A DNA stretch of 64,000 nucleotides from Minisyncoccota bacterium. Its GTDB lineage: Bacteria; Patescibacteriota; Minisyncoccia; Phycocordibacterales; UBA9973. A program made the position numbers and the translations under genes. The DNA is taken from positions 249,216 through 313,215 of the forward strand of contig JBAZKU010000001.1 of NCBI GenBank assembly GCA_041650615.1, written 5' to 3'. The notes beneath the pieces were generated by a model. The model was not told the DNA's origin. It saw nothing but the letters and a program-made list of their open reading frames with translations, and did not search any database. Positions 1 through 64,000 of this stretch are shown here, in pieces; within the stretch, counting starts at the first letter, position 1, and the number at the start of each line of letters is the position of its first letter.

Positions 1-1842
1 TATCCTTACAATATAGGCGATAGAATTTCTAAAATGATTCCAATGGGTTCGCAAGGAATGCCTATGACCATAGACCATGCCATGGAAATCGTTCCCGAAT
101 TAAAAGATGCATACAAAACCGAGAAAGATACAAAAATAATAATAGATTTGGCAAAAAAATTGGAGGGATGCGTTAGGCATATTTCGGTGCATGCTGCCGG
201 AGTGGTGATTGCCCCGAAACCTCTTTATGAATATGTGCCTACCCAATTTGACCCCAAGGGCGGAAAAATAATTACTCAATATGATATGTACAGCGTTGAG
301 GACGCGGGACTATTAAAATTTGATTTTCTGGGCATTAGAAATTTAGCCATATTGGGAGATGCCATAAGTTTGGTAAAAAGATTCTATGATATAAATATAG
401 ATATAGAGCGTATCCCGCTTGATGATAAAAAGACTTTTGCCCTGTTGGCCTCCGGTCAAACGGAAGGGCTTTTTCAATTAAACGGAGCCGGAATGACAAG
501 ATATTTAAAGGAACTCAGGCCCACTTCTATTCATGATATCAACGCCATGGTGGCGCTTTATCGTCCCGGACCGATGGAATCAATTCCGGAATATATTAAG
601 CGCAAGCATGACAGAAAACTTGTAAAATATTTGGACCCGCGAATGAAAAAATTCTTGGGTGAATCATATGGATTAATTGTCTATCAAGATGACCTGCTTT
701 TTTGCGCCATAGAACTGGCCGGTTACAACTGGGAAGAAGCAGATAAATTCCGCAAGGCCGTCGGAAAGAAAATTCCAAAAGAAATGGCAGCGCAGAGAGA
801 AAAATTTACCAAAGGTATCATTTCAAACGGGCAAACTCCGGAATTTGCCGAAAAGCTCTGGAAAATTTTTGAACCGTTTCAAGCTTACGGTTTCAACAAA
901 GCGCATGCGGCCAGTTATGGCAGAGTTGCCTATCAAACAGCTTATATGAAAGCGAATTATCCCGTTGAATATATGACCGCCATTCTTACTGCTGAGTCCG
1001 GGGATGTGGAAAAAATATCCGAGATAATTAATGAATGTAAAAATATGAATATTCCGGTTCTGCCCCCAAATATCAATGAAAGCTATGGCGGTTTTACGGT
1101 GATAAGAAATAATACAAAATCGGAAAAAATACGATTCGGCCTTTACACCATTAAAAATCTGGGTACCGATATTGCCGATTCTATCATAGCCGAGAGAAAG
1201 ACAAACGGAAAATTCAAATCAATCACTGATTTTCTGAACAGAATCAAACATAAAAATTTAAATAAAAAATCCATGGAAGCGCTGATTAAATCAGGCAGTA
1301 TGGATGAATGGGGTGACCGAGGAGTTTTTCTCTTTAATCTTGAAGATATGCTTTTGTATCATAAAGAATCTTCCAATAGAAATGAAAATCAGACTTCTCT
1401 TTTTGGTGAATTGCCTCAATCTCAAATTTCATCTTTCAAATTAAAAGACGCCCCTTCGGCAACTCAAGCTGAAAAATTGCTTTGGGAAAAAGAGTTATTA
1501 GGGCTTTATATTTCAGGACATCCGTTGGATCGCATCCGCGAAAAATTGGAAAGCCGTGACATAAATATCAAAAAAATAAAAGAAAAAATCGGTAATGGTA
1601 TGCAAATAACCATCGCCGGAATAATAGAAACTTCAAGACCAGTTATTACCAAAAACAATGACCGAATGGCATTTTTAAAAATCTCGGATTTGACTGGTTC
1701 TATAGAAGCTGTGGCTTTTCCAAATATTTTTAAAGAATCCATTGACATTCTAGTTCCCGAAAAATGCATTGCTTTTTCCGGCAAAGTCTCTCTCCGCAAC
1801 GGTGAAAAAAGCATTATTATAGAAGCAGTGAAAGAGATATAG
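1..1842 (+). CDS. dnaE: DNA polymerase III alpha subunit, C-terminal portion (5' end lies outside the window)
   Basis: ORF 34..1842 translation contains the DnaE signature GLFQLNGAGMTRYL...ALYRPGP and an OB-fold tail; the reading frame is open back to position 1. Confidence 0.85.
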   Translation, partial: YPYNIGDRISKMIPMGSQGMPMTIDHAMEIVPELKDAYKTEKDTKIIIDLAKKLEGCVRHISVHAAGVVIAPKPLYEYVPTQFDPKGGKIITQYDMYSVEDAGLLKFDFLGIRNLAILGDAISLVKRFYDINIDIERIPLDDKKTFALLASGQTEGLFQLNGAGMTRYLKELRPTSIHDINAMVALYRPGPMESIPEYIKRKHDRKLVKYLDPRMKKFLGESYGLIVYQDDLLFCAIELAGYNWEEADKFRKAVGKKIPKEMAAQREKFTKGIISNGQTPEFAEKLWKIFEPFQAYGFNKAHAASYGRVAYQTAYMKANYPVEYMTAILTAESGDVEKISEIINECKNMNIPVLPPNINESYGGFTVIRNNTKSEKIRFGLYTIKNLGTDIADSIIAERKTNGKFKSITDFLNRIKHKNLNKKSMEALIKSGSMDEWGDRGVFLFNLEDMLLYHKESSNRNENQTSLFGELPQSQISSFKLKDAPSATQAEKLLWEKELLGLYISGHPLDRIREKLESRDINIKKIKEKIGNGMQITIAGIIETSRPVITKNNDRMAFLKISDLTGSIEAVAFPNIFKESIDILVPEKCIAFSGKVSLRNGEKSIIIEAVKEI

Positions 1843-1891
1843 AAACGAAAAAATCCACTTGCGCAGATTTTTTCGTTTGCAATAAGTGGAT

Positions 1892-2299
1892 TTAATATCC
1901 TCTAATATATTTTTTAAACATGAGTTTCATCTCAATCATGCTTAAATTGTTAAACTCAGCCGGTACTAATTTTATTAGATACTGTTGCATTTTAATCCTT
2001 TGTTTCAGATTTAAACGAAGAATTAAAGAAGCTAAAAAAGACCCACCGAGAAAAAACAACATCATACTTACAAACATAATTACAAATTTTGTTGTTGTCT
2101 CGCTTTCTAAAGTTAATTTAAAACAAAAAGCAACAATCAAAAAAAGAAAAAGTGAAAAGAAAATTTGTAAATCCATAAAAAACGGATTCCAAAATTTTTT
2201 TTCAAATAATTTATCTTTGCCCCAAAAAAGGCAGACAAGAGACCCCAAAGAAAATAAAAAGGATGCTCCATATAAAAGACCGAAGAAAAAATTAAGCAT
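1892..2299 (-). CDS. hypothetical multi-pass membrane protein
   Basis: Hydrophobic segments (FLFSLGSLVCLFW, FFSLFLFLIVAFCF, FVSMMLFFLGGSFLASLIL). The overlapping + strand ORF is lysine-rich low complexity and probably spurious. Confidence 0.35.
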   Translation of the reverse strand: MLNFFFGLLYGASFLFSLGSLVCLFWGKDKLFEKKFWNPFFMDLQIFFSLFLFLIVAFCFKLTLESETTTKFVIMFVSMMLFFLGGSFLASLILRLNLKQRIKMQQYLIKLVPAEFNNLSMIEMKLMFKKYIRGY

Positions 2300-2427
2300 G
2301 ACGACTCTCCTCTAGTTAGTGAAAATATGTTTATTTCAATATACTAAATCATGTTTAGTATAACATATATAAAATAAAATATCAAGCAGAATTAGTGGTC
2401 TTCTTATTTCCTGTAACGTATAACCCT

Positions 2428-3159
2428 ACCCCATAGGTCTTGCCTATGGGGTACACCTCTGCTATATTTATATTATGTCTATAAGAAAAGTAGATTTTTC
2501 AGTAAATGAGTATTATCATCTCTACAACCGTGGGAATAGTAAACAAATAATTTTCAAAGACGAACAAGATTATAATCACTTTATGAAGTTACTTTTTTTG
2601 TGCAATTCTCAGAAAAGTATTGTGTATAGAGATATTTCAAAAAATACTTTTGATTTTGATCGAGAAGAAACTTTAGTTCATATAGGCGCGTATTGTCTTA
2701 TGCCAAATCATTTTCACCTACTAGTTAAAGAAGAGGTGGAAAATGGGATAAGCAGATTTATGCAAAAACTCACAACCGCTTACGTAATGTATTACAATAA
2801 AAAATATAAAAGAACTGGTGCACTATTTGAAGGAAAATTTAAATCTCAACATATTAGTATTGACAGATATATGAAATATTTATTTTCATATATACATTTA
2901 AATCCTATAAAACTAATTGAATCTGGTTGGAAAGAAAAAGGAATAAAAAACACAGAAAATGCTCTCAGGTATTTAAAAGCCTATCAATACTCAAGTTATC
3001 TAGATTACTTAAAAGAAGATCGTATTAAAAGAAAAATTCTTAATAAAAAAGAATTTCCTAAATATTTTTCATCTAAAAATTCTTTTGAAAGAGAGATCTT
3101 AGATTGGCTAAAATATAAAAAACAATAAGCCTTACCCCATAGGCAAGACCTATGGGGCT
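2428..3159 (+). mobile_element. RAYT/IS200-like unit: transposase gene flanked by inverted REP-like hairpins (ccccatagg-tcttg-cctatgggg / ccccatagg-caaga-cctatgggg)
   Basis: Perfect 9-bp stems at 2430..2452 and 3135..3157. The right hairpin is the reverse complement of the left one. Confidence 0.5.
2475..3128 (+). CDS. IS200/IS605-family Y1 HUH transposase (RAYT-like)
   Basis: HuH motif in 'CLMPNHFHLLV', a Tyr-rich segment 'AYVMYYNKKYKRTGALFEGKF', and the N-terminal 'YHLYNRGN' typical of the Y1_Tnp / REP-associated tyrosine transposase fold. Flanked by inverted hairpins. Confidence 0.6.
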   Translation: MSIRKVDFSVNEYYHLYNRGNSKQIIFKDEQDYNHFMKLLFLCNSQKSIVYRDISKNTFDFDREETLVHIGAYCLMPNHFHLLVKEEVENGISRFMQKLTTAYVMYYNKKYKRTGALFEGKFKSQHISIDRYMKYLFSYIHLNPIKLIESGWKEKGIKNTENALRYLKAYQYSSYLDYLKEDRIKRKILNKKEFPKYFSSKNSFEREILDWLKYKKQ

Positions 3160-3194
3160 ACATAGAGGCAGTGAAAGAGATATAAAGAAACTAA

Positions 3195-3467
3195 CTAACT
3201 TTCTAATTTTATTCGCGTAGCCAATTCATTATCTATTCCATTGATTTGTTTTTTTAAGACTAAAATTTTATTTTCAATTTCTTTTTTAGTTTCTTGATAA
3301 TTCATTTGCTGTCCCCTAATTACTGTATCTGATTGTTTACTCATAAGACTTTCAAGTTGCATTTGCAGAGCATTAAGTTCTTCTGAGAGTTTATCTTTTT
3401 TTTTACTTAATTCCTCAAACTCATCAATATTTCTATCTTCAATTCCTAATACTAGTCCTTCACTCAT
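3195..3467 (-). CDS. hypothetical small coiled-coil protein
   Basis: 90-aa ORF, charged heptad-like sequence; no recognisable domain. Confidence 0.3.
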   Translation of the reverse strand: MSEGLVLGIEDRNIDEFEELSKKKDKLSEELNALQMQLESLMSKQSDTVIRGQQMNYQETKKEIENKILVLKKQINGIDNELATRIKLES

Positions 3468-3480
3468 ATATTTTTAAAAA

Positions 3481-4011
3481 TTAATTATAAAGACTCATCG
3501 CTTTTTCTTTACCTTCGGTAAAAATAACTTCCAAAGCCTCGACGACTTTTTTGGAAAGTTTTTTCAATGTTTCCAGTTCATTTTTTTTATATTCGCCAAG
3601 TAAGAATTTCAACACTGCTTTTTCCCCTTTCGGTTTTCGTATTTTCCCGGACGGAGTAGCCGGTGAGGTGCCAATCCTGATGCGCAAGAATTCTTCTGAT
3701 TTCAGAGCTTTGATAATAGAACCCAAACCATTGTGTCCCCCGGAAGATCTATTAAAAGAAATTTTCATTTTTCCTATTGGTAGATCAATATCATCGTAAA
3801 TCACAACAAGATCTTTTAAATCTTTCTTGGATTTTATCAAGGGGGCAATTACCTTGCCTGAATTATTCATAAATTTATCCGGAAACACAAACTTAACCTT
3901 ATCTTTAAGTTTTAATTTTTTCTCAACCATCCCAAGCATAATAAAACCGGTATTATGCCTGGTATTTTCATATTCTTTGCCTGGATTTCCCAAACCAACG
4001 ACTAATTTCAT
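3481..4011 (-). CDS. pth: peptidyl-tRNA hydrolase
   Basis: MKLVVGLGNPGKEYENTRHNTGF... is the canonical Pth N-terminus; size about 176 aa. Confidence 0.85.
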   Translation of the reverse strand: MKLVVGLGNPGKEYENTRHNTGFIMLGMVEKKLKLKDKVKFVFPDKFMNNSGKVIAPLIKSKKDLKDLVVIYDDIDLPIGKMKISFNRSSGGHNGLGSIIKALKSEEFLRIRIGTSPATPSGKIRKPKGEKAVLKFLLGEYKKNELETLKKLSKKVVEALEVIFTEGKEKAMSLYN

Positions 4012-4132
4012 ATATTGTAAATAATAGCACTAATAGTCCTCTCCTGCCAAGAGGAGAATTTGGGAAAGGTTTAATTTACTAAAAAACAATTATCTCCTTC
4101 GTGTCAAGACTTTTCTGTGTTAAAATACATAC

Positions 4133-4729
4133 ATGAATGAAGAAAAAACAAAGCCTGCCTCGCCAAGTCAAGGCGGAGATAAATTCACTAAACAGTCGTT
4201 TTGGGAGCTTGTGCGTTTTGTGTTAATAGCCATAGCTATAGTCATTCCTATCCGTATGTTCATAGCTCAGCCTTTTATAGTCTCAGGTTCTTCTATGGAC
4301 CCCACGTTTGAGGACGGACAATATTTAATAATAGATGAAATATCTTACAGATTAAACAATCCGCAAAGAAATGACGTTGTAGTTTTTAGATATCCGAACG
4401 ACCCGACAAAATTCTTTATCAAAAGAATAATTGGACTGCCGAATGAAACAGTAGATATAAAAGGCACAGTAATTACCATAACCAATAAGGAAAATCCGGA
4501 GGGATTTATTCTTGACCAATCTTATATAAAAAATGCCGTGGAAAGTAATACGCATCTTGAACTGAAAAATGACGAGTATTTCGTGATGGGAGATAATAGG
4601 TCTGCCAGTTCCGATTCAAGATATTGGGGCGCAGTACCCAAAAATCTCCTGATAGGAAAAGTATTTTTACGCTTATTGCCAATAAGTGAGATAGGTATAT
4701 TGCCGGGCGATTATAAAAAAACTGAGTAA
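4133..4729 (+). CDS. lepB: signal peptidase I (bacterial LepB type)
   Basis: SGSSMDPTF (Ser box), RIIGLPNETV, GDNRSASSDSRYWG boxes; N-terminal TM. Confidence 0.85.
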   Translation: MNEEKTKPASPSQGGDKFTKQSFWELVRFVLIAIAIVIPIRMFIAQPFIVSGSSMDPTFEDGQYLIIDEISYRLNNPQRNDVVVFRYPNDPTKFFIKRIIGLPNETVDIKGTVITITNKENPEGFILDQSYIKNAVESNTHLELKNDEYFVMGDNRSASSDSRYWGAVPKNLLIGKVFLRLLPISEIGILPGDYKKTE

Positions 4730-4733
4730 AGAT

Positions 4734-6035
4734 ATGAAAACAAAAAATACTAAAACTAAGACAAAAAATCTGTCATCGCCGAAAGGAATGCGGGATATTA
4801 TTAATGAAGAATATTACAACTTTCAAGGTTTTTTTGAAAAGGCGCAAGAGGTAGCCGTGTATTATGGTTTTAAGCCTATTGAGACTCCAATGTTAGAGCA
4901 TACAGAAGTCTTTACTTCAGGTATCGGCGAAGGGACAGATATAGTGGATAAAGAAATGTATACGCTTAAAACTAAAGGCGGAGACCATTTGGCGCTAAGG
5001 CCGGAACATACAGCGTCATTAATACGTTCTTATATTGAACATGGGATGCAAAATATGCCTCAACCTGTAATGTTTTATCAATATGGCCCTGCTTTTCGGC
5101 ACGACAATCCCCAGCGCGGACGCTACAGACAATTTTGGCAATTTGACTTGGATTCTTTGGGAAGCGATAAAAGTATCGTGGATGCGCTTGTAATAAAGGT
5201 GGGTATGAGTATTTTAGAAGAAGCCGGAGCTACTAATCTATCTGTGGATATTAATTCCATTGGCGACAAAGAATGCAGACATGCGTATATTAAAGAACTT
5301 ACCAGTTATTATAGAAAACATATAAATAATTTGGCCCATATTGACCGTGAACGCTTAAAAACGAATCCCCTTCGCATCTTGGATTCAAAAGAAGAAAAAA
5401 CAATGGAAGTAAATGTAAATGCGCCGGATTCCATAAGTTTTCTCTGTCCTTCTTGCAAAAAGCATTTTAAGGAAGTATTGGAATACTTGGAAGAAATGAA
5501 TATTCCCTACAATTTGAATAAAAATTTGGTGAGAGGACTTTCCTATTATACTCGCACTGTTTTTGAGGTAATTGAAGAAAAGGGCGGAGAAGATGGAACG
5601 ACATTAACCTTAGCTGGTGGCGGACGTTATGATTATCTCGCTCATCAACTCGGCAGTAAAAAAGATGTGCCGGCAGTGGGTTTTTCAATCGGAGTAGATA
5701 GAATTATTTCAGCTCCTTGGTATAAAAAACTCTGCCCTCGCATAATAAAAAAGCCAAAAATCTATTTTATTCAGTTGGGTTCTGAAGCAAAACTTAAAAG
5801 TTTGAATATAATAGAAATATTGCGCAAGGCGCATGTTCCTATTGCTCAGTCTATTTCAAAGGATAGTCTTGGCTCTCAATTAGCAATCGCTGAAAAATTA
5901 AATATCCCTTACGCGCTTATCTTTGGAGCAAAAGAAGCTATTGATAATTCGGTAATCGTGCGTGATATGTCTAATAGGTCTCAAGAAACCGTAAAATTAA
6001 ATAAACTTTTGGAATATTTAAAAGAGATCAAATAA
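4734..6035 (+). CDS. hisS: histidyl-tRNA synthetase
   Basis: LRPEHTASL, YQYGPAFRHDNPQRGRYRQFWQFD, GGGRYD class II HisRS motifs. Confidence 0.9.
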   Translation: MKTKNTKTKTKNLSSPKGMRDIINEEYYNFQGFFEKAQEVAVYYGFKPIETPMLEHTEVFTSGIGEGTDIVDKEMYTLKTKGGDHLALRPEHTASLIRSYIEHGMQNMPQPVMFYQYGPAFRHDNPQRGRYRQFWQFDLDSLGSDKSIVDALVIKVGMSILEEAGATNLSVDINSIGDKECRHAYIKELTSYYRKHINNLAHIDRERLKTNPLRILDSKEEKTMEVNVNAPDSISFLCPSCKKHFKEVLEYLEEMNIPYNLNKNLVRGLSYYTRTVFEVIEEKGGEDGTTLTLAGGGRYDYLAHQLGSKKDVPAVGFSIGVDRIISAPWYKKLCPRIIKKPKIYFIQLGSEAKLKSLNIIEILRKAHVPIAQSISKDSLGSQLAIAEKLNIPYALIFGAKEAIDNSVIVRDMSNRSQETVKLNKLLEYLKEIK

Positions 6036-6043
6036 AAATGAAT

Positions 6044-6152
6044 CCCGTTAGAGGCCGCGGTCGCATACGGGAACAAAGAGATAAAAATATATTATAAGAT
6101 TAATTTATAGACAGGAAAGGTTTTAAGGCGAACGCGACCTGCCTCTAACGGG
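6044..6152 (+). mobile_element. MITE-like inverted-repeat element (TIR CCCGTTAGAG ... CTCTAACGGG) inserted exactly at the def start codon; flanking 6-bp direct repeats ATGAAT / ATGAAA
   Basis: 13-bp near-perfect terminal inverted repeats plus inner stem; the same TIR family occurs at 11839..11956 and 63665..63741. Confidence 0.45.
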
Positions 6153-6686
6153 ATGAAAGAAATAGTTCAAAAAAATGATAAAGTTTTGCGCAGGAATGTA
6201 AAAGAAGTGCCGATAGATGAAATCAAAACTCCTAAAATAAAAAAAATATTAAAAGAGATGTCGGATGCGTTAAAAGACCAAAGCGATGGTGTAGCCATTG
6301 CAGCGCCGCAAATAGGATATTCCTTGGCGATTTTTGTTGTCTCGGGGAAAATTTTTTATAAAGATTTTATTAGAGGAGGAATAGAGTTTGAAAAAATACC
6401 CAAAAGAGAAATTCCCAAGGATTTGATTTTTATTAATCCGAAAATTTCAAAATTGTCCCGTGAAAAAGATTGGCTATTGGAAGGCTGTCTTTCCGTGAGA
6501 TGGTTATACGGAAAAACCCATAGATCAAAAAAGGCAATGATTACGGCTTATGACGAAAATGGCAAAAAATTTCAAAGAGGCGCCTCCGGTCTTTTAGCTC
6601 AAATTTTCCAACATGAAACAGACCATCTAAAAGGTGTGCTTTTTATAGACCACGCCAAGGAAATAAGGGAAGAATTACCTAAATAA
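6153..6686 (+). CDS. def: peptide deformylase
   Basis: GVAIAAPQIGY, EGCLSV, QHETDHLKG metal-binding motifs. Confidence 0.9.
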   Translation: MKEIVQKNDKVLRRNVKEVPIDEIKTPKIKKILKEMSDALKDQSDGVAIAAPQIGYSLAIFVVSGKIFYKDFIRGGIEFEKIPKREIPKDLIFINPKISKLSREKDWLLEGCLSVRWLYGKTHRSKKAMITAYDENGKKFQRGASGLLAQIFQHETDHLKGVLFIDHAKEIREELPK

Positions 6687-6687
6687 A

Positions 6688-7620
6688 ATGAATAATAAAA
6701 TAAATTTTGTATTTTGGGGAACACCGGATGTAGCATCAGAAACTCTGGAAATTCTTAAAGAAAATGGCTTTATGCCATCGCTTATTATTACTTCGCCTGA
6801 TAAACCACAAGGGCGTAAAATGGTTATAACTCCCCCGCCGGTAAAAGTTTGGGCAATTGAAAATAAGATTTCATATTTACAACCGGAGATCCTATCCGGC
6901 AAGGATTCTACTTTTATCGGGTCGCTGTCTGTGCCTACTGGCACAGCGCTGCCTCTCGGCTCGTCAGCCTGCGAGACACCCGCTAAAAGTAAATCCTTGC
7001 CGGATTTGTTTTTGGTTGTCGCCTATGGGAAAATAATTCCGGAAGATATTTTGAATATACCCAAACTAGGTTCTATAAATATTCATTATTCATTACTGCC
7101 AAAGTATCGCGGAGCTTCACCTGTGGAATCGGCTATTTTAAACGGAGATACAGAAACAGGCATTTCTATTCAAAAAATGGAATATAAAATGGACACCGGT
7201 CCGATTATTGCCCAAGAAAAAGTAGAAATAGGGCCGGACGAAAAAGCGCCTGAACTGCGCAAACGCCTAATAAAAATCGGGGGAGAACTTTTAGTAAAAA
7301 CTTTGCCGGATTTTATAGATGGAAAAACTAAATTGATTCCGCAAAGCGAGAACGAAGCCACTTATTGCAAGAAAATAAAAAAGGAAGATGGGCTTGTTGA
7401 CTTGGAGGCCTTGCCTCCAAGTGAGCTATATAACAAATTTCGCGCTTATGCCACTTGGCCCAGAACTTTTTTCTTTAAACCTGCCCGCAATGCTTCGCAT
7501 AGCGATGCAGGCGGGAATGGAAAAAGAATAATAATTACCGATGCTAAATTAGAAAATGGAGAATTTAAAATTCTAAAAATCATTCCTGAAGGAGGAAAAG
7601 AGACAAAATACGAAGGATAA
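6688..7620 (+). CDS. fmt: methionyl-tRNA formyltransferase (carries a 36-aa in-frame insertion)
   Basis: FWGTPDVA..., VVAYGKIIP, NIHYSLLPKYRGASPV, C-terminal Fmt domain. Confidence 0.9.
   Translation: MNNKINFVFWGTPDVASETLEILKENGFMPSLIITSPDKPQGRKMVITPPPVKVWAIENKISYLQPEILSGKDSTFIGSLSVPTGTALPLGSSACETPAKSKSLPDLFLVVAYGKIIPEDILNIPKLGSINIHYSLLPKYRGASPVESAILNGDTETGISIQKMEYKMDTGPIIAQEKVEIGPDEKAPELRKRLIKIGGELLVKTLPDFIDGKTKLIPQSENEATYCKKIKKEDGLVDLEALPPSELYNKFRAYATWPRTFFFKPARNASHSDAGGNGKRIIITDAKLENGEFKILKIIPEGGKETKYEG
6896..7003 (+). repeat. 108-bp GC-rich palindromic element inserted in-frame in fmt (outer stem CCGGCAAGGATT/AATCCTTGCCGG); paralogous copy in tgt
   Basis: Core gggtcgctgtct...agcgctgcctctcg...gcgagacaccc is shared with 56921..57028; both copies are exactly 108 bp and encode FIGSLS...ALPL...CETP. 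Confidence 0.6.
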
Positions 7621-7628
7621 TCCTTCGT
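7610..7628. terminator. hairpin acgaaggat-a-atccttcgt between convergent fmt and hpf, overlapping the fmt stop; a second copy lies at 20489..20507
   Basis: Perfect 9-bp stem; U-rich on the minus strand side. Confidence 0.4.
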
Positions 7629-7633
7629 AAAAA

Positions 7634-8032
7634 CTAGTATTTAGAGGTAAAAGGATTCCTGTTTGAAAGACCTTTTAACATTTTTTTAACGCTAGAAGCT
7701 CCCCTTCTGAATAAAGTTTGCCTGCGGTCTTTGTTTTTCCTAATTTCATTAAAAAGACTTTCTTTTATTTCATCAATCGCTTGATATAAATCTTCTTTAT
7801 CGGAACTGGCATAAAATTCTTTTCCGCCTATTTTTATCAAGCAGTCTGAATGAAAAACAACGCCTGACTTGTGATGTTTGGTGCTTTTCCCAACTTCAAA
7901 ATTAACCATTGCTTCTCCTCCGCTTGCCTCCATTGAAGAAAGCAGTTTTTCCAGATTAGTGACCCTTTTTGAAACATAATCCTTGATAGCCTCTGTAAGC
8001 TCAAAATTTTTCCCTTGTAGATTTATTTTCAT
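7634..8032 (-). CDS. hpf: ribosome hibernation promoting factor / RaiA family
   Basis: MKINLQGKNFELTEAIKDYV...EVGKSTKHHKSGVVFHSD is a typical sigma-54 modulation / YfiA fold sequence. Confidence 0.8.
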   Translation of the reverse strand: MKINLQGKNFELTEAIKDYVSKRVTNLEKLLSSMEASGGEAMVNFEVGKSTKHHKSGVVFHSDCLIKIGGKEFYASSDKEDLYQAIDEIKESLFNEIRKNKDRRQTLFRRGASSVKKMLKGLSNRNPFTSKY

Positions 8033-8149
8033 CCCAGTACTAAAATTTTAATTAATAATCTTTATCTTTATGCCCCGTAATCAAAAATTTAGTACGGGAC
8101 AGGTATATTTATACTATCATAAAACATATTACATGAAGTATTGATTAAT

Positions 8150-10081
8150 TTAATATTTCATTCCATGAAAAAGGGCTTTTAAAATAACATCCAATTTCAT
8201 TGTCGCTACGCCTATAACTCTATCTCCTCCGCCGTAGTAAATATAAAGCAATTTATCTTTTACAACCATCCCGCAAGGGAATACCACATTATTAACAATT
8301 CCGCTTTTTTCATATTCTTCCACTGGTTCAAAAATCGGCTCGGTACTGCGCGCCAGCACTATGGCAGGATCTTTTGCGTCAAGCAAAACGCATCCCATAC
8401 GATAAGTATTATGACTTTTAGATACACCATGATAAAGCAATAGCCAGCCATATTTGGTTTTAATCGGCGGGGCGCAAATACCAACCTTAGAACTATCCCA
8501 AGTATTTGTTCTGGGTCCGATAATTCTTATGCATTTTTTTACCATTTCGTGCTTAAAATCCAGGGTTGATAAATAGTCGCCACAAACTTCATTACCTACG
8601 CGATGCAAAATAAAATAGCCCAAAGGAAATTTCTTGGGGAAGAGACAGGTGTCTTTATCATCAATCCCTTGCGGAGTAATGAGAAAAGGTTTTTCCCACT
8701 TCCAATTATGAGCAAGAAAATCTTTTTCCCCAATGGAAGAAATAGCTGCCCTCGGGGGACCAATACTGTCAAAAGCCGTATAACACATATAAATATTTTT
8801 ACCGATTCTAGTTAAACGGGGATCTTCACAACCTGAATTTTGATTATTGATTTTTTTATTTTCAAATTCCTCGCGCGGAACGTAAATAGGCGCAGATAAT
8901 CGTTCAATAATATCAATACCATTTTCCGTCATCGCATATCCCAAAACGGATGTATTATCCTGGGACATAGCGCGATATACTATGTGAATTTTCCCGTTTA
9001 GGGCAATAGAGGCTGGATTAAAAGTTGCTTTTTCTTCCCATTTATTTTCTGTTTTCGGAAGAATAATCGGATTTTGGGGAAAACGTTTGAAACTAAAATC
9101 GCTTTTGTATTTGAAATGTATACTGAAAATAAGGTCGTTTAAATTAACCCGAGCCAAACATACTGTCGTATCGGCTGCGCCGTAATATATGGTAAGCGTA
9201 TCTTTTTCAACCAAAGTTCCGGTTGGAAAAACTATATTTCCGACGTAGCCGGATAATTCGTAAAATTCTTCCGGCACAATAATAGGTCCGCCGGTCCGAC
9301 CTAATATTTTTTGAGAATCTGCTAAGTCAAATAAAACCGCTTCAATACCAAAGATCCTGTCAAGATTATTGGCTGAGGGAAAATAATTTTGAATATGGGA
9401 ATAAAGAAATAGCCAGCCATATTTGGTTTTAATTGGCGGGGCTCCGACTTCTATATGGTCATATGGCGAACGTTTTAAATCAATCATGCAACTATCCACA
9501 TTCTTTTCCCATTTTTCCCAAAATGACGGAGACCATAATTCTTCTATTCTATCCAGTTTGGCAATAACCACTTTAGCCGGAGGAGAATCGGTATGATATG
9601 AAAACATCACCACAATTTTTCCATTTATTCGTTCGGGAAACAGCGTCATGGCTTTGGCATTAAAGGGGGTGACCAAATGGCGCTCATCTATTTTTTTTAA
9701 ATCCTTGGAAAGAGCTACCGCTACTCTGATACCATCGGAGCTGAAAGGGTATTTGGAAAGCGCTGTATAAAAAGTGTAAAAAACACCCTCAAAATACGTT
9801 ATTCTAGGGTCTTCACAACCGAATTTTTCCCATTCTTCTTTGGGAATAATAAACGGCGCACGATCTTTGAAATGCACTCCATCTTTGCTTTTTCCTATGC
9901 CAATAGTTGAAATTTGGCTGGGATTTTGTAATTTATCCACCGCCGAAATAGCGCGATAAACTCCGTAAATATTTTTGCCGTATTTGATTGGGCAAAGATT
10001 AAAACTAGCAAATTTCTCCCAATAATGGTCTCCATCGGGAATTAATATCGGGTTGTACTCGGATTTTTTGACAACAAACAT
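8150..10081 (-). CDS. tandem two-domain GH130-family glycoside hydrolase/phosphorylase (beta-mannoside phosphorylase-like)
   Basis: Two repeats, each with 'GCEDPR' and 'APPIKTKYGWL(F/L)LY' motifs. Confidence 0.65.
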   Translation of the reverse strand: MFVVKKSEYNPILIPDGDHYWEKFASFNLCPIKYGKNIYGVYRAISAVDKLQNPSQISTIGIGKSKDGVHFKDRAPFIIPKEEWEKFGCEDPRITYFEGVFYTFYTALSKYPFSSDGIRVAVALSKDLKKIDERHLVTPFNAKAMTLFPERINGKIVVMFSYHTDSPPAKVVIAKLDRIEELWSPSFWEKWEKNVDSCMIDLKRSPYDHIEVGAPPIKTKYGWLFLYSHIQNYFPSANNLDRIFGIEAVLFDLADSQKILGRTGGPIIVPEEFYELSGYVGNIVFPTGTLVEKDTLTIYYGAADTTVCLARVNLNDLIFSIHFKYKSDFSFKRFPQNPIILPKTENKWEEKATFNPASIALNGKIHIVYRAMSQDNTSVLGYAMTENGIDIIERLSAPIYVPREEFENKKINNQNSGCEDPRLTRIGKNIYMCYTAFDSIGPPRAAISSIGEKDFLAHNWKWEKPFLITPQGIDDKDTCLFPKKFPLGYFILHRVGNEVCGDYLSTLDFKHEMVKKCIRIIGPRTNTWDSSKVGICAPPIKTKYGWLLLYHGVSKSHNTYRMGCVLLDAKDPAIVLARSTEPIFEPVEEYEKSGIVNNVVFPCGMVVKDKLLYIYYGGGDRVIGVATMKLDVILKALFHGMKY

Positions 10082-10087
10082 AAATTT

Positions 10088-11251
10088 TTATTTGAATTCC
10101 AATGATTTATTTTTCTCTAATTTTACTGCGCCATTTTTCTTCATACTGTTTATTAAATCTGAAAGCATTATAGAGGCAATACCTATATGCTTGTCTCCCC
10201 CGCCATAATAAACAAACAGTTTGCCATTTTTTACAACAGCCCCACTGGCGTATATAATCCCTTTTTTCCAGTCATTTTCATACCATTCATCCGGCTCAAG
10301 AATTGGATTCTGCGCCCGATAAAGAACTTTCTCCGGATTTTTTAGGTCAAGCAGAAGTGCTCCTAATTTATAGCGGCCGGAATCATCTTTATCCATAGCA
10401 TGATAAAGCAATAGCCAGCCATCTTTGGTTTTAATCGGTGGCGCAGCGGCGCTGCGGGTGCGTTTATGCCAAGCCACTACATGGTCCGGCAAAGATTGAG
10501 GATCAGGCGCATCTTTTCCTCTGGGTGTTTCTGATGTATCCAGTTTGTTTACAAAAGCAATAGCCACTCGTGCCGGGTCTCCTTTATCCAGATTATGAAA
10601 AATTGCAAACTTGCCATTTATTTTTTCCGGAAACAAAACCCAATTTTTTTGCCTGTCTCCCTCGTGGGAAAGATAAGAAAAATTTTCCCAAACCCATTTC
10701 TTGTTTAATAAATTTTCTTCCTTAATTGAAGTTACCGCCACTCGCATAGAATCCCATCCATTGAACATATTAAAAGTCATATATACATAACCATCTATCA
10801 AAACTGTACGCGGGTCTTCGCAACCGCCCCAGCCACCCCCGGAAGCATAAAGTACCGTATCATAGCGCGCGGGAGAAGTGTAAGGCCAATGTTTTTTCAT
10901 TTCTTCGGCATTTTCCACGAAATAAACCGGATAAGAAAGTCGTTCATCAAAGTTTATGCCATCTTTGCTGGAAGCATACCCAATGCGAGATATCCCATCC
11001 GCTCCCAATGCTCGGTAAAAAAGATGTATTCGTCCGCTGGAAGAAATAACAGCCGGATTAAAGACAGCATGAGATTCCCAATAATATGGTCGAGGTTCAA
11101 TAATTGGATTGCGAGGAGATCTTACAAGTTTCGGAGTTTTAGTTAGTTTTTTGCCTTTTGGCCGCCCTGTTTTAGAGACAATTTTAGTTTTTCTCTTTTT
11201 AACTATGATTTTTTTCTTTATTTCCTTTGATTTTTTCAATACTTTTTTCAT
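10088..11251 (-). CDS. GH130-family glycoside hydrolase/phosphorylase with a basic Lys-rich N-terminal extension
   Basis: GGCEDPR, APPIKTKDGWLLLYHA; N-terminal KKxKK low-complexity region. Confidence 0.65.
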   Translation of the reverse strand: MKKVLKKSKEIKKKIIVKKRKTKIVSKTGRPKGKKLTKTPKLVRSPRNPIIEPRPYYWESHAVFNPAVISSSGRIHLFYRALGADGISRIGYASSKDGINFDERLSYPVYFVENAEEMKKHWPYTSPARYDTVLYASGGGWGGCEDPRTVLIDGYVYMTFNMFNGWDSMRVAVTSIKEENLLNKKWVWENFSYLSHEGDRQKNWVLFPEKINGKFAIFHNLDKGDPARVAIAFVNKLDTSETPRGKDAPDPQSLPDHVVAWHKRTRSAAAPPIKTKDGWLLLYHAMDKDDSGRYKLGALLLDLKNPEKVLYRAQNPILEPDEWYENDWKKGIIYASGAVVKNGKLFVYYGGGDKHIGIASIMLSDLINSMKKNGAVKLEKNKSLEFK

Positions 11252-11309
11252 AGTTTTCGAACCAATATAGTATAAATATGATTATATCACTAAAAAAATC
11301 AATAGCCAG

Positions 11310-11789
11310 TTATTTTTCCTTAATTTTCTTGGAATATTCCTTTAAAAGCTCGGAGGAACTGCGAATTTTGCCTCCGTGGCCTACATTAAAAACCATTTCA
11401 ATGCCAAGCTTTTTACAAACTTTGTGCTCTGAAAAAGGGATATCCACATCTTCCGGCTTTCTATCCCCGCCATTGGCAAAAATATGAGGCTTGATTTTTA
11501 ATAATTCCCTACTGACACTTATATCCTTTGTATTTTTTTTATGACTTGAAATAACGACTTTGTCCACGCATTCCAATGCTTCTATAATCTCTTTTCTCTC
11601 GTCATGAGACATAAAAACCGGCTTTCCTTTCACTTTAAACCAATTATCATTATTTAAAATTACAATTAACTTATCACCTAACTTTTTTGCCTCTTGGAAC
11701 ATCCGAATATGCCCAATATGCAGCGGATCAAATCCCCCGCTAACCGCTACTATTTTTCTTCCTTTCTTGTTTTTCGTCTTGGAATTCAT
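11310..11789 (-). CDS. cytidylyltransferase-like nucleotidyltransferase (TagD/RfaE domain II-like)
   Basis: VSGGFDPLHIGHI (HxGH motif), about 159 aa. Confidence 0.55.
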   Translation of the reverse strand: MNSKTKNKKGRKIVAVSGGFDPLHIGHIRMFQEAKKLGDKLIVILNNDNWFKVKGKPVFMSHDERKEIIEALECVDKVVISSHKKNTKDISVSRELLKIKPHIFANGGDRKPEDVDIPFSEHKVCKKLGIEMVFNVGHGGKIRSSSELLKEYSKKIKEK

Positions 11790-11838
11790 TGATTCATTAT
11801 ACCAAAAATAATAAATCTGGTATAATTTATTTATGTAT

Positions 11839-11956
11839 CCCGTTAGAGATTAAATAGTTAAAATAAATTTCTCGGGGAAATGGGTATAAAAAATGTGTCG
11901 AAATTATAATGATTAAATTAAGAACGAAAATCTAAAAATTTTCTATCTCTAACGGG
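11839..11956 (+). mobile_element. MITE-like element (TIR CCCGTTAGAGAT ... ATCTCTAACGGG) inserted at the start codon of the EamA gene; perfect 6-bp target duplication ATGTAT
   Basis: 12-bp perfect TIRs; ATGTAT at 11833..11838 and 11957..11962; an extended -10 (TGGTATAAT) sits immediately upstream of the left duplicate. Confidence 0.45.
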
Positions 11957-12379
11957 ATGTATATAATATATGCATTGTTGGGAGCAATTATGGCAAGCGC
12001 GGGAACGATTTTTGCCAAATTGGGGCTGAAGGGAGTTGATGCGAATTTACTCACCGCCATTCGTGGTATTGTTATGGCTTTGATTGTTTCTATTGCCGCT
12101 TTATCTTTTGGAAAACTTACCATGACATCAATGTCGGCACTTTCCGCCAAGCAATGGATTTTCGTAATTCTTTCCGGACTGGGTGGGGCTTTATCTTGGA
12201 TTTTCTTTTATCAAGCTCTGTCTGTCGGACCGACAGTAGCTGTAACGGTTATTGATAAATTATCTTTGGTATTTACCGCTATTCTTGCTTTCGCAGTTTT
12301 GTCGGAAGGAATTACCCTCCAATCAGGACTAGGACTTGCCCTTGTGGTAGCTGGGACATTGCTTGTCGCTATACGCTAG
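11957..12379 (+). CDS. EamA/DMT-superfamily small membrane transporter
   Basis: 4-TM 140-aa protein, EamA-like sequence (GLGGALSWIFFYQAL). Confidence 0.5.
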   Translation: MYIIYALLGAIMASAGTIFAKLGLKGVDANLLTAIRGIVMALIVSIAALSFGKLTMTSMSALSAKQWIFVILSGLGGALSWIFFYQALSVGPTVAVTVIDKLSLVFTAILAFAVLSEGITLQSGLGLALVVAGTLLVAIR

Positions 12380-12400
12380 AAAAAAAAGGGCTCTTTTTTT

Positions 12401-12850
12401 TTATTTTTCCTTTTTTCCTAAATCTTTCTCTATCTCATCCAAATGGCGTGAGATTTCTTTTACTTCTTCTTTTATTTCTTTTATTGCCCCCGCTTCGGCT
12501 TTGACTTCTTCCTGGGTTTTTTCGGCTAGTCTTTTTTCACCTTTCAATCCGGAGATTATCGCTTCACTACCGATAAAACCAAAAACAAACAAACCGGTTG
12601 ATAAAAGCAAAATACCTCCCACTATAATAGATAAAGGTCCATCCCACCAAGGAAGCGCGCCTAAATTGACAGACCCATTCGTTTGAAAAGAAAAAATAAT
12701 TTCCGAAATCAAATCCGCCGTATGCCAAACACCTCGCCAAAAAGCTACTATCCCTACCCCCCCTATAAAAGCATAAAGGATGGGGTAATGGCTTAGTCTG
12801 CCTCTGATTTTATCTTCAAGTTTATCAAAAAAGTTAATAATGGATTTCAT
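12401..12850 (-). CDS. hypothetical membrane protein with charged coiled-coil tail
   Basis: Two TM helices then a KE-rich C-terminus; the overlapping + ORF is judged spurious. Confidence 0.35.
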   Translation of the reverse strand: MKSIINFFDKLEDKIRGRLSHYPILYAFIGGVGIVAFWRGVWHTADLISEIIFSFQTNGSVNLGALPWWDGPLSIIVGGILLLSTGLFVFGFIGSEAIISGLKGEKRLAEKTQEEVKAEAGAIKEIKEEVKEISRHLDEIEKDLGKKEK

Positions 12851-12884
12851 ACTATGATTGTATCAGAAAAATAATTTTTTAGTA

Positions 12885-13832
12885 CTATTTTATTTCGTTT
12901 GAATAATCAATGCTTTCTAAAATGGTCATATTGTGTTTACTAAGATAATTATTGACCACAAAAATAGCTCCGATAATAGCAAGAGCAATCAATCCATTTG
13001 TTATTAAATCGGGATGTTGGTGTTTGATTTTAATAAAAATATTTAACAATAGGGCAAAAATAATTATTCCAAAAATAACGTAAAGAATCGTGTTTGTAGA
13101 ATTGCGAGGCGAAGCAAAAATTTTCTGCCAAAATGCGACTTTTTGATCTTGGTCGGCAGGAGTATTTATTTCAGCCCCAAGAACATCAGATGACTTTTCC
13201 GCATTTGCAACACCGGGAGTTGTTTCCGCTTCCGTTTCCTTAGACTGAATTCGCTTTGTTGTGTTTTTAATAGGATTTGCGTAGACTTGCGCCACAAATA
13301 CTGTTTCTCTTCCTTTGTAAATGCCGGTAGCCACGCCAGTGCCGATTTCTGTATAATTTCCTTTTACAATATTCGCTTTATGAGTAGGACTTGCCATCCA
13401 GGCCTCTGTAACATCTTTTGAATCGCTGAAATTAATGGCAAGGTTTTCTCCCGCATACTGATATTCATATCCCACTTTTTCCAGCCAATACCAAGGAGTT
13501 TTCCCTTCCGGACTGGTATGGGCAAAATAACTTTTTGCCGCCATATCTTCCGCTTTCATTTCTGCCGCTTCATTTAAAATCGGATTAACTACAAGGGTTT
13601 GAAGGTTTTGCTCCTTACGCTCTTGGTTGGTAAGTTGAGCCAAGACTGCCGGCAACACAGTTGCCATACCTCCTGTTATATTTATGCGAGTAAGAGTCGG
13701 TATTAAAAAAGCTAGTGTCTCCAAAAAGATTACGACAATGACAATGTTGCGAATATTACTGCCGCGCAAGATGTGCGGTCGATGCTCGTTGCCTTCATGA
13801 GGAATAAAATGTTTTTTAAACCAAGAAATCAT
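12885..13832 (-). CDS. CAP/SCP (cysteine-rich secretory protein-like, YkwD-type) domain membrane-anchored protein
   Basis: YFAHTSPEG...AGENLA...AWMASPTHKANI motifs of the CAP domain; N- and C-terminal TM segments. Confidence 0.6.
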   Translation of the reverse strand: MISWFKKHFIPHEGNEHRPHILRGSNIRNIVIVVIFLETLAFLIPTLTRINITGGMATVLPAVLAQLTNQERKEQNLQTLVVNPILNEAAEMKAEDMAAKSYFAHTSPEGKTPWYWLEKVGYEYQYAGENLAINFSDSKDVTEAWMASPTHKANIVKGNYTEIGTGVATGIYKGRETVFVAQVYANPIKNTTKRIQSKETEAETTPGVANAEKSSDVLGAEINTPADQDQKVAFWQKIFASPRNSTNTILYVIFGIIIFALLLNIFIKIKHQHPDLITNGLIALAIIGAIFVVNNYLSKHNMTILESIDYSNEIK

Positions 13833-13895
13833 TATTTTATATTATATATAATAAAACCCCATTTGTAAAGATGAGGTTTTATTTGTCAGTTTATA

Positions 13896-14687
13896 TTATT
13901 TATTTAAAATTGCGCGAGTGAGCGTTCCCACGATTCCGTCAGCTTCTAATTCATTTGCAATCTGGAATTTGATAGTAGCTGTTTTAGTCAGAGAACCGAA
14001 TTTTCCATCAGCAATTCCGCAATCATAACCGGCCGTCTTTAAGAATTTCTGAAGTTCCATAACTTCATTTCCTTGGGAACCTTCTTTAAGCAACGATGTA
14101 AAGTTAAATTTCTCAGTACCAAGCACTTGTCCGGAAACTACTTTTAAAATATAAGTGACAACGGTTGGATTAAGCGCAGTGTCATGAATCGTGCCTGTTA
14201 GAGTGTATGTTCCAACAGGATAATTGCCAGGGATCCTCATATCGGTACTGATATTGGCTAAATATTTTTGCGCGCCATCCAAAACTTTTATGGCAGTCGT
14301 GCCATTGGTTTCAATATAAGCGAAAGGTTTATTGCCACTGGCAACATCTTTGAAAAAAGATTCATAAGCCGCCGGATAATTTACTGAATAATAATTCTGC
14401 AAAGAAACAGTTTGCCCTGAAGCAGGCAATAATTTCAATTCAACGATTTCAGCCTTAAGATTTTCTGAAGCTGTTGACCCTGAAGAAAACTGAATTGCAT
14501 AATGTGTACTCGCACTACCGCTAGTGTTTAGAATATAAGCGCCACCACTCTGGGTCATCGAAACGCCATTAGCTGTGAAGCCGGAAATATTGAGAGTCGG
14601 AGATGTAGTACTGGTTGCAAAAGCAGATCCCATAGAAACAAAAAAACTGCCAAAAATAAACACTGCGATAATGAAATATTTTTTCAT
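13896..14687 (-). CDS. secreted protein with C-terminal peptidoglycan-binding (PG_binding_1) domain
   Basis: Signal peptide; C-terminus GSQGNEVMELQKFLKTAGYDCGIADGKFGSLTKTATIKFQ. Confidence 0.55.
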   Translation of the reverse strand: MKKYFIIAVFIFGSFFVSMGSAFATSTTSPTLNISGFTANGVSMTQSGGAYILNTSGSASTHYAIQFSSGSTASENLKAEIVELKLLPASGQTVSLQNYYSVNYPAAYESFFKDVASGNKPFAYIETNGTTAIKVLDGAQKYLANISTDMRIPGNYPVGTYTLTGTIHDTALNPTVVTYILKVVSGQVLGTEKFNFTSLLKEGSQGNEVMELQKFLKTAGYDCGIADGKFGSLTKTATIKFQIANELEADGIVGTLTRAILNK

Positions 14688-14741
14688 AATAATAAATTTA
14701 AATTATTTAATACCTCTAGTGTATATTAAATTAAAATTTTG

Positions 14742-16028
14742 TCAAATTAATTTTCTATAAGCGTAAAGACAGATAGAAATTACAAGAGCTATTAGGAAAA
14801 CCGGAATAGGACAATATTCATTTAAGACCAAAAGCACAAGTATAGCCAGAAGAGAAGAACTTCCAAAGAAAAGATAAAATCTATTTTTTATTTCTTCCTC
14901 CCCCACTAAATCTCTCTCGTATTTTTTTCTAAGCCACAATCGCCAAATTAAATAAATTACCAAAAGTACAAGCAAGGCAATCAAAGTGCAAATGGACAAT
15001 ATATCGCCCCAACCTGAAACAATAGCGGTAGCTAAATTATTATCCAAATTCGGAGTTTCTTCCGCAACCGTAGTGCTTTCTCCTAATACAGCTCCCTCAG
15101 AAGAATTTCCCAATCCAGACCCGTTATTATTTTCAGTAGAAGCTCCAAGCACTAAGCCAGCTTGAGCAAGTAAAGGCATTGTGAATTGATGTTCAACACT
15201 TACTGTTGGTGGCGAAGCGCGTGAGACAACACGATATAAATAAGTTACTCCGGGAGTTAAACCAGTCAAAACCATTTCGTGATTCATAACTTTTCCTGGG
15301 TCTTCAATATTAGAAAATGGGTAACCAAAATTTGTAGCATTTAAATCAAGATTATAAGGTCCAGGCATTGGCCCATAAACCACCTGGCTAGTAGCTAATT
15401 TATTTGTATTCCAAGTTATTGTAGCTGACCCAGTTCCTTCTACATTTGTTAAGTTAAGTGCTTGTTCATTAAATACAATAAGTATTATAGTAGATCCCCC
15501 ACCCCGGGAACCATGAGAAGACCCGCTAATTGAAGTAGTTTCATCTGTGGTCGTTTCATCGCCCTCAAAACCAACTTGCAAATTAAAGCTCATTGATTTG
15601 TTTTGATATTCATTTCCAGATTCATTATCAAATGTTGCCACAAAATCAAAGGTGGTACTTTCTCCAGCTGGAACTTGCGATAAAATTACTTCTGATTTAT
15701 TAAAGAAATTAGAAAAAGTATCATTATATAGAATATTCTCACCTTGTTTTATTTTAATGTGTACTACGTCTCCTAAACCATCATCATTTACCACATTTAA
15801 AGCGCGAGTTATGACACTATGTGGAACAGAAGTCTTATTGTTTAATATTACAAAACGACTGACAGAAGCGCCCGGAGCAAAACTTGCTTCACCGAAAAGA
15901 GGCGCTGTTTCAAATTGAACAGTTGGTACTTCAGCATTTGCCTGCCCGCAAAAACTTGCAAATATTGCTGTTATTATTGTGAGATATATTAATTTTTTGA
16001 AAATTTTGTTCATAATATTTTTATTCAC
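14742..16028 (-). CDS. hypothetical secreted surface protein with C-terminal membrane anchor
   Basis: Signal peptide, Thr/Ser-rich linker, two C-terminal TM helices. Confidence 0.4.
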   Translation of the reverse strand: MNKNIMNKIFKKLIYLTIITAIFASFCGQANAEVPTVQFETAPLFGEASFAPGASVSRFVILNNKTSVPHSVITRALNVVNDDGLGDVVHIKIKQGENILYNDTFSNFFNKSEVILSQVPAGESTTFDFVATFDNESGNEYQNKSMSFNLQVGFEGDETTTDETTSISGSSHGSRGGGSTIILIVFNEQALNLTNVEGTGSATITWNTNKLATSQVVYGPMPGPYNLDLNATNFGYPFSNIEDPGKVMNHEMVLTGLTPGVTYLYRVVSRASPPTVSVEHQFTMPLLAQAGLVLGASTENNNGSGLGNSSEGAVLGESTTVAEETPNLDNNLATAIVSGWGDILSICTLIALLVLLVIYLIWRLWLRKKYERDLVGEEEIKNRFYLFFGSSSLLAILVLLVLNEYCPIPVFLIALVISICLYAYRKLI

Positions 16029-17493
16029 TTATTACAGGTTCACTTGCCGGAGCTTCTACTGGAGCTTCTACCGAAGGCTGACCAACCTCTGGCCGTGGTT
16101 CTTCTGAAACCACTGCTTCTTCTGCAACTGGTACTGATTCTATTTCTGGAACTATTGTTTCCTCTATAACTGGTTCTTCTTGGCTTGTTTCAGGCGTGGT
16201 AGACTCTTCTGTTACAACTTCTTCAACAACTTCCGTATCTGAAGCCGGAGGTGTTTCCTCAGGCGCTATTGTTTCTGTTGTTTCATTTGTAGCTTCTTCT
16301 TGTTCTGTTTCTGTGCCACTAGCCAAAACTTCTTCCGGTTGTTCCTCTTCTGTAATAGCTTCTTCAATCACAGTTTCCTCTTTTGTGTTTTCTTCTGTAA
16401 CAGTTTCATCTTCAACTACTTCACTTGCTACGGTTTCTTCTGCGATAATAGGTTCTGTCAGTGTAAGTTCTACAATCGGTTCTTCTTCAATAATTTCTTC
16501 CACTAATTCATTTGATACGCCCGGTGTTGGTATTGGGTCAACCCAAGATCCGACTCCATCCGGAATTCTGGCATATGAATATCCCTCCGGTTTTTCTTCC
16601 GTATAAGAATAAGAATCAACAACAATACTGGAAGCTATAGGATAACCGGTCGCCAATCTGACACTATCCGCATCATTATTCAAATTAAAATCAGGATCTC
16701 CGTTTCTATATACAACTAGAAATCCATGAGCTCCGATTACAGTCCCGCCTGTATTAGTATTGGAATTTTGAATATAAAGCTTGTGAGAATCATCATTATC
16801 ATAAATTGCCCAACCGGATAAATCAAAAGCTACACTGCTATTATTATAAAGTTCTACCCATTCACCGCCGGGCATTAAAGCATCATCCAAACCACTTGGA
16901 TTTGAAATAAATTCATTAAGAACTACAGCTTTGCCGATTCTTATTGATCCTAATTTTTCTTTTGTACTGCTAAATCCGCTAGAGGCATCAGGCAAATTAT
17001 CTTGCCAAGTTGTGAAAGTCCATTTAAAGAAACAGGTCTTGCCCCAGACACTGGGCGGGGCATCGGAAGCAATCGTAAAATTAAAATTCCAAGCAGTATC
17101 AACTGTAGCCGTCGCTACCGAAGTGAATCCTTGTATTGGTCCTGTATAAGTATCCGTAGGACTAGTAGCTGTCATTGTTATATAATCACAAGCCGAGGTA
17201 CTGCTTCCTGAAAGAGTGGTTTGGACTGTATACTGAGAATCCAAACTGCCGGTGTTAGAAATATGTATGGAAGTTGAAGTAGTATCAGTCGGATACATCA
17301 GACCGGAAGTAAAGTTACTCATGGAATCTAGACCAATATCTAAAATTCCAGCAGAAAGAGAATTATCGGTTAAGCTGTCGGTATCACTGAAATAAGCATT
17401 CGTTGCGCCAATATTGAGATTGAAAGTAATCAAGCTTAAAATAAGAGCAAGAGCAATAAAAATCTTATTTTTTTGTAATATCAGATTATACAT
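16021..17493 (-). CDS. lamin-tail-domain (LTD) surface protein with SipW-cognate signal peptide and long acidic E/T/V/P-rich tail
   Basis: N-terminus ...GATNAYFSDTDSLTDNSLSAGILDIG; LTD core NEFISNPSG...EWVELYN...DLSGWAIYD; about 170-aa polyacidic C-terminus. Confidence 0.55.
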   Translation of the reverse strand: MYNLILQKNKIFIALALILSLITFNLNIGATNAYFSDTDSLTDNSLSAGILDIGLDSMSNFTSGLMYPTDTTSTSIHISNTGSLDSQYTVQTTLSGSSTSACDYITMTATSPTDTYTGPIQGFTSVATATVDTAWNFNFTIASDAPPSVWGKTCFFKWTFTTWQDNLPDASSGFSSTKEKLGSIRIGKAVVLNEFISNPSGLDDALMPGGEWVELYNNSSVAFDLSGWAIYDNDDSHKLYIQNSNTNTGGTVIGAHGFLVVYRNGDPDFNLNNDADSVRLATGYPIASSIVVDSYSYTEEKPEGYSYARIPDGVGSWVDPIPTPGVSNELVEEIIEEEPIVELTLTEPIIAEETVASEVVEDETVTEENTKEETVIEEAITEEEQPEEVLASGTETEQEEATNETTETIAPEETPPASDTEVVEEVVTEESTTPETSQEEPVIEETIVPEIESVPVAEEAVVSEEPRPEVGQPSVEAPVEAPASEPVISE

Positions 17494-18073
17494 TTTCTTC
17501 TATTTTATTTTCTTCTTTAGGTTTCTCGCCCTGAGCCTGTCGAAGGGTCTTCATTCTTTTCGCTTCAACAATAATTTTTTTTACTTCATCAAATATAATT
17601 ATAGCTGACGGAATGACAATTAACACGACAAAGCCCGCGGGTTTTTTAGCAACATCTACGGCATAACCGACATAAGGTATTTTTAAATACATTTTACCGA
17701 TTATATCTTTTCCTAAAATCTCGCGCGTGTCGTTGGAATTATTAGCATCTCCTTTGGTAATGTAAACTATAGCTCCGTTTTGCACCCGCGTTTCCACAAT
17801 ACGGTGCGTGACTGGCGGTTTGATTTTACTATAAGGTCCGAAGGTTACGATGTCGTCAATTTTATATTGCTCCGATGGTTTAACTATAATCATGCTGCCT
17901 GTTTTGATAGTCGGTTCCATTGAACCGGATAAAACGACATATGATTTAAAACCTCCCGGAATCGGCAAAATGGAAATAAGAAAAAACACAATCACCAGGA
18001 GAATTAAAATTCCCAGAACGCGATAAGCTATATTTCCTATTTTGTTTAAATTTGTTTTCATTTTATTATTCAA
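17486..18073 (-). CDS. sipW: signal peptidase I, SipW (archaeal/eukaryal-like) type
   Basis: TM anchor then VLSGSMEPTIKTGSMIIV, typical of SipW/S26B peptidases. Confidence 0.7.
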   Translation of the reverse strand: MNNKMKTNLNKIGNIAYRVLGILILLVIVFFLISILPIPGGFKSYVVLSGSMEPTIKTGSMIIVKPSEQYKIDDIVTFGPYSKIKPPVTHRIVETRVQNGAIVYITKGDANNSNDTREILGKDIIGKMYLKIPYVGYAVDVAKKPAGFVVLIVIPSAIIIFDEVKKIIVEAKRMKTLRQAQGEKPKEENKIEENV

Positions 18074-18144
18074 CCCTTATTCGCCCAGCCCTTTTGAAAA
18101 AGAGCTGGACTGAAAGGATTGAAACTAAAGCTTGGATGTTTTAA

Positions 18145-19263
18145 CTATGGATTCTGTTCAAGAACAAAATCAATATTAAACGTTGTCCCATCGCTTTGAG
18201 CTTGGTTGATACCAGTTGCATCTGGGAATGACCAACTTAGATATACTTGCCCATTATCACCTCCATCTAATGGTCCTAAATCAACACCTGTTGCTAATTG
18301 AGCAAAAGTTTCTGGTGTTCCATTTACGAGCAATTTCAAATATTGGCTCATCTCTCCTTCTGTTGCTCCACCTGTTAGATCACCAGCTACAGATTCAGGT
18401 GAGTAAAGAGTATTTTCATTATCAACAACATTGCTGACTTTTAGCTTTAATGTTCCATTAATATTACCCTCATTTTGGTATTTAATTGTGGCAGTAGTCC
18501 CAGTATCAGTAGGTTTAATGTTTGTAATGTTAAACTGACCAGTTAAACCATCATCACACCAATAAGGTGCACTAGTAGTTGTATAACTTGCATTAACTTC
18601 TACTAAATCATGCTTTGTTTTAGAATTAACATCATTTTGATTCCAACTACCATCTTGTGTTGCTTGGAATTGAATCCTAAGAGCATCAATTTTAGCTTTA
18701 GTTGTAAAACCTAATGTATACAAATTAATATTTTCAATTACATCAGTATTAGCTGTTGGTAAAGCTAAATCAACAGTCTGCCAAGTAGAACCATCATAAA
18801 CTCTGATTCTTGCATCGTTTACACCAGTTCCTCGTTGCCATTCAAATTTAAGAGAAGCATCAGTTACGGTTGCTCCAGTTGGGATGTCTGCCATTGCAAA
18901 ATCTATAAATTCAAGCATATGCCAACCATCGTCTTGGGGGCCATCAGTAGGAGCTCCAAAAGATGTATACCAACCATAGTTACTTGTATAACTACTATCA
19001 TCACTAGCTGATAACATAGCTAATTCAGTAGGAGTTAGCTGATCTGTAACTGTACCCGTTGTATCTATAGTAACATCCTCTGGGTGTAGAGAATCCATAT
19101 CAGCTGTGGTTGCTTCAGGGCATTCTAATTGCAAGTTTAGGGAACCAGCGGTAATAGTGTTGCCTGTTGAAGTTTCAGTGTCACTGAAATATGCCAACGT
19201 TGCTCCTGTAGCAATTGCTCCAACAACTACCAATACCGCTAGACTTTTAATAATTTTTTTCAT
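18145..19263 (-). CDS. TasA/camelysin-like secreted protein with SipW-cognate class signal peptide
   Basis: N-terminus MKKI...ATGATLAYFSDTETSTGNTITAGSLNL. Confidence 0.5.
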   Translation of the reverse strand: MKKIIKSLAVLVVVGAIATGATLAYFSDTETSTGNTITAGSLNLQLECPEATTADMDSLHPEDVTIDTTGTVTDQLTPTELAMLSASDDSSYTSNYGWYTSFGAPTDGPQDDGWHMLEFIDFAMADIPTGATVTDASLKFEWQRGTGVNDARIRVYDGSTWQTVDLALPTANTDVIENINLYTLGFTTKAKIDALRIQFQATQDGSWNQNDVNSKTKHDLVEVNASYTTTSAPYWCDDGLTGQFNITNIKPTDTGTTATIKYQNEGNINGTLKLKVSNVVDNENTLYSPESVAGDLTGGATEGEMSQYLKLLVNGTPETFAQLATGVDLGPLDGGDNGQVYLSWSFPDATGINQAQSDGTTFNIDFVLEQNP

Positions 19264-19288
19264 AATAATTTATTCGTTAAGCGGTTAA

Positions 19289-19855
19289 TTATATTTGTGT
19301 AAGAGTAGCTGTTATACCAAAACCACAGCTATCACCTTGAATTTCATTTCCGACTGTATCAGGAATTTTATAACTCAATGTATAGTCTGCATCAGCTCCT
19401 GCACTAAGAGATCCTAGAGACAAGGGTGTAGAAAGACCAGCCAAAGAATTCCAACCATAAACAGTCACTGAATTATAATCAACTTTTACTTGCATGGTAG
19501 CACATAAATCACCTTCACCAGGACCACCAGTTGAGTCTCCCCCGGTTTGCTCAGGCTCAGTTAAACCATTATCATCATTTGATGTTTGAGTAACAGCAAA
19601 AGTTAAACTACCATCAATAGAACCAGCATTAGTAATTGTACCACTTACATCTTCACTACCACCTGGGACTACATTTGCAACTGTTATCACAGCAGTACCT
19701 GCTAAATCATTGTCATCAATTTTCAAATCCAAAGTTCCAGCAGAAATTGTATTTCCTGTGGAAGTCTCTGTATCACTAAACAAAGCTGTTGTTGCACTTA
19801 CTGCTACTACGGCTACAAGTGCGATAGCGCTCAAACTTAATATAATTTTTTTCAT
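19289..19855 (-). CDS. small TasA/camelysin-like secreted protein with SipW-cognate class signal peptide
   Basis: N-terminus ...SATTALFSDTETSTGNTISAGTLDL. Confidence 0.5.
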   Translation of the reverse strand: MKKIILSLSAIALVAVVAVSATTALFSDTETSTGNTISAGTLDLKIDDNDLAGTAVITVANVVPGGSEDVSGTITNAGSIDGSLTFAVTQTSNDDNGLTEPEQTGGDSTGGPGEGDLCATMQVKVDYNSVTVYGWNSLAGLSTPLSLGSLSAGADADYTLSYKIPDTVGNEIQGDSCGFGITATLTQI

Positions 19856-19871
19856 GATTTATTTATTCTTT

Positions 19872-19892
19872 GCGTTAGGCAAGACCTAACGC
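19872..19892. repeat. REP-like hairpin gcgttagg-caaga-cctaacgc sharing the 13-nt core TAGGCAAGACCTA with the hairpins flanking the RAYT-like gene
   Basis: Direct sequence comparison with 3135..3157. Confidence 0.45.
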
Positions 19893-20025
19893 ATAATTAA
19901 TTTAATAATAATTTTTTGTTTTTTAACCCTCGACCTTTTTTTTTGCTTTTAAAGTGCAAATGGAAACTTTTTATTGTTAAAAAGCTTGCATAAGTATTCT
20001 AAAAGCATTAATTTTTAAAAAACAA

Positions 20026-20066
20026 AAACCGCAAACCGAAAAAACTTTCGGACTGCGGTTTTTGTT
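20026..20066. terminator. bidirectional Rho-independent terminator (aaaccgca-aa-ccgaaa / tttcgg-ac-tgcggttt + T-run)
   Basis: 14-bp interrupted stem followed by TTTTGTTCTT; A-run on the other side. Confidence 0.5.
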
Positions 20067-20488
20067 CTTGTTGAGCAAACATTGATTTGTAAAATTTGCT
20101 TTTAACATAAATCAAATTCTTTATTTTTTTGTTCTTATCCTGGTATCTTCGCGTATTCTTGGCTCCCGGCAAGAATTTTGATTTATTCCCATACTTAATT
20201 ATATGGGTCTAACATTACCTGCTACCCTTAAATATGTCAAACGTGCATCTGTGAATAAAAAGTGGATAAAAAGAGGCTATAATTACAAGGGTAGAAAGCT
20301 CAGTAATGGACACTAAATAAGGGAACTACTTTATAAAAAAGTAATTATTTAGTGTCCATTGCCAAGCTTTCAAAAATCTTTTAGCAGTCTAGCACAAACT
20401 AGACACACTGTCAACAGTGTGTGCTAATAAAAAAACTAGAAAAACAACTTCCCTCTTTTGAAGTTGAAATGATACTTCATGAAAATTT

Positions 20489-20511
20489 ACGAAGGATTAT
20501 CCTTCGTTTTT
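20489..20511. terminator. hairpin acgaaggat-t-atccttcgt + TTTTT just downstream of the dinD-like stop; second copy of the 7610 hairpin
   Basis: Perfect 9-bp stem, T-run on the + strand. Confidence 0.45.
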
Positions 20512-20517
20512 ATTTGA

Positions 20518-21555
20518 TTATGTTAAAAGTTTTTTATTTTTTTCTTTCTTTAATTCTTTAATATGCTTTTCAGGTAATAAGTTTTCTGGAGTGGTTCCAC
20601 CAATATCTTTGATAGTTTGCCTAACTTTACCACCAACCATAAAATGAGCCCTTGATGCTTGGTCATCCCCTTTTATATTATCTTTTTTAATTTTTTCGCC
20701 AGTTTGTGTAATGCGAAATAAATTAGCAGCCAATTCGGTTGTCCCAGCTCTATCTAAAAGTTCTCCCTTTCTAATACCTTTCTTTGTTTCAATTTCATTT
20801 AATGGCATTCCATACAATCCCTTATACCCAGCATCATTAAATGATCCAAATTTAGTGACTCCTGCTCTTTTGGCAGTGCTAAAAAGTTTTTTATTTTCTA
20901 CTGTTACTTCGTCACGAATAAAAAGTCGCTTATTGGAAGCAGAAAGTTTTTCAAATACTTCTTGTTTCCTTGTTTGAACAGCAAAATACGTTTGAGCTAG
21001 TGCAATTTCTTGTTTATTTGGATCACCATTTTGTGCGATCAAATAACAAGCAAAACGGTCTAGTTTCCAATCTCTTACCTTTCTTATTGTTTTTGAGCCA
21101 ATTTCTACCATTTTCCCCAAAAGGTGAAAATGGTTATCCACATTCTGACCACTATTGACACATGCCCTTGCAGCTCTACCAATAACTTCCTCGGCTTTTT
21201 CCCATTTTAGATAACCCAAAAGAGGCATTAATTCGCGAGCTTGCCAATACTCAATGCCATTTTTATCAACTTTTTTTATATTTTCAAAACCCTTATTCAA
21301 AGAAACTTCTATAATTTTATCATTCATATTATTTAAATTTTCTCTTTGTAGCTTTTTTGGCCAGCATAAGATGCTTGATTGCCAATCTCTTTTTGGTTTT
21401 ATGAGAATGTCTTGATTTATTTTTTGGACTAAGGGTTGTTCCTCTTTTTGCCATATAATTATATTTTTGTTATTGAAATAATAATATTCATTATAACTTA
21501 AATTAACAAAAATTGCATTATTTGTTATATTTAGATAAATTGTTCTTTTTAACAA
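20518..21555 (-). CDS. DinD-like (DNA-damage-inducible protein D / BRO-N family) protein
   Basis: YWQARELMPLLGYLKWEKAEEVIGRAARACVNSGQ...KLDRFACYLIAQNGDPNKQEIALAQTYFAVQTRKQE closely parallels E. coli DinD. Confidence 0.6.
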   Translation of the reverse strand: MLKRTIYLNITNNAIFVNLSYNEYYYFNNKNIIIWQKEEQPLVQKINQDILIKPKRDWQSSILCWPKKLQRENLNNMNDKIIEVSLNKGFENIKKVDKNGIEYWQARELMPLLGYLKWEKAEEVIGRAARACVNSGQNVDNHFHLLGKMVEIGSKTIRKVRDWKLDRFACYLIAQNGDPNKQEIALAQTYFAVQTRKQEVFEKLSASNKRLFIRDEVTVENKKLFSTAKRAGVTKFGSFNDAGYKGLYGMPLNEIETKKGIRKGELLDRAGTTELAANLFRITQTGEKIKKDNIKGDDQASRAHFMVGGKVRQTIKDIGGTTPENLLPEKHIKELKKEKNKKLLT

Positions 21556-21738
21556 TTTTCCCTCCCAGAAGATAAGTGAATACTACCTCGTTGCACGGCT
21601 TCCCCTACTCTCCTAAAGGGAAGCCTTTTTATTTTTTCTTTCATCCCTTGCTATTAATAATTATATATGTTATTATTAATACAATATAGTTCATTGTTAT
21701 AATCAAAAAAATCCATAACCAATAAGGAGAAAACACCC

Positions 21739-23556
21739 ATGGAAAAAAATTTTCCTGGATTAATTTATCTGTCTGCATTTATAGTTATATGGCTTATTGA
21801 TGGCCTTAAATTACTTATTGAATCATTTTGTCATGGTTCTCAACATAACGAATATGCTGGCGAACATAACAAAGTGACGGTAATTGTTGCCGCGCATAAC
21901 GAGGAGAATACAATTCTTAATACGATTAATTCTCTCTCTCACATTATTCCCCTACAAAATATCATTATTGTAGATGACGGTTCAAAAGACAAAACTGCAG
22001 AATTAGTGCGTACGCGTGCCCCGGAGATACTTCTAATCTTGACCACAAATAATGGCAAAGTAAAAGCTATTAATTATGCATTGAACCATGTCAAAACTCC
22101 GTATGTTTTATTAATGGATGCGGATACGGAATTTGAACCGGGATTTATTATCCCGACAAAGGCGCTTGAAGATAAACACGCTACAGCGGTTTCGTTTAAT
22201 GTTGTACCAACAGTAACTGGAAAAAGTTTTATGAACCGTTTTTGGCTGAATTTTCAATCTCACGAATATGCAAAATCCATGCAAATTGGAAAACGATTCA
22301 GTCATCCTACAAAATCTATTCACTGTATAAGCGGGGCAGCCGGACTTTTCCGGACAGAAAGATTAAAAGAGCTGGCTAAAAAACACACAACAATATTTCC
22401 AGGGGAAGATCTTGAGCGTACTTTACTTGAACTTTCTGCAAATGGCGATGTGATTTTTTCAGAAAATACTGTTTTTACAGACGTGCCTCAGACATTCTTT
22501 CAATTATGCCGGCAAAGGATTATCGGTTGGTGGCCGGGGCTATGGCGCAATATGTGGCTGTTTCTTAAGCTTATTATTAAACGCAAGGAGCCTTTTCGCC
22601 TCCGTTATGAATTAATTTATGAAATTTTTGCATTATTTACTAATCCCCTAAAAATTATTTCACTTGTTGTGATGATTTTAAAAGAGGAATGGTATTTAAT
22701 GTTTTTCATTTTCTGCAATTATCTTTTTTTAGAAATTTTTGTCTTTTTTAGGATAAAAAAACTAAATGGAAAGTATATGAAAATGGAAAGTCTTATAATA
22801 GGATCTTTTGCTCTTTATTCCTTGTTGCAAATGTTTTGTGTTGTGTGCGCATTTTTTGTATTTCTACACAAAAAACTTTTTTCCAAAGACTGGAAGAAAG
22901 TTGTGATGATAATGGTATTATTAATACCTTTTTTTTCACAAGCACAGGAGAAGGAAAAAGATTGGACTATTGATTATGGATACTCCCATATAAATGATCC
23001 CGGAAAAGACCGATCGTTTGAAAATCAACAATTATATGTTGGCTACAAAAATTTCTATATTGTTCATTCAACAATGCCATATAATATCGTAAATATTGGC
23101 GGATATTTTGGTTCTTTTATTGTTGATACTAGATATCAATGGCAAAGCAATGGAATTGCTGTAAAAGTTCAGTATGAACATTGGTTTGGAAATATTGTTC
23201 CGCATATTATTGCAGGATATGGAGTATCTGAACAAACGCCTTCGGTTTCTAACCCTTCGTTTCCCACCATAGGACTGGGCATAAACTATTACCTTGAAAG
23301 CGAATCAAGTATAGGTATTGATGCTATTAAAGAATTTGGTCGGGTATATGGATTAACATATATTGCTAAGGCTAAATTTGTAAAAAAACCTGTATGGGGA
23401 ATATTCGGCGTTTCTATTACAAACTCCGGACATACTGGGGTCTTTGGTCAAGTTGGGTATGAATGGTTTTATGTACATACAAACTACTATCAGCATTTTG
23501 ATTTCAATATATTTGATCGAAAAAGTGTTGGAATAGGATTAAAATTTGGTTTTTAG
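21739..23556 (+). CDS. processive family-2 glycosyltransferase fused to TM segments and a C-terminal aromatic-rich β-strand domain ending in Phe
   Basis: GT2 motifs VTVIVAAHNEE, IIVDDGSKD, LLMDADTEF, QLCRQRIIGWW (QxxRW-like). The C-terminal 200 aa begin with a signal-peptide-like stretch (VMIMVLLIPFFSQA) and end in GLKFGF. Confidence 0.55.
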   Translation: MEKNFPGLIYLSAFIVIWLIDGLKLLIESFCHGSQHNEYAGEHNKVTVIVAAHNEENTILNTINSLSHIIPLQNIIIVDDGSKDKTAELVRTRAPEILLILTTNNGKVKAINYALNHVKTPYVLLMDADTEFEPGFIIPTKALEDKHATAVSFNVVPTVTGKSFMNRFWLNFQSHEYAKSMQIGKRFSHPTKSIHCISGAAGLFRTERLKELAKKHTTIFPGEDLERTLLELSANGDVIFSENTVFTDVPQTFFQLCRQRIIGWWPGLWRNMWLFLKLIIKRKEPFRLRYELIYEIFALFTNPLKIISLVVMILKEEWYLMFFIFCNYLFLEIFVFFRIKKLNGKYMKMESLIIGSFALYSLLQMFCVVCAFFVFLHKKLFSKDWKKVVMIMVLLIPFFSQAQEKEKDWTIDYGYSHINDPGKDRSFENQQLYVGYKNFYIVHSTMPYNIVNIGGYFGSFIVDTRYQWQSNGIAVKVQYEHWFGNIVPHIIAGYGVSEQTPSVSNPSFPTIGLGINYYLESESSIGIDAIKEFGRVYGLTYIAKAKFVKKPVWGIFGVSITNSGHTGVFGQVGYEWFYVHTNYYQHFDFNIFDRKSVGIGLKFGF

Positions 23557-23618
23557 AAACCAAAAGGAAAACGAGGCTGTCACTTCATTGTGACAGCCTT
23601 TTTATTTTAATCCCCTAT

Positions 23619-24041
23619 TTGCCCAAATTTGCCCTTTGGGGTATAATATGGGGTATGAAAAATAATATAGAAGGAGTGCAAGAACCTATTAAAAAACCCG
23701 AAGAAAAAGAGGCTGAAATAAATGAATACGCCAGAATAACAACAACTCTTTTCTTTGAGAATTTCTTAAAGGAAAATACCTCAAATATGGAAACTGAAAA
23801 TTTCGGAGCGGTTCATGTTAATTTAAAAAACGGAGTTAAGAAAATTGTTTTTGACTCGGAAAAAGAACTGGGAAGAGAATACTCGGAAAAATTGGCTGGC
23901 AGTATTTTATCTGTATTGAATTTCTATTTATGGCTTGTTAAAGAAGATGAAAAAAAGGATTCGGGAATTAAAGAAGGAGTAAAAGAATTTCTTTCGGAAT
24001 ACATAGCGGGAAAATCAACTGGTCTTGATTATAAATTATAA
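23619..24041 (+). CDS. hypothetical protein
   Basis: ORF only. Confidence 0.3.
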   Translation: MPKFALWGIIWGMKNNIEGVQEPIKKPEEKEAEINEYARITTTLFFENFLKENTSNMETENFGAVHVNLKNGVKKIVFDSEKELGREYSEKLAGSILSVLNFYLWLVKEDEKKDSGIKEGVKEFLSEYIAGKSTGLDYKL

Positions 24042-24060
24042 TCAGGCACTAAAAAATAAC

Positions 24061-24152
24061 AAATAAAAAAGTCCTCCGATTTAAGTCGAAGGACTTTTGC
24101 TTTTTTGACATTCCCCCTTTTAAACTGCGGGAACTTTTTCTTTTTCCGATAA
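24061..24152. repeat. 92-bp segment (3' end of response regulator gene plus terminator hairpin) identical to 25616..25707
   Basis: Direct base-by-base comparison; includes hairpin agtcctccga/tcgaaggact. Confidence 0.8.
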
Positions 24153-24521
24153 GACCCGATCAATTGTGGCTAAAAGATCAACAAGATCATACGGTTTGGT
24201 GATCATATCTCTAGCTCCTAATTTTTTTGACTCACAACAGTTTTTCAGGTCGCCAAAACCTGTTAACATAATGACTTTAATTTTAGGATTTATCAATTCT
24301 TCCTTGGAATTCTGAATAAATCTCAAAACTCCAAATCCATCAACCTTAGGCATCTTGATATCTAGTATTACCAAATCGAATGCCTCTCGTTTGAGGAAAT
24401 CAATCGCCTCTTCTCCATCGGCTGCCATTTGAACATAAAACCCCTCCGGAGAAAGTTCCGCTTCCAATATCACTCTTACATCTTCTTCATCATCCACAAC
24501 AAGAATCCTTGCGTTTTTCAT
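24120..24521 (-). CDS. single-domain response regulator (CheY-like receiver)
   Basis: VVDDEED, LVILDIKMP (phospho-acceptor Asp), IMLTG, ITKPYD. Confidence 0.8.
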   Translation of the reverse strand: MKNARILVVDDEEDVRVILEAELSPEGFYVQMAADGEEAIDFLKREAFDLVILDIKMPKVDGFGVLRFIQNSKEELINPKIKVIMLTGFGDLKNCCESKKLGARDMITKPYDLVDLLATIDRVLSEKEKVPAV

Positions 24522-24663
24522 GATTTTCTCTTCCTTTTGTTTAATTTATGAAAATAACTTTATTTTTATTCATTTTAACAACAAACAACCGCCAAGTCAA
24601 TTAACTTGTTTGGAATTGAAGAATAAAAATAACTTACTTCCACTCTTTCAAACTTAAATCCGT

Positions 24664-25521
24664 CTAATTTTTTGATTGATGAATAACTCTTTGAGGAAAG
24701 GGAATTTCTATATTTTCATTGTCAAAAGCCATCTTCAGGCGTTTTCTGAGTTCTCCGGCAACATCCCACTGTTTAATCGGTTTTGTCTCCCCGAGAATTT
24801 TTATAATAATTGCCGAATCGGCAAAATCATCAACTCGCAAAAATTGCGGCGGCTTGGTTATAAAATCTTTCCATTCCGGATCTTCACTAAGCTCTTTGCC
24901 CACTTTATTTACAACTGCGATAACCTTTTCCAAATTTGAATTATAAGCGATTCCAATATTTAAATTTACCCTTGAATAGTATTTGGTCAAATTTGAAACC
25001 TTTTTTATTTCTCCATGAGGCACGTGATGGACTGTTCCGTCCAAATCCCGAAGAGAAGTCATTCGCAGGCTGATATCTTCCACCAATCCGCAAGTCTGAT
25101 CAAAACAAACCACATCTCCTATTCTATATTGGTTTTCCAAAATAATAAAAAGGCCGGAAATAATATCACGAATCAAATACTGGCCTCCGAATCCAAAAGC
25201 AAGACCGGCAATTCCGGCAGCCGCCAAAATCGGACCTATTTCAATACCCAGTTCTTGGAGAATCATCAGCCCGGCTATCAAAAAGACCAATACGCTCACC
25301 GTACTGTTAATTATTTTTATAAGAGTATCCCCTCTTTGTTTCTCGGAATTCTTTGATAAAAACCGATTTGAAACAACCATTTTCCTTATGAATTTTTCTA
25401 TAAAAATATGACTGAATTTCCGTATTAAAAAAGACACGATAATAATACCCGCTATTTTTAAACCACTGGTTAAGACCCAAGCATTTATCGTATTTAATGA
25501 AATATTGTCAAATTCCGGCAT
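24664..25521 (-). CDS. small-conductance mechanosensitive channel (MscS family)
   Basis: Three TM segments then the MscS β-domain RIGDVVCFDQTCGLVEDISLRMTSLRDLDGTVHHVPHG. Confidence 0.75.
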   Translation of the reverse strand: MPEFDNISLNTINAWVLTSGLKIAGIIIVSFLIRKFSHIFIEKFIRKMVVSNRFLSKNSEKQRGDTLIKIINSTVSVLVFLIAGLMILQELGIEIGPILAAAGIAGLAFGFGGQYLIRDIISGLFIILENQYRIGDVVCFDQTCGLVEDISLRMTSLRDLDGTVHHVPHGEIKKVSNLTKYYSRVNLNIGIAYNSNLEKVIAVVNKVGKELSEDPEWKDFITKPPQFLRVDDFADSAIIIKILGETKPIKQWDVAGELRKRLKMAFDNENIEIPFPQRVIHQSKN

Positions 25522-25674
25522 TTGTTCATTATAACTTTATATTTGTATTTAACAACAGCTGAGTTTTCCACTGACTCTGAATTCAGGAGAGATTCCGGTT
25601 TATATTCCGGCAGGAAAATAAAAAAGTCCTCCGATTTAAGTCGAAGGACTTTTGCTTTTTTGACATTCCCCCTT

Positions 25675-26079
25675 TTAAACTGCGGGAACTTTTTCTTTTT
25701 CCGATAAAACTCGTTCAATTGTGACCAAAAGGTCAAGGGAGTCATATGGTTTATAGAGAATCTCTGCAACCCCTAAATTTTTCAAGGTTGTTACATCTTT
25801 CTGATTAAGGCAATAATAGCTTGACAGTATGATGGCCTTAATTTTTGAGTTTTGAAATTCTGTTTTGTTATTTTGAATAAACTCCAAAACTTCAAACCCA
25901 TCAACCTTTGGTAAAAAAGCTTCCAATATAATCAGATCAAAGGTCTCTTGTTGAAGAACATTAATCGCTTCTTCCCCGTCAGCTGCCATTTGAACCTTAT
26001 ACCCCTCACGAGAGAGTAAGGCATTTAATACTACCCTTATCCCTCCTTCATCTACAATAAGAACCCTTGTATCTTTCAT
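25675..26079 (-). CDS. single-domain response-regulator paralogue with atypical active site (phospho-acceptor Asp replaced by Glu; DD pair replaced by DE)
   Basis: Aligns along its length with 24120..24521; LIILEAFLPKVDG versus LVILDIKMPKVDG; identical C-terminus EKEKVPAV. Confidence 0.7.
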   Translation of the reverse strand: MKDTRVLIVDEGGIRVVLNALLSREGYKVQMAADGEEAINVLQQETFDLIILEAFLPKVDGFEVLEFIQNNKTEFQNSKIKAIILSSYYCLNQKDVTTLKNLGVAEILYKPYDSLDLLVTIERVLSEKEKVPAV

Positions 26080-26204
26080 GATTTTTTCTTCCTTTTATTT
26101 TATTTATGAAAATAACTTAAATTTAACTTACCTTAGCAACAAAAAATAAATTAGTCAATCAGACTATTTTAGTACAGCGCGCATAGCGTTTGGTTTCAGG
26201 AATT

Positions 26205-28886
26205 TTACTTAAAAATCCTTTGAATTCTGCGGGCAAAGAATTTTCTAATTTCTTCAACAAATATAATAGATAATGCGATTGAAATAATGATAAGCCAATC
26301 AAACCGCCCTAATGAAACGGTGTGCAGTATTTTTTGCAGAACCGGCGTATATACTGCCAACAATTGCAAAACGATAACAATAAAGGTTGCCCCTAATAAA
26401 AATTTGTTTGAGAAGGGATTTGATTGAAAAATTGATTTTGAATCCGATCGGCAATTCCATGCATTAAACCATTGAAATACTGCGAGAGTTGTAAGGGAAA
26501 TGGTCCATGCTTTCTCTGTGTCTATATCAATATATTTCTGAAAGAGGAAAAGCGTGCCAATCATCATAGGGATAGCCATTAGAATCATTCTTTGCAACAT
26601 CAGTTTATCAATAAGGTATTTTTTAGGTCGCTCAAATTTGCCGGATAAAAGCCTGTCCTCTTTTGGTTCCATAGCAAGCGACACATCCAAAAAGCCATCT
26701 GTCACAAGATTGAGCCAAATAATCTGAGCAGCCAGTATCGGCAAGGGCATTCCAAAAAGCAAAGCTCCGATTATGGTGAATACTTCTCCGATGCTGGTTG
26801 AAAAAAGATATAGGATTACTTTCTTTATGGTTTTATATATGCTTCTTCCTTCTTCAACAGCAGAAACGATACTGCCAAAATTATCATCAAGAAGCACGAT
26901 ATCAGCCGCTTCTTTCGCCACTTCGGTGCCAATATTCCCCATCGCTACGCCGAGATCGGCAGCGACAAGAGATGGAGCATCGTTGACTCCATCTCCGGTC
27001 ATTGCGATAATCTCCCCGCGTTTTTTGAATGCATTAATAATTTTTAATTTGTGCTCGGGTGTTACTCTGGCAAAAACTGTGGTTTGGGATAATTTATCTG
27101 AAAGCTCATAATCGTTCATTGCATCAATTTCGCTTCCAGTGAGTATTTCATCTCCATTATGATAGATGTCGGCTTCGCGGGCAATAGCCATAGCAGTAAT
27201 CTTGTGGTCGCCGGTAATCATGATAACTTTTATACCTGCTTCTTGGGCTCGATCCATTGCCTCTTTAACTTCAAGACGCAAGACATCCTTCATAGCCAAA
27301 AAACCGATAAAAGTAAGATTAGAAATTGATTGCGGATTGGATAGGTCTTTAGTATTTTCATCAGTACCAACTGCAACAACCCGCTGTCCCAGCAAGGACA
27401 TTTTTATTAATATTTCTTCCAGTTTTTTTCTATCTTCTTCCAATATTAAACGCGTCCCTTCTGCGCTTATTATATTTTTTGAAAGTTTAATAATATTTTC
27501 TGGCGCGCCAATTACCGTCAATAGATTTTTATTTTCAATGGAGTTAATAACTGCATGATATTTGAGTTTATAGTCAAAAGGCATTTCTTGCAAAAGTGGC
27601 GATTCGGTAAGTAAATCTTCTTTATTAAATCCAATTTTTCTCGCAAAGACTATCATCGCCGCTTCGGTCGGATCGCCTGCAATATTCCATTTTTTTTCAT
27701 TATCAGAAGATATGATGAGACGAGCGTTGGCGCACAAAGCGGTAGCTTTAGCAATCATAAGCAATTCAGGGTGATTTACGGCATCAATAACATTATTTCC
27801 AAATGTTATATTCCCCGTAGGTTCATAACCCACACCGCCGACATCAAACAATTTATCCGCAACCCACACTTGCCGTACAACCAATTCATTTTTTGTAATA
27901 GTGCCGGTTTTATCCACAGCGATAACTCGCGCCTGGCCAAGCGCTTCTACTGCTTGAAGTTTTTTTACTAATGCATTGCGTTTGGACATCCGCCAAACTC
28001 CGGTTGCCAACACTAAAGTCATGACGATAGGCAATCCTTCAGGGATAATAGACACCGAAAGCGATACAACGATGGTAAACATCGTTCGTATTGATTCTCC
28101 GGTTGCAATACCGATCCCAAATAACACTGTGCAAATTATTCCCACTGCAATAATAATTGCCCGAGTTAAATATCTGATGTTTGCCTTCAGTGGAATTTCT
28201 GTATCAATAGAAGAGATTTCTTTAGCTATTTTGCCAATAGCCGTGAAAGACCCTGTTCCTACGACAACAGCCCTTCCGTTTCCGGAAACAATATGCGTGC
28301 CCTTGAACAGCATATTTTTTTGATCAGCGGTAGAAACTTCTTGTTTAAGCGCTTCTGCTGTTTTGTAAACGGGCTCTGATTCTCCGGTCAGCGATGCTTC
28401 ATCCGCCTTAAGATTTTGCGATAAAATGACTCGCGCATCCGCCGGGATTTTTTCTCCCTCCTCCAGATTTATAATATCCCCCGGCACTACTTCACGATCC
28501 GAAATAATGGATTCTGTACCGTTACGTAATACTGTTGCTTTTGTTTCAACAAACTTTTTCAGAGCATTAAGGGTATTCTGAGCTTTGCCTTCTTGGATTG
28601 TTCCAACAATTGCATTGAAAACAAGCACAGCGAAAATAATGCATGCATCTGTCGTTTCACCTATGAGATATGTAATAATACTGGCTCCAAGCAATACGAA
28701 AATAAGGGGACTATTGAATTGCCCAAGGAAAATTTGAAATAGAGAAATTTTTTTCTTTTCCGGTAAAGTATTTAATCCATATTGTTTAATTCGATTTTGG
28801 ACCTCATTAAAAGAAAGCCCATGCAATGATGTATTGAGTTTTTTAAATATTTGTTCCTGCGATAATAAATGCCATTCTGTCTCCAT
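26205..28886 (-). CDS. P-type cation-transporting ATPase (type IIA/IIB Ca2+/Mg2+-like)
   Basis: DKTGTIT, TGDHKITAMAIA, GDGVNDAPSL, ten TM segments. Confidence 0.85.
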   Translation of the reverse strand: METEWHLLSQEQIFKKLNTSLHGLSFNEVQNRIKQYGLNTLPEKKKISLFQIFLGQFNSPLIFVLLGASIITYLIGETTDACIIFAVLVFNAIVGTIQEGKAQNTLNALKKFVETKATVLRNGTESIISDREVVPGDIINLEEGEKIPADARVILSQNLKADEASLTGESEPVYKTAEALKQEVSTADQKNMLFKGTHIVSGNGRAVVVGTGSFTAIGKIAKEISSIDTEIPLKANIRYLTRAIIIAVGIICTVLFGIGIATGESIRTMFTIVVSLSVSIIPEGLPIVMTLVLATGVWRMSKRNALVKKLQAVEALGQARVIAVDKTGTITKNELVVRQVWVADKLFDVGGVGYEPTGNITFGNNVIDAVNHPELLMIAKATALCANARLIISSDNEKKWNIAGDPTEAAMIVFARKIGFNKEDLLTESPLLQEMPFDYKLKYHAVINSIENKNLLTVIGAPENIIKLSKNIISAEGTRLILEEDRKKLEEILIKMSLLGQRVVAVGTDENTKDLSNPQSISNLTFIGFLAMKDVLRLEVKEAMDRAQEAGIKVIMITGDHKITAMAIAREADIYHNGDEILTGSEIDAMNDYELSDKLSQTTVFARVTPEHKLKIINAFKKRGEIIAMTGDGVNDAPSLVAADLGVAMGNIGTEVAKEAADIVLLDDNFGSIVSAVEEGRSIYKTIKKVILYLFSTSIGEVFTIIGALLFGMPLPILAAQIIWLNLVTDGFLDVSLAMEPKEDRLLSGKFERPKKYLIDKLMLQRMILMAIPMMIGTLFLFQKYIDIDTEKAWTISLTTLAVFQWFNAWNCRSDSKSIFQSNPFSNKFLLGATFIVIVLQLLAVYTPVLQKILHTVSLGRFDWLIIISIALSIIFVEEIRKFFARRIQRIFK

Positions 28887-28928
28887 AGTAATTATTATAA
28901 CCGATAGATTAAAAAATGGCTTGTTTTT

Positions 28929-29762
28929 CTAATTCACAAAAGATAATAACCAATCAAGGAAAGAATTCATTTCTGATTGGTTGCGAAGATGCCATTTCGC
29001 CGAACTTTTATTATTTTTACCCACGCGAATAGTTATTCCGCTTTTTCGAAGAATAGAAAAGGCATCTTCGTCTGTTTGTCCATCGCCTACATAAATAGGC
29101 ATTACTTTTCTATCCAATTTATTTTGTATAATTTTTAGCGCCAAAAGACAGGCAGTTCCTTTATTTACTTTTATTTTGGGAAGCAATTCAAATGTCTTTT
29201 TATCCAAACGTGTTTCAAGCAATCCATCTCTTTTTATATCTTTTTGAATTTTTCTAAAAATAGATTCCAAGCGCTTAATTTTATTTTTTTTGACAAAACG
29301 ATATCCCAAAGCGAATACGTATTTTTTGTCTTCAAAAATTATTTCCGGATATGCTTCGCATTTTTTTATTAATTCTTTTTTTGCTTTTAGTAATGCTTTT
29401 TTTGTATCAACGGACAAAGACATAAATTCATACTTTTTATTTAAATTATGTTCCAATCCGTGATTCCCCACATAAAGTATATTTTTTATATTCACTCTTT
29501 TTTTTATATCGCTTAATTTTCTTCCAGAAATAATAACAACAGGGATATGGGAGACAATTTCTTTTAATTTTTCTTTAGTATCTTTTGGTAAAAATGCACT
29601 ATTGGGATTTTTAGCCAAAGGTGAAAGGGTTAAGTCAAAGTCAAAAAATAGCGCCAATATGTTAGAGCGCAATTTGCGCGCAATTTGTGTTTTGTAATCA
29701 AAAATATATTTCATTATAGTTTTGATTATACATGCAGGCGCAAAAATGTAAACTATCTTCAT
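28929..29762 (-). CDS. HAD-family phosphatase, trehalose-6-phosphate phosphatase-like
   Basis: LFFDFDLTLSP (DxDx(T/V) motif I), GDGQTDEDAF motif IV; same locus as otsA. Confidence 0.5.
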   Translation of the reverse strand: MKIVYIFAPACIIKTIMKYIFDYKTQIARKLRSNILALFFDFDLTLSPLAKNPNSAFLPKDTKEKLKEIVSHIPVVIISGRKLSDIKKRVNIKNILYVGNHGLEHNLNKKYEFMSLSVDTKKALLKAKKELIKKCEAYPEIIFEDKKYVFALGYRFVKKNKIKRLESIFRKIQKDIKRDGLLETRLDKKTFELLPKIKVNKGTACLLALKIIQNKLDRKVMPIYVGDGQTDEDAFSILRKSGITIRVGKNNKSSAKWHLRNQSEMNSFLDWLLSFVN

Positions 29763-29795
29763 TGAATTTTTTGAAAAAATGTTATAGCATTAGGT

Positions 29796-30452
29796 ATGAA
29801 ATATTTATTTCTTGATTTAGATGGCACGATTTCTAAAAGTAGACAAAAGGCGGAAATTAATATGCTTAGAGAATTACAGCGTATAAGTAAAAAATATAAG
29901 ATATTCATTGTGTCTGGCGCAGAATATTCAAGAATGCTTTTACAGGCTCCAGTAAAAAATGTTGTTTATATGGCGCAAAACGCAAATGATGTCCGTAAAA
30001 ACGGAAAGGTTTTATGGACCAATCAACTTTCAAACAAAAAAGATATTTTGGAACACATTAAGTTAATAGCAAAGAAATTCGGGTTCAAATTAGGTGAAGA
30101 CAATATAGAAGACAGGGGTTCTCAAATAGTTGTTTCATTTACAGGTTTTCGTGCCCCGCAAGAATTAAAAAATAAATTTGATCCTGATAGAAAAATAAGA
30201 ATGGAAATGTTGCGAAAATTCCCTCACCCTAATGCTTATGTGGCAGGTCTTACAGGTATTGATTTTATACCAAAAACCAAAGGGGAAAACATACAAAAAT
30301 ATCTTAAATTAATGAAAATAAAAAGTTCTGATTGCCTATATATCGGAGACGCATTAGAAAAAGGCGCAAATGATGAGTCGGTTTGCGGAATAATTCCAAC
30401 TTTTGCGGTTAAAAACCCAAAAGACACATTGCAATTTATTAAACAAATATGA
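29796..30452 (+). CDS. HAD-IIB family hydrolase (phosphomannomutase/sugar-phosphatase-like)
   Basis: FLDLDGTIS motif I; IGDALEKGANDESV motif IV. Confidence 0.5.
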   Translation: MKYLFLDLDGTISKSRQKAEINMLRELQRISKKYKIFIVSGAEYSRMLLQAPVKNVVYMAQNANDVRKNGKVLWTNQLSNKKDILEHIKLIAKKFGFKLGEDNIEDRGSQIVVSFTGFRAPQELKNKFDPDRKIRMEMLRKFPHPNAYVAGLTGIDFIPKTKGENIQKYLKLMKIKSSDCLYIGDALEKGANDESVCGIIPTFAVKNPKDTLQFIKQI

Positions 30453-30880
30453 TAAAAGGATTTACTTGCGGGGCTATGGATTTACTGCACGCGGGCCACG
30501 TGCTGATGCTGAAAGAATGCAGAGAACAATGCGATTATTTGATAGTTGGTCTTCAGGATGACCCATCAATAACTGATGTATCATATCGTGGCAAAAAGAA
30601 AAATAAACCAATAGAAACCCTAGAAGAAAGAAAAATACGACTTGAGGGTTGTAAGTATGTGGATCAAATTATAGTTTACAAAACAGAAGAAGATCTGTAT
30701 GAATTGCTTAAAAATCTTAAACCGGATGTTCGTTTTGTGGGAATGGATTGGAAAGGTAAACATGTAACCGGGGATAATTTAATAGATATTAAAATTATTT
30801 ACAATAGTCGTGGACACAATTATTCCAGCAGTGATTTGCGACGAAGAATTGCGGACGCGGAGAAAAATAAAGAAGAATAA
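30449..30880 (+). CDS. cytidylyltransferase (glycerol-3-phosphate cytidylyltransferase-like)
   Basis: GAMDLLHAGH (HxGH), RxxxR C-terminus; overlaps the upstream ORF by ATGA. Confidence 0.6.
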   Translation: MIKGFTCGAMDLLHAGHVLMLKECREQCDYLIVGLQDDPSITDVSYRGKKKNKPIETLEERKIRLEGCKYVDQIIVYKTEEDLYELLKNLKPDVRFVGMDWKGKHVTGDNLIDIKIIYNSRGHNYSSSDLRRRIADAEKNKEE

Positions 30881-30894
30881 AATATAGATTTAAA

Positions 30895-33135
30895 TTACCT
30901 AAGATTGATAACCGCTCGGATAAATTCAGCAGACCAGCGGAAAACATTATAACTTTTTACAGATTCGCGCATCTTTTTCATCCTTTTGTGCTGTTCAGGC
31001 AATGGCATGCTTAAAGCGACATTCAGGGCTTCAGATGTTTCCTCGGCGCTATATGGGTTTATAACAATAGCCCCCCTAAGATCCCTAACAGCGCCGGTAA
31101 ATTTGCTTAACACTAAAACACCTTTTTCATCATCTCGCGCCGCGACATATTCTTTGGCCACTAAATTCATACCGTCATGAAGCGACGTTACCATACAGAC
31201 ATCCGCAACTTTGAAAAGGGCGCCTAGTTCTTCATGTGTATGATATTCTTTCAATAAAACAATTGGTTGCCATGTTTTTGTCTGGAACTTTTCATTAATA
31301 CGCAGAGCTTCTTTTGTCACTTCTTCACTAAATTGTTTGTATTTCGGCACACTCTCGCGAGAAGGCGATGCTATTTGCAAGAATGTAAAATTATTTTTAT
31401 ATGAAGGATAAGTGTCCAGAAAAAATTCTATCGCTTTAAATCTTTCAAGTAATCCTTTTGTATAATCCATCCTGTCAACTCCCAAACCGATATACTTGCT
31501 ATGGATATCAAGCTTTTCTAAAAACTTTTTCCCAACTTTTTTATCATACAATACATCATTGCCGCTATCAGTGAAAGCAATACTGATTGGAAACGATTTA
31601 ATGTAACTCGTGTGATTTTGATAAGTCACGGTAAACTGCTCAAGGTCGCACAAAGATTCTAATTCTTTACTAACAGTATCTATAAAATTATTACAGAATT
31701 GCTGAATATGGAAACCGACAATATCCGCGCCAAGCATTCCTCGCAGTATTTCCTTGCGCCAAGGACAAACACTAAAAGCTTCAGAACTCGGCCATGGTAT
31801 ATGCCAAAAGATACCTGTCTGCGCGTCCGGTCTGCTTGCTTTTATCATCTGTGGAATTAACGCAAGGTGAAAATCTTGGACCAAAATAATAGGATTTGGC
31901 ACAGATTTTATTTCAGCTAGAATGCTTTCAGTAAACTTCTCATTTACATGGCAGTACCTCAACCAATCATCCTTACGAAAAATAGGACGATTGTGCACCA
32001 TATGACAAAGCGGCCATATGGCTTCATTAGAAAATCCTTCATAATATCCCTTAACTTCTTGATCGGAAAGCCAGATTCTTTTTAAGATATATTTTGGTTC
32101 TTGAGGGGGTACTTTAATCTTATTGTCTTTATCAACAGTTTGTTTATCTGCGTCTCCGCTACCCCAAGCAATCCAGGTACCTCCGCAAGCTTTTATGACT
32201 GATTCAATAGCAGTAATCATTCCACTTGCAGGTACTTTGTAATTTATCTTTCCTTTTGAATTGAAATGCTCATAAGGTTCACGATTAGACACAACAAAAA
32301 CGGGTCTGTCTTTTAGATGTGCTTTGGTAAATTCAGACAAGCGTTCAGCTGTCCACGGAGTGTCAAGTTTTTCCAAACGCATTCGGGCCTCCTCTCGAGC
32401 TGATAAACGTGCTTGAAGTAAACTTTTAGTAATATGAGTAATTTCTTTTGCCAGCGGAGTAAAAAAGGAATATTTCCCTTCGTCTTTAAAACTTTCTTTG
32501 CTTTCCCCCATTCTGATTTTTTTCACAGATTCTACTAGACGAATAACTTGGCGAAAAACAAAAAATCTCAAAATTATGAAAATAGTGATTGAAAATATTA
32601 TTATCTGAATAAATAATCGTAATAAATTACCCTTCCAAATTTCTCTGATACTGGTATTTATATACCCCGCGTTTTGCACTATCATAAGGGCGCCTACTAT
32701 ACTTTCATTATTATGTAATGGGTCAACATGCACATAGCGTGTTTCTCCCTCGGCATCAAAAAAATCATTATTTGAAGTATTACTATCCATTGCTTCAGCA
32801 ACAATTTTAGTATTCTCAATTATAGTTTTTGGCAAGCCAGAAGAAGTGGCCAGGAGTGTCCCTTTATTATCATAGAGAGCGATCCCTGCCAATCGTTCGC
32901 GGTTAGCAAATTTATTTACAACTTTCTGGAGAGAATTTTGGAAAGAGGGCTGTGAAGAATTAGCATAATAAGGTTCAACAGATTCTTTCAAGCTATCAGC
33001 AAGCAGAGAAGCTCGTTGCTCTAAATTAGTCGTTAGGGTTGCTCTTTCTTCATCCACTTGACTGAGGTTGAACCCAAGAGCGACTGAACTTACAGCTATA
33101 ACAACACTACCAATAATGACAAAAATATATTTCAT
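30895..33135 (-). CDS. otsA: alpha,alpha-trehalose-phosphate synthase (GT20) fused to an N-terminal TM-bounded extracytoplasmic sensor-like domain
   Basis: C-terminal 460 aa: VVSNREPY, GGTWIAWGSG, LVQDFHL, GADIVGFH; N-terminal about 280 aa with TM1 (aa 5-25), a about 150-aa extracytoplasmic segment, TM2 (aa 170-195) and a juxtamembrane helix. Confidence 0.75.
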   Translation of the reverse strand: MKYIFVIIGSVVIAVSSVALGFNLSQVDEERATLTTNLEQRASLLADSLKESVEPYYANSSQPSFQNSLQKVVNKFANRERLAGIALYDNKGTLLATSSGLPKTIIENTKIVAEAMDSNTSNNDFFDAEGETRYVHVDPLHNNESIVGALMIVQNAGYINTSIREIWKGNLLRLFIQIIIFSITIFIILRFFVFRQVIRLVESVKKIRMGESKESFKDEGKYSFFTPLAKEITHITKSLLQARLSAREEARMRLEKLDTPWTAERLSEFTKAHLKDRPVFVVSNREPYEHFNSKGKINYKVPASGMITAIESVIKACGGTWIAWGSGDADKQTVDKDNKIKVPPQEPKYILKRIWLSDQEVKGYYEGFSNEAIWPLCHMVHNRPIFRKDDWLRYCHVNEKFTESILAEIKSVPNPIILVQDFHLALIPQMIKASRPDAQTGIFWHIPWPSSEAFSVCPWRKEILRGMLGADIVGFHIQQFCNNFIDTVSKELESLCDLEQFTVTYQNHTSYIKSFPISIAFTDSGNDVLYDKKVGKKFLEKLDIHSKYIGLGVDRMDYTKGLLERFKAIEFFLDTYPSYKNNFTFLQIASPSRESVPKYKQFSEEVTKEALRINEKFQTKTWQPIVLLKEYHTHEELGALFKVADVCMVTSLHDGMNLVAKEYVAARDDEKGVLVLSKFTGAVRDLRGAIVINPYSAEETSEALNVALSMPLPEQHKRMKKMRESVKSYNVFRWSAEFIRAVINLR

Positions 33136-33346
33136 AACTTTTTATTGATGTTTAAATGAAACAAATATAAGACAAAAGCCCAAAATATGCATATAATCCT
33201 TAAAAATTTTCATAAATTCATTATATCATAAGATTAACTTATTGCCTGAATTAATAAAAAAAGAAGAAAGGTGGCAATTTATTGATAGAATAATGTGAAA
33301 TACAATAACTGGCAAAAAGTAAACAATAAGTTTAAAATAAATATAT

Positions 33347-33685
33347 ATGGAAAAAGTCCCAAAATTAAATAAAGGAGAAAAGGTTCCAATTAATTGGAGT
33401 CAATTTTTGATTGATAAAATGGATAAAGTCACCGAAGAAGAAATAAAAAAATTCAATGCTTTGCGCATTAAACCCGAGTATAAAGGAATCTTTGAAGAGG
33501 AGCCAACAGATATGCAAATAGGGTTGGTGGCTTTAGACAAGCTTACAGACAACGAGTTGAAAGCGTTAAGCGCTTATCAGAATGAAATATCAAAGAAAAA
33601 AGAATCAAGGGCTTTTCTTGTGGGATTTCATGATGTAGCCAGTAAATTAGCCGCCTTACGTGAAATTACCGGCCGTAAATTTTAA
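33347..33685 (+). CDS. hypothetical protein
   Basis: ORF only. Confidence 0.3.
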   Translation: MEKVPKLNKGEKVPINWSQFLIDKMDKVTEEEIKKFNALRIKPEYKGIFEEEPTDMQIGLVALDKLTDNELKALSAYQNEISKKKESRAFLVGFHDVASKLAALREITGRKF

Positions 33686-33792
33686 AGTGAGAAGTCGTTC
33701 AGACTCTAAAAGTCTTTTGGCTCGAATGAGATGTGTGAATAAGTTTGACAGGAAAAAAGTAAAAATATTTTTAAAAAGACCCGAATCGTAAA

Positions 33793-34773
33793 CTACGACT
33801 CGGGTTTCTTTTTTGATTTTTCTTGAATAATTCCTGCTATTGCTCTACGAAGGAGATTAAGATCCTCTTCTGCATCTTGAAGAATCATTACAATGGACTG
33901 CATTTCCTTGGTAGAACGTTCTTTAAAAATTCGTTCAACTTCTTGCTGTTTCATATCCAATATGGTTTCTGTATCAGTGCGAAGCCTATTAATTACTCTC
34001 ATAAGGATTTCATAATCTTTTGACGGCGACCTTCTATTTTTGGAGGTTCCCGCAAGTGATTCAGCTGTTCTGTTTGAACGGATATAATGGAGTGCTTTCC
34101 GTAACGGTAGTTTGTGTTCTATGATATAAGATGCTTTTTCTATCTGGGCTTCAGGAGTAAAATTAGAAAGTGCCACTCCTATTTGGAAAGATATTTTCCT
34201 CTCGTTCATAAAATCTTGCACCGTTTGGCAGAGACGCGTAAATCCGAGATATTGATATACCCAACTTTTTGAATGGGCGACTATTATTGCTACCTTTTCT
34301 ATGGCCGCACTATTCTCTATTTTCTCTTGTCGCATCAAGAAATCTCGAATATAGGCAAGAGCGAAAGTTATTTCAAGCGGTGTGTGAAGTTCACTTCCAA
34401 AGTTTGCTACAACTGAACAGATAAATTGTTCTTCTTTGGACTTTACATCCATCACATAAGCTAGAATAGTTGGTATATTACCAAGAAGACAAGAACGATA
34501 ACGGCGTTCTCCGTCTATCAATTCAAAACAATATTGTCCATCAATTATAGGACGCACCCATATAGGTCTCTTCTGTCCGACAGCTTTCATACTTTCCATG
34601 AGCGCTATTAAACCATCCTTGTTAAAATATTTTCTGGGTTGATCAGCAAAAGGACGGATAAGCCCTATGGGTATTTCGCATATTTTCGCTTCTGAAACAA
34701 CTACCTTAGATTTTAGATCTGAAATCGAATTTGTATGCAAAAGATCAAGCGCCACTTCCTGTTCAGGCTTCAT
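33793..34773 (-). CDS. ParB/Srx-like nuclease-domain protein
   Basis: ELIDGERRYRSC (GERRxR ParB box II). Confidence 0.5.
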   Translation of the reverse strand: MKPEQEVALDLLHTNSISDLKSKVVVSEAKICEIPIGLIRPFADQPRKYFNKDGLIALMESMKAVGQKRPIWVRPIIDGQYCFELIDGERRYRSCLLGNIPTILAYVMDVKSKEEQFICSVVANFGSELHTPLEITFALAYIRDFLMRQEKIENSAAIEKVAIIVAHSKSWVYQYLGFTRLCQTVQDFMNERKISFQIGVALSNFTPEAQIEKASYIIEHKLPLRKALHYIRSNRTAESLAGTSKNRRSPSKDYEILMRVINRLRTDTETILDMKQQEVERIFKERSTKEMQSIVMILQDAEEDLNLLRRAIAGIIQEKSKKKPES

Positions 34774-34945
34774 AGATATTCCCTTTCTTTATATTAATTT
34801 TATTGATTTATCATTGCCTTTGAGTGGAAACAAAATAATCCAACAAGTTTATTTTCAAAGACCAAAAATACTTGTATACACACTACAGTTTTAAAGTAAA
34901 AAGTCAAGAGCTCCGAATACGGAAAATACTATCTGGTCTTTTTAT

Positions 34946-35278
34946 TCACAAATTCCTTTTATACCCGTCTATTAAATATAAAATTCCCGGAATAATAGGA
35001 ACAGCCAAATTGACGCTAAGATTTGCTTCCGTCAAAAGTCCGACAACAAAACCGATTACGATTGAAATAACTATAAGCCACCCTCCGACTTTAGGATATT
35101 TCCAACCCAAAGCCAGGCCGATAAAAACCAATGGCATCATAGCCAGTGCGACATTTTCCCATAGAGAATAATTCGGATTAGCAAACGGCAAGGGATTGCC
35201 GTAACCGAAATAAAACGGCAAAGCAAAAATTAAAATGCATAATGCGAGTACTCGAGCAAACCATTTAATTGTTTTCAT
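34946..35278 (-). CDS. small 3-4 TM membrane protein
   Basis: Hydrophobicity only. Confidence 0.35.
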   Translation of the reverse strand: MKTIKWFARVLALCILIFALPFYFGYGNPLPFANPNYSLWENVALAMMPLVFIGLALGWKYPKVGGWLIVISIVIGFVVGLLTEANLSVNLAVPIIPGILYLIDGYKRNL

Positions 35279-35643
35279 ATACTATTATTATAGAATAATA
35301 CCAGATATAACTCAAACTAACTGGCTCCGGGGGTAGGGATATCTCCCTCGACTAAAATTTTTTCGTCAAAAAATTTTGTCTGGGCACCGACTCATGGATT
35401 TTTACTGCTGTAAAAATCACATTCCGTCGTTCGATCACCTACACGCACGACAAGCAGTTGTCGTGCTCGCCCGGAAGCATGAAACAAAAAGCCCATACGA
35501 AAGTATGAGTTTTTGTTTTTGCTCCCCTTACTGGACAAGTTCAGAACTGCAAACTGGACTAGAATTAAAAGCGATTTAGAGTTTAGTGGGATATTAGGGC
35601 TATTCCCTAAACTTTTACTTCAGAACTAATAAATAAATTATAC

Positions 35644-36090
35644 TCAAGTTCCTCTTCTAATTTTATTAGTTTCGTAGTGATTTTCAGTTATAGCAACTAC
35701 ATATAAAATCCTTTTTGGCTCAATATCAAAATAAAAAATACGACCAGTGCTTTGTAAAAAGAGTTCTCTTATTTCAATACCTTCATCAATCTTACTATAA
35801 AGCTTTTTATAATCACCCGAGTTTTCTACACTTTCATTTCTTATATTATTTCTTTGAAAATCAGCTCGTGTGTAAACCTTGGTTCCAATTTCTCTTAAAA
35901 TAGAAAGAGCTTTATTCCCTTTATTTTTACCAAGTATGTCTATTTCACAACAATTTTTGTTGTATTTTGAGAAAGATATTAAATAAGGTTTAGTTTCAGG
36001 TTCTTCTGTCTCTTGGGATACTTCGGTCACTTTCTGAGGTATCTCATTATAACTCTCAACCTGTGTAACCTCATCAGGAATTTCTGGCAT
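35644..36090 (-). CDS. hypothetical protein; C-terminus resembles a RelE/ParE-fold toxin (putative toxin partner of the Panacea protein)
   Basis: C-terminal GRIFYFDIEPKRILYVVAITENHYE pattern; 5-bp gap from the upstream Panacea gene. Confidence 0.3.
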   Translation of the reverse strand: MPEIPDEVTQVESYNEIPQKVTEVSQETEEPETKPYLISFSKYNKNCCEIDILGKNKGNKALSILREIGTKVYTRADFQRNNIRNESVENSGDYKKLYSKIDEGIEIRELFLQSTGRIFYFDIEPKRILYVVAITENHYETNKIRRGT

Positions 36091-36095
36091 AAGAG

Positions 36096-36596
36096 TTATT
36101 TTTTAGCTATTTCTAGTTTTTGAGAATAAAAGCTTTTCATTGTTTTGGGAGAAATTTCATTTTCTGAATTTTTAGAACTCTCTAGTCCTTCTCTAGCTTC
36201 TTTCCACGGTGTCTCATTATGTGTAAGCATTTCTAAATAATCAGCATCTAATCCACCATACACAGACCAAATCTCATCTAAAAGCTTTTTAGCTTCAGTA
36301 GGGATTGTTTTTATTAAAGTTGCGTCCGCTTCTTTTTGTATATAATTAAATCCAAAATCTTTGTATTTAACATACAAACTTTTGATTGCTGGTCCGTGAA
36401 CCCACGCTTCAATTTTTTCATTGAAAAGTTTTTGATTATTAAACACCAAAAACCAAGCTTGTGCATAGTAGACAAGTTTCTGAAGCTTTTTATTAGTTAT
36501 TCCTTTCTTATCTTTATTAGCTTTATCTATAAAGTATTCTGCGACAGTCAAAGCACTTACTTTTTTAGTGACTAAACTCATAATTGTATTATACAC
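36096..36596 (-). CDS. Panacea-domain (DUF4065, SocA-like) putative antitoxin
   Basis: KLQKLVYYAQAWFLVFNNQKLFNEKIEAWVHGP is characteristic of DUF4065. Confidence 0.5.
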   Translation of the reverse strand: MYNTIMSLVTKKVSALTVAEYFIDKANKDKKGITNKKLQKLVYYAQAWFLVFNNQKLFNEKIEAWVHGPAIKSLYVKYKDFGFNYIQKEADATLIKTIPTEAKKLLDEIWSVYGGLDADYLEMLTHNETPWKEAREGLESSKNSENEISPKTMKSFYSQKLEIAKK

Positions 36597-36661
36597 TTTT
36601 CTACTTAAATTTACAAAGAGGTGTTGATAAGTATTGTAAACTAAAGTAAACTATATAATAT

Positions 36662-38311
36662 ATGGCTTTTGAATTAGATACAGAAAATAAGAGCAAAAAT
36701 TATTTAGATGAAAAAGAGCTTTTTATTCTATATTATTTATCAAAAAATAAACACATTTCAACACAAGGAAGTAATGTCTTTAGACCTAATGAAAAAACTA
36801 TTTACCATAAACCTGACGGTCTTAATGACGTAGCTGAACTAGAAAAAAATCTTAATAAACATATATTGGAAGCTGAAGAAAAAAGAGAAAAAAAATTACA
36901 ATCTTCAATTGTAGCTAATTATTTAATTGGATTAGGTAGAACTTTTGATGAAAAAAGTTTTGCTGTCTTCGGAGATGCTGATTATAGTTTGGTTGAAGGC
37001 GGATTTTTGACAGATGATTTTCATAAGGAAATGTATGATTATTTAGCTTTATCAAAAGAAAAAAGAGAAAAAGATAAAAAATTAAACAAAGAACAAAAGA
37101 TATTTCTTGAGAATATAATTTCTAAAAAATTAGACCTCAATGACATAGAAACAAGGGTTAGATTTACTAAATTAGCTAACCCACCTATTAAATCTTATCA
37201 GGAAGCTATATTAAATAAAAAAGCAGAAAAAGAATTTATTGAGTTAGTAAATAAGTTAATCAAAGAACACGATGGCGGTAAATGGAATACCGAAGATGTT
37301 GAAAAATTTTTAGAGATATATTACAAGCACAACAAAGAACAATTTAAGAAAAATGTTACTACTCCAAGAACGTGGCTTTTTGAAGACAACCAAACCAAAC
37401 TTGCCAATCTTATTTTTGCACATACTGATTTTCATTTATTTATAAAAGATAATACAAAATTAAATAATTACTTAAAAGAATATATAAAACTTTTCAAAAA
37501 AGATGAGCTTGATAAATTAAGTAATAAAGGTCTAACTGGAAGCTTTTTTACAACAAGTAGATTGATACCTCTAAATAATCAACTTTGGGGCTTTGAAAAA
37601 CAAAAGGAAATTTTAGTACAACATATTGAAAAAAACTTTAATGAGTATAAAAAAAGTAGCTTACAAATAAGCCATCCATATTTTGAACCTGTTTATGAAG
37701 GCGATACAGAAGAAGGAATAACAGAGATTACTATATCTCCTAAAAATGAAGATGAGGCAGACCGATTTTTATTTGTGCATACAATAATAGCTCTTGAATA
37801 TAAGAAATTTCTTGAGATTAAAAGTTTATTTTATGGATATATGGATTTGTTTGATTTATATGACAGAGGTTTTGTATTTCAAATTAAATTACCTAAAGAA
37901 GTAAATAATAAAGATGAAGAAATAACAGAAATTTCAAAACCAGTTAAAAAATCAAACATTAAACCTTTCTTGGTAACAAAAAACAAAAAGGGTTATCTAA
38001 AGTTTGCAAAAAATAGCCCCAATATATTTATTGGGAGTATAACAACTCGGAAATTTAGACTACTACAAGCACTTATGGAGCCAATAGAAACCATTGGTAC
38101 AGCCAGAAAAATAGACAAAGTTTTTGAAGCAATTAAATTACCAAGAGATAACAATGACCCAAAACTAAAGGATAATTACCTTAGTCGTGACAGGAAGCTG
38201 TCAATTATTCAATACACAATAAAAGAAATACAAAAGATAAAAAAACTACAAAGAAAAATACACTTTTCGTTTGGTGAAAATAACCAAATAATCTGGGCAG
38301 ATTTTACTTAA
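36662..38311 (+). CDS. large hypothetical protein (549 aa), island cargo
   Basis: No recognisable motif; Lys/Glu-rich. Confidence 0.35.
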   Translation: MAFELDTENKSKNYLDEKELFILYYLSKNKHISTQGSNVFRPNEKTIYHKPDGLNDVAELEKNLNKHILEAEEKREKKLQSSIVANYLIGLGRTFDEKSFAVFGDADYSLVEGGFLTDDFHKEMYDYLALSKEKREKDKKLNKEQKIFLENIISKKLDLNDIETRVRFTKLANPPIKSYQEAILNKKAEKEFIELVNKLIKEHDGGKWNTEDVEKFLEIYYKHNKEQFKKNVTTPRTWLFEDNQTKLANLIFAHTDFHLFIKDNTKLNNYLKEYIKLFKKDELDKLSNKGLTGSFFTTSRLIPLNNQLWGFEKQKEILVQHIEKNFNEYKKSSLQISHPYFEPVYEGDTEEGITEITISPKNEDEADRFLFVHTIIALEYKKFLEIKSLFYGYMDLFDLYDRGFVFQIKLPKEVNNKDEEITEISKPVKKSNIKPFLVTKNKKGYLKFAKNSPNIFIGSITTRKFRLLQALMEPIETIGTARKIDKVFEAIKLPRDNNDPKLKDNYLSRDRKLSIIQYTIKEIQKIKKLQRKIHFSFGENNQIIWADFT

Positions 38312-38628
38312 TTTCCTTGATGCCTAGAGGGAAAAATTAAAATGGCTTTTGATATGCACAGAGGGATATTATAAACCCTCTTATTTTTTTTATTTATAAA
38401 TAATAAATAAAAACAAAAAACCCTCTCGTCCCCTCTAGCTGATTTTTGCTTAGAGGGTTCTTCATAATGCTTTTATGCAGGATAAGAAAGAAACAAAAAA
38501 AGAATTAAATCCAAAACTATTGGATTTATCGCCTGAAGATAGTCGTGATTTAGGTAGTTTCTTTACCTTGCTTATAAAAATAGATAAGCGAGTAAATCCT
38601 GCAAATTATCAACTTAATAAAAAAGAAT

Positions 38629-39747
38629 ATGATTGATACAGTCCGTCTCTTAATACCAAAAGAGAAAATGAGTTTCTTGTCTAGTGTGTCAAATTGGGAA
38701 CTTTATTCAAAAACAGAACAATACTCTAAATTTGTTCGCAATCCAAGTAAGGCAGAAAAAGAAACTGGAAATTACTTTCCTAGATTAACAGGATATAAGA
38801 GAAAGTATTCAATGGATGCAAATGTAATACTTGAGTTCTCTGTGCCTAAGCTACTATATCTAAATAATCTTGATGAACTAACAGACAAAAATTTTAATAT
38901 GGTCATAGAAGCTCTACAAGATAGATTAAAAGATATGGGAGTATTACTGACAAAATATGTCATAGAAAACGCCTCAGTTAGCTCGGTTCATTTCTCCAAA
39001 AATATACTTCTCAAAGATGGATATACAGCAACACATATTATATCCGAATTAGGAAAAATAGATTTAAGAAAAAGTTTTGATTTTGCAAAAACTAGATTTC
39101 TAAATGACGGACAGAGTATCTATGCTCACACAAACGCACACGAACTTGTTATTTACGACAAGGTTGCTGACTTAAAGAAAGATAAAAAACGAGCAATAGA
39201 TAAAGACCAAACCCTATATCAAAGAAGTTTGTTTGCTGAATTAAATAAAGATAAAGAATTAAAGGAAATTCTTCGCATTGAAATTCGTCTAAATCAAAAA
39301 CAGAAAATGAATAAAATCTTGGAAAATTTAGGATATGAAAAAAATCCGAAATTTAAGGATGTGTTTAATTCAGAGATGAGTAAGAAAGTAGTAAATGAGT
39401 ATTGGAAGAAATTGATATTAGACAGAAACTCTGGACTGTTTTCAATCAATCTTAGTATTAAAGATACACTGCAAGTTATGTTTTTAACGGATAAAAAATT
39501 AAAACCAAACAAAGCAGTTTATTTATTAGGACTGTATATACTTGCTAAAGATGAAAACGGTATTAGACAATTAAGAAGTATTGTTGAAAAACGAGTACAC
39601 GAACGAACTTGGTATCGTATGGCAAAAGAATTAAGATACGCAAACGAGATTATAACCAAAAATAACCTTAGAGATTGGGTTAAACAAATCAATAAAACCC
39701 TTGACGACTTCAAGCCATATAGGCATAAAGAGTTGTTCACTGATTAA
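38629..39747 (+). CDS. hypothetical protein (372 aa), island cargo; possibly a replication-initiator-like protein
   Basis: No firm motif; the replication-initiator guess is weak. Confidence 0.3.
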   Translation: MIDTVRLLIPKEKMSFLSSVSNWELYSKTEQYSKFVRNPSKAEKETGNYFPRLTGYKRKYSMDANVILEFSVPKLLYLNNLDELTDKNFNMVIEALQDRLKDMGVLLTKYVIENASVSSVHFSKNILLKDGYTATHIISELGKIDLRKSFDFAKTRFLNDGQSIYAHTNAHELVIYDKVADLKKDKKRAIDKDQTLYQRSLFAELNKDKELKEILRIEIRLNQKQKMNKILENLGYEKNPKFKDVFNSEMSKKVVNEYWKKLILDRNSGLFSINLSIKDTLQVMFLTDKKLKPNKAVYLLGLYILAKDENGIRQLRSIVEKRVHERTWYRMAKELRYANEIITKNNLRDWVKQINKTLDDFKPYRHKELFTD

Positions 39748-39785
39748 AAGTTGCTATGTAAAGTATTGTCAAGTATAATATAAAT

Positions 39786-39998
39786 ATGAAATATAAAATA
39801 TGTTCACAAAAATTAAGAGACGGAAGATGGAAACCTGCATATTTACCTCCTATCAAACAGGTTGGAACAGAAAGTTTGGAATTTTCTGAACCTACAGAAA
39901 TTGATAAACATTTTCAAACTAAAGAAGATGCCGATAGTTGTGCATTATTACACTTAACCAAAAAAGGAATTAAAAATGAAGAAATTGAATACAATTAA
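39786..39998 (+). CDS. small hypothetical protein
   Basis: 70-aa ORF. Confidence 0.25.
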   Translation: MKYKICSQKLRDGRWKPAYLPPIKQVGTESLEFSEPTEIDKHFQTKEDADSCALLHLTKKGIKNEEIEYN

Positions 39999-40164
39999 AG
40001 AATTTTATAAAGCTGAAGATTTAGCAGAAAAATTAGATGTAAACATTATGACTATTTATCGCTATATCAAAGCTGGCAAATTAAAAGCGTACAAAATTGG
40101 TCGGGAGTATAGAATTGATAAGGTTGAATTTAATGCTTTTCTTAAAAAAGTAAGCACAAGATAG
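39976..40164 (+). CDS. excisionase-family HTH DNA-binding protein (candidate recombination directionality factor)
   Basis: IMTIYRYIKAGKLKAYKIGREYRI matches MerR/Xis-type HTH_17. Confidence 0.55.
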   Translation: MKKLNTIKEFYKAEDLAEKLDVNIMTIYRYIKAGKLKAYKIGREYRIDKVEFNAFLKKVSTR

Positions 40165-40167
40165 GTT

Positions 40168-42162
40168 ATGAATACACTTACAAACTCAATTGAATACTTA
40201 GATATAAATGAAACAGTTTCAATACTAGGAGTGTCTTCAGCAACAATAAGAAATTGGATTAAATATAATTACATAACACCAAAAGAAACACCAAACAAGA
40301 AACTGGTATTTCATTCCAACCAAATCAGAGAGCTTAAAGAAAGAATTGCTTCAGGAGAAGTAAATCGTTTGAACAAAAGAGCTAACAAAAAGAACTCGTG
40401 CAACACTTTTATACCTGATGAATATGCAGATAATCAAGAAGTAATAAAACTAGTTCAGGAAATCCTAGAAAATCATAAAATAAACAAACTACAGATAGAT
40501 AAAGTATTACTAGTCCTAGCAATAAACCTACTAAAAAATAATAACCTCGTTAATTATAAAAAGTTATCTAATCTAGCAGAATTAGATTACAAGAACGAAA
40601 TAATTAAGAACGAAATAAATTGGTGGTTAGAAAAAATAGAAGATAAAACAATAGATAAAAATTATGCAGAATTATTGAGTATTACTATCCCTAAAATAAC
40701 AGATATTCTAGGGTTAGTTTATCAATCCCTATCAACAGAAGGAAGTAAGGCAGAAGGCGGTTCATATTACACACCAAAAAAAGTGGTTGATGAAATTATT
40801 GATAATTATGTAGAAAAAAATCACACAGTATTAGACCCTTGTTGCGGTACAGGACAATTTATACTTTCAATTGCAAGAAAAGTAAAAGACCCAACTAAAA
40901 TATGGGGTTTTGATATTGATGAAAAAGCTGTAAGATTAGCCAGATTAAATTTAATACTTCATTTTTCTAATGTTGATTTTGAGCCACATATTTATCATAA
41001 AAACACCTTAACTGAAATAAACTCTTCTGGTCTATTTTCAGAAAACAATATACCAATGTTTGATGTAATTGCTACTAATCCGCCTTGGGGTGTACATTTT
41101 TCAAAAAGTGAAACTTATGAATTACAAAATCTATTTCCTGTAATTAAATCAGGAGAAGCATTCTCTTACTTCATATATAAAGGTCTTGAACTGCTAAAAG
41201 AAAATGGTATCCTATCCTTCATACTTCCAGAGTCAATACTTAATATAAAAACACACAGAGATATTCGTGAAGTACTTGTAAATAAGACAACAGTAAAAAA
41301 AGTAAAATACCTAAATCGTGTATTTAAGAATGTATTTACTCCAGTAATCAGACTTGATGTTATAAATAAAAAACCTCATTTCACAAATAAAATTAAAGCA
41401 GAAAAAGATGGTTCTACATACGAAATTGAACAAACGAGAATACAGAACAACCCTGACCGTATTCTTAATGTTTTTACAGATACAGCAGATATATCCCTGT
41501 TTGATAAAACTTATGAAATACCACATACAACACTAAAAGATAAGGCAGAATGGGCTCTAGGGGTTGTTACGGGTGATAACAAAAAACATTTATCAGACAA
41601 AAAAACAAAAACGAATGAACCAATTTTGACAGGAAAAGACATTAAGAAGTTTACCGCAATTTCAGCTTCAAACTTTATTGAGTTTAATCCTGATAATTTT
41701 CAACAAGTTGCTCCTGAATACAAATATCGTGCTAAAGAAAAATTGATTTATAAGTTTATATCAAAGGAACTTGTTTTCTCCTATGATGACAAACAAACGC
41801 TAACATTAAACAGTGCAAATATACTTATACCCAAAGTTGATAACTATCCTATAAAAACCATTTTAGCATTATTCAATTCTTCTTTATATCAATTACTTTA
41901 TCAAAAAAAGTTTGGGGCAATTAAAATACTGAAAGGAGATATTGAACAACTACCACTTCCAATAATAGACAAAGGAAAGCACAAAGACATTGAAAGAATT
42001 GTAAACAAACTGCTAGATAATACAAAACCTACCGAAAATAGAAAAAGAGTTTATCTGGAATTAGATGATTATATAATGAATTTGTTTAGTTTGAAGAAAG
42101 AAGAAAAAGATTATATAAGAAAATCAATTAAAGTGTCGGACAAATTATTAAATAATATATAA
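40168..42162 (+). CDS. N6-adenine DNA methyltransferase (gamma class, Eco57I/TaqI-like) with N-terminal HTH
   Basis: Motif I VLDPCCGTGQF, motif IV NPPWG; N-terminal ATIRNWIKYN HTH; C-terminal target-recognition region. Confidence 0.7.
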   Translation: MNTLTNSIEYLDINETVSILGVSSATIRNWIKYNYITPKETPNKKLVFHSNQIRELKERIASGEVNRLNKRANKKNSCNTFIPDEYADNQEVIKLVQEILENHKINKLQIDKVLLVLAINLLKNNNLVNYKKLSNLAELDYKNEIIKNEINWWLEKIEDKTIDKNYAELLSITIPKITDILGLVYQSLSTEGSKAEGGSYYTPKKVVDEIIDNYVEKNHTVLDPCCGTGQFILSIARKVKDPTKIWGFDIDEKAVRLARLNLILHFSNVDFEPHIYHKNTLTEINSSGLFSENNIPMFDVIATNPPWGVHFSKSETYELQNLFPVIKSGEAFSYFIYKGLELLKENGILSFILPESILNIKTHRDIREVLVNKTTVKKVKYLNRVFKNVFTPVIRLDVINKKPHFTNKIKAEKDGSTYEIEQTRIQNNPDRILNVFTDTADISLFDKTYEIPHTTLKDKAEWALGVVTGDNKKHLSDKKTKTNEPILTGKDIKKFTAISASNFIEFNPDNFQQVAPEYKYRAKEKLIYKFISKELVFSYDDKQTLTLNSANILIPKVDNYPIKTILALFNSSLYQLLYQKKFGAIKILKGDIEQLPLPIIDKGKHKDIERIVNKLLDNTKPTENRKRVYLELDDYIMNLFSLKKEEKDYIRKSIKVSDKLLNNI

Positions 42163-42167
42163 AACTT

Positions 42168-42905
42168 ATGGAATACTTAAAAGAAAAATTAAATAAACTT
42201 ATTGATGAACTTTCATCAGACAAAAGAGATATAATAAGGTCTCGTTTATCTGATTTGGTTTCTGTTTATCCTTTTAATGAATATGAATATATAATTTCAT
42301 CCTTAATGGGTTTTGGAAAAATAACACTAGATGATTACTATGAGATTAGAGACGACTATGTATCTCGCAATATGTATCTATATATCTTTGAGATAGCTTC
42401 CCCAAGAGGATTTGGAGAATTATGGGCACAAGGTCATATTAAAGAATTAGAACCTGATTTTATAAAACCTACTAAAAAGGTGGATGAAAATTATAGCGGA
42501 CAATATGATTTAGCTTTACCAATAGAAAATAAATTTATCACAATAGAAGTTAAAGCATCTAGGGCTGTTGATGGTGGTAGTTCTGAACCATTGTTTGTTA
42601 AAGCCCTTTCTTATGAATGCAAGAGCCCTTTTTGGATGAACTTTCAACAAATTAAACCAGCTTGTGCTGATGTGTTTTTATGGGTTGCTGTTTGGAGAGA
42701 TGTTATAAAATACTGGGTTCTATCTTCAGATGAAGTTAAAAACAATAAATACTATTCAAAAGGTCAACATCGTGGAAATAATGGTGAAGGTCAGTTGCAT
42801 ATAAAAGAAGATAATATAAATGAGTTCAAAAAATATGAGGTTAAATCTAATAAACTTAAAGAAGCAGTAATAGATGCTTACAAAAGACAAAAAGGGATAA
42901 AATAA
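42168..42905 (+). CDS. hypothetical protein, candidate PD-(D/E)xK restriction endonuclease partner of the methyltransferase
   Basis: ...YDLALPIENKFITIEVKAS... fits D-x(n)-ExK; 5-bp gap after the methyltransferase gene. Confidence 0.3.
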   Translation: MEYLKEKLNKLIDELSSDKRDIIRSRLSDLVSVYPFNEYEYIISSLMGFGKITLDDYYEIRDDYVSRNMYLYIFEIASPRGFGELWAQGHIKELEPDFIKPTKKVDENYSGQYDLALPIENKFITIEVKASRAVDGGSSEPLFVKALSYECKSPFWMNFQQIKPACADVFLWVAVWRDVIKYWVLSSDEVKNNKYYSKGQHRGNNGEGQLHIKEDNINEFKKYEVKSNKLKEAVIDAYKRQKGIK

Positions 42906-42908
42906 ATT

Positions 42909-44426
42909 ATGAAAGCAATAATCGTAGCAAGAGTATCAACAGACGAACAAAAAGAGAACTCCCCAAGTGCTCAACTATTCAGAATGCAACATTATTGTGA
43001 AAATCGTGATTTTATAATTTCTAAAGAATTTAGTTTTATAGAAAGTGCTTACAAAATAAAAAGAGATGAATTTGATAACATCATTGAGTTTATTGAGGAT
43101 TGTATAAAGAGAAAAGAAAAAATAGCTGTATGTTTTGATAAAGTAGATAGATTATCAAGAAACATTTTTGATAAAAGAGTGGCTTGGTTATATGAAAAAG
43201 CAATCAATAATGAAATTGAACTTCATTTCGTATCAGATAGCCAAGTCATTAACGATAAGATGAATGCAGGCGATAAATTTGCTTTTGGAATGAAACTAGG
43301 GCTTTCTAAATACTATTCTGATGCTATTAGTGATAATGTAAAACGTGCCTTTGAGCAAAAACGAAGAAATGGCGAATGGACAGGTGCAGTTCGCTTGGGC
43401 TATCTTAATGTACCTGCTGATATAGAAAAACGATTGAGAAAAGACATAATCATAGACCCTGAACGGGGATATTTAATAACTAAAATGTTTGAAATGTATG
43501 CAACTGGTAATTATTCACTAGAAACTATAAGAAAAGAAATTACTGATTTAGGATTACGAAGTTTGAAAGAATTTAAGTTGTCAAAAAGTTGCGTAGAAAA
43601 TATACTAAAAGACCCATTTTATTGTGGAATAGCAACTTCAAAGAAATATGAGCAAACTTGGGTACATAAATATCCTCGTTTAATAACTCAAGAACTATTT
43701 GAGAGATGTAAAGAAATCAGAGAAGGTAAAAATAAAAAACGCTCTAAATTTGTTTCAAAAGAATTTATATTCAAAGGACTTCTTACCTGTAAAAATTGTG
43801 GTTGTATGTTAAGCCCTGAAATACATAAAAAGAAAAGTGGTTTGACCTATGTTTACTATTCCTGCACTAATTCTAAAGGTATATGTAAACGCCAGTATGT
43901 ACCTGAAACAGCCCTTCTTAAGCCAATTTACAAGGTTTTAGACCAGTTTGAAGGTATTACAGAAGAAGCCCAGAATACTATCGTTAAAGAGCTTAGGGAA
44001 ACTACAGAAGCAGAGGTCACCTTTCATAAAGCCCAAGTAAATCGTATTAGAGCAGAATACGACCAGTTAAAAAAGAAAGATGATAGGTTGCTTGAAATGT
44101 ACCTTGAAGAAGATAAGAGTATTACTAAGGACATCTATGACAAAAAACATCAAGAGTATCACGACAAGATACAACTTTTGGAAATTGAATTATCAGAACA
44201 TACAAATGCCGATTATGACTATCAAACCACTGTGGCTACAGTACTTTCTGTCGCTCGCAGAGTAAAGGAAATCTTTGAAAGTTCTGAACCATACGAAAAA
44301 AGAGCAATTTTGAATTATTTACTTCAGAACCCTGTTGTAAATGAGAAAAAGCTAGAGTTTACAATACGTTCTCCATTTAATTTAGTGCTTGAACTAGCTA
44401 CTAGTCCTAACTGGCTCCGGGGGTAG
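42909..44426 (+). CDS. large serine recombinase (integrase)
   Basis: N-terminal resolvase domain IIVARVSTDEQ (catalytic Ser), recombinase domain, Zn-ribbon CKNCGC...CTNSKGIC, coiled-coil; the 3' end overlaps the tRNA-Asn 3' end. Confidence 0.8.
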   Translation: MKAIIVARVSTDEQKENSPSAQLFRMQHYCENRDFIISKEFSFIESAYKIKRDEFDNIIEFIEDCIKRKEKIAVCFDKVDRLSRNIFDKRVAWLYEKAINNEIELHFVSDSQVINDKMNAGDKFAFGMKLGLSKYYSDAISDNVKRAFEQKRRNGEWTGAVRLGYLNVPADIEKRLRKDIIIDPERGYLITKMFEMYATGNYSLETIRKEITDLGLRSLKEFKLSKSCVENILKDPFYCGIATSKKYEQTWVHKYPRLITQELFERCKEIREGKNKKRSKFVSKEFIFKGLLTCKNCGCMLSPEIHKKKSGLTYVYYSCTNSKGICKRQYVPETALLKPIYKVLDQFEGITEEAQNTIVKELRETTEAEVTFHKAQVNRIRAEYDQLKKKDDRLLEMYLEEDKSITKDIYDKKHQEYHDKIQLLEIELSEHTNADYDYQTTVATVLSVARRVKEIFESSEPYEKRAILNYLLQNPVVNEKKLEFTIRSPFNLVLELATSPNWLRG

Positions 44427-44486
44427 GGATCGAACCTACGACCAATCGCTTAACAGGCGACCGCTCTACCGCTGAGCTACCCCGGA
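44412..44486 (-). tRNA. tRNA-Asn (GTT), CCA encoded
   Basis: Manual fold: acceptor TCCGGGG/CCCCGGA, D arm GCTC-AGCGGTA-GAGC, anticodon loop CTGTTAA, T arm GTAGG-TTCGATC-CCTAC. Confidence 0.8.
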
Positions 44487-44728
44487 ATATTTACTATTTT
44501 GTTTTTTATAAACTTTCTTCCCGCACAACTTTTAAAATACTTTTCTCTTTTTCTTGCATCGCTTATATTTGCTAATTCTTCTGTATAAATTATACTCCAC
44601 GGCATATATTGTTTTGTATAATAACTTAACCCTGAATTGTGTTCCAATAAACGACGTTTCAAATTTGTTGTACTACCAACGTATAATTTTGGATATTTTA
44701 AGCTTTTTAATATATAAACATAAGCCAT
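44477..44728 (-). CDS. small GIY-YIG nuclease-superfamily protein
   Basis: YVYILKSLKYPKLYVGSTTNLKRRLLEHN; its stop codon lies within the tRNA-Asn 5' end. Confidence 0.7.
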   Translation of the reverse strand: MAYVYILKSLKYPKLYVGSTTNLKRRLLEHNSGLSYYTKQYMPWSIIYTEELANISDARKREKYFKSCAGRKFIKNKIVNIPG

Positions 44729-44894
44729 ATTGACAATGAGTTAAACTACCCCCGCCTCGACTCGCAAAACTCGTCGACGCGAGGCGGGCCGGAATTTATT
44801 TAATTTAATTAAAGAACTTTTATAATCTTAACAGAAAACGAGTAAAAAACAACTACGAGTTATTTTTTTATCTTGGTAAAAGTTCAAACCTATT

Positions 44895-45701
44895 TTAAGA
44901 AAGTTTTTTGTAGAAAAAAGCTAAAGCAAAAAATAAAGCATTTATCATTACAATGATTGCTCCTGTTGGCAAATCCAAGAAAAAAGAAAGGGTAATTCCC
45001 AGCAGTACAGAAATAAGCGAAACAATACTTCCGATAGCCATTGCCATTTTAAAACCCTTTGCAAATTGCAATGCCGTAGCAGCTGGAAGGATTAAGAGCG
45101 CAGACACTAACATTATACCAACCATCTTTACTGACAAAACAACAGTGATAGCTGTAAGCAAGGTAAGGATCATATTTATAAAATTTGTTCTTATGCCTGT
45201 TGTTTTTGCATATTCTTCATCAAAAGTGGCAGAAAATAAATCCCAATAAAACAAGTAGATCACAGCCAAAACAACTAACGATAATACTATGGATAAAATA
45301 ACTTCAGTATTACTAATAGCTAAAATACTACCAAAGAGATAACTAAATAAATCAACATTGAACCCGCTAGATACACTGGCAAGAATTACCCCTCCCGCAA
45401 TACCCACGGCAGATATTATCCCTATGGCTGAATCACCATAGACTTTGGCTTTCTCGCTAATTTTTAAGATTAAAATAGAGGCAATCATGACAACGGGAAC
45501 AGCTATATAGAAAGGATAGATTCCAAAGAATAATCCTAATGCTATTGCTCCAAAACTTACATGGGAAAGACCATCACCAATTAAAGACATTTTTCTTAAT
45601 ACTAAAAATAAACCGAGGACTGAACACACAATGGCAACAAAAGAACCAGCAAAAAAGGCTTTCTGAATAAATGAATATTGTAAAAAATTTAATATATCCA
45701 T
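44895..45701 (-). CDS. znuB: metal (Zn/Mn) ABC transporter permease
   Basis: 8-TM ZnuB/TroCD-like permease. Confidence 0.7.
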   Translation of the reverse strand: MDILNFLQYSFIQKAFFAGSFVAIVCSVLGLFLVLRKMSLIGDGLSHVSFGAIALGLFFGIYPFYIAVPVVMIASILILKISEKAKVYGDSAIGIISAVGIAGGVILASVSSGFNVDLFSYLFGSILAISNTEVILSIVLSLVVLAVIYLFYWDLFSATFDEEYAKTTGIRTNFINMILTLLTAITVVLSVKMVGIMLVSALLILPAATALQFAKGFKMAMAIGSIVSLISVLLGITLSFFLDLPTGAIIVMINALFFALAFFYKKLS

Positions 45702-45703
45702 AA

Positions 45704-46471
45704 TTAATTATGTTGATGCCAAATAATATGCTGGCCACTTCTTTCAAAAGAATGATTGTCTTTGTCAGATAAACAAAATCCCGAAATCTCTCCAAAATAT
45801 TTTAATTCATGATCTAAATACATAAGTTTATTTGCATAGCTTCCAATATAGCCGGTATCGTGAGTAATTAGAATAATAGATATGCCATTTTCTTTATTTA
45901 GTTTTTGAACCAATTTGAAAAAAGATTCTCTTGAGTTAGGATCAAGAGCTGTTGACGGCTCATCAAAAATTAAAATTTCTGGATTTGATATTAATGCGCG
46001 AGCCAGTAATACTTTTTGTTGTTGCCCTCCGGAAAGCTCTGAAAGCATTTTATTCTTCAGATTACTAATTCCCAAATCATTTAAAATATTAGCTACTTTT
46101 ATTTGGTCATTTTTTGTGATTCTCTTTGGTAATTTTTTTTGAGATAAAAGTCCAAGTACTACAATCTCATCAACCGTTGCAGGGAAAAGAGCGTTTATTG
46201 TAGAAGATTTTTGAGGCAAATAGCCGATTTTACTCCAATTATTGAATCTTCCTATTTTATTTCCCAAAATATCAATACTTCCAATTGATACCGGGATTAG
46301 ACCTAATATTGCTTTTATTAATGTGGTTTTCCCCGCCCCATTTGGTCCAGCAATGCCGATGAAATCGCCTTTCACTATTTTAAAAGATATATCTTTAAGC
46401 ACTTCATTCTGCCCATACGAGATAGATACATTTTTTGATTCAATTATTGGTTGCATAACTATTCGTTGCAT
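45704..46471 (-). CDS. znuC: metal ABC transporter ATP-binding protein
   Basis: Walker A GPNGAGKTT, signature LSGGQQQ, Walker B ILIFDEP. Confidence 0.75.
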   Translation of the reverse strand: MQRIVMQPIIESKNVSISYGQNEVLKDISFKIVKGDFIGIAGPNGAGKTTLIKAILGLIPVSIGSIDILGNKIGRFNNWSKIGYLPQKSSTINALFPATVDEIVVLGLLSQKKLPKRITKNDQIKVANILNDLGISNLKNKMLSELSGGQQQKVLLARALISNPEILIFDEPSTALDPNSRESFFKLVQKLNKENGISIILITHDTGYIGSYANKLMYLDHELKYFGEISGFCLSDKDNHSFERSGQHIIWHQHN

Positions 46472-47442
46472 TCAAGCCCTGTTTTTAGATTAGCTAAATT
46501 TTCTTTCATAATTGAAAGGAAAGAAATATTCTTTTCGTAATCTTCTTTTGTCAAATTATGGGCTGCGTTTAGTAGAAGCATTTTGGCCTCTGTTTCATTT
46601 GCTAATGTTTCAGCGATCTTTGGAGTTGTTAATTCCTCATAGAACACATATTTAATGTTACTCTTTTTTATTTGATCCACCAAATCAATGAGGTCTTTGG
46701 CCGTTGGTTCGGCATCGGGCGAAAATCCTTGGGCAGATACATATTCCAAACCATATCTTTTTGCCAAATAGCCAAAAGCGTAATGACCGCCGTAAATAAT
46801 TGTTTTCGATTTACAGACAGATAGAGTATTTTTATACGTATCGTCTAATTCAGTGAGCTTAATCTGGTATGATTCCAAATTATTTTGATAATACTCGGCA
46901 TTTTGGGGGTCAATTTCGACAAGCGCTTTAGTGATGTTTTCAGCCATTATTTTGGCATTATTAAAATCAAGCCAAATATGCGGATCAACTCCGCCGTGGT
47001 GGTGTGCTTCTTCTGATTCATGATGGTCAGCCTCTTCGTGCTCATGTTCTTCCTCATGTTTATAATCTCCTTCCTCCATCATTTCAATACCGGTACTGGC
47101 GTCAACAACTTTTACTTTTTTGTCAACACTTTCAATAATATCATGCGCCCACGGCTCCATAAATTCGCCAGTATATATAAAAATTTGGGTGCTGTTGATT
47201 TTGACTATATCACTTGGTTTGGGCTCATAGGCGTGCGCCTCGACTCCGGGCGGAAGAAGAAGAGTGACATTAACATTGTCTCCTCCAATTTCTTTAGCAA
47301 AGTCATACAAAGGATAAAGTGTTGAAACAATAGATATTTTATTTTCTTTTATCTGACCATCTTTTTTAAAACTTAAACCAAAAAAAACAGCACCTATAAC
47401 TACAACTAAAATAATAACTGGAATAATAATATTTTTTTTCAT
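46459..47442 (-). CDS. znuA: metal ABC transporter substrate-binding protein with His/acidic-rich loop (ZnuA/TroA family)
   Basis: Signal anchor; HEEEHEHEEADHHESEEAHHHGG loop is typical of ZnuA. Confidence 0.75.
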   Translation of the reverse strand: MKKNIIIPVIILVVVIGAVFFGLSFKKDGQIKENKISIVSTLYPLYDFAKEIGGDNVNVTLLLPPGVEAHAYEPKPSDIVKINSTQIFIYTGEFMEPWAHDIIESVDKKVKVVDASTGIEMMEEGDYKHEEEHEHEEADHHESEEAHHHGGVDPHIWLDFNNAKIMAENITKALVEIDPQNAEYYQNNLESYQIKLTELDDTYKNTLSVCKSKTIIYGGHYAFGYLAKRYGLEYVSAQGFSPDAEPTAKDLIDLVDQIKKSNIKYVFYEELTTPKIAETLANETEAKMLLLNAAHNLTKEDYEKNISFLSIMKENLANLKTGLECNE

Positions 47443-47566
47443 ATTTCTTATTTATTAATTTACTTGATAATTGACCTTTATAGTTGTTAATGATTTGCAT
47501 TTACGATTATATATCATGCAAGTTATAATTGCAAATAGTTAACATTTAGTATAATATATAGATATT

Positions 47567-47998
47567 GTGATAAAGGATTTTAATAATATTCTCAAAGAAA
47601 AAGGTTTTAAGGTAACTCGAACTCGCCTGGATATTCTTGGTATTTTTTCAAATGATTGCAAGCCGATAAACGCTGAATATATTTATAAGATACTTAAGAA
47701 TAAAAAGATAAATTTAGTCACTGTTTACAGGACCCTTCTCTCTTTTGAAAAAGCAGGCATTCTTAAAAGGGTTGATTTGCATCAGGAATCAGTTTTTTAT
47801 GAACTTATAGGAGATCATCACCACCATCATATTATTTGCCTGCAATGTAAAAAAGTTTCTAATTTTAATGGGTATAAAGCAGATTCGGATTCTCTTATAT
47901 CAAAAGCCTTAAAACAAAATAAAGATTTTGATTTTATCTCTCACCACTCTTTTGATTTATTTGGTTTGTGTAAAAAATGTTCATCTATGATGAAATAA
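47567..47998 (+). CDS. zur: Fur-family metalloregulator (likely Zur)
   Basis: DNA-binding helix VTRTRLDIL...VYRTL, metal sites HHHHHIICLQCKK...C; divergent from the znu operon. Confidence 0.7.
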   Translation: MIKDFNNILKEKGFKVTRTRLDILGIFSNDCKPINAEYIYKILKNKKINLVTVYRTLLSFEKAGILKRVDLHQESVFYELIGDHHHHHIICLQCKKVSNFNGYKADSDSLISKALKQNKDFDFISHHSFDLFGLCKKCSSMMK

Positions 47999-48026
47999 AA
48001 AAGTAATTCAGGAAAATATATAAATT

Positions 48027-48992
48027 ATGAGCATATTTTATCCAATACAATTACTGTCAGATTGGCTTACATATTCTATTTTTGCCGTTGCACCTAAAAC
48101 TCTCTTGGCAGAAACGGTTGGTTTTTTTATTTATGACACCATAAAAATATTTATTCTTTTAGCTATTATTATCTTCGCGGTATCAATAGTCCGTTCATAT
48201 TTGCCACCGGAGAAAATAAGAGCAATACTCTCACATAAAAATAAATATGTTGGCAATGTTTTAGCTTCACTTCTTGGAATAATTACTCCCTTCTGTTCGT
48301 GTTCTGCTATCCCATTATTTTTAGGTTTTATTCAAACTGGCGTTCCATTAGGAACTACTTTTTCTTTTCTTATAGCTTCGCCGATGATAAATGAAGTGGC
48401 GCTTGTTTTACTCTTAGGAATGTTCGGTTGGAAAATTGCCCTAATCTACATAATAAGCGGACTGATTATTTCTATATTATCGGGAATAATCATCAGTAAA
48501 ATGAAAGTGGAAAAATTAGTTGAGTCATTTGTTTATCAAAATATTATAAATGGAAATATTGATTTGCCGACAATGACTAAAAAAGAAAGAATTGTTTATG
48601 CAAAAGATTACACTCTAGATATTTTCAGGAAAGTTTGGATTTATGTCTTGATTGGTGTTGGAATCGGAGCCTGGATACACGGATATATCCCTACTGATTT
48701 TCTAGCGCAATATGCGGGGAGCGATAAATGGTATGCTGTGCCTTTAGCTGTGCTTATTGGCATTCCTCTTTACTCTAATGCTGCTGGGATTATTCCTCTT
48801 GTTTCCGCCTTAACTGAAAAAGGAGTAGCAATGGGTACTACATTAGCATTTATGATGGCAGTCACTGCCTTATCTCTGCCAGAGTTTATGATTTTAAAAA
48901 GGGTAATGAAAATCAGATTAATTTTGATTTTCGCTGGAATTGTAACTTTAGGTATTGTTTTTACGGGATATTTATTTAATGCAGTAATATAA
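48027..48992 (+). CDS. DUF318/ArsP-like permease
   Basis: TPFCSCSAIPLF motif, 8 TM. Confidence 0.55.
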   Translation: MSIFYPIQLLSDWLTYSIFAVAPKTLLAETVGFFIYDTIKIFILLAIIIFAVSIVRSYLPPEKIRAILSHKNKYVGNVLASLLGIITPFCSCSAIPLFLGFIQTGVPLGTTFSFLIASPMINEVALVLLLGMFGWKIALIYIISGLIISILSGIIISKMKVEKLVESFVYQNIINGNIDLPTMTKKERIVYAKDYTLDIFRKVWIYVLIGVGIGAWIHGYIPTDFLAQYAGSDKWYAVPLAVLIGIPLYSNAAGIIPLVSALTEKGVAMGTTLAFMMAVTALSLPEFMILKRVMKIRLILIFAGIVTLGIVFTGYLFNAVI

Positions 48993-49084
48993 AAATTTTT
49001 TGAGTTAAAAATAAAAAATCACCTGAACGGGCGATTTTTTATTGATGCATTTTATTTAAAGCCGAATTGTTGATTAGCTGTTAA

Positions 49085-49483
49085 TTATTTCATCAACTTT
49101 TGCAACTCTTCTGCATACTTTTGAGCGATTGCTTGAGCGCGTGTAGGATCTTTACTTAATGCTTCACCATAAGCGGTTATGTTCTCTTCAGTTATGCCAT
49201 ATTTCTCGTACAAATTCTGCATAGTTGATGCGTAAGAAGCCGGATCCTTTTGTGCTTGATAAGCGGCCTGAGCGATCAATTCTACATAAATGTCGTCAGT
49301 CATTTTACCAATATCTCCACTCCCTGTTTGTTCACTAGTTTGTCCCTCAGCTCCAGGCTGTGACGTTTCTCCGGTCAATGGAGTAGAGACAGGAGCTGTT
49401 CCAACCCCTTTCCATAAATACCAGCCAGCAATCAAAACAATAATGATTACTATAACTGTGATTAAAGATTTTTTTGAGCTCAT
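49085..49483 (-). CDS. hypothetical secreted / TM-anchored small protein
   Basis: N-terminal TM; Q/A/E-rich. Confidence 0.3.
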   Translation of the reverse strand: MSSKKSLITVIVIIIVLIAGWYLWKGVGTAPVSTPLTGETSQPGAEGQTSEQTGSGDIGKMTDDIYVELIAQAAYQAQKDPASYASTMQNLYEKYGITEENITAYGEALSKDPTRAQAIAQKYAEELQKLMK

Positions 49484-49684
49484 AATTTAAATTATTGATT
49501 ATTTTAGTTAATAAATTATTTCGACCTTTTTATATTATAACACAAAATTTCATCAGTATGAGCTATCCCCTACTTCAAAAAGTGCAAAAGATGCACTATC
49601 CCCTAAAGAAGAGGAGGTATTTTACTTTTTTTCCTGAAACATGGTAAAATTAGAGAATTATAAGCTCAATTTAAACTAATAAAT

Positions 49685-50824
49685 ATGAATAAAAAAATAT
49701 TTTTGGGTGTTTTGGCGACAATTTTAATAATCGCACCGTTTTCTTCTTTCGGTGCCACATTTAAAGCGGAAGAGAGTCTTTTTCTAGACCCAACAACAAA
49801 GATAAATGGCAACCTTTATGCTGCTAGTTCTAATGTAAATATTTCCGGTCCAGTTGGTGGCGACTTATTTGCTGCTGGGGGGACGGTAATGATCTCTGGC
49901 CCAGTTAGCGGAGACTTGCTCTCTGCAGGAGGAACACTTATTCTAAATGGAAAAATCTTAGGTGATATGAGAGTTCTGGGTGGCAATGTTACTATTTCAA
50001 ATTCCGTAGATGGAGAATTGATTGCCTTAGGTGGACAATTGAGCGTATTTAATGGCGTTTTGATAGCTAAGGATGCAGAACTTCTCGGGGGTAATATAAA
50101 TTATAGCGGTGAAACTGGAGGAAACTTGGATGTAAAGGGGGAAACAGTTTATATAAACGGTGTAATAAAAGACAACCTTACAATCAAAGCGCGTGAAATA
50201 AAACTTGGTCCAAATGCATCAATCGGCAAAAATTTTGAATATTATTCTCCTAAAGAGGCAGTAGTGGAAACCGGCGCGACAGTAAAAGGAGAAACAAGCT
50301 TCCATCAAGTTGACATGCCAAGCAAAAACAAAAATGCTGAGAGGGTATTTCTCGGATTTATAACTACGGTTCTTCTCTTAAAATTATTGACGATTATCGC
50401 TATAACCTTGCTCGCATTTTATCTATGCAAAAAGCAAGCGAGTTCAATTGTTGGAGAAGTAATGACTAATTTCTGGAGAGAAACAGGCAGGGGCTTTATT
50501 TTGCTCGTAGTTGTACCAATAGCATCTATTTTGAGCTTTATAACAATACTTGGTGCACCACTTGGATTTATAGCGATGCTTTTGTATGTGGCACTTATTA
50601 TTGCTTCAATATTTATTACGGTGCTTGTCTTCGCTAAACTTGTTGTAAAATATATCTTTAGACGAGCAAGTTATGAGCTTAATTGGTGGGTAATTGTCCT
50701 GTCTGCTTTAGTACTCGCAGTTATTTCCATTATTCCAGTAATTGGCTTTATTTTTACTTTTATTCTCTTCTTATCAGCCTTCGGCAGTTTGACAAATTAT
50801 GTCTATAAAAAATTGAAGGAATAA
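49685..50824 (+). CDS. membrane protein with bactofilin/DUF583-like β-helical G-D-L repeats
   Basis: Repeats GPVGGDLFAAGGTVMISGPVSGDLLSAGGTLILNG...; signal peptide; three C-terminal TM helices. Confidence 0.35.
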   Translation: MNKKIFLGVLATILIIAPFSSFGATFKAEESLFLDPTTKINGNLYAASSNVNISGPVGGDLFAAGGTVMISGPVSGDLLSAGGTLILNGKILGDMRVLGGNVTISNSVDGELIALGGQLSVFNGVLIAKDAELLGGNINYSGETGGNLDVKGETVYINGVIKDNLTIKAREIKLGPNASIGKNFEYYSPKEAVVETGATVKGETSFHQVDMPSKNKNAERVFLGFITTVLLLKLLTIIAITLLAFYLCKKQASSIVGEVMTNFWRETGRGFILLVVVPIASILSFITILGAPLGFIAMLLYVALIIASIFITVLVFAKLVVKYIFRRASYELNWWVIVLSALVLAVISIIPVIGFIFTFILFLSAFGSLTNYVYKKLKE

Positions 50825-50868
50825 GAAAATTTCTGTAAGAAATAAAAAACTATATTGGAAAAATAAAA

Positions 50869-50945
50869 TGGTGGACCCTACAGGACTCGAACCTGCCACC
50901 TCCTCATTGCAAATGAGGCGCTCTAGCCAGATGAGCTAAGGGCCC
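50869..50945 (-). tRNA. tRNA-Ala (TGC), CCA encoded
   Basis: Manual fold: GGGCCCT acceptor with G3:U70, anticodon loop TTTGCAA, T loop TTCGAGT. Confidence 0.8.
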
Positions 50946-51043
50946 AATATTTATACAGACCTTATTCTATCTTATTTTTCTAATAATGCAAATTTAGCCA
51001 ATAATATTTGTATTTTTTTATGTTTCAGTTATTATTTTTATAA

Positions 51044-51114
51044 GGGCCTGTAGTATAGTAGTAACACGCGTCCATGGCATGGACGAATCGGGGGTGCGAT
51101 TCCCCCCAGGTCCA
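51044..51114 (+). tRNA. tRNA-Ala (GGC), atypical D and T loops
   Basis: GGGCCTG acceptor with G3:U70, anticodon loop ATGGCAT; D loop AGTAGTA lacks the G18G19 pair, T loop TGCGATT has G at position 55, and the D stem has one mismatch. Confidence 0.55.
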
Positions 51115-51198
51115 CATTAAAGGGCCTATATCAAAATCCGATATAGACCCTGCGTTCGGACGAAATGAAATTTTCATATTTCATTTCGCTCCTCACTT

Positions 51199-51269
51199 GG
51201 GCCTATAGTAAAGTGGTATTACGCGGCATTCGCATTGCCGAGGCGCGAGTTCGATTCTCGCTAGGTCCA
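51199..51269 (+). tRNA. tRNA-Ala (CGC)
   Basis: GGGCCTA acceptor with G3:U70, D arm GTAA-AGTGGTA-TTAC, anticodon loop TTCGCAT, T loop TTCGATT. Confidence 0.75.
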
Positions 51270-51312
51270 CATTAGACGATTTCTAACTTTATCTAAAATT
51301 GACCACCAAAAC

Positions 51313-51338
51313 AAAAACCCGCCTTACGGCGGGTTTTT
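51313..51338. terminator. Rho-independent terminator aaaaacccgcc-ttac-ggcgggttttt after the tRNA-Ala pair
   Basis: Perfect 7-bp GC stem flanked by an A-run and a T-run. Confidence 0.65.
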
Positions 51339-51538
51339 GGGCACTTATGTTGTTTACGATAAATGTGAATCTTACCTCACACTCACAAAACGAGTATAGC
51401 ATACCTCAAATAAAAAAGCAAGCCCCCACGCCCTTTTTTATGACGTGCCTTTGGCACATTGTATTCAATATCATAAAAATAGGTGTGGGGGCTTGCTTGT
51501 TATATTTACTTTTCTGGCCATTTGTTCTATACTCCAGG

Positions 51539-51844
51539 TTGGTCCTGTATTGGATAGTTGCGTCTCGCCTTGGCGGGATGAGGAAAGTCCGAACACATAG
51601 TTTCGACTCAGGTCGAGACAAACGTAGCGGGTAACACCCGTCAGGAGCAATCCTAGGGTTGAGAACAGTGACGAACCGATTAAGTTCGGGTGAAACGGCA
51701 AAATACCTACGCGTGTGCAAGATCGTGCTCCGACCTCGGTTGGAGAGAATCGCTTGAGCCTGAAAGTGATTGAAGGCCTAGATAAATAACTATCAATCTG
51801 ACTTCGGTCAGATTACAGAATTCGGCTTATAGATACAAGACCAA
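51539..51844 (+). ncRNA. rnpB: RNase P RNA (bacterial type, reduced)
   Basis: P1 pairing TTGGTCCTGTAT / ATACAAGACCAA; conserved regions GAGGAAAGTCCGAACAC, GGGTGAAACGG, ACAGAATTCGGCTTATAG. Confidence 0.7.
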
Positions 51845-51852
51845 GAATATGA

Positions 51853-51886
51853 AAAATCCTCTCGCAAGAGAGGATTTTTCTTTTTT
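51853..51886. terminator. bidirectional terminator aaaaatcctctc-gcaa-gagaggattttt + T-run between rnpB and the convergent reductase gene
   Basis: 10-bp perfect stem; T6 downstream and A5 upstream. Confidence 0.7.
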
Positions 51887-51890
51887 AAAT

Positions 51891-54263
51891 CTATTGTATA
51901 TCAGAAGGTTCTTCGGTTTTTTCTTTTTTAGCTTCTTCTGCCAAAATATCATCAATGGAACAAACTCCGGAAACACAAGCATATTCTTTTGCTCCAACAG
52001 TGTTATCCTCCTGTTCGTAATAAACGAGTTTGGAAAAATCAATATGTTTTATTTCATTAATTCTTTTTTCATACTCTTCTTTTGAAATTTCTTCATAAGG
52101 GGCAAGTTGATAAACATGTTCGGAGCGAGGCAAGAAAGAAAGTCCGCCGATAATATCCCAATTTTCATAAATAAAGTTTGCAACTTCAATCCATTCATCA
52201 TTGCCCACATAAATAGTTACAGAAGGATTGTGTTCAATATAATTAATTTTTAATTTCTTCCACTCATTCAGTAAATCAATAGCAGAAACTTGATCGCGAG
52301 TCACAGCTCCTTCAGGCGCTTTTATCGGAAACTCAACTACCGCGACAGTAGAATTGGCGGTAGAATATCCGACTTCCGCTTTAAAAGGAACTCCTTGATC
52401 TTTAATCAATTGATAGAGCGGATCATTTGTGGAAATACGAACCCGGCGAATATAATATTTGGCATACCAAGGATGCATACCTGAACCAACATAAAGAAGC
52501 TGACCGGAGTTGCCATGAGGTTTAATCGTAGTGATGCAAGAGGAATGATTAATACCAAACTTTTTGGCATATTCCTTATTTACTTTAATAGATTCTTCGC
52601 GGAGCTCGGACAAAACTTCATCTTTCCTGATTACTTTATTGTCATAATATCCGGTAATAGAAACGCCGAGCAATGCTTCATCCTCGCAATTTTCTTGCCA
52701 CTCTTTTGATAAATAACCGAAATGAGTCAGAGTTGCTTGATAAGTTCCCAATATTGTGGAAAGTCTGACTTTTCTTTTTAAATCTTCTACTGTGTCTTTC
52801 GGGCGAACCACTATGGAAGTAAGATTGCAAAATTGTTTGGAACGAAGAGTAATTTCTCCGCAAGGGTTTGAGCCCGGCAATCCGACAATGACATTTTGGT
52901 CATCTATAATTCCGGCTTTTTTCCAATTATCAATTCGGCGTTTTGGCAACTGAGTCATCAATCCACCCCTATTAAATATGCCTCTTTCCCCTGTCCCTGA
53001 TTTTATTAATTCTATCCATTCGTTTAAAAATTCCGACGCGGATGGCTTCTGGCTGTATACAGCAGAGTTATTGGCCATTGAACGCTGTCCGTTATCAATC
53101 CAAAACTGTCCTTGTTTTGATTTGCGCATAGATTCATCATCAATATCAGATAGAGAGATAAGGGCGCTGCGACGAACACCTCCGGCCACAACAATAAGGC
53201 CAATTTGGCAAATTATATCGTGAAGGTCTAAATTGGTAAGACGCTTCGCTTGCCTTGCCAATATTTTTTTCTTAGCAAAATTAATCAAATCAATAAGAGG
53301 TTGGGGTCCGGAAGCGCGACCACCGGCAGTTTTTAAGCGAGCTCCTGATGGACGTATTTTGCTGTAATCAAAATCTATATCATAACCATCAGTCCAAGTT
53401 TTACAGGCCAGGACAAATGCATCTGCCCATCCTTCTTTGCTATCTTCTACAACATGAGTGGCAAGTTTTTTCCCTGTTTGTCTTCTGATTTGCGGAAATT
53501 TTTGTACAGTTTCCGATTCAACAGAAAAACCTAAACCTGCTCCAGACATTAATATGAACATTATCTCGCCCAAATCTTGCCAACATGAAGGCGCGACATA
53601 AGAACAATTGTAAGCCCACACATTTGATTTTTTACACGCTTCTCCGGCAGACCAAAGCAATCTCATCGATGGACAAACTTCTTGTTTCAAAATTGCTTCT
53701 CTTACTTCAGAATAATCTTTTGAAGACAATTTACTGCCAAGATTTTCTTTCATATAAGCCATGAAGCGATCAATCGTTTCTACCCATGTCTCGCGTCGGC
53801 CTAAATTATCCTGCCATTTTGAATATGTTCGATAAAAAATAAATTCTTCATAAGAACTTATAAAATAGGAACTGGATTCGTCAAAAATTTTCGAGACTTC
53901 AGCAGGTATCGTGCCTACTTCGCGCCTAAGCTCCGCTCTTTTTGACCTATATAAAATATAGGATTTCGCCGTTTGGTGATATCCCTCATCCATCAGCTCG
54001 GCTTCTACTAGGTCTTGGATCATTTCTACAGTCGGAATAAATTTTTTTTCATTGCTTTTTGCCTTAATTTGAAGCAATCGATTAAAAACTTTCTTGGCTA
54101 TATCCTTGGCTTCTTTTTCTCCTCCTTCATTTGTCGCTCCGAAGGCTTTAATAACAGCGTAAACAATTTTATTTAAATTAAATTTAATAATTTCCCCTTC
54201 GCGGTTTCTGATACTCTTTATTTTGCTAACTTCTTTCTTGTTTAAAATATCATCCTCTTTCAT
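51891..54263 (-). CDS. nrdJ: ribonucleoside reductase, probably class II (adenosylcobalamin-dependent) with N-terminal ATP-cone
   Basis: ATP-cone-like N-terminus; active-site SNPCGEI; C-terminal Cys pair; no nrdB-like gene nearby. Confidence 0.65.
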   Translation of the reverse strand: MKEDDILNKKEVSKIKSIRNREGEIIKFNLNKIVYAVIKAFGATNEGGEKEAKDIAKKVFNRLLQIKAKSNEKKFIPTVEMIQDLVEAELMDEGYHQTAKSYILYRSKRAELRREVGTIPAEVSKIFDESSSYFISSYEEFIFYRTYSKWQDNLGRRETWVETIDRFMAYMKENLGSKLSSKDYSEVREAILKQEVCPSMRLLWSAGEACKKSNVWAYNCSYVAPSCWQDLGEIMFILMSGAGLGFSVESETVQKFPQIRRQTGKKLATHVVEDSKEGWADAFVLACKTWTDGYDIDFDYSKIRPSGARLKTAGGRASGPQPLIDLINFAKKKILARQAKRLTNLDLHDIICQIGLIVVAGGVRRSALISLSDIDDESMRKSKQGQFWIDNGQRSMANNSAVYSQKPSASEFLNEWIELIKSGTGERGIFNRGGLMTQLPKRRIDNWKKAGIIDDQNVIVGLPGSNPCGEITLRSKQFCNLTSIVVRPKDTVEDLKRKVRLSTILGTYQATLTHFGYLSKEWQENCEDEALLGVSITGYYDNKVIRKDEVLSELREESIKVNKEYAKKFGINHSSCITTIKPHGNSGQLLYVGSGMHPWYAKYYIRRVRISTNDPLYQLIKDQGVPFKAEVGYSTANSTVAVVEFPIKAPEGAVTRDQVSAIDLLNEWKKLKINYIEHNPSVTIYVGNDEWIEVANFIYENWDIIGGLSFLPRSEHVYQLAPYEEISKEEYEKRINEIKHIDFSKLVYYEQEDNTVGAKEYACVSGVCSIDDILAEEAKKEKTEEPSDIQ

Positions 54264-54383
54264 AAGAAAGATTATACTTCTAAAAAATAATTTTCGCGAG
54301 TGAAAATCAAGAAAAAAACAATAAAGGAAACAATTTAAAATAGCTGTAAATAGCTACCTCTTTAAAAGCTGAAATAGCAAGCC

Positions 54384-54869
54384 CTAGGAAGACAAAAATT
54401 CCACCTTGTCCCCCTCTTTCAAATTATTCTTTTCCGAAAATTGAGATAAAACCTCTAAAACATATTTCGCATCCCGGTCAGGGGCAAAAGCTTCCGGATA
54501 TGACTCCGGTCTTGCATCTTTTTTTATATAAACCACCCGTAAGTCCTCTCCAATCCAAATAATATCTATGGAAAAATTCATATCTTTCATCCAAAAAGAA
54601 TATTTGCCTGTATAGTTAAAAACGAAAAGCATTCCTTCGTCTTCTTTCAAAGTGTTCCTGCCAGAAAGTCCTTTTGCTTGTATTTCGGAAGTCAAAGCTA
54701 AATCAATTTTCAAGGTTTTGCCGGCAATTTTTATGTAATTGATTTCACTAATTTGCCTCGCTTGTTGAACTGGTTGTACGGAATTTTTTTTATTGCTTCT
54801 GCTAATTCCCAAAATAATTAAAAATATAATTATCAAGAGTAGAAAATATTTTTTTTTGGAATTTTGCAT
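54384..54869 (-). CDS. DUF192 (COG1430) secreted protein
   Basis: LALTSEIQAKGLSGRNTLKEDEGMLFVF...MKDMNFSIDIIW. Start placed at the internal Met (cat at 54867..54869) that precedes a signal anchor, which avoids overlap with the upstream gene. Confidence 0.55.
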   Translation of the reverse strand: MQNSKKKYFLLLIIIFLIILGISRSNKKNSVQPVQQARQISEINYIKIAGKTLKIDLALTSEIQAKGLSGRNTLKEDEGMLFVFNYTGKYSFWMKDMNFSIDIIWIGEDLRVVYIKKDARPESYPEAFAPDRDAKYVLEVLSQFSEKNNLKEGDKVEFLSS

Positions 54870-54897
54870 AAAATAAAATATTATTTCCAGAAAAAAA

Positions 54898-56292
54898 TTA
54901 TTTATGATCTCCGTTGGTCCAACCAAAAAGTTTTCCGATATTTTCTGCAGTCTCACGTTTGCGAGCAATTTTTATTTCTCCGTCTTGCGCAATAATTTTT
55001 GCCGGAAGAGAAAGTAAGCAATGATGGGAAGCCAAACCATCTTGACACCATCCAGTATCAAAAATTGTGATGTATTGATCTTCCCCATTTATTTTTGGTA
55101 GAAGAATATAATCTCCTCCTGCGGTATATTTATCATCGGAATCACAAGTACTTCCCGCCAACCAAACTCTTTTCAACGGACTCACCATATTATTTACCGG
55201 AACAACATGCCATTTTTGATGTACTGCCCAAGTATCTTTGAGATCATTCATAAAACTGCCGTCAATAACATACCAAGCTCTGGCATTCGCTTTTTCAATA
55301 TATTTTTTAGAAATAATTTTATAGATTGTTATTTGCGCCGGAGCGACTATATACTGACCCCACTCAATGGCAAGATTGGGGTGCTTGATTCCCGCTTTAT
55401 CCGATAAATTTTTCAGAATCTTAATTATTTTACTGGAAACGGCTTTGGCTGTATAAAATTTCTTTTTTTCATAAGGAATACCAAATCCACCGCCAATATC
55501 CAAGGTATCCAAATTTGGGTGTATTTTTTGTAATGCAACATAAATACTGAAGGCGTATTTTATTCCTTCCAAGATGCTTTTTCGCGTTTTTATCTGCGAA
55601 CCTAGATGATAATGCATTATTTTTAAATTTTTCATTTTAGTTAAAGAAAATAACTCTTTTTCCGAAAGACCAAAACGGTCAAATTTTTTGTCCCAATGAG
55701 TATCGGCTTTAATAGCTAAATCTACTCGTACCCCTATATCACCCTTGTATTTTAAGAGTCTTTCTATTTCCTCCGGCCCTTCTATTATCGGAACTATATT
55801 CATTCCCTTGGTTCGTAATTCTTCTATTAAATCCAAGTACTGTTCGGTTTTTGGACCGTTACAAAGAATACATATTTTATTATTAAATTTTTCCCCTTCC
55901 CAGAGTTTTTTTACAATCCAAAGTTCATTGGAAGACGTTACTTCCAAATTAGCTCCCTCGGAAAGAAGCGGTAAAATAAAATCTTTATTTTGGTTTACCT
56001 TCATTGGATAGTGATAAAAGAATTTACCTTTATAGCCGTAAATCTTCATATACGCCTGAAAGTAGCCAATGAGGTCTTTCAATCTATCTTCAAGCATGAA
56101 AGGAAAAACTACTTGAAGAGGCGTTCCATATTTTTGAGCAAGATTATGAATATTATAAATATGGTTACCTTCTGTAACCGTCAGATTGCCATCTTTACTC
56201 ATGCCAAAAAATTGAGTATTCCATTCTTCCACTCCGAGCTTCCAAAATTTTTTCCAATTTTTCTCCTGCTTTTTATTTTTTTTCTTGGCCAT
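54898..56292 (-). CDS. PLP-dependent Orn/DAP/Arg decarboxylase-family enzyme (arginine decarboxylase-like)
   Basis: YHYPMKVNQNK (PLP Lys), HYHLGSQ, DIGGGFG, WLAGSTCDSDD. Confidence 0.6.
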   Translation of the reverse strand: MAKKKNKKQEKNWKKFWKLGVEEWNTQFFGMSKDGNLTVTEGNHIYNIHNLAQKYGTPLQVVFPFMLEDRLKDLIGYFQAYMKIYGYKGKFFYHYPMKVNQNKDFILPLLSEGANLEVTSSNELWIVKKLWEGEKFNNKICILCNGPKTEQYLDLIEELRTKGMNIVPIIEGPEEIERLLKYKGDIGVRVDLAIKADTHWDKKFDRFGLSEKELFSLTKMKNLKIMHYHLGSQIKTRKSILEGIKYAFSIYVALQKIHPNLDTLDIGGGFGIPYEKKKFYTAKAVSSKIIKILKNLSDKAGIKHPNLAIEWGQYIVAPAQITIYKIISKKYIEKANARAWYVIDGSFMNDLKDTWAVHQKWHVVPVNNMVSPLKRVWLAGSTCDSDDKYTAGGDYILLPKINGEDQYITIFDTGWCQDGLASHHCLLSLPAKIIAQDGEIKIARKRETAENIGKLFGWTNGDHK

Positions 56293-56330
56293 TAAATTAA
56301 AAGTTAGTCAAAAAATAGTATATCAAGTAC

Positions 56331-57665
56331 TCAAAATTTGTAAAGGGTATCATGCGAAGCAAACTTAGTTAAAAATTCTTTCTTAAACTCAAAAAATTTA
56401 TCATCTAAAATTGACTGGCGAATATCATCCACCAGATGAGTGATAAAGTATAGATTATGAATTGAAGCAAGTGTTCCGGCTAACATTTCCTTGCCGTGAA
56501 AAAGATGCGCGATATAAGCTTTTGTGTAGTTCTTGCAAGAATAACATTCGCAATCCTTTTCAATTGGCGAAAAATCATTTCTGAATTTTGTATTCATAAT
56601 GCTTATTTTCCCGTTTTTGGTATAAATTGTTCCATTTCTGCCAAGTCGGGTCGGTAAAACACAATCAAAAAGATCCACTCCGTTTTCTATTCCCATAAAT
56701 AAATCTTCCGGTTCCCCTATGCCAAGCAGATGGCGAGGTTTTTCTTCCGGCAAAATTTCATTCACCCATTTCACGGCCGAAGACATATCTTCTTTGGCAA
56801 ACGAACCACCGATACCAAAGCCGTCAAAACTTCTTCCATTCACATTTATTTCCGAAATAATTTTAGCGGATTTTTTTCGTAAAGATTCCTCGCGTCCTCC
56901 TTGCACGATACCGAATAATGCCGGAGAAAAATCTCTTTTAGAGGGTGTCTCGCAGCGCGACGGCGCGAGAGGCAGCGCTCCGTCAGCAGACGGAGACAGC
57001 GACCCTATAAAAGAGGAATTTTCTCCGGCGCTAGAAAGCAGCAATTTCTGATGCTCCTTTAAACTCCTCTCCGCCCAGCGATGTGTGCGCTCCAGGGCTT
57101 CTTTCTGATATTTTAGGTCTTCGGTGGGACTGGTGCATTCATCAAAGGCAAAAATAATATCCGCGCCCAAATTGTGTTGGATTTGAATAGATTTCTCCGG
57201 AGTGATGTAATGAATGCTGCCATCTAAATGAGATTTGAAGGAAACTCCATCTTGTCCTATTTTTGCCAGTCTGGGAGCATCAGAATCATCAAATCGTTCC
57301 GGAATTAAAAGTGAAGGGTCAATTATTTTTGTAATTTTAGAAATGTCTTTTCCATAAGCAGCGCCCAAAGAAAAAACTTGAAAACCTCCGGAGTCTGTCA
57401 TCGTAGGTCCTGCCCAATTCATAAACTTACCGATACCTCCCGCGTCACGCACTATTTCATCTCCTGGTTGTAAATATAAATGATAAGTATTACCAAGTAC
57501 CACTTGCACGCCAATATCTTTTACTTGCTCTGGGTTTAAAGATTTTACCGTTGCTTTCGTCCCCACCGCCACAAAAGCCGGGGTTTTTATTTTTCCATGC
57601 GAAGTTGTTATTATTCCCACTCTTCCTAAACTATTTTTTAATTTTTTTTCAATTTTAAAATTCAT
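56331..57665 (-). CDS. tgt: queuine tRNA-ribosyltransferase (tRNA-guanine transglycosylase), with a 36-aa in-frame insertion
   Basis: GRVGIITTSHGKIKTPAF, VVLGNTYHL, DGFGIGGS, LLGIGEPEDL, Zn site CECYSC. Confidence 0.85.
   Translation of the reverse strand: MNFKIEKKLKNSLGRVGIITTSHGKIKTPAFVAVGTKATVKSLNPEQVKDIGVQVVLGNTYHLYLQPGDEIVRDAGGIGKFMNWAGPTMTDSGGFQVFSLGAAYGKDISKITKIIDPSLLIPERFDDSDAPRLAKIGQDGVSFKSHLDGSIHYITPEKSIQIQHNLGADIIFAFDECTSPTEDLKYQKEALERTHRWAERSLKEHQKLLLSSAGENSSFIGSLSPSADGALPLAPSRCETPSKRDFSPALFGIVQGGREESLRKKSAKIISEINVNGRSFDGFGIGGSFAKEDMSSAVKWVNEILPEEKPRHLLGIGEPEDLFMGIENGVDLFDCVLPTRLGRNGTIYTKNGKISIMNTKFRNDFSPIEKDCECYSCKNYTKAYIAHLFHGKEMLAGTLASIHNLYFITHLVDDIRQSILDDKFFEFKKEFLTKFASHDTLYKF
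56921..57028 (-). repeat. 108-bp GC-rich palindromic in-frame element in tgt (outer stem CCGGAGAAAAAT/ATTTTTCTCCGG), paralogue of 6896..7003
   Basis: Shared core on the coding strand: gggtcgctgtct...gagcgctgcctctcg...ctgcgagacaccc; encodes FIGSLSPSADGALPLAPSRCETPSK. Confidence 0.6.
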
Positions 57666-58474
57666 TATCTCTCCACTTCCACAAATTTCAATTCTTGAAT
57701 ATTCACCGGACTGGCAAACAATGCTTTTTGGAAAGCATCGCGCGGGTCAGAAATTATTGTTTGCACTGTCGCGACTAAATACGGCGTGATTCCGGGCAAA
57801 ACTGCTTCAACCCCTTTTTCTAAAATAAAATCTCTCGGTAAAATCATTTCAAAATTTCCTCCGCCCCGCCCGATTAATTGCATAAAAATATCCTCTCCAG
57901 TTATGACTACTTCGGTTTTTTCTCCCGGATTTGAATACAAAATAACTTTAGAAGAACTTGTATTGATTTCTGCAACACGTCCGATCGGTATATTTCCCAA
58001 AGCAAAAACTTTTTGTCCTGACAATATTCCATCTTCTGTACCCACATCAATAACCAGCGTGTCATAGGGAGATTTATTCGGTTTAGATAAAATATTGGCT
58101 AAAACCATATTTGTTTTTTCATTTTTCCCTGCCTGCGCAGGCAGGCGTCCCAAAATTTCTTTTATTTTAAAATTCTCATCCAAAACGGAATTATAATTTG
58201 TCATTCTCGCTTCTTGCTCATTTAATTTTGATTTTAAACTTTCATTTTCTAAGAGAAGAGATTTTTTAGAATAAAAATAGGAACCGATATTTGATAATTT
58301 TTCACTAATATTATTTCCTAAAATTAAAACGGGGTGGAAAATAACAGATGAGAGATAAGAAAATCCTTGAAAAATGGGGCTTCTAAAATAGATTAAGGTA
58401 AACAAAACTATAATAAAAATTATATATTTAAAATATTTATTTCTTTTTATCTTTTTATCTAGGAGGTAATTCAT
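57665..58474 (-). CDS. mreC: rod shape-determining protein MreC
   Basis: N-terminal TM, coiled coil, β-barrel region DTLVIDVGTEDGI; lies downstream of mreB. Confidence 0.7.
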   Translation of the reverse strand: MNYLLDKKIKRNKYFKYIIFIIVLFTLIYFRSPIFQGFSYLSSVIFHPVLILGNNISEKLSNIGSYFYSKKSLLLENESLKSKLNEQEARMTNYNSVLDENFKIKEILGRLPAQAGKNEKTNMVLANILSKPNKSPYDTLVIDVGTEDGILSGQKVFALGNIPIGRVAEINTSSSKVILYSNPGEKTEVVITGEDIFMQLIGRGGGNFEMILPRDFILEKGVEAVLPGITPYLVATVQTIISDPRDAFQKALFASPVNIQELKFVEVER

Positions 58475-59501
58475 CTTGATTCCTAATTAAAATTTCACTA
58501 TAGGATGGAATATCATCTAAAATAACACCTGTTCCGCGAGCAACAGCGGTAAGTGGATCATCTACCACAAAAACTGGAATTTTGAGAGTATTTTGTAAAA
58601 GCTCTCCGAGCCCTCCCAATAAGGCTCCACCACCAGAGAGAGTAATACCTTTGTGCATTATGTCGGATAAAATTTCAGGAGGTGTTGTTTCCAATAAATC
58701 TTTTACCCCTTCTACAAGCCCTTTGATTGATAATGAAAACGCCTCACGAATGTCGGAATCTGTCACTACCACTTCACGAGGAAGACCTGTCAACAAATCA
58801 CGTCCGCGGACTTCTGTTTCCATATATTCCCCGGGAAGAACAGAGCCAATAACTATTTTTACCATTTCAGCCGTGGTTTCGCCGATTAAAATTTTAAATT
58901 CATCTCTCATATAGGTGATGATGTCATTATTAAATCTATCGCCAGCCACCTTCAAATTTTTTGATTTAACAATTCCACCCAAAGAAATAACTGCAATATC
59001 TGTCGTTCCCCCTCCAATGTCTATAATCATAGAACCGACAGGATCTTTGATAGGAAGTCTTACACCAATAGCTGCTGCCATAGGCTCTTCCACTAAAAGC
59101 ACTTCCCGCGCACCGGCTGAACGAGCAGCATCATAAACAGCGCGAGTCTCCACATTGGTCGTGCCAGACGGAACACCAATCAAAACTCTTGGTCTGGCAA
59201 GTTTTTTAGACATTTTATCCGCCTTGTTTATTAAATATGAAAGCATTTCCTCCGTAACTTCAAAATCCGAAATAACCCCGTCTACAAGCGGAAGAACAGC
59301 TTTGATGTGCCCCGGAGTTCGTCCAAGCATCTCTTTCGCTTTTTCACCCACTGCTAAAATTTGATTGGTTTTAATATTTACCGCTACTACTGAAGGTTCA
59401 TTTATGACAATGCCATGACCTTTCAAATATACCAAGGTAGTTGATGTACCTAAGTCTATACCGATGTCATTGGAAATTAATTTGTAAATTTTATCAAACA
59501 T
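58455..59501 (-). CDS. mreB: rod shape-determining protein MreB
   Basis: DLGTSTT, IGVPSGTTNVE, IDIGGGTTD actin-fold motifs. Confidence 0.9.
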   Translation of the reverse strand: MFDKIYKLISNDIGIDLGTSTTLVYLKGHGIVINEPSVVAVNIKTNQILAVGEKAKEMLGRTPGHIKAVLPLVDGVISDFEVTEEMLSYLINKADKMSKKLARPRVLIGVPSGTTNVETRAVYDAARSAGAREVLLVEEPMAAAIGVRLPIKDPVGSMIIDIGGGTTDIAVISLGGIVKSKNLKVAGDRFNNDIITYMRDEFKILIGETTAEMVKIVIGSVLPGEYMETEVRGRDLLTGLPREVVVTDSDIREAFSLSIKGLVEGVKDLLETTPPEILSDIMHKGITLSGGGALLGGLGELLQNTLKIPVFVVDDPLTAVARGTGVILDDIPSYSEILIRNQDELPPR

Positions 59502-59516
59502 AAAATAATTCGCGTT

Positions 59517-60809
59517 TTAATTTTTTGATTTTCGAATATTCATTATCTCGTCCAAGGTGACAATCTTTCCTTTTTCCTCTGTCCTTTTCTTTAGTTCTAT
59601 GCCCCCTTCTTTAATGCTTCTTTCTGAAACAACAGCGCGATAAAAAATACCCAGTAAATCGGCTTCGGCAAATTTTTCTCCGGCAGAAATTTCTTTTCTG
59701 TCGTCAAAAAGCACCTCATGAACTTTGGAAAGGCTTTCATAGATTTTCTCTGCTTCGGCTAAAACTTCTTTATTGTCCCCTAAAACAAGCAAGTGAAAAT
59801 GGAAAGGAGTAATAGATTCAGGCCAAATTATCCCTTTATTATCAGATAACACTTCTACAACTGTACCCATCAATCGGCCGAGTCCAATACCATAACTGCC
59901 CATTATTACTGGCTTTTCTTCGCCATTTTCGTCTTTATATTTCAAATCAAAAGGAGCTGAAAATTTTGTCCCGAGCGAAAAAATATTTCCTACCTCTATC
60001 GCTCTTTTTTCAACCAAATTTTTTTTCTCCAAATTCAGTTTTTTCAAAGTTTCATCATTCAGAACTTCCTTATTGACAGCTATATTTTTATTTTCATCAA
60101 CATAGATTGTATCTTCACCAGTACTGGTAATTGTTTGAAATTCATGAGAAAACTTTGAAAAATTTCCACCAGAAGCAAAAGTTAAATAAGTTAGGTGACC
60201 AATTCCAGTTCTTCTGAAAATGTTTTGATAAGCAATTTTTGATTTTTCATAAAATTCGTTATGTTCTTTTTCATCTCTTGAAAAAGAATAAAGTGCTTTC
60301 CAGTAAAATTCTCTCCCCCTTAAAATTCCGGATTTGCTCCTCGCTTCATTCCTAAAAATATTTTTAAAATCATAAGGATACAACGGCAGATCTTTGTAAG
60401 AACTTATGTACTGCTTTAAAATATTTGAATAAGCTTCTTCGTTAGTAAAAGACAAACCAACCTCTCCTCCATTTTTTAATTTAGTTTTAAACCAGTTATC
60501 TACTATCTTATCATCCCATCTATTTGATTTTTCCCAAACTTCTTTATTTTGGAGAACGGATGTTCTCATTTCTATTCCGCCAATTTCGTTCATTTCCTCA
60601 CGAATGATATTTTCAATCTTATTTAAAACACGCAAACCAAGGGGTAAATACGAATATACTCCAGCCATTTCTTTATGAATAAAACCTCCACGGATAAGAA
60701 GTTCCGCGTTTTTTGACACTTCGTCCGAAGGAACTTCTTTCTTGGTTTTAGTAAAAAGTTTAGATTGTCTCATAACCTTCATCTTAACCGAAAAAGGTCT
60801 TTTGGTCAA
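59517..60809 (-). CDS. proS: prolyl-tRNA synthetase (short form)
   Basis: ELLIRGGFIHKEMAGVYSYLPLG, class II motifs; 430 aa. Confidence 0.65.
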   Translation of the reverse strand: MTKRPFSVKMKVMRQSKLFTKTKKEVPSDEVSKNAELLIRGGFIHKEMAGVYSYLPLGLRVLNKIENIIREEMNEIGGIEMRTSVLQNKEVWEKSNRWDDKIVDNWFKTKLKNGGEVGLSFTNEEAYSNILKQYISSYKDLPLYPYDFKNIFRNEARSKSGILRGREFYWKALYSFSRDEKEHNEFYEKSKIAYQNIFRRTGIGHLTYLTFASGGNFSKFSHEFQTITSTGEDTIYVDENKNIAVNKEVLNDETLKKLNLEKKNLVEKRAIEVGNIFSLGTKFSAPFDLKYKDENGEEKPVIMGSYGIGLGRLMGTVVEVLSDNKGIIWPESITPFHFHLLVLGDNKEVLAEAEKIYESLSKVHEVLFDDRKEISAGEKFAEADLLGIFYRAVVSERSIKEGGIELKKRTEEKGKIVTLDEIMNIRKSKN

Positions 60810-60847
60810 AGTTGCAAAAGAACGAATCTTCTGCTAGAATAACCCTT

Positions 60848-61576
60848 ATGCAAAAAGTAGAAAATAGAAATACGGGCGATTCCGTAAGTGTGGAAAAGAT
60901 GTTTGAGGCAGGGACGCACTATGGTTATGGAAAATCAAGAAGGCATCCTTCCGTTTCTTCACATATATATGCCACCAAAAATAATGGAGATATAATAGAC
61001 TTGGAAAAAACGAGTATTCAGCTTGCGCGCGCGGCAGAATTCGTTAAAAGTTTGGGCGCGCAAAATAAAACTATTCTTTTTGTCGGCACAAAGCCGGAAG
61101 CTAGAGAAGTGATAAAAAATACAGCCTTAAGTTTGAATATGCCTTATGTTAATGTGCGATGGATCGGAGGCACTTTAAGTAATTTTACGGAAATAAAAAA
61201 AAGAATTACTGAACTTGAAAATTACAATAAAGAAAATGCGGAAGGCGAACTTGAGAAATATACTAAAAAAGAAAGGGTGGTTTTGGCTAAAAAAATGGAG
61301 AAACTTTCAAAGTATTATGGGGGATTGCTTGGTTTAAAAAAGGTCCCTGATGTATTATTTATTATTGACTCTAAGGCGGAACATATAGCAGCTACCGAAG
61401 CTCAGAAATCAAGTATTCCCGTCATCGCATTGGCAAATTCTGATTCAAATATTAAAGATATTGATTATCCTATAGTCGGGAACGATTCCGGAATACCATC
61501 TATTAAACTTTTTACCGCTTCTATCGCCAGCGCCTATAAAGAGGGCACAATGTCTGTGCCTGTTAAAGAAAAATAA
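60848..61576 (+). CDS. rpsB: 30S ribosomal protein S2
   Basis: MFEAGTHYGY..., ILFVGTK, C-terminal S2 fold. Start chosen at the second in-frame ATG (60848); the ORF is open from 60812. Confidence 0.85.
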   Translation: MQKVENRNTGDSVSVEKMFEAGTHYGYGKSRRHPSVSSHIYATKNNGDIIDLEKTSIQLARAAEFVKSLGAQNKTILFVGTKPEAREVIKNTALSLNMPYVNVRWIGGTLSNFTEIKKRITELENYNKENAEGELEKYTKKERVVLAKKMEKLSKYYGGLLGLKKVPDVLFIIDSKAEHIAATEAQKSSIPVIALANSDSNIKDIDYPIVGNDSGIPSIKLFTASIASAYKEGTMSVPVKEK

Positions 61577-61580
61577 AAAT

Positions 61581-62360
61581 ATGTCTAAAGAGATAACTAC
61601 TAAGTTAATAAAGGAACTTAGAGATGCCACAGGCATTTCGGTAATGCAATGTAAAAATGCTCTAGAAGAGGCTTCTGGAGACATAAATAAGGCTCTTGCT
61701 ATTCTAAAAAAGACCAGTTCTGATATAGCCCTTAAAAAGGCAGACCGTAATGCTAAAGATGGAAGAGTTTGCATTAAAACAACAGGTAAAAAATCCATAC
61801 TGATTGCTTTACATTGCGAGACTGATTTTGTGTCTAGGAACGAAGACTTTGTAAATTTGCTTTCCAAATTAGTAGATATGGCACTTGAAGAAGGTATAGA
61901 GAAGATGAAAAAAAATGCCAAAGATATGATTGATCCTTTAATTCAGAAAACCGGAGAAAAAATAGAACTTGGCGATATATATGAGGTAAAAGGAGATATT
62001 TTAGGAAACTACGTCCATAACAATAAAATTGCCGTTATTGTTTCTTTAGATGGCGGGAATGAAGAACTTGCTCGTGATGTCGCTATGCATATTACCGCCA
62101 TGAAACCGGAATATATTTCTCAAGGTGAAATAACCGAAGATGCAAAAAGGATAATTACTGAAATTTTTCAGAAAGAAATCGCCGGTATAAATAAACCGGA
62201 AGAAATAAAGAAGAAAATGTTGGAAGGCAAAATAGCTACTTATTTCAGAGAGAAGACCTTAGTTGATCAAGCCTTTATAAAAGACCCAAACGAAACAGTA
62301 GGCAAACTTTTAGATAAAAATAAAGCAAAAATAAAAGAAGTAAAGCGTTACTCAATATAA
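61581..62360 (+). CDS. tsf: elongation factor Ts
   Basis: ITTKLIKELRDATGISVMQCKNALEEASGDINKA (UBA-like N-terminus), dimerisation domain. Confidence 0.85.
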   Translation: MSKEITTKLIKELRDATGISVMQCKNALEEASGDINKALAILKKTSSDIALKKADRNAKDGRVCIKTTGKKSILIALHCETDFVSRNEDFVNLLSKLVDMALEEGIEKMKKNAKDMIDPLIQKTGEKIELGDIYEVKGDILGNYVHNNKIAVIVSLDGGNEELARDVAMHITAMKPEYISQGEITEDAKRIITEIFQKEIAGINKPEEIKKKMLEGKIATYFREKTLVDQAFIKDPNETVGKLLDKNKAKIKEVKRYSI

Positions 62361-62366
62361 AATATT

Positions 62367-62780
62367 ATGTATTTTCCTTTAATTTTATTCTTCCTGTCTC
62401 TCATTGGTATCATTATAATGATATGGCGCGAATTGGTACTCGTCAGAAACGGTCAAGTCGCAACAGCGCAACATTCGCACCCTTTTGTTCCGGAATTACA
62501 AAAAATAAAACACCTAACTTTTAAGAATATAAGAAGATTAGGTTATTTAACAATCTTTGTAACCCTCAGATTTTTTATTAAATCCTCAAATTTCTTAAAA
62601 ATTACCAGTAAAATGCTTTTGGAAGAATTAAAAAATAAGCTCAAAAAAAATAAGAATAGCTCTTTAGATGGAACAATAGAAAAAAAAGAGGTTTCAAAAT
62701 ATTTGAGAATAATCTCGGAATATCAACAAAAAATAAGAAAAATGAAACACAAAATAAAAGAAGAAGAGGGTATAAAATAA
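62367..62780 (+). CDS. hypothetical membrane protein
   Basis: One or two TM segments; K-rich tail. Confidence 0.3.
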   Translation: MYFPLILFFLSLIGIIIMIWRELVLVRNGQVATAQHSHPFVPELQKIKHLTFKNIRRLGYLTIFVTLRFFIKSSNFLKITSKMLLEELKNKLKKNKNSSLDGTIEKKEVSKYLRIISEYQQKIRKMKHKIKEEEGIK

Positions 62781-62800
62781 GTGTGTTAATATAACGTTAT

Positions 62801-62873
62801 GCCACCTTAGCTCAGTTGGTAGAGCAACGCTTTTGTAAAGCGAAGGTCCTCAGTTCGAATCTGAGAGGTGGCT
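62801..62873 (+). tRNA. tRNA-Thr (TGT)
   Basis: GCCACCT acceptor, D arm GCTC-AGTTGGTA-GAGC, anticodon loop TTTGTAA, T loop TTCGAAT. Confidence 0.8.
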
Positions 62874-63259
62874 CATAAATTAAATTTTCTTTCAACTTCC
62901 TTTATCTTATCCACCATTTGCATAGGATTATATTGGCTTTTCACAAGATAAAGTACTGCACCTAAACTTAGGGCCTTTTCAGCATCCGCTTCCCCAGCTA
63001 GATTGGTAAGCATAACCACCGGCACATTTTTTAGTTTTTCATTTTGTTTTATCTGCCTTAAAACTTCAAAACCGTTTACTTTAGGCATCATTACATCCAG
63101 AAGTATTACACCTGGAGCTGTTTCCATTTTCCCCAACTTTGAAAGCGCTTCCTCGCCATCAAGAACCATTTCCGGAACATAGCCATTTGCCTTTAAAACC
63201 CGTTCATACATACGAGTCATCAAGGGGTCATCTTCAGCCATAAAGATTGTTGTTGCCAT
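62873..63259 (-). CDS. single-domain response regulator (CheY-like)
   Basis: MAEDDP, ILLDVMMP, VMLTN, YLVKS. Confidence 0.8.
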   Translation of the reverse strand: MATTIFMAEDDPLMTRMYERVLKANGYVPEMVLDGEEALSKLGKMETAPGVILLDVMMPKVNGFEVLRQIKQNEKLKNVPVVMLTNLAGEADAEKALSLGAVLYLVKSQYNPMQMVDKIKEVERKFNL

Positions 63260-63283
63260 AGTTTTGTGAGATTATAATCTCTT

Positions 63284-63664
63284 TTACTTTTTTATTTTTA
63301 TAACTTCTTCCAATTTTTGCACTATTTCTTTCGGAGTATTTTCCATTTTTACCAGATAAAGGCTTACCCCGAGTTCGGAAAACTCTTTTTCATGTTCTTT
63401 CTCAAAAGAATTGGTAAGCACCACCACCGGCACCTCTTTTAATTCTTTGTAAGTGCGAATTTTCCTAAGTAAATCCAAACCGTTCATTTTAGGCATCATT
63501 ATATCTAGGGCTATTAGATCAGGCGGTGGATTCATTACCTCTAAAAGTTTTATTGCCTCTTCCCCATCATGAGCTACTAGAACTTCGTGATTTTCAAGAC
63601 GAAAGATACGCTCATACATTCGAGTAATAAAAACATCATCATCAATAATAAAAATTTTACTCAT
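63284..63664 (-). CDS. single-domain response regulator (CheY-like)
   Basis: IIDDDVF, IALDIMMP, VVLTN, YLVKM. Confidence 0.8.
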   Translation of the reverse strand: MSKIFIIDDDVFITRMYERIFRLENHEVLVAHDGEEAIKLLEVMNPPPDLIALDIMMPKMNGLDLLRKIRTYKELKEVPVVVLTNSFEKEHEKEFSELGVSLYLVKMENTPKEIVQKLEEVIKIKK

Positions 63665-63741
63665 CCCGTTAGAAATTTATACTAATTAATAATACTGGAC
63701 CTTTATATCCCGTTTTCAATATTTTCATTATTTCTAACGGG
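63665..63741 (-). mobile_element. MITE-like element (TIR CCCGTTAGAAAT ... ATTTCTAACGGG) abutting the response-regulator start codon; 6-bp direct repeats ATGAGT (minus strand)
   Basis: actcat at 63659..63664 and 63742..63747; same TIR family as 6044 and 11839. Confidence 0.4.
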
Positions 63742-63775
63742 ACTCATAATTTTATTTGGTTATCTTATAATTTTA

Positions 63776-64000
63776 TCACGCATTGAAGGGTAGTGTAAAG
63801 GCAAAAGTGCTACCTTTCCCCACCTCGCTTTTTTCAAGACCAATAGTCCCGCCCATTTTAGAAATAAGCAAACTGGAAATATAAAGACCGAGTCCTGTGC
63901 TTTTGCTGACGTCTCTGGCCAAGGTTTGCTCCCCGGCAGGTTGGAATTTCCTGAATAACAAACTCTCATTTTGTTTGGATATGCCAAGTCCGGTATCAAT
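63776..64000 (-). CDS. sensor histidine kinase, C-terminal HATPase_c portion (gene continues beyond the window end)
   Basis: Frame of ORF 63776..63961: TGLGLYISSLLISKMGGTIGLEKSEVGKGSTFAFTLP (G2 box and C-terminus of HATPase_c). Confidence 0.5.
   Translation of the reverse strand: MDTGLGISKQNESLLFRKFQPAGEQTLARDVSKSTGLGLYISSLLISKMGGTIGLEKSEVGKGSTFAFTLPFNA

Follow-up and report, generated by a model that had tools for sequence, protein, structure and literature searches.

Comparison with related loci that lack it shows, at the level of sequence, that the palindrome in front of an EamA-family transporter gene is a recent insertion into codons 1-2 of what appears to be a leaderless gene. We suggest that the inserted element is a non-autonomous palindromic mobile DNA of the MITE or REP-like hairpin kind, and that it belongs to an apparently undescribed family (probability roughly 0.75); the searchable literature yielded no mobile element that lands on a start codon and restores it. 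The window, i.e. the whole 64-kb stretch of DNA analysed here, contains three copies of the element, and a fourth is present just outside it in flanking DNA. All four abut a start codon (4/4), and together they lie within ~82 kb of this genome. The copy at the EamA gene is referred to as copy 2.

Copy 2 and its empty sites

In copy 2, the 5' arm CCCGTTAGAGAT (11839-11850, forward strand) consists of nine outer bases that form the family signature and three further bases that covary with the 3' arm. The 3' arm ATCTCTAACGGG (11945-11956, forward strand) is its perfect complement, giving 12 perfect pairs, or 14 pairs when the flanking AT is counted. The arms bound a 118-bp core (11839-11956), which together with a terminal T...A pair makes up the inserted element (11838-11957, no strand assigned). 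The pattern formed by the arms, CCCGTTAGA-N41..101-TCTAACGGG, is not a chance occurrence because it has three matches in the 64-kb window and none in 100 shuffles. Likewise, copy 2 is not an assembly artefact because an identical 211-base region is present on four further contigs of separate assemblies (ENA, JGI and two Logan runs). A sub-terminal hairpin GAAAATCTAAAAATTTTC, followed by TAT (11926-11943, forward strand), marks the 'sub1' subfamily, the consensus of which is ACGGAAATCTAAAGATTTCC-TAY; this hairpin is equally placed in L001, L002, L033, L040, L052, L063 and L094, and the changes in its stem are compensatory.

On both sides of the element, the hexamer ATGTAT is present (11833-11838 and 11957-11962). 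Based on the hexamer statistics of the family and the single ATGTAT in empty sites, the duplicated target within these hexamers would be TGTA, with a left copy at 11834-11837 and a right copy at 11958-11961 (no strand assigned to either). The insert of 124 bases would then comprise 120 bases from the element and the four bases of the duplicated TGTA, with the element's terminal A (11957) and the right copy together giving ATG.

Upstream of the element, an extended -10 box TGGTATAAT (11818-11826, forward strand), to which we assign a promoter role from its sequence, is followed by a 6-base spacer and the left ATG. This displaced original start codon opens a mini-ORF, MYPVRD* (11833-11853, forward strand; codons ATG TAT CCC GTT AGA GAT TAA), which crosses the 5' arm and ends at the stop codon TAA at 11851-11853. 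Thus, copy 2 is not in frame, as 118 + 6 bases are no multiple of three and a stop follows after six codons. Downstream, the right ATG is the regenerated start codon of the intact EamA-family gene (140 aa; 11957-12379, forward strand; Pfam PF00892), and it is the true start, as the N-terminus MYIIYALLGA is kept in 15/15 aligned EamA homologues. The perfect 12-bp inverted repeats, the extended -10 box six bases before the left ATG, the mini-ORF and the EamA start at the right ATG had all been described in an earlier note on this DNA, and each is borne out by the present analysis.

The same note had predicted that the pre-insertion state was promoter-ATGTATATAATA, and exactly this arrangement is seen in four orthologous loci (L124, L126, L130 and L127), in which EamA is 86-91% identical. 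These loci read TGnTATAAT-N6-ATGTATATAAT and have one ATGTAT, no inverted repeat and no element. The concern, raised in the note itself, that homologous loci without the inverted repeat might also carry ATGTAT twice is thereby met by a single ATGTAT in all four. Moreover, the distance from the -10 box to the ATG is fixed at six bases in 5/5 loci, i.e. copy 2 and the four element-free loci. A conserved extended -10 box at this fixed distance fits a leaderless EamA gene, and TGGTATAAT would be the original promoter of this gene, now driving the mini-ORF. Both copy 1 and copy 2 are missing from a relative with ~90% protein identity, indicating recent activity. Sequencing reads that join TTTATTTATGTATATAATA across 11833-11962 would mean excision or polymorphism.

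The element family and its other copies

In genome assemblies, the family comprises at least 119 loci holding at least 138 elements, and its hosts among the matches listed are Patescibacteria, Omnitrophota, Planctomycetota and Desulfobacterota. The conserved part, again among the matches listed, is confined to the hairpin foot Y-CCCGTTAGA...TCTAACGGG-R, with a covarying upper stem and a free interior; since the search pattern itself required the 9-base arms, the sharing of these arms is built in. More than 20 different complementary triplets occupy arm positions 10-12 in these matches. For 15 subfamily members, 97.9% of the cells in the stem are paired and seven pairs have compensatory changes, which was equalled by 0/500 shuffles. 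The stem also carries a conserved asymmetric bulge (CGC opposite T), and the minimal members of the family are single hairpins of 30-45 nt. MITEs of DDE-transposon origin do not typically have a 10-base terminus that is shared between phyla below a covarying stem; this arrangement is rather in keeping with recognition of a folded single strand by the enzyme. On the sense strand, there are 21 G.U pairs and 14 A.C mismatches, a ratio that is not decisive for RNA-strand-specific pairing.

Among the matches listed, a left ATG always opens M-x-P-V-R, after which the mini-ORF varies, with 5-42 codons in all; its stop is inside the element in 46/50 copies. To judge from these sequences, the peptide is a by-product of the arm sequence, with nothing conserved beyond PVR. 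The right arm supplies stops in two frames, i.e. a TAA seven bases before the AUG and a TGA overlapping it in ATGA. Searches against Rfam (at the gathering score and with E-values up to 10) of the window, the copy 2 region and seven loci returned only tRNAs and noise. A consensus promoter scan found nothing inside copy 2, and -10-like hexamers have no preferred position across 48 elements; the suggestion in the earlier note that the element itself carries a promoter is, therefore, unsupported.

The other two copies in the window are found at unrelated genes. Copy 1, of the 'sub2' subfamily, lies between hisS and def (6043-6153, forward strand; 109-bp core 6044-6152) and is flanked by ATGAAT and ATGAAA. 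Copy 3 adjoins a response-regulator start codon (63664-63742, reverse strand; 77-bp core 63665-63741) and is flanked by ATGAGT on both sides. The three copies are alike only at their ends; a recent burst from one master would usually leave copies more alike than this.

Copy 3 has an orthologue in a different species (L149), with 73/77 identical bases. In this pair, the element is 95% identical, the gene 81.6% and third codon positions 64% (P = 1e-10), and of the four substitutions, two retain the pairing of a predicted inner hairpin as G.U. Identity is likewise 100% over the initial 46 bases of the gene. Thus, copy 3, an older copy, appears to be conserved far above neutral sites, which hints at function from a single orthologous pair; a purely selfish element would not predict such conservation. 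Among orthologues of the response regulator on metagenome contigs, the best of which was 53% identical, 0/80 loci had the element.

Target duplication, target preference and mode of movement

In the family, the numbers of copies in which the two hexamers match at positions 1 to 6 are 46, 53, 51, 53, 52 and 23 of the 61 among the matches listed. The base before CCCG complements the base after CGGG in 59/61 start-class copies and 72/77 others, likewise among the matches listed. Flank pairs like ATGAAC...GTGAAG and GTGAAT...ATGAAT indicate that the right start codon takes its first base from the element end and not from the target. The empty site of copy 1 in L132 reads AAAATGAAAAAAATAG; because of this reading, the T of copy 1's left hexamer is assigned to the element. 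Because of the hexamer statistics and this empty site, the duplication is most likely four bases (TNNA; TGTA in copy 2), while copy 2 alone fits a 4-base and a 6-base duplication equally. In other words, of the perfect 6-bp ATGTAT duplication described in the earlier note, both hexamers are present, and the true duplication is probably shorter. Counting against the explanation favoured here, a subgroup lacks any duplication, its left flank being ACTTGT and its right flank ATG.

Copies ending in T...A abut a start codon in 51/63 cases among the matches listed, compared with ~30% expected even when insertion is tolerated only at non-coding ATGNR sites and those of start codons (P = 6e-17). The second codon begins with AA, GA or AG in 85%, compared with 41% in the background. 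The target tetranucleotides are lineage-specific, those seen being TGAA, TGGA, TGAG, TGTA and TTTA, and in L043 three near-identical copies are all in GTTTAC of diverged pilin paralogues. By contrast, copies ending in C...G occupy stop codons, intergenic DNA or in-frame positions within genes, including the prepilin G|FT cleavage site. In total, eight read-through (in-frame) cases are present in relatives, including some in prepilin leader peptides. Thus, the label "start-codon-targeting" given to the element in the earlier note holds statistically for the T...A-ended subgroup, and does not extend to the family as a whole. A link to leaderless genes is not enriched: a -10 box 5-8 bases before the left ATG is present in 19/61 copies and 17/62 genes of the window.

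Based on these family statistics, we propose that insertion duplicates four bases of a near-palindromic target, R-TNNA-Y, which in the start subgroup would be A-TGRA-N. The last A (or G) of the element, together with the duplicated TG, would rebuild ATG (or GTG) and the full reading frame at the right end, and the left side would keep the promoter and the old start, now opening a short ORF that ends within the element. The concentration at start codons would have two sources, namely survival and a preference for the hexamer ATGAA that is particular to the lineage. In an 89%-coding genome, the start codon would be a rare site at which insertion spares genes, i.e. a "safe haven", and selection of this kind does not fully explain the scarcity of T...A copies in non-coding DNA. 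The element would be moved in trans by an enzyme. An autonomous parent with the same ends was sought in all loci as end pairs 0.7-3.5 kb apart with matching flanks; none was present in 0.9 Mb of element-bearing loci, and only housekeeping genes lay between such pairs. Viral contigs gave 16 pattern matches, mostly unrelated, and no transposase among them. As to how EamA is translated behind the 14-pair stem, our guess is that ribosomes on the mini-ORF melt the 5' arm or that RNase III cleaves the stem.

Alternatively, a Y1 (HUH) transposase of the IS200/IS605 or RAYT type could move the same element in the form of a folded single strand, with no true duplication. Insertion would then occur 3' of a tetranucleotide (TGAA, TGTA and others), with the same tetranucleotide at the element's own 3' end, and an element-borne tetranucleotide of this kind and a 4-base duplication fit the hexamer data equally. 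We regard this alternative, which concerns the mode of movement and not the identity of the element, as possible and tentative. Y1 enzymes recognise a strand by hairpin and bulge features (IS608, REP/RAYT), and the covarying hairpin with its asymmetric bulge, the single-hairpin minimal members and the lineage-specific tetranucleotides are consistent with such recognition. In addition, the elements are biased in orientation relative to the downstream gene (~18:4, P = 0.002), and the window contains a gene for a 217-aa Y1 transposase (2475-3128), with HUH motif and tyrosine intact, that is missing from a related genome also lacking copies 1 and 2. However, the hairpins that flank this gene (TACCCCATAGG...) match the element foot at only 6/10 positions, and no such arms lie near its viral homologues, and we therefore reject it as the cognate enzyme; moreover, five homologues each have their own, different hairpins, and Y1 genes are no denser in element-bearing loci than in control loci. 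Reverse-orientation copies still have the repeat, and the near-palindromic target suits a symmetric enzyme acting on double-stranded DNA. The orientation bias and the conservation of copy 3 relative to L149 also speak for co-opted translational control, in which the mini-ORF would lead into a stem masking the real AUG, the downstream gene would depend for its expression on translation of the mini-ORF or processing of the stem, and start-codon copies would be kept by selection; the stops in the right arm, which end any upstream frame at or just before the real start, fit this scheme as well. We nevertheless consider it unlikely, in that a recent recombination tract explains the data from the single orthologous pair of copy 3 equally well, copies 1 and 2 are recent and missing from close relatives, the elements of L002 and L038 at orthologous gene starts share their arms alone, mini-ORF length varies, and the G.U pairs are in no clear excess over A.C mismatches.

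Three further explanations have much lower probabilities. The arms could be a site for site-specific recombination by a tyrosine or serine recombinase, comparable to integron attC, dif or lox, with the hexamer as the crossover. Joined ends would read TCTAACGGG-RTNNAY-CCCGTTAGA, i.e. inverted arms around a 6-base spacer as in a recombinase core site, tandem copies in L043 and L058 share one hexamer, a large serine recombinase is encoded in the window, and GTTAGA and TCTAAC resemble the attC core boxes. Their order, however, is opposite to that in attC (RYYYAAC at the 5' end and GTTRRRY at the 3' end), with GTTAGA 5' and TCTAAC 3' in copy 2 (GTTRRR and YYYAAC in general), and there is no integron integrase among the Pfam-annotated genes of the window (~1-44.4 and 51.9-64 kb, with two ORFs between). 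The recombinase models were rejected on the mosaic structure of the hexamer, in which position 1 on the right and position 6 on the left follow the element and positions 2-5 are duplicated, a structure that fits neither a 6-base overlap nor a 2-base serine crossover; the target sites also lack arms, and an element of 30-120 bp is too small for a double-stranded circle. This makes recombinase action very unlikely. Programmed translational bypass, with initiation at the left AUG and a hop from codon 2 to the right codon 2 to give native EamA, is more improbable still. AUG UAU indeed occurs on either side of the stem, which starts at the take-off codon, a layout that loosely recalls phage T4 gene 60 and the yeast mitochondrial byp elements. 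However, among the matches listed the third base of codon 2 matches in just 23/61 copies (AAU and AAA in copy 1), on which we reject this explanation, and the take-off codon is followed by CCC and not by a stop, the gap is 118 nt and the nascent peptide would be a mere two residues. Finally, EamA/SMR-type genes often have riboswitches, and an element that folds into a closed stem between promoter and gene could be a native regulatory RNA of the EamA gene, with no insertion. This is refuted by the four orthologous loci that have the promoter and lack the element, leaving it a negligible chance; furthermore, the element has no Rfam match even at E-values up to 10 and the same arms precede unrelated genes.

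Significance and comparison with known systems

If the element is a mobile hairpin of the kind proposed, it lands on a start codon and restores it; in an 89%-coding genome, the most sensitive triplet of a gene thereby becomes a site where insertion does no harm. It also poses a question about translation in Patescibacteria, in which an AUG at the foot of a stem of 14-20 pairs would have to be used with no Shine-Dalgarno sequence and behind a displaced leaderless start. The 10-base foot common to Patescibacteria, Omnitrophota, Planctomycetota and Desulfobacterota implies either one enzyme in common or frequent transfer between uncultivated bacteria of groundwater and sediment. In annotation, elements of this family yield false short ORFs, shifted starts and in-frame insertions, the latter adding, for instance, 28-39 residues to prepilin leader peptides. 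More speculatively, and in our view improbably, these hairpins could be a cross-phylum class of mobile DNA that homes to gene-boundary signals (start codons, stop codons and the prepilin G|FT site) by a heritable, element-encoded hexamer and rebuilds the signal on both sides; at start codons they may have become selected translational switches, in which a leaderless or coupled mini-ORF opens the stem over the AUG, and they may be moved by a programmable Y1 (HUH) transposase. If homing and switching both held, the element would be a mobile, self-installing 5' control cassette.

As expected for MITEs, the element is short and has no conserved coding capacity (118-bp core, variable mini-ORFs), it has terminal inverted repeats (12-14 perfect pairs), a duplication is evident against empty sites (L124, L126, L130 and L127 for copy 2; L132 for copy 1), and there are several copies per genome, some nearly identical (four in ~82 kb here; 97-100% identity at separate sites within one genome in L043 and L035, a further sign of recent activity). 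Its closest parallels in form are the Correia elements (CREE/NEMIS) of Neisseria and ERIC, which are also short (~100-150 bp) and non-coding, have inverted repeats that fold into a long transcript hairpin, duplicate a short target, are present in many copies near genes and alter mRNA 5' ends; Correia stems are cut by RNase III. However, the Correia duplication is TA, the repeat is 26 bp long and species-specific, and a single genus carries these elements, whereas the present family duplicates TNNA and shares 10 terminal bases across several phyla, its stem covaries above the termini, and its insertion point is the start codon itself, which is rebuilt. REP/REPIN sequences resemble it in their conserved foot, their variable, compensated stem and their minimal units of 30-45 nt, and a RAYT-like Y1 gene is present in the window. 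By contrast, that gene is flanked by TACCCCATAGG and not by CCCGTTAGA, and instead of GTAG, an extragenic location and no duplication, the present elements have RTNNAY flanks, a start-codon position and a flanking repeat.

Rickettsia palindromic elements (RPE) are likewise palindromic and are tolerated in frame inside genes, as are the elements in the eight read-through cases described here, but copy 2 is not in frame, RPEs are restricted to Rickettsia and a sequence relationship is not expected. In IS200/IS605-derived elements (PATE), insertion is 3' of a fixed tetranucleotide with no duplication, and the left and right hairpins are separate. In the present family, an element-borne 3' tetranucleotide and a 4-base duplication fit the hexamers equally, the tetranucleotide varies, and minimal members are a single hairpin. 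A likeness to the IS1380 family and piggyBac, in ends starting with CC(C) and a 4-base duplication T...A, is a lead; piggyBac has TTAA-CCCTAGAAAG. However, no such transposase is found beside the ends described here, the duplication is not fixed to TTAA, and covarying arms are unexpected for double-stranded end recognition. In its logic, the family is similar to systems that target safe havens, i.e. Tn7 at glmS, group IIC introns after terminators and insertion sequences in REP, in that the site is harmless to the host. The difference is that the haven is here a start codon, a stop codon or a prepilin cleavage motif, which is reconstituted on both sides of the element.

Insertion at start codons in the window

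Copy 2, the main element, lies in front of the gene for an EamA-family transporter. Six bases separate an extended -10 box (TGGTATAAT, 11818-11826) from a left ATGTAT (11833-11838), after which come a 5' arm (CCCGTTAGAGAT, 11839-11850), an interior of 94 AT-rich bases, a complementary 3' arm (ATCTCTAACGGG, 11945-11956) and a right ATGTAT (11957-11962) that opens the 140-aa EamA-family gene; the left ATG opens a mini-ORF, MYPVRD* (11833-11853). All of these features are exactly as described in an earlier note made from the sequence alone, and the region is identical in four other contigs of separate assemblies. Because the aligned EamA homologues all start MYIIYALLGA, the right ATG is the true start. 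At the syntenic locus in four related genomes (EamA 86-91% identical), TGnTATAAT-N6-ATGTATATAAT contains a single ATGTAT and no repeat, and the window has exactly 124 bases more than these empty loci. In other words, the pre-insertion state that the note had proposed, i.e. a promoter followed by one ATGTAT, exists in these relatives and, as none of the four holds ATGTAT twice, its reading of the repeat as a duplication stands. The conserved TGnTATAAT at a fixed distance of 6 bases from the ATG also supports, by promoter geometry, that the EamA gene is leaderless.

The pattern CCCGTTAGA-N41..101-TCTAACGGG has three matches in the window (copy 1, 6044-6152; copy 2, 11839-11956; copy 3, 63665-63741) and none in 100 shuffles; a looser pattern search of the window found no further copy. 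Each adjoins a genuine gene at its start codon: def for copy 1, EamA for copy 2 and a response-regulator gene for copy 3. They align at their ends only, with unrelated interiors, and each folds as one long closed stem (-30 kcal/mol and z = -2.9 for copy 2; z = -5.6 and -5.1 for copies 1 and 3). Copy 1 is missing from the same relative as copy 2, and hisS and def overlap there as ATGA. This empty site reads ATGAAA, whereas the window has ATGAAT as the left flank and ATGAAA as the right one; the last base of the left hexamer thus belongs to the element. A fourth, diverged copy with arms CCCATTAAA and TTTTAACGGG is found in the same genome, about 5.6 kb beyond the window start (L232, 4406-4472), where it adjoins the start codon of a ribulose-phosphate 3-epimerase gene and has ACAAGT as its other flank. 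Such an ACTTGT flank without an ATG duplicate recurs at four other loci (L057, L091, L099 and L116).

Elsewhere in the window, an integrated island (~33300-44500) adjoins tRNA-Asn (44412-44486) and encodes a large serine recombinase (42909-44426), an N6 DNA methyltransferase/Eco57I-like protein (40168-42162), ParB (33793-34773), excisionase-like HTH_17 and SocA/Panacea antitoxin-like proteins and several ORFs without a Pfam match. At 50869-51845, a cluster of three tRNA-Ala genes (TGC, GGC, CGC) sits immediately upstream of the gene for RNase P RNA (51542-51845).

Family extent, duplication and landing sites

A pattern scan of 185,579 species genomes returned at least 119 loci. Together with the window, the listed loci hold at least 138 elements of about 62-132 bases with the general layout RTNNAY-CCCGTTAGA...TCTAACGGG-RTNNAY, and later searches added shorter units of 30-47 bases. 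Hosts among the matches listed include Saccharibacteria, many Parcubacteria lineages, Omnitrophota, Planctomycetota (including Brocadia), Desulfobacterota and others. Of the 138 listed elements, 63 end on the right against the start codon (ATG or GTG) of an ORF with 60 codons or more and have an ATGNAY copy as their left flank. For position statistics, 61 such start-class copies and 77 others were re-extracted from the matches listed. In the 61 start-class copies, the left and right hexamers agree at positions 1-6 in 46, 53, 51, 53, 52 and 23 cases, respectively, and the base outside CCCG is complementary to that outside CGGG in 59. Moreover, flank pairs such as ATGAAC...GTGAAG and GTGAAT...ATGAAT show that the right start codon takes its first base from the element and not from the target. 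The simplest reading of these sequences is that the element would be Y-CCCGTTAGA...TCTAACGGG-R with a duplication of four bases, TNNA (among the listed copies TGAA 29, TGGA 9 and TGAG 9). Thus, ATGTAT does occur twice as noted earlier, but the family statistics favor four duplicated bases over six. The element's terminal A or G together with the duplicated TG rebuilds ATG or GTG and, because the hexamers are near-palindromic, their direct repeat also lengthens the stem. In one genome, three identical 92-bp copies (L035, 2167-2258 and 4942-5033; L024, 2-93) share identity for a further ~10-12 bases past the hexamers (GCATATAAAC...GTAAACATACAG), which places the hexamer of this lineage inside a longer repeat unit; two of the copies stand in inverted orientation on either side of a gene for a 686-aa secreted protein.

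The share of elements at a start codon differs with the outermost base pair: among the matches listed, a start codon adjoins 51 of 63 T...A-ended copies versus 8 of 67 C...G-ended copies. Of 978 ATGNR sites in the window, 39 serve as start codons and 92 are non-coding; even with insertion tolerated at these two classes only, start codons should receive 30% (P = 6e-17 for the observed 51 of 63). The second codon begins with AA, GA or AG in 85% of the listed start copies versus 41% of the background, pointing to a preference beyond ATG. There is no bias toward leaderless genes, with a -10 box near the left ATG in 19 of 61 listed copies versus 17 of 62 ordinary window genes. The earlier label "start-codon-targeting" therefore describes the T...A-ended copies but not the C...G-ended ones, which often have a stop codon within the hexamer (G-TAA-AC) at a gene's 3' end, or are intergenic or in frame.

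Among the matches listed, eight copies are read through in frame. In prepilin genes of L043 (2943-3104 and 6122-6199; three copies, 97-100% identical, two in tandem) and L048 (901-1011), they lie exactly at the G|FT(L/F)IE cleavage motif. At this motif the hexamer is GTTTAC, read as G-F-T; the length of the insert is a multiple of three bases, the motif is rebuilt downstream and the leader peptide is lengthened by 28 or 39 residues (PLES...SSLTG). Since the L043 elements are near-identical and the pilin paralogues highly diverged, these are independent recent insertions into the same short sequence, which, on the sequences compared, argues for real target specificity. Two further loci involve tRNA genes. 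In L110 (4972-5128), the two arms exactly enclose a complete tRNA-Thr(CGT) gene (CCCGTTAGA-tRNA-TCTAACGGG); a 3' tRNA fragment and another right arm come after it, and upstream there is a degenerate 5' tRNA fragment, as if a tRNA-gene-carrying element had inserted in a resident tRNA gene. In L061 (1916-2102), the right end shares 2 bases with the 5' end of tRNA-Leu, and the left flank is complementary to its acceptor strand, giving a longer stem.

Hairpin, mobility and expression

The conserved core is a hairpin of ~45 nt, as in L013: the arm leads into three pairs that covary, then into an asymmetric bulge (CGC opposite T), and the hairpin ends in an inner stem-loop. Longer members carry extra DNA in the apical loop (the subfamily of copy 1) or in a 5' bulge (the subfamily of copy 2, which has a local hairpin, GAAAATCTAAAAATTTTC, at 11926-11943). 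Across 15 subfamily members, the stems are paired in 97.9% of cells and 7 pairs show compensatory change, equaled by 0 of 500 shuffles; kinship among the sequences inflates this kind of score, and 9 of the pairs were imposed by the search pattern. With 21 G.U pairs versus 14 A.C mismatches, the sense strand shows no clear G.U excess, so either DNA or RNA could be the folded form. Subfamily members are oriented ~18:4 relative to the gene. Minimal members are bare hairpins of 30-45 nt (L054, 5123-5160; L089, 2207-2236; the 45-nt copy in L013), e.g. CCCGTTAGAAATT-GATG-AATTTCTAACGGG, and judged by these, arms and loop alone can form a complete unit.

A search of 0.9 Mb of element-bearing loci for an ORF bounded by family ends found none. 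The window encodes an IS200/RAYT-like Y1 (HUH) transposase of 217 aa (2475-3128, + strand) with intact HUH motif and tyrosine, which passes the Pfam Y1_Tnp cut-off but falls short of that for the NCBIfam model "REP-associated tyrosine transposase". Its gene lies with an unannotated 131-aa ORF in a 1.3-kb block (1843-3161) bracketed by a ~25-nt duplicate of the dnaE 3' end (1819-1843 and 3162-3187); the block is missing from the related genome L132, which also lacks copies 1 and 2. The gene's inverted flanking hairpins (TACCCCATAGG-TCTTG-CCTATGGGGTA, 2427-2453, inverse at 3133-3159) resemble the element foot in style and differ from it in sequence, and Y1 homologues elsewhere each have their own hairpins. 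The Y1 protein is only a candidate for the enzyme moving the elements. Movement by a DDE enzyme would fit the 4-base duplication and the near-palindromic target; the covariation of the hairpin, its bulge and tetranucleotides that differ between lineages would fit a single-strand HUH mechanism.

At the EamA locus, the displaced promoter and the old start would now drive the mini-ORF. Among the matches listed, family mini-ORFs have 5-42 codons, beginning M-x-P-V-R and continuing into a tail that varies; the stop codon lies within the element in 46 of 50. The right end supplies TAA in one frame from the right arm and TGA in another from ATGA; as a result, upstream translation would always stop at or before the real AUG, which sits at the stem foot without a Shine-Dalgarno sequence. 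A search of the elements for a conserved internal promoter found none. Plausibly, EamA could be translated because mini-ORF ribosomes melt the 5' arm, because RNase III cuts the stem or from a weak internal promoter.

Copy 3 also occurs in another species (L149, 524-600), where the response regulator is 86% identical in protein. The two copies match at 73 of 77 positions (95%) compared with 81.6% for the gene and 64% at third codon positions (P = 1e-10), and two of the four changes keep the predicted inner hairpin paired through G.U. This may hint at functional constraint. However, the adjoining gene is also 100% identical over its first 46 bases, so the block may equally well have been exchanged recently. 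By gene maps alone, two other orthologue contigs have -8 and 51 bases upstream, too short for the 77-base element, and elements before orthologous genes in L002 and L038 have only the arms in common.

Comparison with known elements

The copy 2 element works like a MITE and agrees with four of five MITE criteria; the parent element is missing. Strict REP, attC site, riboswitch and bypass element were each rejected on a defining feature that was tested and failed. The searchable literature, in which subscription journals are outside coverage, yielded no prior description of such an element. Three features distinguish the family: a 10-base foot is conserved across phyla with covariation above it; each flank regains the target hexamer, which keeps start codons, stop codons and a peptidase cleavage site intact despite the insertion; and one subgroup is strongly concentrated at start codons.

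Follow-up and report, generated by a model that had tools for sequence, protein, structure and literature searches.

A conserved CPR gene cluster of TasA-fold paralogs, a SipW-type signal peptidase and a strand-less membrane protein that may encode an extracellular fibre module

The DNA analyzed here is a 64-kb stretch (hereafter the window) from an uncultured, ultra-small CPR bacterium (Candidatus Paceibacterota). It contains a minus-strand run of seven ORFs, all of which were found at their stated coordinates. The genes of this run, together with a hairpin ahead of them, are as follows.

19289..19855, minus strand: minimal TasA-like subunit (188 aa; TIGR04088 and PF12389 matches)
18145..19263, minus strand: TasA-like subunit with an insertion (372 aa; TIGR04088 and PF12389)
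17486..18073, minus strand: SipW-type signal peptidase I of the S26B, archaeal/ER type (195 aa, VVLSGSMEPTIK; TIGR02228)
16021..17493, minus strand: LTD protein, a TasA domain with extensions (490 aa; PF12389 and PF00932)
14742..16028, minus strand: FN3TM, a TasA-fold membrane protein without donor strand (428 aa; hhalign)
13896..14687, minus strand: secreted PG_binding_1 protein (263 aa; PF01471)
12885..13832, minus strand: CAP/YkwD-domain membrane protein (315 aa; PF00188)
19871..19893, minus strand: hairpin with a 10-bp stem in the 5′ leader of the cluster

As the first-pass annotation had read them, three N-termini carried the SipW-cognate motif, which was ATTA followed by LFSDTETSTGNTISAGTLDL in the 188-aa protein, ATLA followed by YFSDTETSTGNTITAGSLNL in the 372-aa protein, and ATNA followed by YFSDTDSLTDNSLSAGILDI in the LTD protein. 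A regular-expression search of the entire 64-kb window recovered the motif in these three real ORFs only, and TasA-type HMMs matched only four ORFs in the window, all inside the minus-strand run. The confinement of both signals to the run excludes chance. A 61-aa ORF (25522-25707) that matched a loose form of the expression was rejected, having no support from any TasA-type HMM. The peptidase gene and the LTD gene overlap by 8 nt, as do the LTD gene and that of FN3TM, and these overlaps are read as translational coupling. Neither an LPXTG signal nor a sortase motif was found in the window. Family and structure tests show that four TasA jelly-roll paralogs and one archaeal/ER-type signal peptidase are encoded in the cluster.

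The 188-aa protein scored 27.1 bits with TIGR04088 (cutoff 19) and 31.4 bits with the TasA/camelysin family PF12389 (cutoff 22.5). Predicted cleavage between ATTA and LFSDTE would leave an acidic mature form of ~164 aa, which contains no His; along the precursor, a putative donor strand (25-35) and a linker (36-44) precede the jelly-roll core (45-187). These limits compare with residues 28-38 for the donor strand and 39-47 for the linker of TasA (PMC9674648). The AF2 model (pLDDT 85.7) showed a closed globular domain with the N-terminal segment unpacked, residues 21-40 being of low confidence. A TasA fold had been proposed for this protein, and Foldseek bore it out, with the TasA fibre (8aur_A, E 3.9e-5) and the TasA monomer (5of1_B, E 8.8e-4) as best matches and 7UEG also among the hits. 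Similarly, the family profile retrieved TasA sequences at 2.2e-7 and archaeal AbpX by sequence at E 2.3e-4, and the profile alignment paired subunit '...NTFTAGTLDLKV...PGD' with TasA 'DATFASGTLDLSA...PGD'. The most conserved family region was the N-terminal segment equivalent to the TasA donor strand; F26, S27, D28, T29, E30, N35, A39, G40, and L44 were invariant or nearly so. NCBI already lists this exact sequence under the name 'TasA family protein [Candidatus Paceibacterota bacterium]', and PF12389 has already been reported in Patescibacteria, so the TasA identity itself is not new. We regard this protein as the putative major fibre subunit.

The 372-aa protein gave 37.9 bits with TIGR04088 (cutoff 19) and 23.0 bits with PF12389 (cutoff 22.5). 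Between its donor-strand N-terminus (25-44) and jelly-roll core (240-371; 99.9%, E 7e-33 against the TasA-like profile by hhalign) lies an insertion of ~190 residues (~48-236), bracketed by Cys48 and Cys236; Pfam gave no match for this insertion, and its sole hit, to DNRLRE (E 0.009), was below threshold. The same 372-aa gene also occurs in the ortholog locus L085. Thus, the proposal that all three motif proteins belong to TIGR04088 held for the 188-aa and 372-aa proteins, but the LTD protein did not match that model at E<=0.1 and passed PF12389 instead (28.9 bits, cutoff 22.5). It also matched a donor-segment HMM made from 61 homologs (E 2.2e-5), and its residues 9-165 aligned with the TasA-like profile (98%, E 1.6e-13; hhalign). 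Its signal peptide ends at ATNA, followed by the donor segment YFSDTD, a full jelly-roll to ~165, a Lamin-tail domain at 189-298 (PF00932 LTD, 50.2 bits), and a C-terminal tail of ~190 aa with about 28% Glu; neither a TM nor an LPXTG anchor was found in it. It is a putative tip, adhesin or nucleator subunit.

The peptidase passed the archaeal/ER-type model TIGR02228 (112.4 bits, cutoff 51.85) and fell below the cutoff of the LepB model TIGR02227 (26.9 bits, cutoff 47), which agrees with the earlier claim that it is not an ordinary LepB. With the SipW equivalog model of Bacillus, NF046067, it reached 115.8 bits against a cutoff of 190; the name SipW given previously is therefore retained as SipW-type and dropped as an equivalog assignment. 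TIGR04087 had also been suggested as a SipW profile, but no protein of the cluster matched this model, which we take to be that of YqxM/TapA. The closest PDB relatives were SEC11A and SEC11C (1.5e-9), with aligned catalytic motifs: Ser in LSGSMEP, His in VTHRIV, and Asp in KGDAN, the Ser-His-Asp arrangement of SEC11A. TM segments are located at both ends of the protein. A genuine LepB is encoded 13 kb away in the same window (4133-4729), indicating that, like SipW in Bacillus, the SipW-type peptidase is an additional enzyme with a dedicated role. By homology with TasA/SipW, it probably cleaves its three substrates between A-T-x-A and [LY]-F-S-D-T.

FN3TM had been annotated as a TM-anchored surface protein, but its TasA fold had been missed; it is a fourth, previously unannotated TasA-fold protein, and this is new. 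An ordinary signal peptide (cleaved between …QANA and EV) is followed, with no donor strand, by a TasA-like jelly-roll (35-165), an FN3 domain (185-283), and three TM helices (346-427), with disordered linkers before and after the FN3 domain. By hhalign, the FN3TM family profile matched the TasA-like profile at 97.5% (E 5e-12), placing residues 35-152 onto subunit residues 44-183, and the N-domain by itself gave 97.5% (E 7.6e-12). The PG-binding protein, used as a negative control, gave 1.9%. Independent loci gave reciprocal HMM matches between the two families, the best at 1e-6 to 5e-7, and their invariant columns P, N, N, and Q coincided (Q/M in the fourth). The AF2 model of FN3TM (pLDDT 80.9) contained the three TM helices, and its secondary structure corresponded nearly one-to-one with that of the subunit through the alignment, except that subunit strand 55-60 had no DSSP-assigned counterpart. 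FN3TM also matched PF16656 (44.6 bits).

Downstream, the expected PG-binding and CAP proteins were confirmed by a C-terminal PF01471 domain (51.9 bits) and a PF00188 domain (65.2 bits), respectively; the CAP protein scored 110.8 bits on TIGR02909, under the cutoff, and its gene has its own promoter-like site (13869-13841, 11/12 match). A PG_binding_1 gene lies downstream of FN3TM in loci L083 and L084 but in only one of 22 other loci, and a CAP gene follows FN3TM at a distance of up to 3 kb in 5/22. Both proteins are variable accessories, the former possibly a cell-wall tether. The hairpin, which precedes the first ATG by ~15 nt, is stable (-14.6 kcal/mol, z -5.1). Its description as REP-like is unsupported, because no second copy occurs in the window and the regions ahead of the orthologous genes in L085 and L086 lack it.

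A recurrent order was observed across CPR lineages, with one to three TasA genes, SipW, a donor-strand protein, and FN3TM, and this conserved cluster is new. TasA genes lay upstream of SipW in 46 of 49 CPR loci. An anchor-type gene followed downstream in 26 of the 39 having enough downstream sequence, and none of the anchor-type ORFs carried the donor motif. The same order was recovered when starting from FN3TM homologs. In-frame fusions of SipW with the substrate encoded downstream, present in Shapirobacteria and related Microgenomates, link the peptidase to that donor-strand protein. Among Firmicutes/Actinobacteria loci with enough downstream sequence, no anchor-type gene was found downstream of sipW (0/12). 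One Bacillota locus (L074) had an anchor-type match upstream of sipW.

We propose, with a probability of roughly 55%, that the cluster encodes a TasA-type module for an extracellular fibre, in which the membrane base has no strand of its own. Peptidase cleavage after Sec export would expose the N-terminal counterpart of the TasA donor strand, and each subunit would insert this strand into the beta-sandwich of its neighbour in the chain. As the major subunit, the 188-aa protein would polymerise by donor-strand exchange free of sortase and usher, and the 372-aa and acidic-tailed LTD paralogs would join as minor or decorating subunits. FN3TM without its signal peptide would begin at the end of the donor-strand segment and keep the sandwich core. 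Since it has an acceptor domain and lacks a strand, it could occupy only the strand-accepting chain end, and may thus be the membrane-embedded base or acceptor holding the fibre on the cell. Against this proposal, such a base would reverse the polarity of the Bacillus model, in which TapA nucleates the fibre, and either growth would take place at the distal end or a preformed fibre would be captured; FN3TM retains the equivalent of the TasA self-complementing strand, so that its groove could be permanently self-filled; an anchor-type gene was undetectable in 13/39 CPR loci; and the LTD protein was below TIGR04088 detection.

Alternatively, FN3TM might be an assembly factor, that is, a membrane-tethered chaperone or platform like TapA, CapP or an usher, transiently holding donor strands or unassembled subunits before passing them on, with the fibre held by, for example, the PG-binding protein or the LTD acidic tail. 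Homology and synteny fit this equally well, TapA and CapP are chaperone-like accessories of TasA systems (PMC10151520, PMC13082335), and a PG_binding_1 gene is downstream in the window and in L083/L084. Nevertheless, TapA works by donating a strand that FN3TM lacks, few loci have the PG-binding gene, and a three-helix anchor with long disordered linkers would fit a tethering role no worse than a catalytic one; we consider this reading unlikely. It is still less probable that the TasA-like proteins stay monomeric, as wall/S-layer adhesins or camelysin-like proteases, and need the SipW-type peptidase only since LepB handles an aromatic P2′ poorly. LepB is reported to be inefficient on TasA-type sites with Phe at P2′ (PMC10269814), and the closed AF2 monomer and the family name Peptidase_M73 point the same way. 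However, conservation in the family peaks in the donor-strand segment, which is unpacked in the model, the top structural match is the fibre form 8AUR, and several paralogs with a strand-less one in a single operon match heteropolymer logic; moreover, the mature 188-aa protein has neither His nor HExxH, making a zinc protease implausible. That FN3TM is an unrelated receptor or adhesin sharing the operon, its N-domain a generic beta-sandwich whose TasA likeness is convergent or meaninglessly weak, is highly improbable: PF12389 was unmatched in 56/57 family members and TasA was absent from the results of PDB searches by sequence and by fold, but against this stand a profile-profile probability of 97.5% (E about 1e-11) in two set-ups versus 1.9% for a secreted beta-rich operon mate, the reciprocal matches, the corresponding strands and invariant columns, and the translational coupling and order kept across CPR classes.

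The proposed fibre module resembles tapA-sipW-tasA of B. subtilis in that a dedicated archaeal/ER-type peptidase is encoded among its substrates, besides housekeeping LepB, that its substrates have the AxFSD/AFND...AGTLDL N-terminus and a jelly-roll fold in common (PMC9674648), and that this strand recurs at the N-terminus of a second operon protein, namely TapA in B. subtilis and the LTD protein in the CPR cluster. The differences are the gene order, the three strand-bearing TasA-fold paralogs, the lack of a TapA homolog (no TIGR04087 match), the peptidase score under the SipW equivalog cutoff, and the strand-less paralog that carries FN3 and three TM helices and has no Bacillus counterpart. 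The C. perfringens sipW-bsaA-bsaB-bsaC operon likewise combines SipW with several TasA-family paralogs. BsaA polymers attach via the membrane and not peptidoglycan (PMC11580942), as proposed for the cluster here, and the subunits of both lack LPXTG; since the BsaA anchor is unidentified, a membrane base has a precedent as a need, and the CPR cluster encodes a candidate. In contrast, BsaA strands are locked by an Asn-Glu-Lys isopeptide, whereas no Lys is conserved in the CPR subunit family, and the cluster has no VWA protein. Archaeal bundling pili (AbpA/AbpB of Pyrobaculum, 7UEG; AbpX) share TasA-superfamily jelly-roll subunits, donor-strand insertion, and a larger accessory protein beside the pilin gene, but their loci have no dedicated signal peptidase (PMC9245690). 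A strand-less membrane-anchored paralog has not been described for them.

The proposed chain end is analogous to that of Fim/Pap chaperone-usher pili, without homology by any test here. These pili polymerise through N-terminal donor strands with the help of a periplasmic chaperone and an outer-membrane usher, and FimH/PapG, having an acceptor groove but no donor strand, are placed at one chain end as distal tip adhesins. FN3TM would similarly be the one strand-less specialised subunit at a chain end, although its anchor lies in the cytoplasmic membrane and there is no sign of a chaperone or usher here. The fibre may serve host attachment by this CPR bacterium and, if the proposal is true, the FN3TM base would replace the TapA, sortase or usher solutions known elsewhere.

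Seven consecutive ORFs of 188, 372, 195, 490, 428, 263 and 315 aa occupy 12885–19855 on the minus strand, with exactly the coordinates given in the first-pass annotation. From 5′ to 3′, they encode a 188-aa and a 372-aa subunit, a SipW-type peptidase, the LTD protein (16021–17493), the surface protein FN3TM (14742–16028), a PG-binding protein and a CAP protein. Because the 490-aa ORF shares 8 nt with each of its neighbours, the 195-aa and the 428-aa ORF, and the remaining intergenic gaps are 25–71 nt, the arrangement from 19855 to 14742, at minimum, fits a single transcription unit, as judged from gene spacing. A strong promoter-like site (11/12 matches) lies ahead of the last gene, encoding the CAP protein. 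The N-terminal motif ascribed to three of the proteins was present in all of them: ATTA↓LFSDTETSTGNTISAGTLDL in the 188-aa protein, ATLA↓YFSDTETSTGNTITAGSLNL in the 372-aa protein and ATNA↓YFSDTDSLTDNSLSAGILDI in the LTD protein (arrows, predicted cleavage). No other real ORF in the 64-kb window carries this motif; a loose regular expression additionally matched a short 61-aa ORF (25522–25707), which received no support from any TasA-type HMM. NCBI lists an identical 188-aa sequence under the name "TasA family protein [Candidatus Paceibacterota bacterium]", which places the source among CPR/Patescibacteria MAGs, and the TasA/SipW pairing in the source organism is already known from automatic annotation.

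We analyzed whether these proteins belong to the TasA family by HMM search and structure prediction. The 188-aa and 372-aa proteins exceeded the curated cutoff (19 bits) of TIGR04088 (cognate_SipW, SipW-dependent-type signal peptide) with 27.1 and 37.9 bits, whereas the LTD protein showed no match at E ≤ 0.1, so membership of the three proteins in this signal-peptide class held for two of them by this model, and the outcome named as contrary for the motif, failure against TIGR04088, was not obtained. The LTD protein was matched by a custom donor HMM (E 2.2e-5). All three passed the gathering threshold (22.5 bits) of PF12389 (Peptidase_M73, TasA/camelysin), with 31.4, 23.0 and 28.9 bits for the 188-aa, 372-aa and LTD proteins, respectively. 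The alignment of 61 homologs of the 188-aa subunit (A1) was used as input for an AF2 model, which gave a beta-sandwich with a pLDDT of 85.7; residues 21–40 were predicted with low confidence and unpacked against the domain. As proposed, a TasA jelly-roll was obtained: the two best PDB fold matches of the model were the TasA fibre (8aur_A; E 3.9e-5, TM 0.55) and monomeric TasA (5of1_B; E 8.8e-4), and archaeal AbpA (7UEG) appeared further down the list. The TasA jelly-roll was assessed by structure comparison for the 188-aa protein and by profile alignment for the other three paralogs. The single 188-aa and 372-aa sequences matched nothing among PDB sequences, and the family profile was needed to reach TasA; the A1 profile did so at 2.2e-7, and reached archaeal AbpX at 2.3e-4. 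This alignment pairs "...NTFTAGTLDLKV...PGD" with TasA "DATFASGTLDLSA...PGD". Residues 28–38 of TasA form the donor strand and residues 39–47 the linker (PMC9674648), and their counterparts in the 188-aa subunit are residues 25–35 and 36–44. The stretch xFSDTE...N..xAGxLDL, which aligns to the TasA donor/linker region of 8AUR, is invariant or nearly so among the 61 homologs, and the best-conserved columns of the family (F26, S27, D28, T29, E30, N35, A39, G40 and L44) all belong to it. A metalloprotease role for the 188-aa protein is unlikely, since its mature sequence contains no His.

The two larger strand-bearing paralogs carry additional parts. Residues 9–165 of the LTD protein form a complete TasA domain (hhalign 98%, E 1.6e-13), followed by a Lamin-tail domain and a tail of ~28% Glu; neither a membrane anchor nor an LPXTG anchor was found in it. 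The 372-aa protein has its TasA core at 240–371 (hhalign 99.9%, E 7e-33) behind the cognate N-terminus, and the insertion of ~190 residues between them is bracketed by the only two Cys residues of the protein, C48 and C236. The insertion had no Pfam match, a DNRLRE hit being below threshold. The mature sequence of every strand-bearing paralog contains exactly two Cys residues. Those of the 188-aa protein (C118/C177) and the LTD protein (C102/C154) occupy equivalent jelly-roll positions, and C48/C236 of the 372-aa protein flank the insertion at residues 48–236. Their placement suggests structural disulfides, and such pairs are unusual against the wider family consensus.

In the annotations, FN3TM and its relatives are labelled either hypothetical or, at most, "fibronectin type III domain-containing". 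Compared with the TasA-like profile, an alignment of 57 sequences of this family (A2) reached a probability of 97.5% (E 5e-12), such that residues 35–152 pair with subunit residues 44–183. An alignment restricted to the N-domain (A4) gave the same result (E 7.6e-12); in it, the point at which the signal peptide of FN3TM is cut falls on the "...AG↓TLDL" junction. Cross-searches with the HMMs of the two families were reciprocal across independent loci, with E down to ~1e-6. Invariant columns are shared: P64, N76, N170 and Q173(M) of the subunit correspond to P52, N64, N139 and Q142(M) of FN3TM. When the two independent AF2 models are compared through the profile alignment, their secondary-structure elements pair almost one-to-one, except that subunit strand 55–60 has no DSSP-assigned counterpart in FN3TM. 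As a negative control, the PG-binding protein, another secreted beta-rich product of the operon, scored 1.9% against the TasA-like profile and was rejected as TasA-like. The donor segment, which directly follows the cleavage site in the three other proteins, is absent from FN3TM. The first-pass annotation had described a TM-anchored surface protein; the AF2 model (pLDDT 80.9) bears this out with three predicted C-terminal TM helices (346–427) and adds the N-domain, joined by a disordered linker to an FN3 domain that is followed by a 50-residue disordered linker. Other approaches did not reveal this relationship. FN3TM did not match PF12389, and only 1 of the 57 family members reached E 0.002; Foldseek with the whole model returned generic two-domain beta-sandwiches (WxLIP, transglutaminase and RbmA; TM ~0.2) and could not resolve the N-domain by itself; and the N-domain profile found no TasA match among PDB sequences. 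An HMM built on the TM segment gave 2 matches in other loci and was of no use for finding the protein there. By profile comparison, the operon encodes four TasA-fold paralogs, three with a donor strand and one that is strand-less and membrane-anchored.

The peptidase passed TIGR02228 (archaeal/ER-type signal peptidase I, S26B) with 112.4 bits (cutoff 51.85), and an ordinary LepB classification, the outcome named as contrary to a SipW-type enzyme, was not obtained (TIGR02227, 26.9 bits, below the cutoff of 47). However, its score against the Bacillus SipW equivalog NF046067 (115.8 bits) remained below the cutoff of 190. We thus class it on these scores as an S26B archaeal-type, SipW-like member without SipW equivalog status. 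Among proteins of solved structure, it is closest to human SEC11A and SEC11C (E 1.5e-9). The motifs LSGSMEP, VTHRIV and KGDAN align to SGSMEP, IVHRV and KGDNN of SEC11A, giving Ser-His-Asp, not the Ser-Lys dyad of LepB. A bona fide LepB is encoded at 4133–4729 on the plus strand, 13 kb from the SipW-type enzyme (TIGR02227, 140.3 bits; PF10502, 155.9 bits), and the operon peptidase, whose gene sits between motif-bearing genes, is therefore an extra, dedicated enzyme, like SipW in Bacillus.

Conservation of the cluster was analyzed in 80 genome loci gathered with the peptidase as query. Sixty-four of them (L001–L064) represent many CPR lineages (Parcubacteria groups, Saccharibacteria, Moranbacteria, Kaiser-, Buchanan-, Roizman- and Shapirobacteria, and CPR3) and include a few contigs labelled otherwise or doubtfully; the other 16 (L065–L080) are from Firmicutes/Actinobacteria. 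In 46/49 loci of the first set with sufficient upstream sequence, one to three TasA-like genes directly precede the peptidase gene, and an FN3TM-type gene lies downstream in 26/39 with sufficient downstream sequence. No donor motif was found in these FN3TM-type ORFs. The Firmicutes/Actinobacteria loci with sufficient downstream sequence showed no FN3TM-type gene downstream of sipW (0/12); one Bacillota locus (L074) had an anchor-type match upstream of it. Reverse queries with FN3TM homologs (34–39% identity) or subunit homologs (46–70%) returned the same gene order, and in one such locus (L083, which the short contig L084 duplicates) a PG_binding_1 gene comes next. At E ≤ 1e-30, the FN3TM family comprises 380 representative clusters (50% identity), including a few large proteins with FN3 repeats. 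In nearly all loci, the gene next to that of the peptidase on its downstream side encodes a signal peptide and then a donor-like motif. In some loci this is followed by a jelly-roll, as in the window; in others, "AGxW.P" and other domains come directly after the motif without a jelly-roll HMM match, resembling TapA. As CAP genes follow in 5/22 loci and PG-binding genes in 1/22, these two are accessories.

The peptidase ORF is elongated to 300–800 aa in 15 loci, mainly of Shapirobacteria and related Microgenomates. The ORFs located individually, with lengths of 355–800 aa in MAGs of these groups, are as follows.

Elongated peptidase ORFs (locus and coordinates)
L050:5901–7775, clear in-frame fusion, sequence read
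L060:7971–9683, clear in-frame fusion, sequence read
L063:7908–9626, clear in-frame fusion, sequence read
L064:3762–4829, clear in-frame fusion, sequence read
L046:7959–9986, elongated, weaker motif or none
L059:7875–10265, elongated, weaker motif or none
L035:141–1226, elongated, weaker motif or none
L014, elongated, weaker motif or none
L052, L053 and L062, further elongated ORFs, L062 near-identical in length to L060

In the four clear fusions, the catalytic domain precedes TM2, a basic cytoplasmic loop and a third hydrophobic segment, after which come the cognate motif ("...SKPTNA↓YFSDTAVVGDNTF" in L050 and "...TQAKA↓LFSDTVVV" in L060, for instance) and FN3/LTD-type domains; a TasA jelly-roll was undetectable after the motif. 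The SipW-substrate fusion recurs in independent MAGs. The third TM would act as the signal peptide, and the layout links the peptidase to the downstream donor-strand protein and predicts that enzyme-substrate fusions undergo self- or trans-cleavage. As a natural "Rosetta stone" of how enzyme and substrate pair, these fusions could serve in studies of SipW specificity.

The operon is preceded by a gene-free stretch of 660 nt (19856–20517). A hairpin at its operon end (19871–19893) had been called REP-like. It is a real and stable hairpin (z −5.1), but the repeated extragenic palindrome reading was rejected because it is single copy in 64 kb: no further copy occurs with up to 3 mismatches, it is not among the other inverted repeats of the window, and it is absent from the orthologous position in two reverse-query loci (L085 and L086). 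Three other features were detected in this stretch.

Features of the upstream stretch
20414–20386, minus strand, promoter-like site TTGACA-17-TAGACT, upstream of the 78-nt hairpin
20295–20371, near-perfect 78-nt hairpin (−38.4 kcal/mol, z −9.4)
~20017–20069, terminator-like stem of 23 bp with a U-run behind it (−29 kcal/mol, z −6.5)

The 660 nt gave only sub-threshold chance matches to Rfam, and the structures are not repeated elsewhere in the window. One possibility is that this region is an unannotated small RNA, another that it is the remnant of a mobile element. Immediately upstream, a bidirectional terminator-like hairpin (20489–20507) parts the operon from a homolog of DinD (DNA damage-inducible protein D; 20518–21555, minus strand; NF008573, 318.9 bits), which has a Bro-N domain and an N-terminal extension of ~80 residues. 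Elsewhere in the window, whose GC content is ~35%, the segment 36001–44000 has 27–30% GC, compared with 34–39% in most of the window, and a strongly positive AT skew; this composition may mark a foreign island, or a stretch whose coding strand or content differs. At 50869–51885, three clustered tRNA-Ala genes (anticodons TGC, GGC and CGC) adjoin a short bacterial RNase P RNA (51542–51845, 111.7 bits), with a 31-nt inverted repeat (51413–51501) just upstream of it and a terminator-like repeat (51846–51885) just after it. Two adjacent minus-strand ORFs of 643 and 387 aa (8150–11251) contain three copies of APPIKTK(Y/D)GWL(L/F)LY(H/S), two in the longer ORF, and resemble paralogous domains or genes arranged in tandem.

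We then compared the cluster with known surface-fibre systems. The first-pass annotation had also named TIGR04087, which we take to be the YqxM/TapA model; none of the seven operon proteins matched it or any other TapA model in NCBIfam at E ≤ 0.1. The sole likeness of the LTD protein to TapA is its TasA-like N-terminal strand. The anchoring role of TapA in Bacillus is described as unclear, and the membrane anchor of Clostridium perfringens BsaA as not identified (PMC11580942). In BsaA, an isopeptide triad is formed by Asn of the donor strand and by Glu and Lys of the acceptor (PMC11580942). The CPR family has a near-invariant Asn35, but no mature-region Lys column exceeds 69% and none is invariant among the 61 homologs, and a BsaA-type lock is therefore not supported by the columns of this family. 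Sortase-assembled pili or sortase anchoring were excluded, as the operon proteins have no C-terminal LPXTG and the window has no ORF with a TLxTC motif. PF12389 has previously been recorded in Patescibacteria (PMC9245690), and the BsaA preprint notes that TasA-family neighbourhoods often hold fibronectin domains and signal peptidases (PMC11580942). For the CPR cluster itself, we found nothing but the distribution note in PMC9245690, and the literature searched described neither a TasA-fold paralog that is strand-less and membrane-anchored, nor the conserved cluster, nor peptidase-substrate fusions.

By analogy with TasA, we propose that the TasA-like proteins form a fibre, to which we assign a probability of roughly 0.65–0.7. 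The precursors would be exported by Sec, and the SipW-type enzyme would cut at ATxA↓[LY]FSDT, where the P2′ residue is aromatic; such a residue is poorly handled by LepB (PMC10269814). Donor-strand exchange would then polymerize the subunits into a fibre whose shaft is the 188-aa protein, and those strand-bearing paralogs that have extra domains would serve as its decoration or cap. Because FN3TM has an acceptor sandwich and lacks a donor strand, it would be confined to the strand-accepting end of the chain, terminating it and tethering it to the cytoplasmic membrane. FN3TM retains a stretch equivalent to the self-complementing strand of TasA, and opening of its groove is putative; we rate its role as fibre anchor at slightly below even odds. 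In contrast to the TapA-nucleated Bacillus model, the polarity of the proposed CPR fibre would be reversed, which would imply that it grows at the distal end or that fibres are captured once formed. More tentatively, and as a possibility that we do not yet favor, the cluster may encode a lineage-wide, self-contained pilus of CPR/Patescibacteria, all of whose structural parts have the TasA fold: a shaft, subunits with variable domains (an insertion, or LTD plus an acidic tail) and a strand-less membrane base, together with a dedicated archaeal-type peptidase that is substrate-fused in some lineages.

To our knowledge, the surface biology of CPR is almost uncharted, and type IV pili are the sole attachment organelle studied to date. 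FN3TM offers a concrete, directly testable candidate for holding TasA-family fibres on the cell. If the self-contained pilus proposal is true, it would represent a third route, beside sortases and chaperone-usher systems, to an anchored donor-strand pilus. As the FN3TM family alone spans 380 clusters, the cluster points to a second, widespread CPR surface-filament system and, if the model is correct, would be a candidate organelle for attaching these ultra-small bacteria to hosts or surfaces.

Follow-up and report, generated by a model that had tools for sequence, protein, structure and literature searches.

The gene under study lies on the forward strand of a 64,000-nucleotide stretch of Minisyncoccota DNA (hereafter referred to as the window) and encodes a single precursor, in which a GT2 synthase is followed by a putative internal signal peptide and a C-terminal domain predicted to be a β-barrel. 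The open reading frame is a real, monocistronic gene, and its transcription unit looks self-contained, with a promoter-like site, a ribosome-binding site and a terminator-like hairpin of its own. The features of the gene and its flanks are as follows:

21676..21703, + strand: promoter-like site (TTAATA, 16-nt spacer, TATAAT, with TG), a consensus match only
21724-21729, + strand: AAGGAG ribosome-binding site, 9 nt 5' of the ATG
21739..23556, + strand: whole gene with ATG start, encoding a 605-residue precursor made up of the GT2 synthase, the putative internal signal peptide and the predicted 14-stranded β-barrel
21754..21828, + strand: N-terminal transmembrane helix (residues 6–30), a helix in the AlphaFold2 model, with invariant D21, K24 and E28
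21868..22515, + strand: cytoplasmic GT-A (GT2) catalytic domain (residues 44–259), from Pfam, invariant columns and fold matches to HAS (hyaluronan synthase) and BcsA
22513..22533, + strand: QRIIGWW motif (residues 259–265), in an interface helix spanning residues 253–270
22594..22881, + strand: three C-terminal helices of the synthase (residues 286–314, 318–343 and 350–381), from AlphaFold2 and loop charges
22867..22944, + strand: putative internal Sec-type signal peptide (residues 377–402), with n-region HKKLFSKDWKK, h-region VVMIMVLLIPFF and c-region SQA
22945..23553, + strand: predicted 14-stranded porin-type β-barrel domain (residues 403–605), ending in ...GIGLKFGF, from AlphaFold2, Foldseek and the hydrophobic face
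23573..23600, + strand: intrinsic-terminator-like hairpin (11-bp stem and T run), 17 nt past the stop codon

The neighbours of the gene are a Bro-N protein upstream, a 140-residue ORF downstream and a response regulator. None of these neighbours is conserved at other loci, and no homologue of the Bro-N protein or of the 140-residue ORF was found in any related locus. The operon partners PgaD/IcaD, PgaB/IcaB and PgaA were not found among the neighbours. An S26-family signal peptidase gene is located 4 kb away, and TasA/camelysin-like proteins are clustered in the window with an S26 signal peptidase in the Gram-positive style.

The two halves and the segment between them

A 598-kb contig with the NCBI label Candidatus Paceibacterota has an identical protein on record, and full-length homologues of about 580–650 residues, with identities down to about 30%, have the same architecture. 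Alignments were made with 36 full-length fused homologues. The motifs quoted in the initial annotation, namely DDG, DAD, QRIIGWW, KKVVMIMVLLIPFFSQA followed by QE (residues 386–404) and a C-terminal ...GLKFGF, are all present.

The synthase half extends from residue 1 to about residue 385; it is a GT2 embedded in the membrane and has the motifs DDG (79–81), DAD (127–129), SGAAGLF (198–204), GED within GEDLERT (222–228) and QRIIGWW, the last of which is one residue longer than the canonical QxxRW motif. D80, D127xD129, E223-D224 and Q259-R260...W264-W265 are invariant in the 36 aligned homologues. Pfam identifies Glycos_transf_2 (1.1e-24, residues 47–205) and Glyco_tranf_2_3 (1.3e-14, residues 44–259), and the best NCBIfam match of the protein is TIGR03937 (PgaC/IcaA; 3e-19, residues 13–315). 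Identity with the PgaC/IcaA PNAG synthase equivalog was considered and rejected, the score being 69.3 bits against a TIGR03937 cut-off of 422.3.

The AlphaFold2 model of the full-length protein has a pLDDT of 86. Among PDB structures, Foldseek matches the synthase (residues 1 to about 400) best to the Chlorella virus and Xenopus hyaluronan synthases (7e-13, 432–453 columns aligned), followed by BcsA and chitin synthases; the HAS and BcsA matches range from 7e-13 to 1e-11, and 8sne, 8smm, 5ej1 and 4p00 are matched at 7e-13 to 9e-12. As modelled, interface and transmembrane helices pack on the GT domain as in the processive class of GT2. The GT2 synthase, presumably processive, that the initial annotation assigned to the N-terminus is borne out by the Pfam matches and invariant motifs and, at the level of the predicted fold, by the HAS/BcsA matches. 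The model has 1+3 helices plus the signal peptide. Judging from loop charges, helix 6–30 is likely oriented with its N-terminus outside and its C-terminus inside and, by analogy, helices 286–314, 318–343 and 350–381 would be the counterparts of TMH3, TMH4 and interface helix 3 of hyaluronan synthase.

The segment that follows has the anatomy of a signal peptide, as had been proposed, and its n-, h- and c-regions are retained in the 36 full-length homologues examined. Its h-region consists of 12 residues, and cleavage by signal peptidase I is predicted between A402 and Q403 (SQA/Q). In the fused homologues, 3–10 K/R residues precede an uncharged hydrophobic run of about 9–20 residues and a small −3/−1 site, which a rule-based scan found in 35 of 36 proteins; in the remaining one (P0023) the site was read by eye as AAA/E. 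Position −1 is occupied by Ala in 22 proteins and by Ser, Gly or Cys in 13. The AlphaFold2 pLDDT is below 50 across this region. In the stand-alone barrel homologues inspected, the corresponding position is taken by an N-terminal signal peptide.

The loops carry on average 0.3, 3.3, 5.0, 0.4, 3.4 and 3.9 K/R residues from the N-terminus onward which, by the positive-inside rule, places residues 376–389 in the cytoplasm. In hyaluronan synthase, interface helix 3 is followed by the gating loop and TMH5 (PMC11750622), an order that agrees with this placement. Helix 350–381 is hydrophobic throughout and, if it crossed the membrane, the direction of the h-region would be wrong; in that case the topology depends on the positive-inside rule together with the analogy.

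Because the AXA-type site is conserved, the product is probably cut in two, giving two proteins from one gene: a synthase of about 402 residues and a free barrel of 203 residues, whose first strand begins 6 residues after the predicted cut. The single-protein synthase-porin device envisaged in the initial annotation is thus upheld in so far as the fusion is genuine and the barrel is porin-type by model, but the two parts probably do not stay in one chain. In about 16 of 35 fused proteins the residue after the predicted cut is Gln, reminiscent of the Bacteroidetes Q-rule; three other signal peptides in the window lack this Gln, which may be taken only as a hint of origin.

The C-terminal half is modelled as 14 sequential antiparallel strands (pLDDT 94.4, pTM 0.85), and the same number was obtained in both of two independent AlphaFold2 runs, in line with the β-strand-rich pattern first noticed there. 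The 50 best Foldseek matches in the PDB are all outer-membrane porins (OmpU, OmpG, KdgM), with no β-sandwich among them, and the named top matches in BFVD are also outer-membrane barrels. Query-normalised TM-scores are 0.62 against OmpG and 0.55–0.58 against KdgM (0.63–0.66 when target-normalised). Structure prediction, proposed earlier as a check, consequently points to a porin-type barrel and not to a soluble β-sandwich. The model is consistent with a closed, even-stranded barrel of the outer-membrane kind, its closure and the interdomain orientation being taken from the Foldseek scores.

Connections between strands are 2–5 residues long on the side of the termini and 4–10 on the opposite side, as in outer-membrane proteins, and across 53 sequences one face of each strand is 60–90% hydrophobic whilst the other is polar or Gly-rich. 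The domain is rich in Gly (11.9%), Tyr (8.9%) and Phe (7.9%), is about 200 residues long and has no periplasmic part or extra domain. The conserved motifs DSNGR, KEFGR, NFGDPG and NFDFxxFDR are all located in connections on the side opposite the termini. G454 is invariant, and F605, G600 and R594 are at least 90% conserved, in the 36 aligned homologues. The terminal Phe, which had been taken as a barrel signature, is present in 27 of 31 fused forms, but only 7 of about 60 split diderm homologues have an aromatic last residue, these barrels usually ending in a charged tail of about 5 residues; the feature therefore does not define the family. Neither Pfam nor NCBIfam nor the PDB sequence set contains the barrel family: Pfam OMP_b-brl is matched at E=0.8, NCBIfam gives nothing, and a profile search of the PDB gives nothing at E≤10. 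It is also rare, with 73 clusters among 1.84 billion proteins.

Fused and split homologues

Comparison was extended to 78 loci, drawn from species-level GTDB genomes with a related synthase and mostly from diderm phyla. A profile HMM places the barrel immediately after the synthase, and on the same strand, in 69 of the 78 loci, fused in 4 and as a separate gene in 65, so that the split-gene homologues sought in the initial annotation do exist. A fused call required both domains in the same ORF, and high-GC Eisenbacteria loci were thereby split; the only fused loci among the 78 are the four from Patescibacteria. No barrel was found in the sequence covered at the other 9 loci, some of which are cut by contig ends. 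A single-sequence tblastn search had returned about 10 barrel matches in the 78 loci, suggesting that most diderm relatives have no barrel, and was overturned by the profile search.

Six of the split loci were inspected. There the barrel is encoded together with a separate signal peptide, and the beginning of its gene abuts or overlaps the stop of the synthase gene. That split-gene homologues encode the barrel next to the synthase, with a signal peptide of its own, indicates that the two halves form a functional pair, the C-terminal one being an exported protein. Outside Patescibacteria, fused forms are found in Solitalea lacus (Bacteroidota, complete genome) and in phage-like contigs; no close relative was found in the GenBank phage collection. 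The fusion occurs in dozens of independently assembled contigs, P0008 alone, from anaerobic bioreactors, being listed in 60 blocks of the collection, and the conservation of the fusion across many lineages argues that it is not a frameshift artefact. Against its three closest homologues, the barrel is 73%, 58% and 59% identical, compared with 76%, 65% and 62% for the whole protein. Fused barrels retain the invariant Gly, Tyr and Arg positions, and their hydrophobic-face fraction is 0.72, versus 0.69 in diderm stand-alone barrels. Neither a synthase-porin fusion nor an outer-membrane-type barrel in CPR turned up in literature searches.

Proposed function and its alternatives

The gene is probably a one-gene precursor of a two-part module for polysaccharide synthesis and export. 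Judging from its family, the part made up of the ~385 N-terminal residues would be a membrane-embedded processive GT2 of the hyaluronan/cellulose/PNAG-synthase class, which would build a β-linked glycan out of nucleotide sugar on the cytoplasmic side and pass the chain through a helical channel of its own. Residues 377–402, as their conservation suggests, would act as an internal Sec signal peptide, with the n-region in the cytoplasm, the h-region across the membrane and the C-terminal domain exported, and signal peptidase I would cut after SQA402, freeing the barrel from the synthase. The fold predicted for the released domain is a barrel of 14 strands that faces lipid, has a polar lumen and carries only short loops. 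The separately encoded barrel of diderm relatives would presumably be located in the outer membrane, where it would provide a dedicated exit pore for the polymer or an anchor, and in the Patescibacteria (CPR) lineage the pair is fused within a single reading frame. We infer an export-pore role for the barrel; known exporters, however, pair their barrel with a periplasmic TPR scaffold, and a barrel with no periplasmic part, to which the polymer would still have to be guided, counts against reading the pair as an export module.

CPR bacteria are regarded as monoderm (bioRxiv 10.1101/2021.05.31.446380; PMC8871954), so that an outer-membrane destination and BAM-dependent assembly are not expected in this Minisyncoccota bacterium, and the surprise first expressed at finding a barrel in such a lineage stands. 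It is possible, though doubtful, that an outer-membrane-type barrel is used here by a cell with neither outer membrane nor BAM, inserting unaided, after Sec export from the synthase precursor, into the cell's own membrane beside the synthase or into the envelope of a host, and serving as polymer conduit or anchor. An unlikely arrangement is that the barrel, cleaved or tethered by the ~6 residues past the h-region, inserts without BAM into the CPR cytoplasmic membrane beside or above the minimal 4-helix synthase, as part of the translocation path or as a polymer chimney. Fused CPR barrels do keep a lipid-type hydrophobic face in a lineage considered monoderm, the distance from the predicted cut to strand 1 is short, the synthase has few helices, no scaffold domain is present, and the four conserved motifs opposite the termini, unusual for surface loops, would suit a docking face. 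However, bacterial cytoplasmic membranes are not known to contain any β-barrel, the proton-motive force would be lost through a 14-stranded pore left unplugged there, and the stand-alone homologues resemble ordinary secreted outer-membrane proteins. Nor need the synthase borrow a channel, since that of hyaluronan synthase is formed mainly by TMH2-4 and interface helices (PMC11750622).

The absence of any outer-membrane gene among the 20 ORFs of the window scanned against Pfam, together with the absence of a β-signal-like C-terminus from every other ORF in the window, the Gram-positive-style TasA/camelysin-like cluster with its S26 signal peptidase, and the treatment of CPR as part of a monoderm clade (bioRxiv 10.1101/2021.05.31.446380), makes it rather improbable that the carriers are not truly monoderm, with either an outer lipid layer in these Patescibacteria or delivery of the barrel to the outer membrane of a host cell, where it would be an ordinary pore. 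In favour of this are the very few CPR organisms whose envelopes have been directly described (PMC8871954), the retention of the hydrophobic belt and terminal Phe, and the membership in the fused clade of the bona fide diderm Solitalea lacus and of phage-like contigs, in which the protein would meet an outer membrane. The link between barrel and polymer is indirect, and the 9 loci with no barrel in the sequence covered, some of them cut by contig ends, suggest that some carriers may manage without one; the barrel could be a small porin of general function, an adhesin or an anchor that merely accompanies the synthase, or else a relic decaying in CPR after horizontal transfer. This is very unlikely given the strict same-strand adjacency in 69 of 78 loci across many phyla and the repeated in-frame fusions, and a fused barrel nearly as conserved as its synthase does not show the pattern of decay. 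The alternatives named in the initial annotation, a carbohydrate-binding module with a soluble β-sandwich fold as the C-terminal domain or an ORF in which misassembly or a frameshift has joined two genes, are supported by no result and are extremely improbable, as the AlphaFold2 strands are antiparallel and confidently placed (pLDDT 94), the top PDB matches are all porins, and the fusion recurs in independent assemblies and in a complete Bacteroidota genome.

An HAS/PgaC-like synthase paired with a bare 14-stranded barrel with no TPR scaffold would be an undescribed polysaccharide secretion module in many little-studied phyla, and the occurrence of the same pair split in diderm phyla and fused in Patescibacteria amounts to a natural experiment. 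A conserved porin barrel that faces lipid has no place in a cell with strictly one membrane, and the barrel offers a handle on the envelope of CPR bacteria: its location would point either to BAM-independent insertion or to a revised picture of that envelope. If the barrel is indeed used by a cell with neither outer membrane nor BAM, it would rank as the first functional porin-type barrel from a monoderm CPR bacterium and, with the synthase, as a minimal single-gene polysaccharide secretion device, of which phages are also carriers. Such compactness would account for its carriage by phages and reduced genomes, and a single 1.8-kb gene for what may be both the synthesis and the export of a polymer has appeal as an engineering tool.

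Comparison with known systems

The synthase has in common with class I hyaluronan synthases (Chlorella virus HAS, Xenopus HAS1) and BcsA the GT-A domain, the D, DxD, xED and QxxRW-type motifs as well as interface and membrane helices, and presumably also the coupling of polymerisation to translocation. It differs in that identity is only 11–17%, there is one N-terminal helix instead of two or four, the last motif reads QRxxGWW, PilZ and TMH6 are missing, and the position of TMH5 is occupied by the cleavable-looking signal peptide and then the predicted β-barrel.

The PgaABCD system is likewise synthase-dependent and pairs a GT2 synthase with an outer-membrane β-barrel. PgaA consists of a 16-stranded barrel and a TPR domain, and PgaA, BcsC, AlgE/AlgK and PelB have in common a 16–18-stranded barrel with a periplasmic TPR scaffold. 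In contrast, the fused gene is without PgaD, PgaB and the TPR-porin PgaA, and its barrel has a predicted 14 strands in about 200 residues. Set against the PgaA, BcsC, AlgE-AlgK and PelB-PelC exporters, it shares the adjacency to the synthase (69 of 78 loci adjacent or fused), whereas a bare 14-stranded barrel takes the place of the 16–18 strands and TPR scaffold.

In size and shape, the barrel is closest to OmpG (14 strands) and KdgM/NanC (12 strands), which are small monomeric sugar-conducting porins; KdgM conducts oligogalacturonate. These are stand-alone uptake channels with no detectable sequence relationship to the barrel and, unlike in them, the loops on the distal side of the barrel family are short and conserved. 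The gene organisation resembles that of Bradyrhizobium fbcH, which encodes cytochromes b and c1 as a polyprotein that is split by signal peptidase at an internal signal peptide. In both, one frame encodes a membrane protein and then an exported protein, with an internal signal sequence for export and cleavage; the proteins themselves are unrelated, and cleavage of the synthase-barrel protein is predicted.

A further counterpart is an uncharacterised two-gene module, consisting of a GT2 synthase and a 220–290-residue signal-peptide protein, in Eisenbacteria, Acidobacteriota, Nitrospirota, Deltaproteobacteria and other phyla. Its genes are separate, and some of its synthases have an N-terminal BcsA-like domain and PilZ. 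It is nonetheless homologous to the fused gene from end to end, with synthases 32–42% identical and barrels scoring 60–263 bits against the profile, and this module, found in the present analysis, is the family to which the fused gene in the window belongs.

The gene and its synthase half

The ORF at 21739-23556 encodes 605 aa, contains all the motifs quoted in the initial annotation and confirms its observation of a synthase and a barrel in one reading frame; the identical protein is also recorded on a 598-kb contig with the NCBI label Candidatus Paceibacterota. The gene looks like a transcription unit of its own, as it is framed by its own sequence signals:

21676-21703, + strand: promoter-like TTAATA-16-TATAAT site (consensus match)
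9 nt 5' of the ATG, + strand: AAGGAG ribosome-binding site
21739-23556, + strand: synthase-barrel ORF
23573-23600, + strand: terminator-like hairpin with an 11-bp stem

Pfam GT2 models match residues 44-259 (1e-24 and 1e-14), and the catalytic residues D80, D127xD129, E223-D224, Q259-R260 and W264-W265 do not vary among 36 aligned full-length homologues. In the full-length AlphaFold2 model (pLDDT 86), a single membrane helix at the N-terminus precedes a GT-A domain, interface helices and three more long helices. The predicted fold of the synthase half comes closest in the PDB to the hyaluronan synthases of Chlorella virus and Xenopus, and next to BcsA and chitin synthases (7e-13 to 1e-9). These domain matches, invariant catalytic residues and fold matches place the predicted protein in the class of membrane-embedded processive GT2 synthases. 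PgaC_IcaA is the best NCBIfam model for the N-terminal half, but its 69 bits fall short of the cut-off (422 bits), so that this is no PgaC orthologue; the polymerised sugar is not readable from the sequence. In the N-terminal membrane helix, D-G-x-K-x-x-x-E (residues 21-28, window 21799-21825) is invariant in all 36 homologues and in the split forms, in which the barrel is a separate gene after the synthase, and the charged residues kept inside this helix may serve the channel or its gating.

The barrel half and the junction

The initial annotation read the C-terminal half as a putative porin-type barrel, with a β-sandwich as an alternative. Modelled alone (AlphaFold2, 53-sequence alignment; pLDDT 94.4, pTM 0.85), this domain forms 14 antiparallel strands, which recur unchanged in the full-length model. 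The 50 best PDB matches (Foldseek) are without exception outer-membrane porins, including OmpU (3.7e-6), OmpG (query-normalised TM-score 0.62) and KdgM (0.58 query-normalised, 0.66 target-normalised), those in BFVD are outer-membrane barrels encoded by phages, and no β-sandwich occurs among these PDB top 50 and BFVD matches. Structure prediction thus speaks against the β-sandwich and supports a synthase fused to a porin-type barrel. On each strand one face is 60–90% hydrophobic family-wide and the other polar or Gly-rich, and the modelled strand connections (2-5 residues on the termini side versus 4-10 opposite) follow the outer-membrane-protein pattern; the composition is rich in G (11.9%), Y (8.9%) and F (7.9%), with no Cys. 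The C-terminal half is accordingly modelled as an exported, lipid-facing porin-type barrel. Neither Pfam nor NCBIfam contains its family, no sequence relative was found in the PDB, and a profile search run exhaustively over 1.84 billion representatives recovered only 73 barrel clusters, about 25 of them fused (579-678 aa) and about 30 stand-alone (217-288 aa).

The two halves are joined by residues 377-402, a predicted internal signal peptide that reads HKKLFSKDWKK, VVMIMVLLIPFF and SQA, followed by Q403, and is modelled with pLDDT <50. Across the 36 fused homologues its sequence is not conserved but its anatomy is, with 3-10 K/R, an uncharged hydrophobic run and small residues at −3/−1 (−1 is Ala in 22; Ser, Gly or Cys in 13). 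The family-wide mean K/R counts per loop (0.3, 3.3, 5.0, 0.4, 3.4 and 3.9) place the loops before and after helix 350-381 both in the cytoplasm, in which case this helix cannot cross the membrane. The order of elements is that of hyaluronan synthase (TMH3, TMH4, cytosolic interface helix 3, gating loop, TMH5; PMC11750622), and by this analogy the h-region of the signal peptide would take the TMH5 position and carry the C-terminal domain outwards.

In the alignment of fused homologues, about 16 of the 35 proteins have Gln directly after the predicted cut, including those of Solitalea and the window (Q403, 22945-22947), and the same position is T, E and T in three other signal peptides of the window. 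Gln after the signal-peptidase site is the 'Bacteroidetes Q-rule' (PMC5837995), and its occurrence here may reflect descent of the fused gene from Bacteroidota or phages.

Split and fused relatives and the genomic surroundings

A GTDB scan with one genome per species gave 78 loci with a related synthase, in which the barrel was sought with profile HMMs, one per half. In 69 loci it immediately follows the synthase on the same strand, and in 65 of these it is a separate gene, the split-gene homologues that the initial annotation had proposed to look for. Split loci are mostly from Eisenbacteria, and also from Acidobacteriota, Nitrospirota, Deltaproteobacteria, Binatia, Methylomirabilota, Armatimonadota, Verrucomicrobiia and others; in 6/6 inspected, the barrel gene starts within or right at the stop of the synthase gene and encodes an N-terminal signal peptide of its own. 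Stand-alone barrels can be aligned with fused ones over their whole length. Synthase and barrel are a dedicated pair.

Only 4 of the 78 loci are fused, all in Patescibacteria (CPR), and named sources of fused proteins are Paceibacterota, Elulimicrobiales, Campbellbacteria and 'Patescibacteria group'; outside this lineage they occur in Solitalea lacus (a complete 4.4-Mb Bacteroidota genome) and on three phage-like contigs. In a neighbour-joining tree of the synthase half, which is without support values and indicative only, all fused forms group together, Solitalea and the phage-like forms are basal among them, and all split forms make up the sister clade. Two separate genes at the window locus, the artefact named in the initial annotation, did not hold, as the fusion recurs in homologues; the fusion is real.

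The phage-like contigs (L081, Logan SRR17165151; L082 and L083, IMG/VR UViGs of 48.7 and 145.5 kb) encode fused homologues of 618-645 aa together with T4_Y16D and PHROG SbcD-like nuclease and exonuclease genes, and no close relative of these homologues was found among GenBank phages. A phage carrying such a putative one-gene unit for polymer synthesis and export recalls the chlorovirus hyaluronan and chitin synthases. In two Nitrospirota loci (L007, 20-3013; L009, 5529-9173) a BcsA-like GT2 with PilZ-type domains precedes the related synthase in one fused protein (997 and 1214 aa), and in a third locus (L005, 10072-12417) such a gene adjoins the synthase unfused, which suggests a double synthase under c-di-GMP control sharing the small barrel.

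In CPR genomes no conserved neighbours were found, and the gene stands alone among unrelated housekeeping genes. Its divergent upstream neighbour in the window (20518-21555, − strand; local GC lower, at 0.315) encodes a Bro-N domain, which is common in phages and mobile elements; this neighbour, the low GC and the non-syntenic CPR contexts fit horizontal mobility of the synthase-barrel gene.

With genes for DnaE, ribonucleotide reductase, ParB, a P-type ATPase and MscS, the window resembles chromosomal DNA of an organism with a small genome. The MscS channel gene (24664-25521) is flanked by two paralogous receiver-only response regulators (24120-24521 and 25675-26079, − strand) with the identical C-terminal tail SEKEKVPAV; the second has lost its acidic pocket and phospho-acceptor Asp (VDEGG, LEAF) and is thus likely a pseudo-receiver. 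A low-GC stretch at about 36000-44500 (0.275-0.30 versus 0.35 for the window), with an N6-methylase with a TaqI_C domain (40168-42162), a large serine recombinase (42909-44426) and two ORFs of 549 and 372 aa without Pfam match, is probably an integrated mobile element. Two adjoining GH130 genes (β-mannoside phosphorylase family) and a GT20 protein (trehalose-6-phosphate synthase family; 746 aa, with a 280-aa N-terminal extension starting with a membrane-anchor-like segment) are encoded at 8150-11251 and 30895-33135 (− strand). At 16021-19855 (− strand) lie three proteins with Peptidase_M73 N-termini (motif ...A(Y/L)FSDT(E/D)...), one also with a lamin-tail domain, and an S26-family signal peptidase (17486-18073); this TasA/camelysin-like cluster looks like a SipW/TasA-type fibre cluster, a Gram-positive-style surface feature.

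The barrel, the CPR envelope and a proposed mechanism

CPR bacteria are treated as monoderm (bioRxiv 10.1101/2021.05.31.446380; PMC8871954), and no outer-membrane genes were seen among the 20 ORFs of the 64-kb window scanned against Pfam. The hydrophobic face of the barrel is nonetheless kept in CPR fused forms no less well than in diderms (0.72 versus 0.69 hydrophobic), CPR barrels are almost as conserved as the synthase, and the terminal Phe is present in 27/31 fused forms and mostly missing in diderm split forms. The barrel may insert without BAM into the CPR cell's own membrane or that of its host, the lineages with the fused gene may have an unrecognised outer layer, or the role of the barrel may need no bilayer; its presence in CPR makes the envelope question directly testable.

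The most economical mechanism would be a precursor inserted by Sec and cut by signal peptidase I, yielding a synthase that would make and translocate a β-glycan, and a barrel that would act as its distal pore or anchor, in the outer membrane in diderm carriers. The module differs from known synthase-dependent systems because its barrel is bare, with 14 strands and without a TPR scaffold, and it would be a new form of synthase-dependent polysaccharide secretion, with a new barrel family and a polyprotein format.
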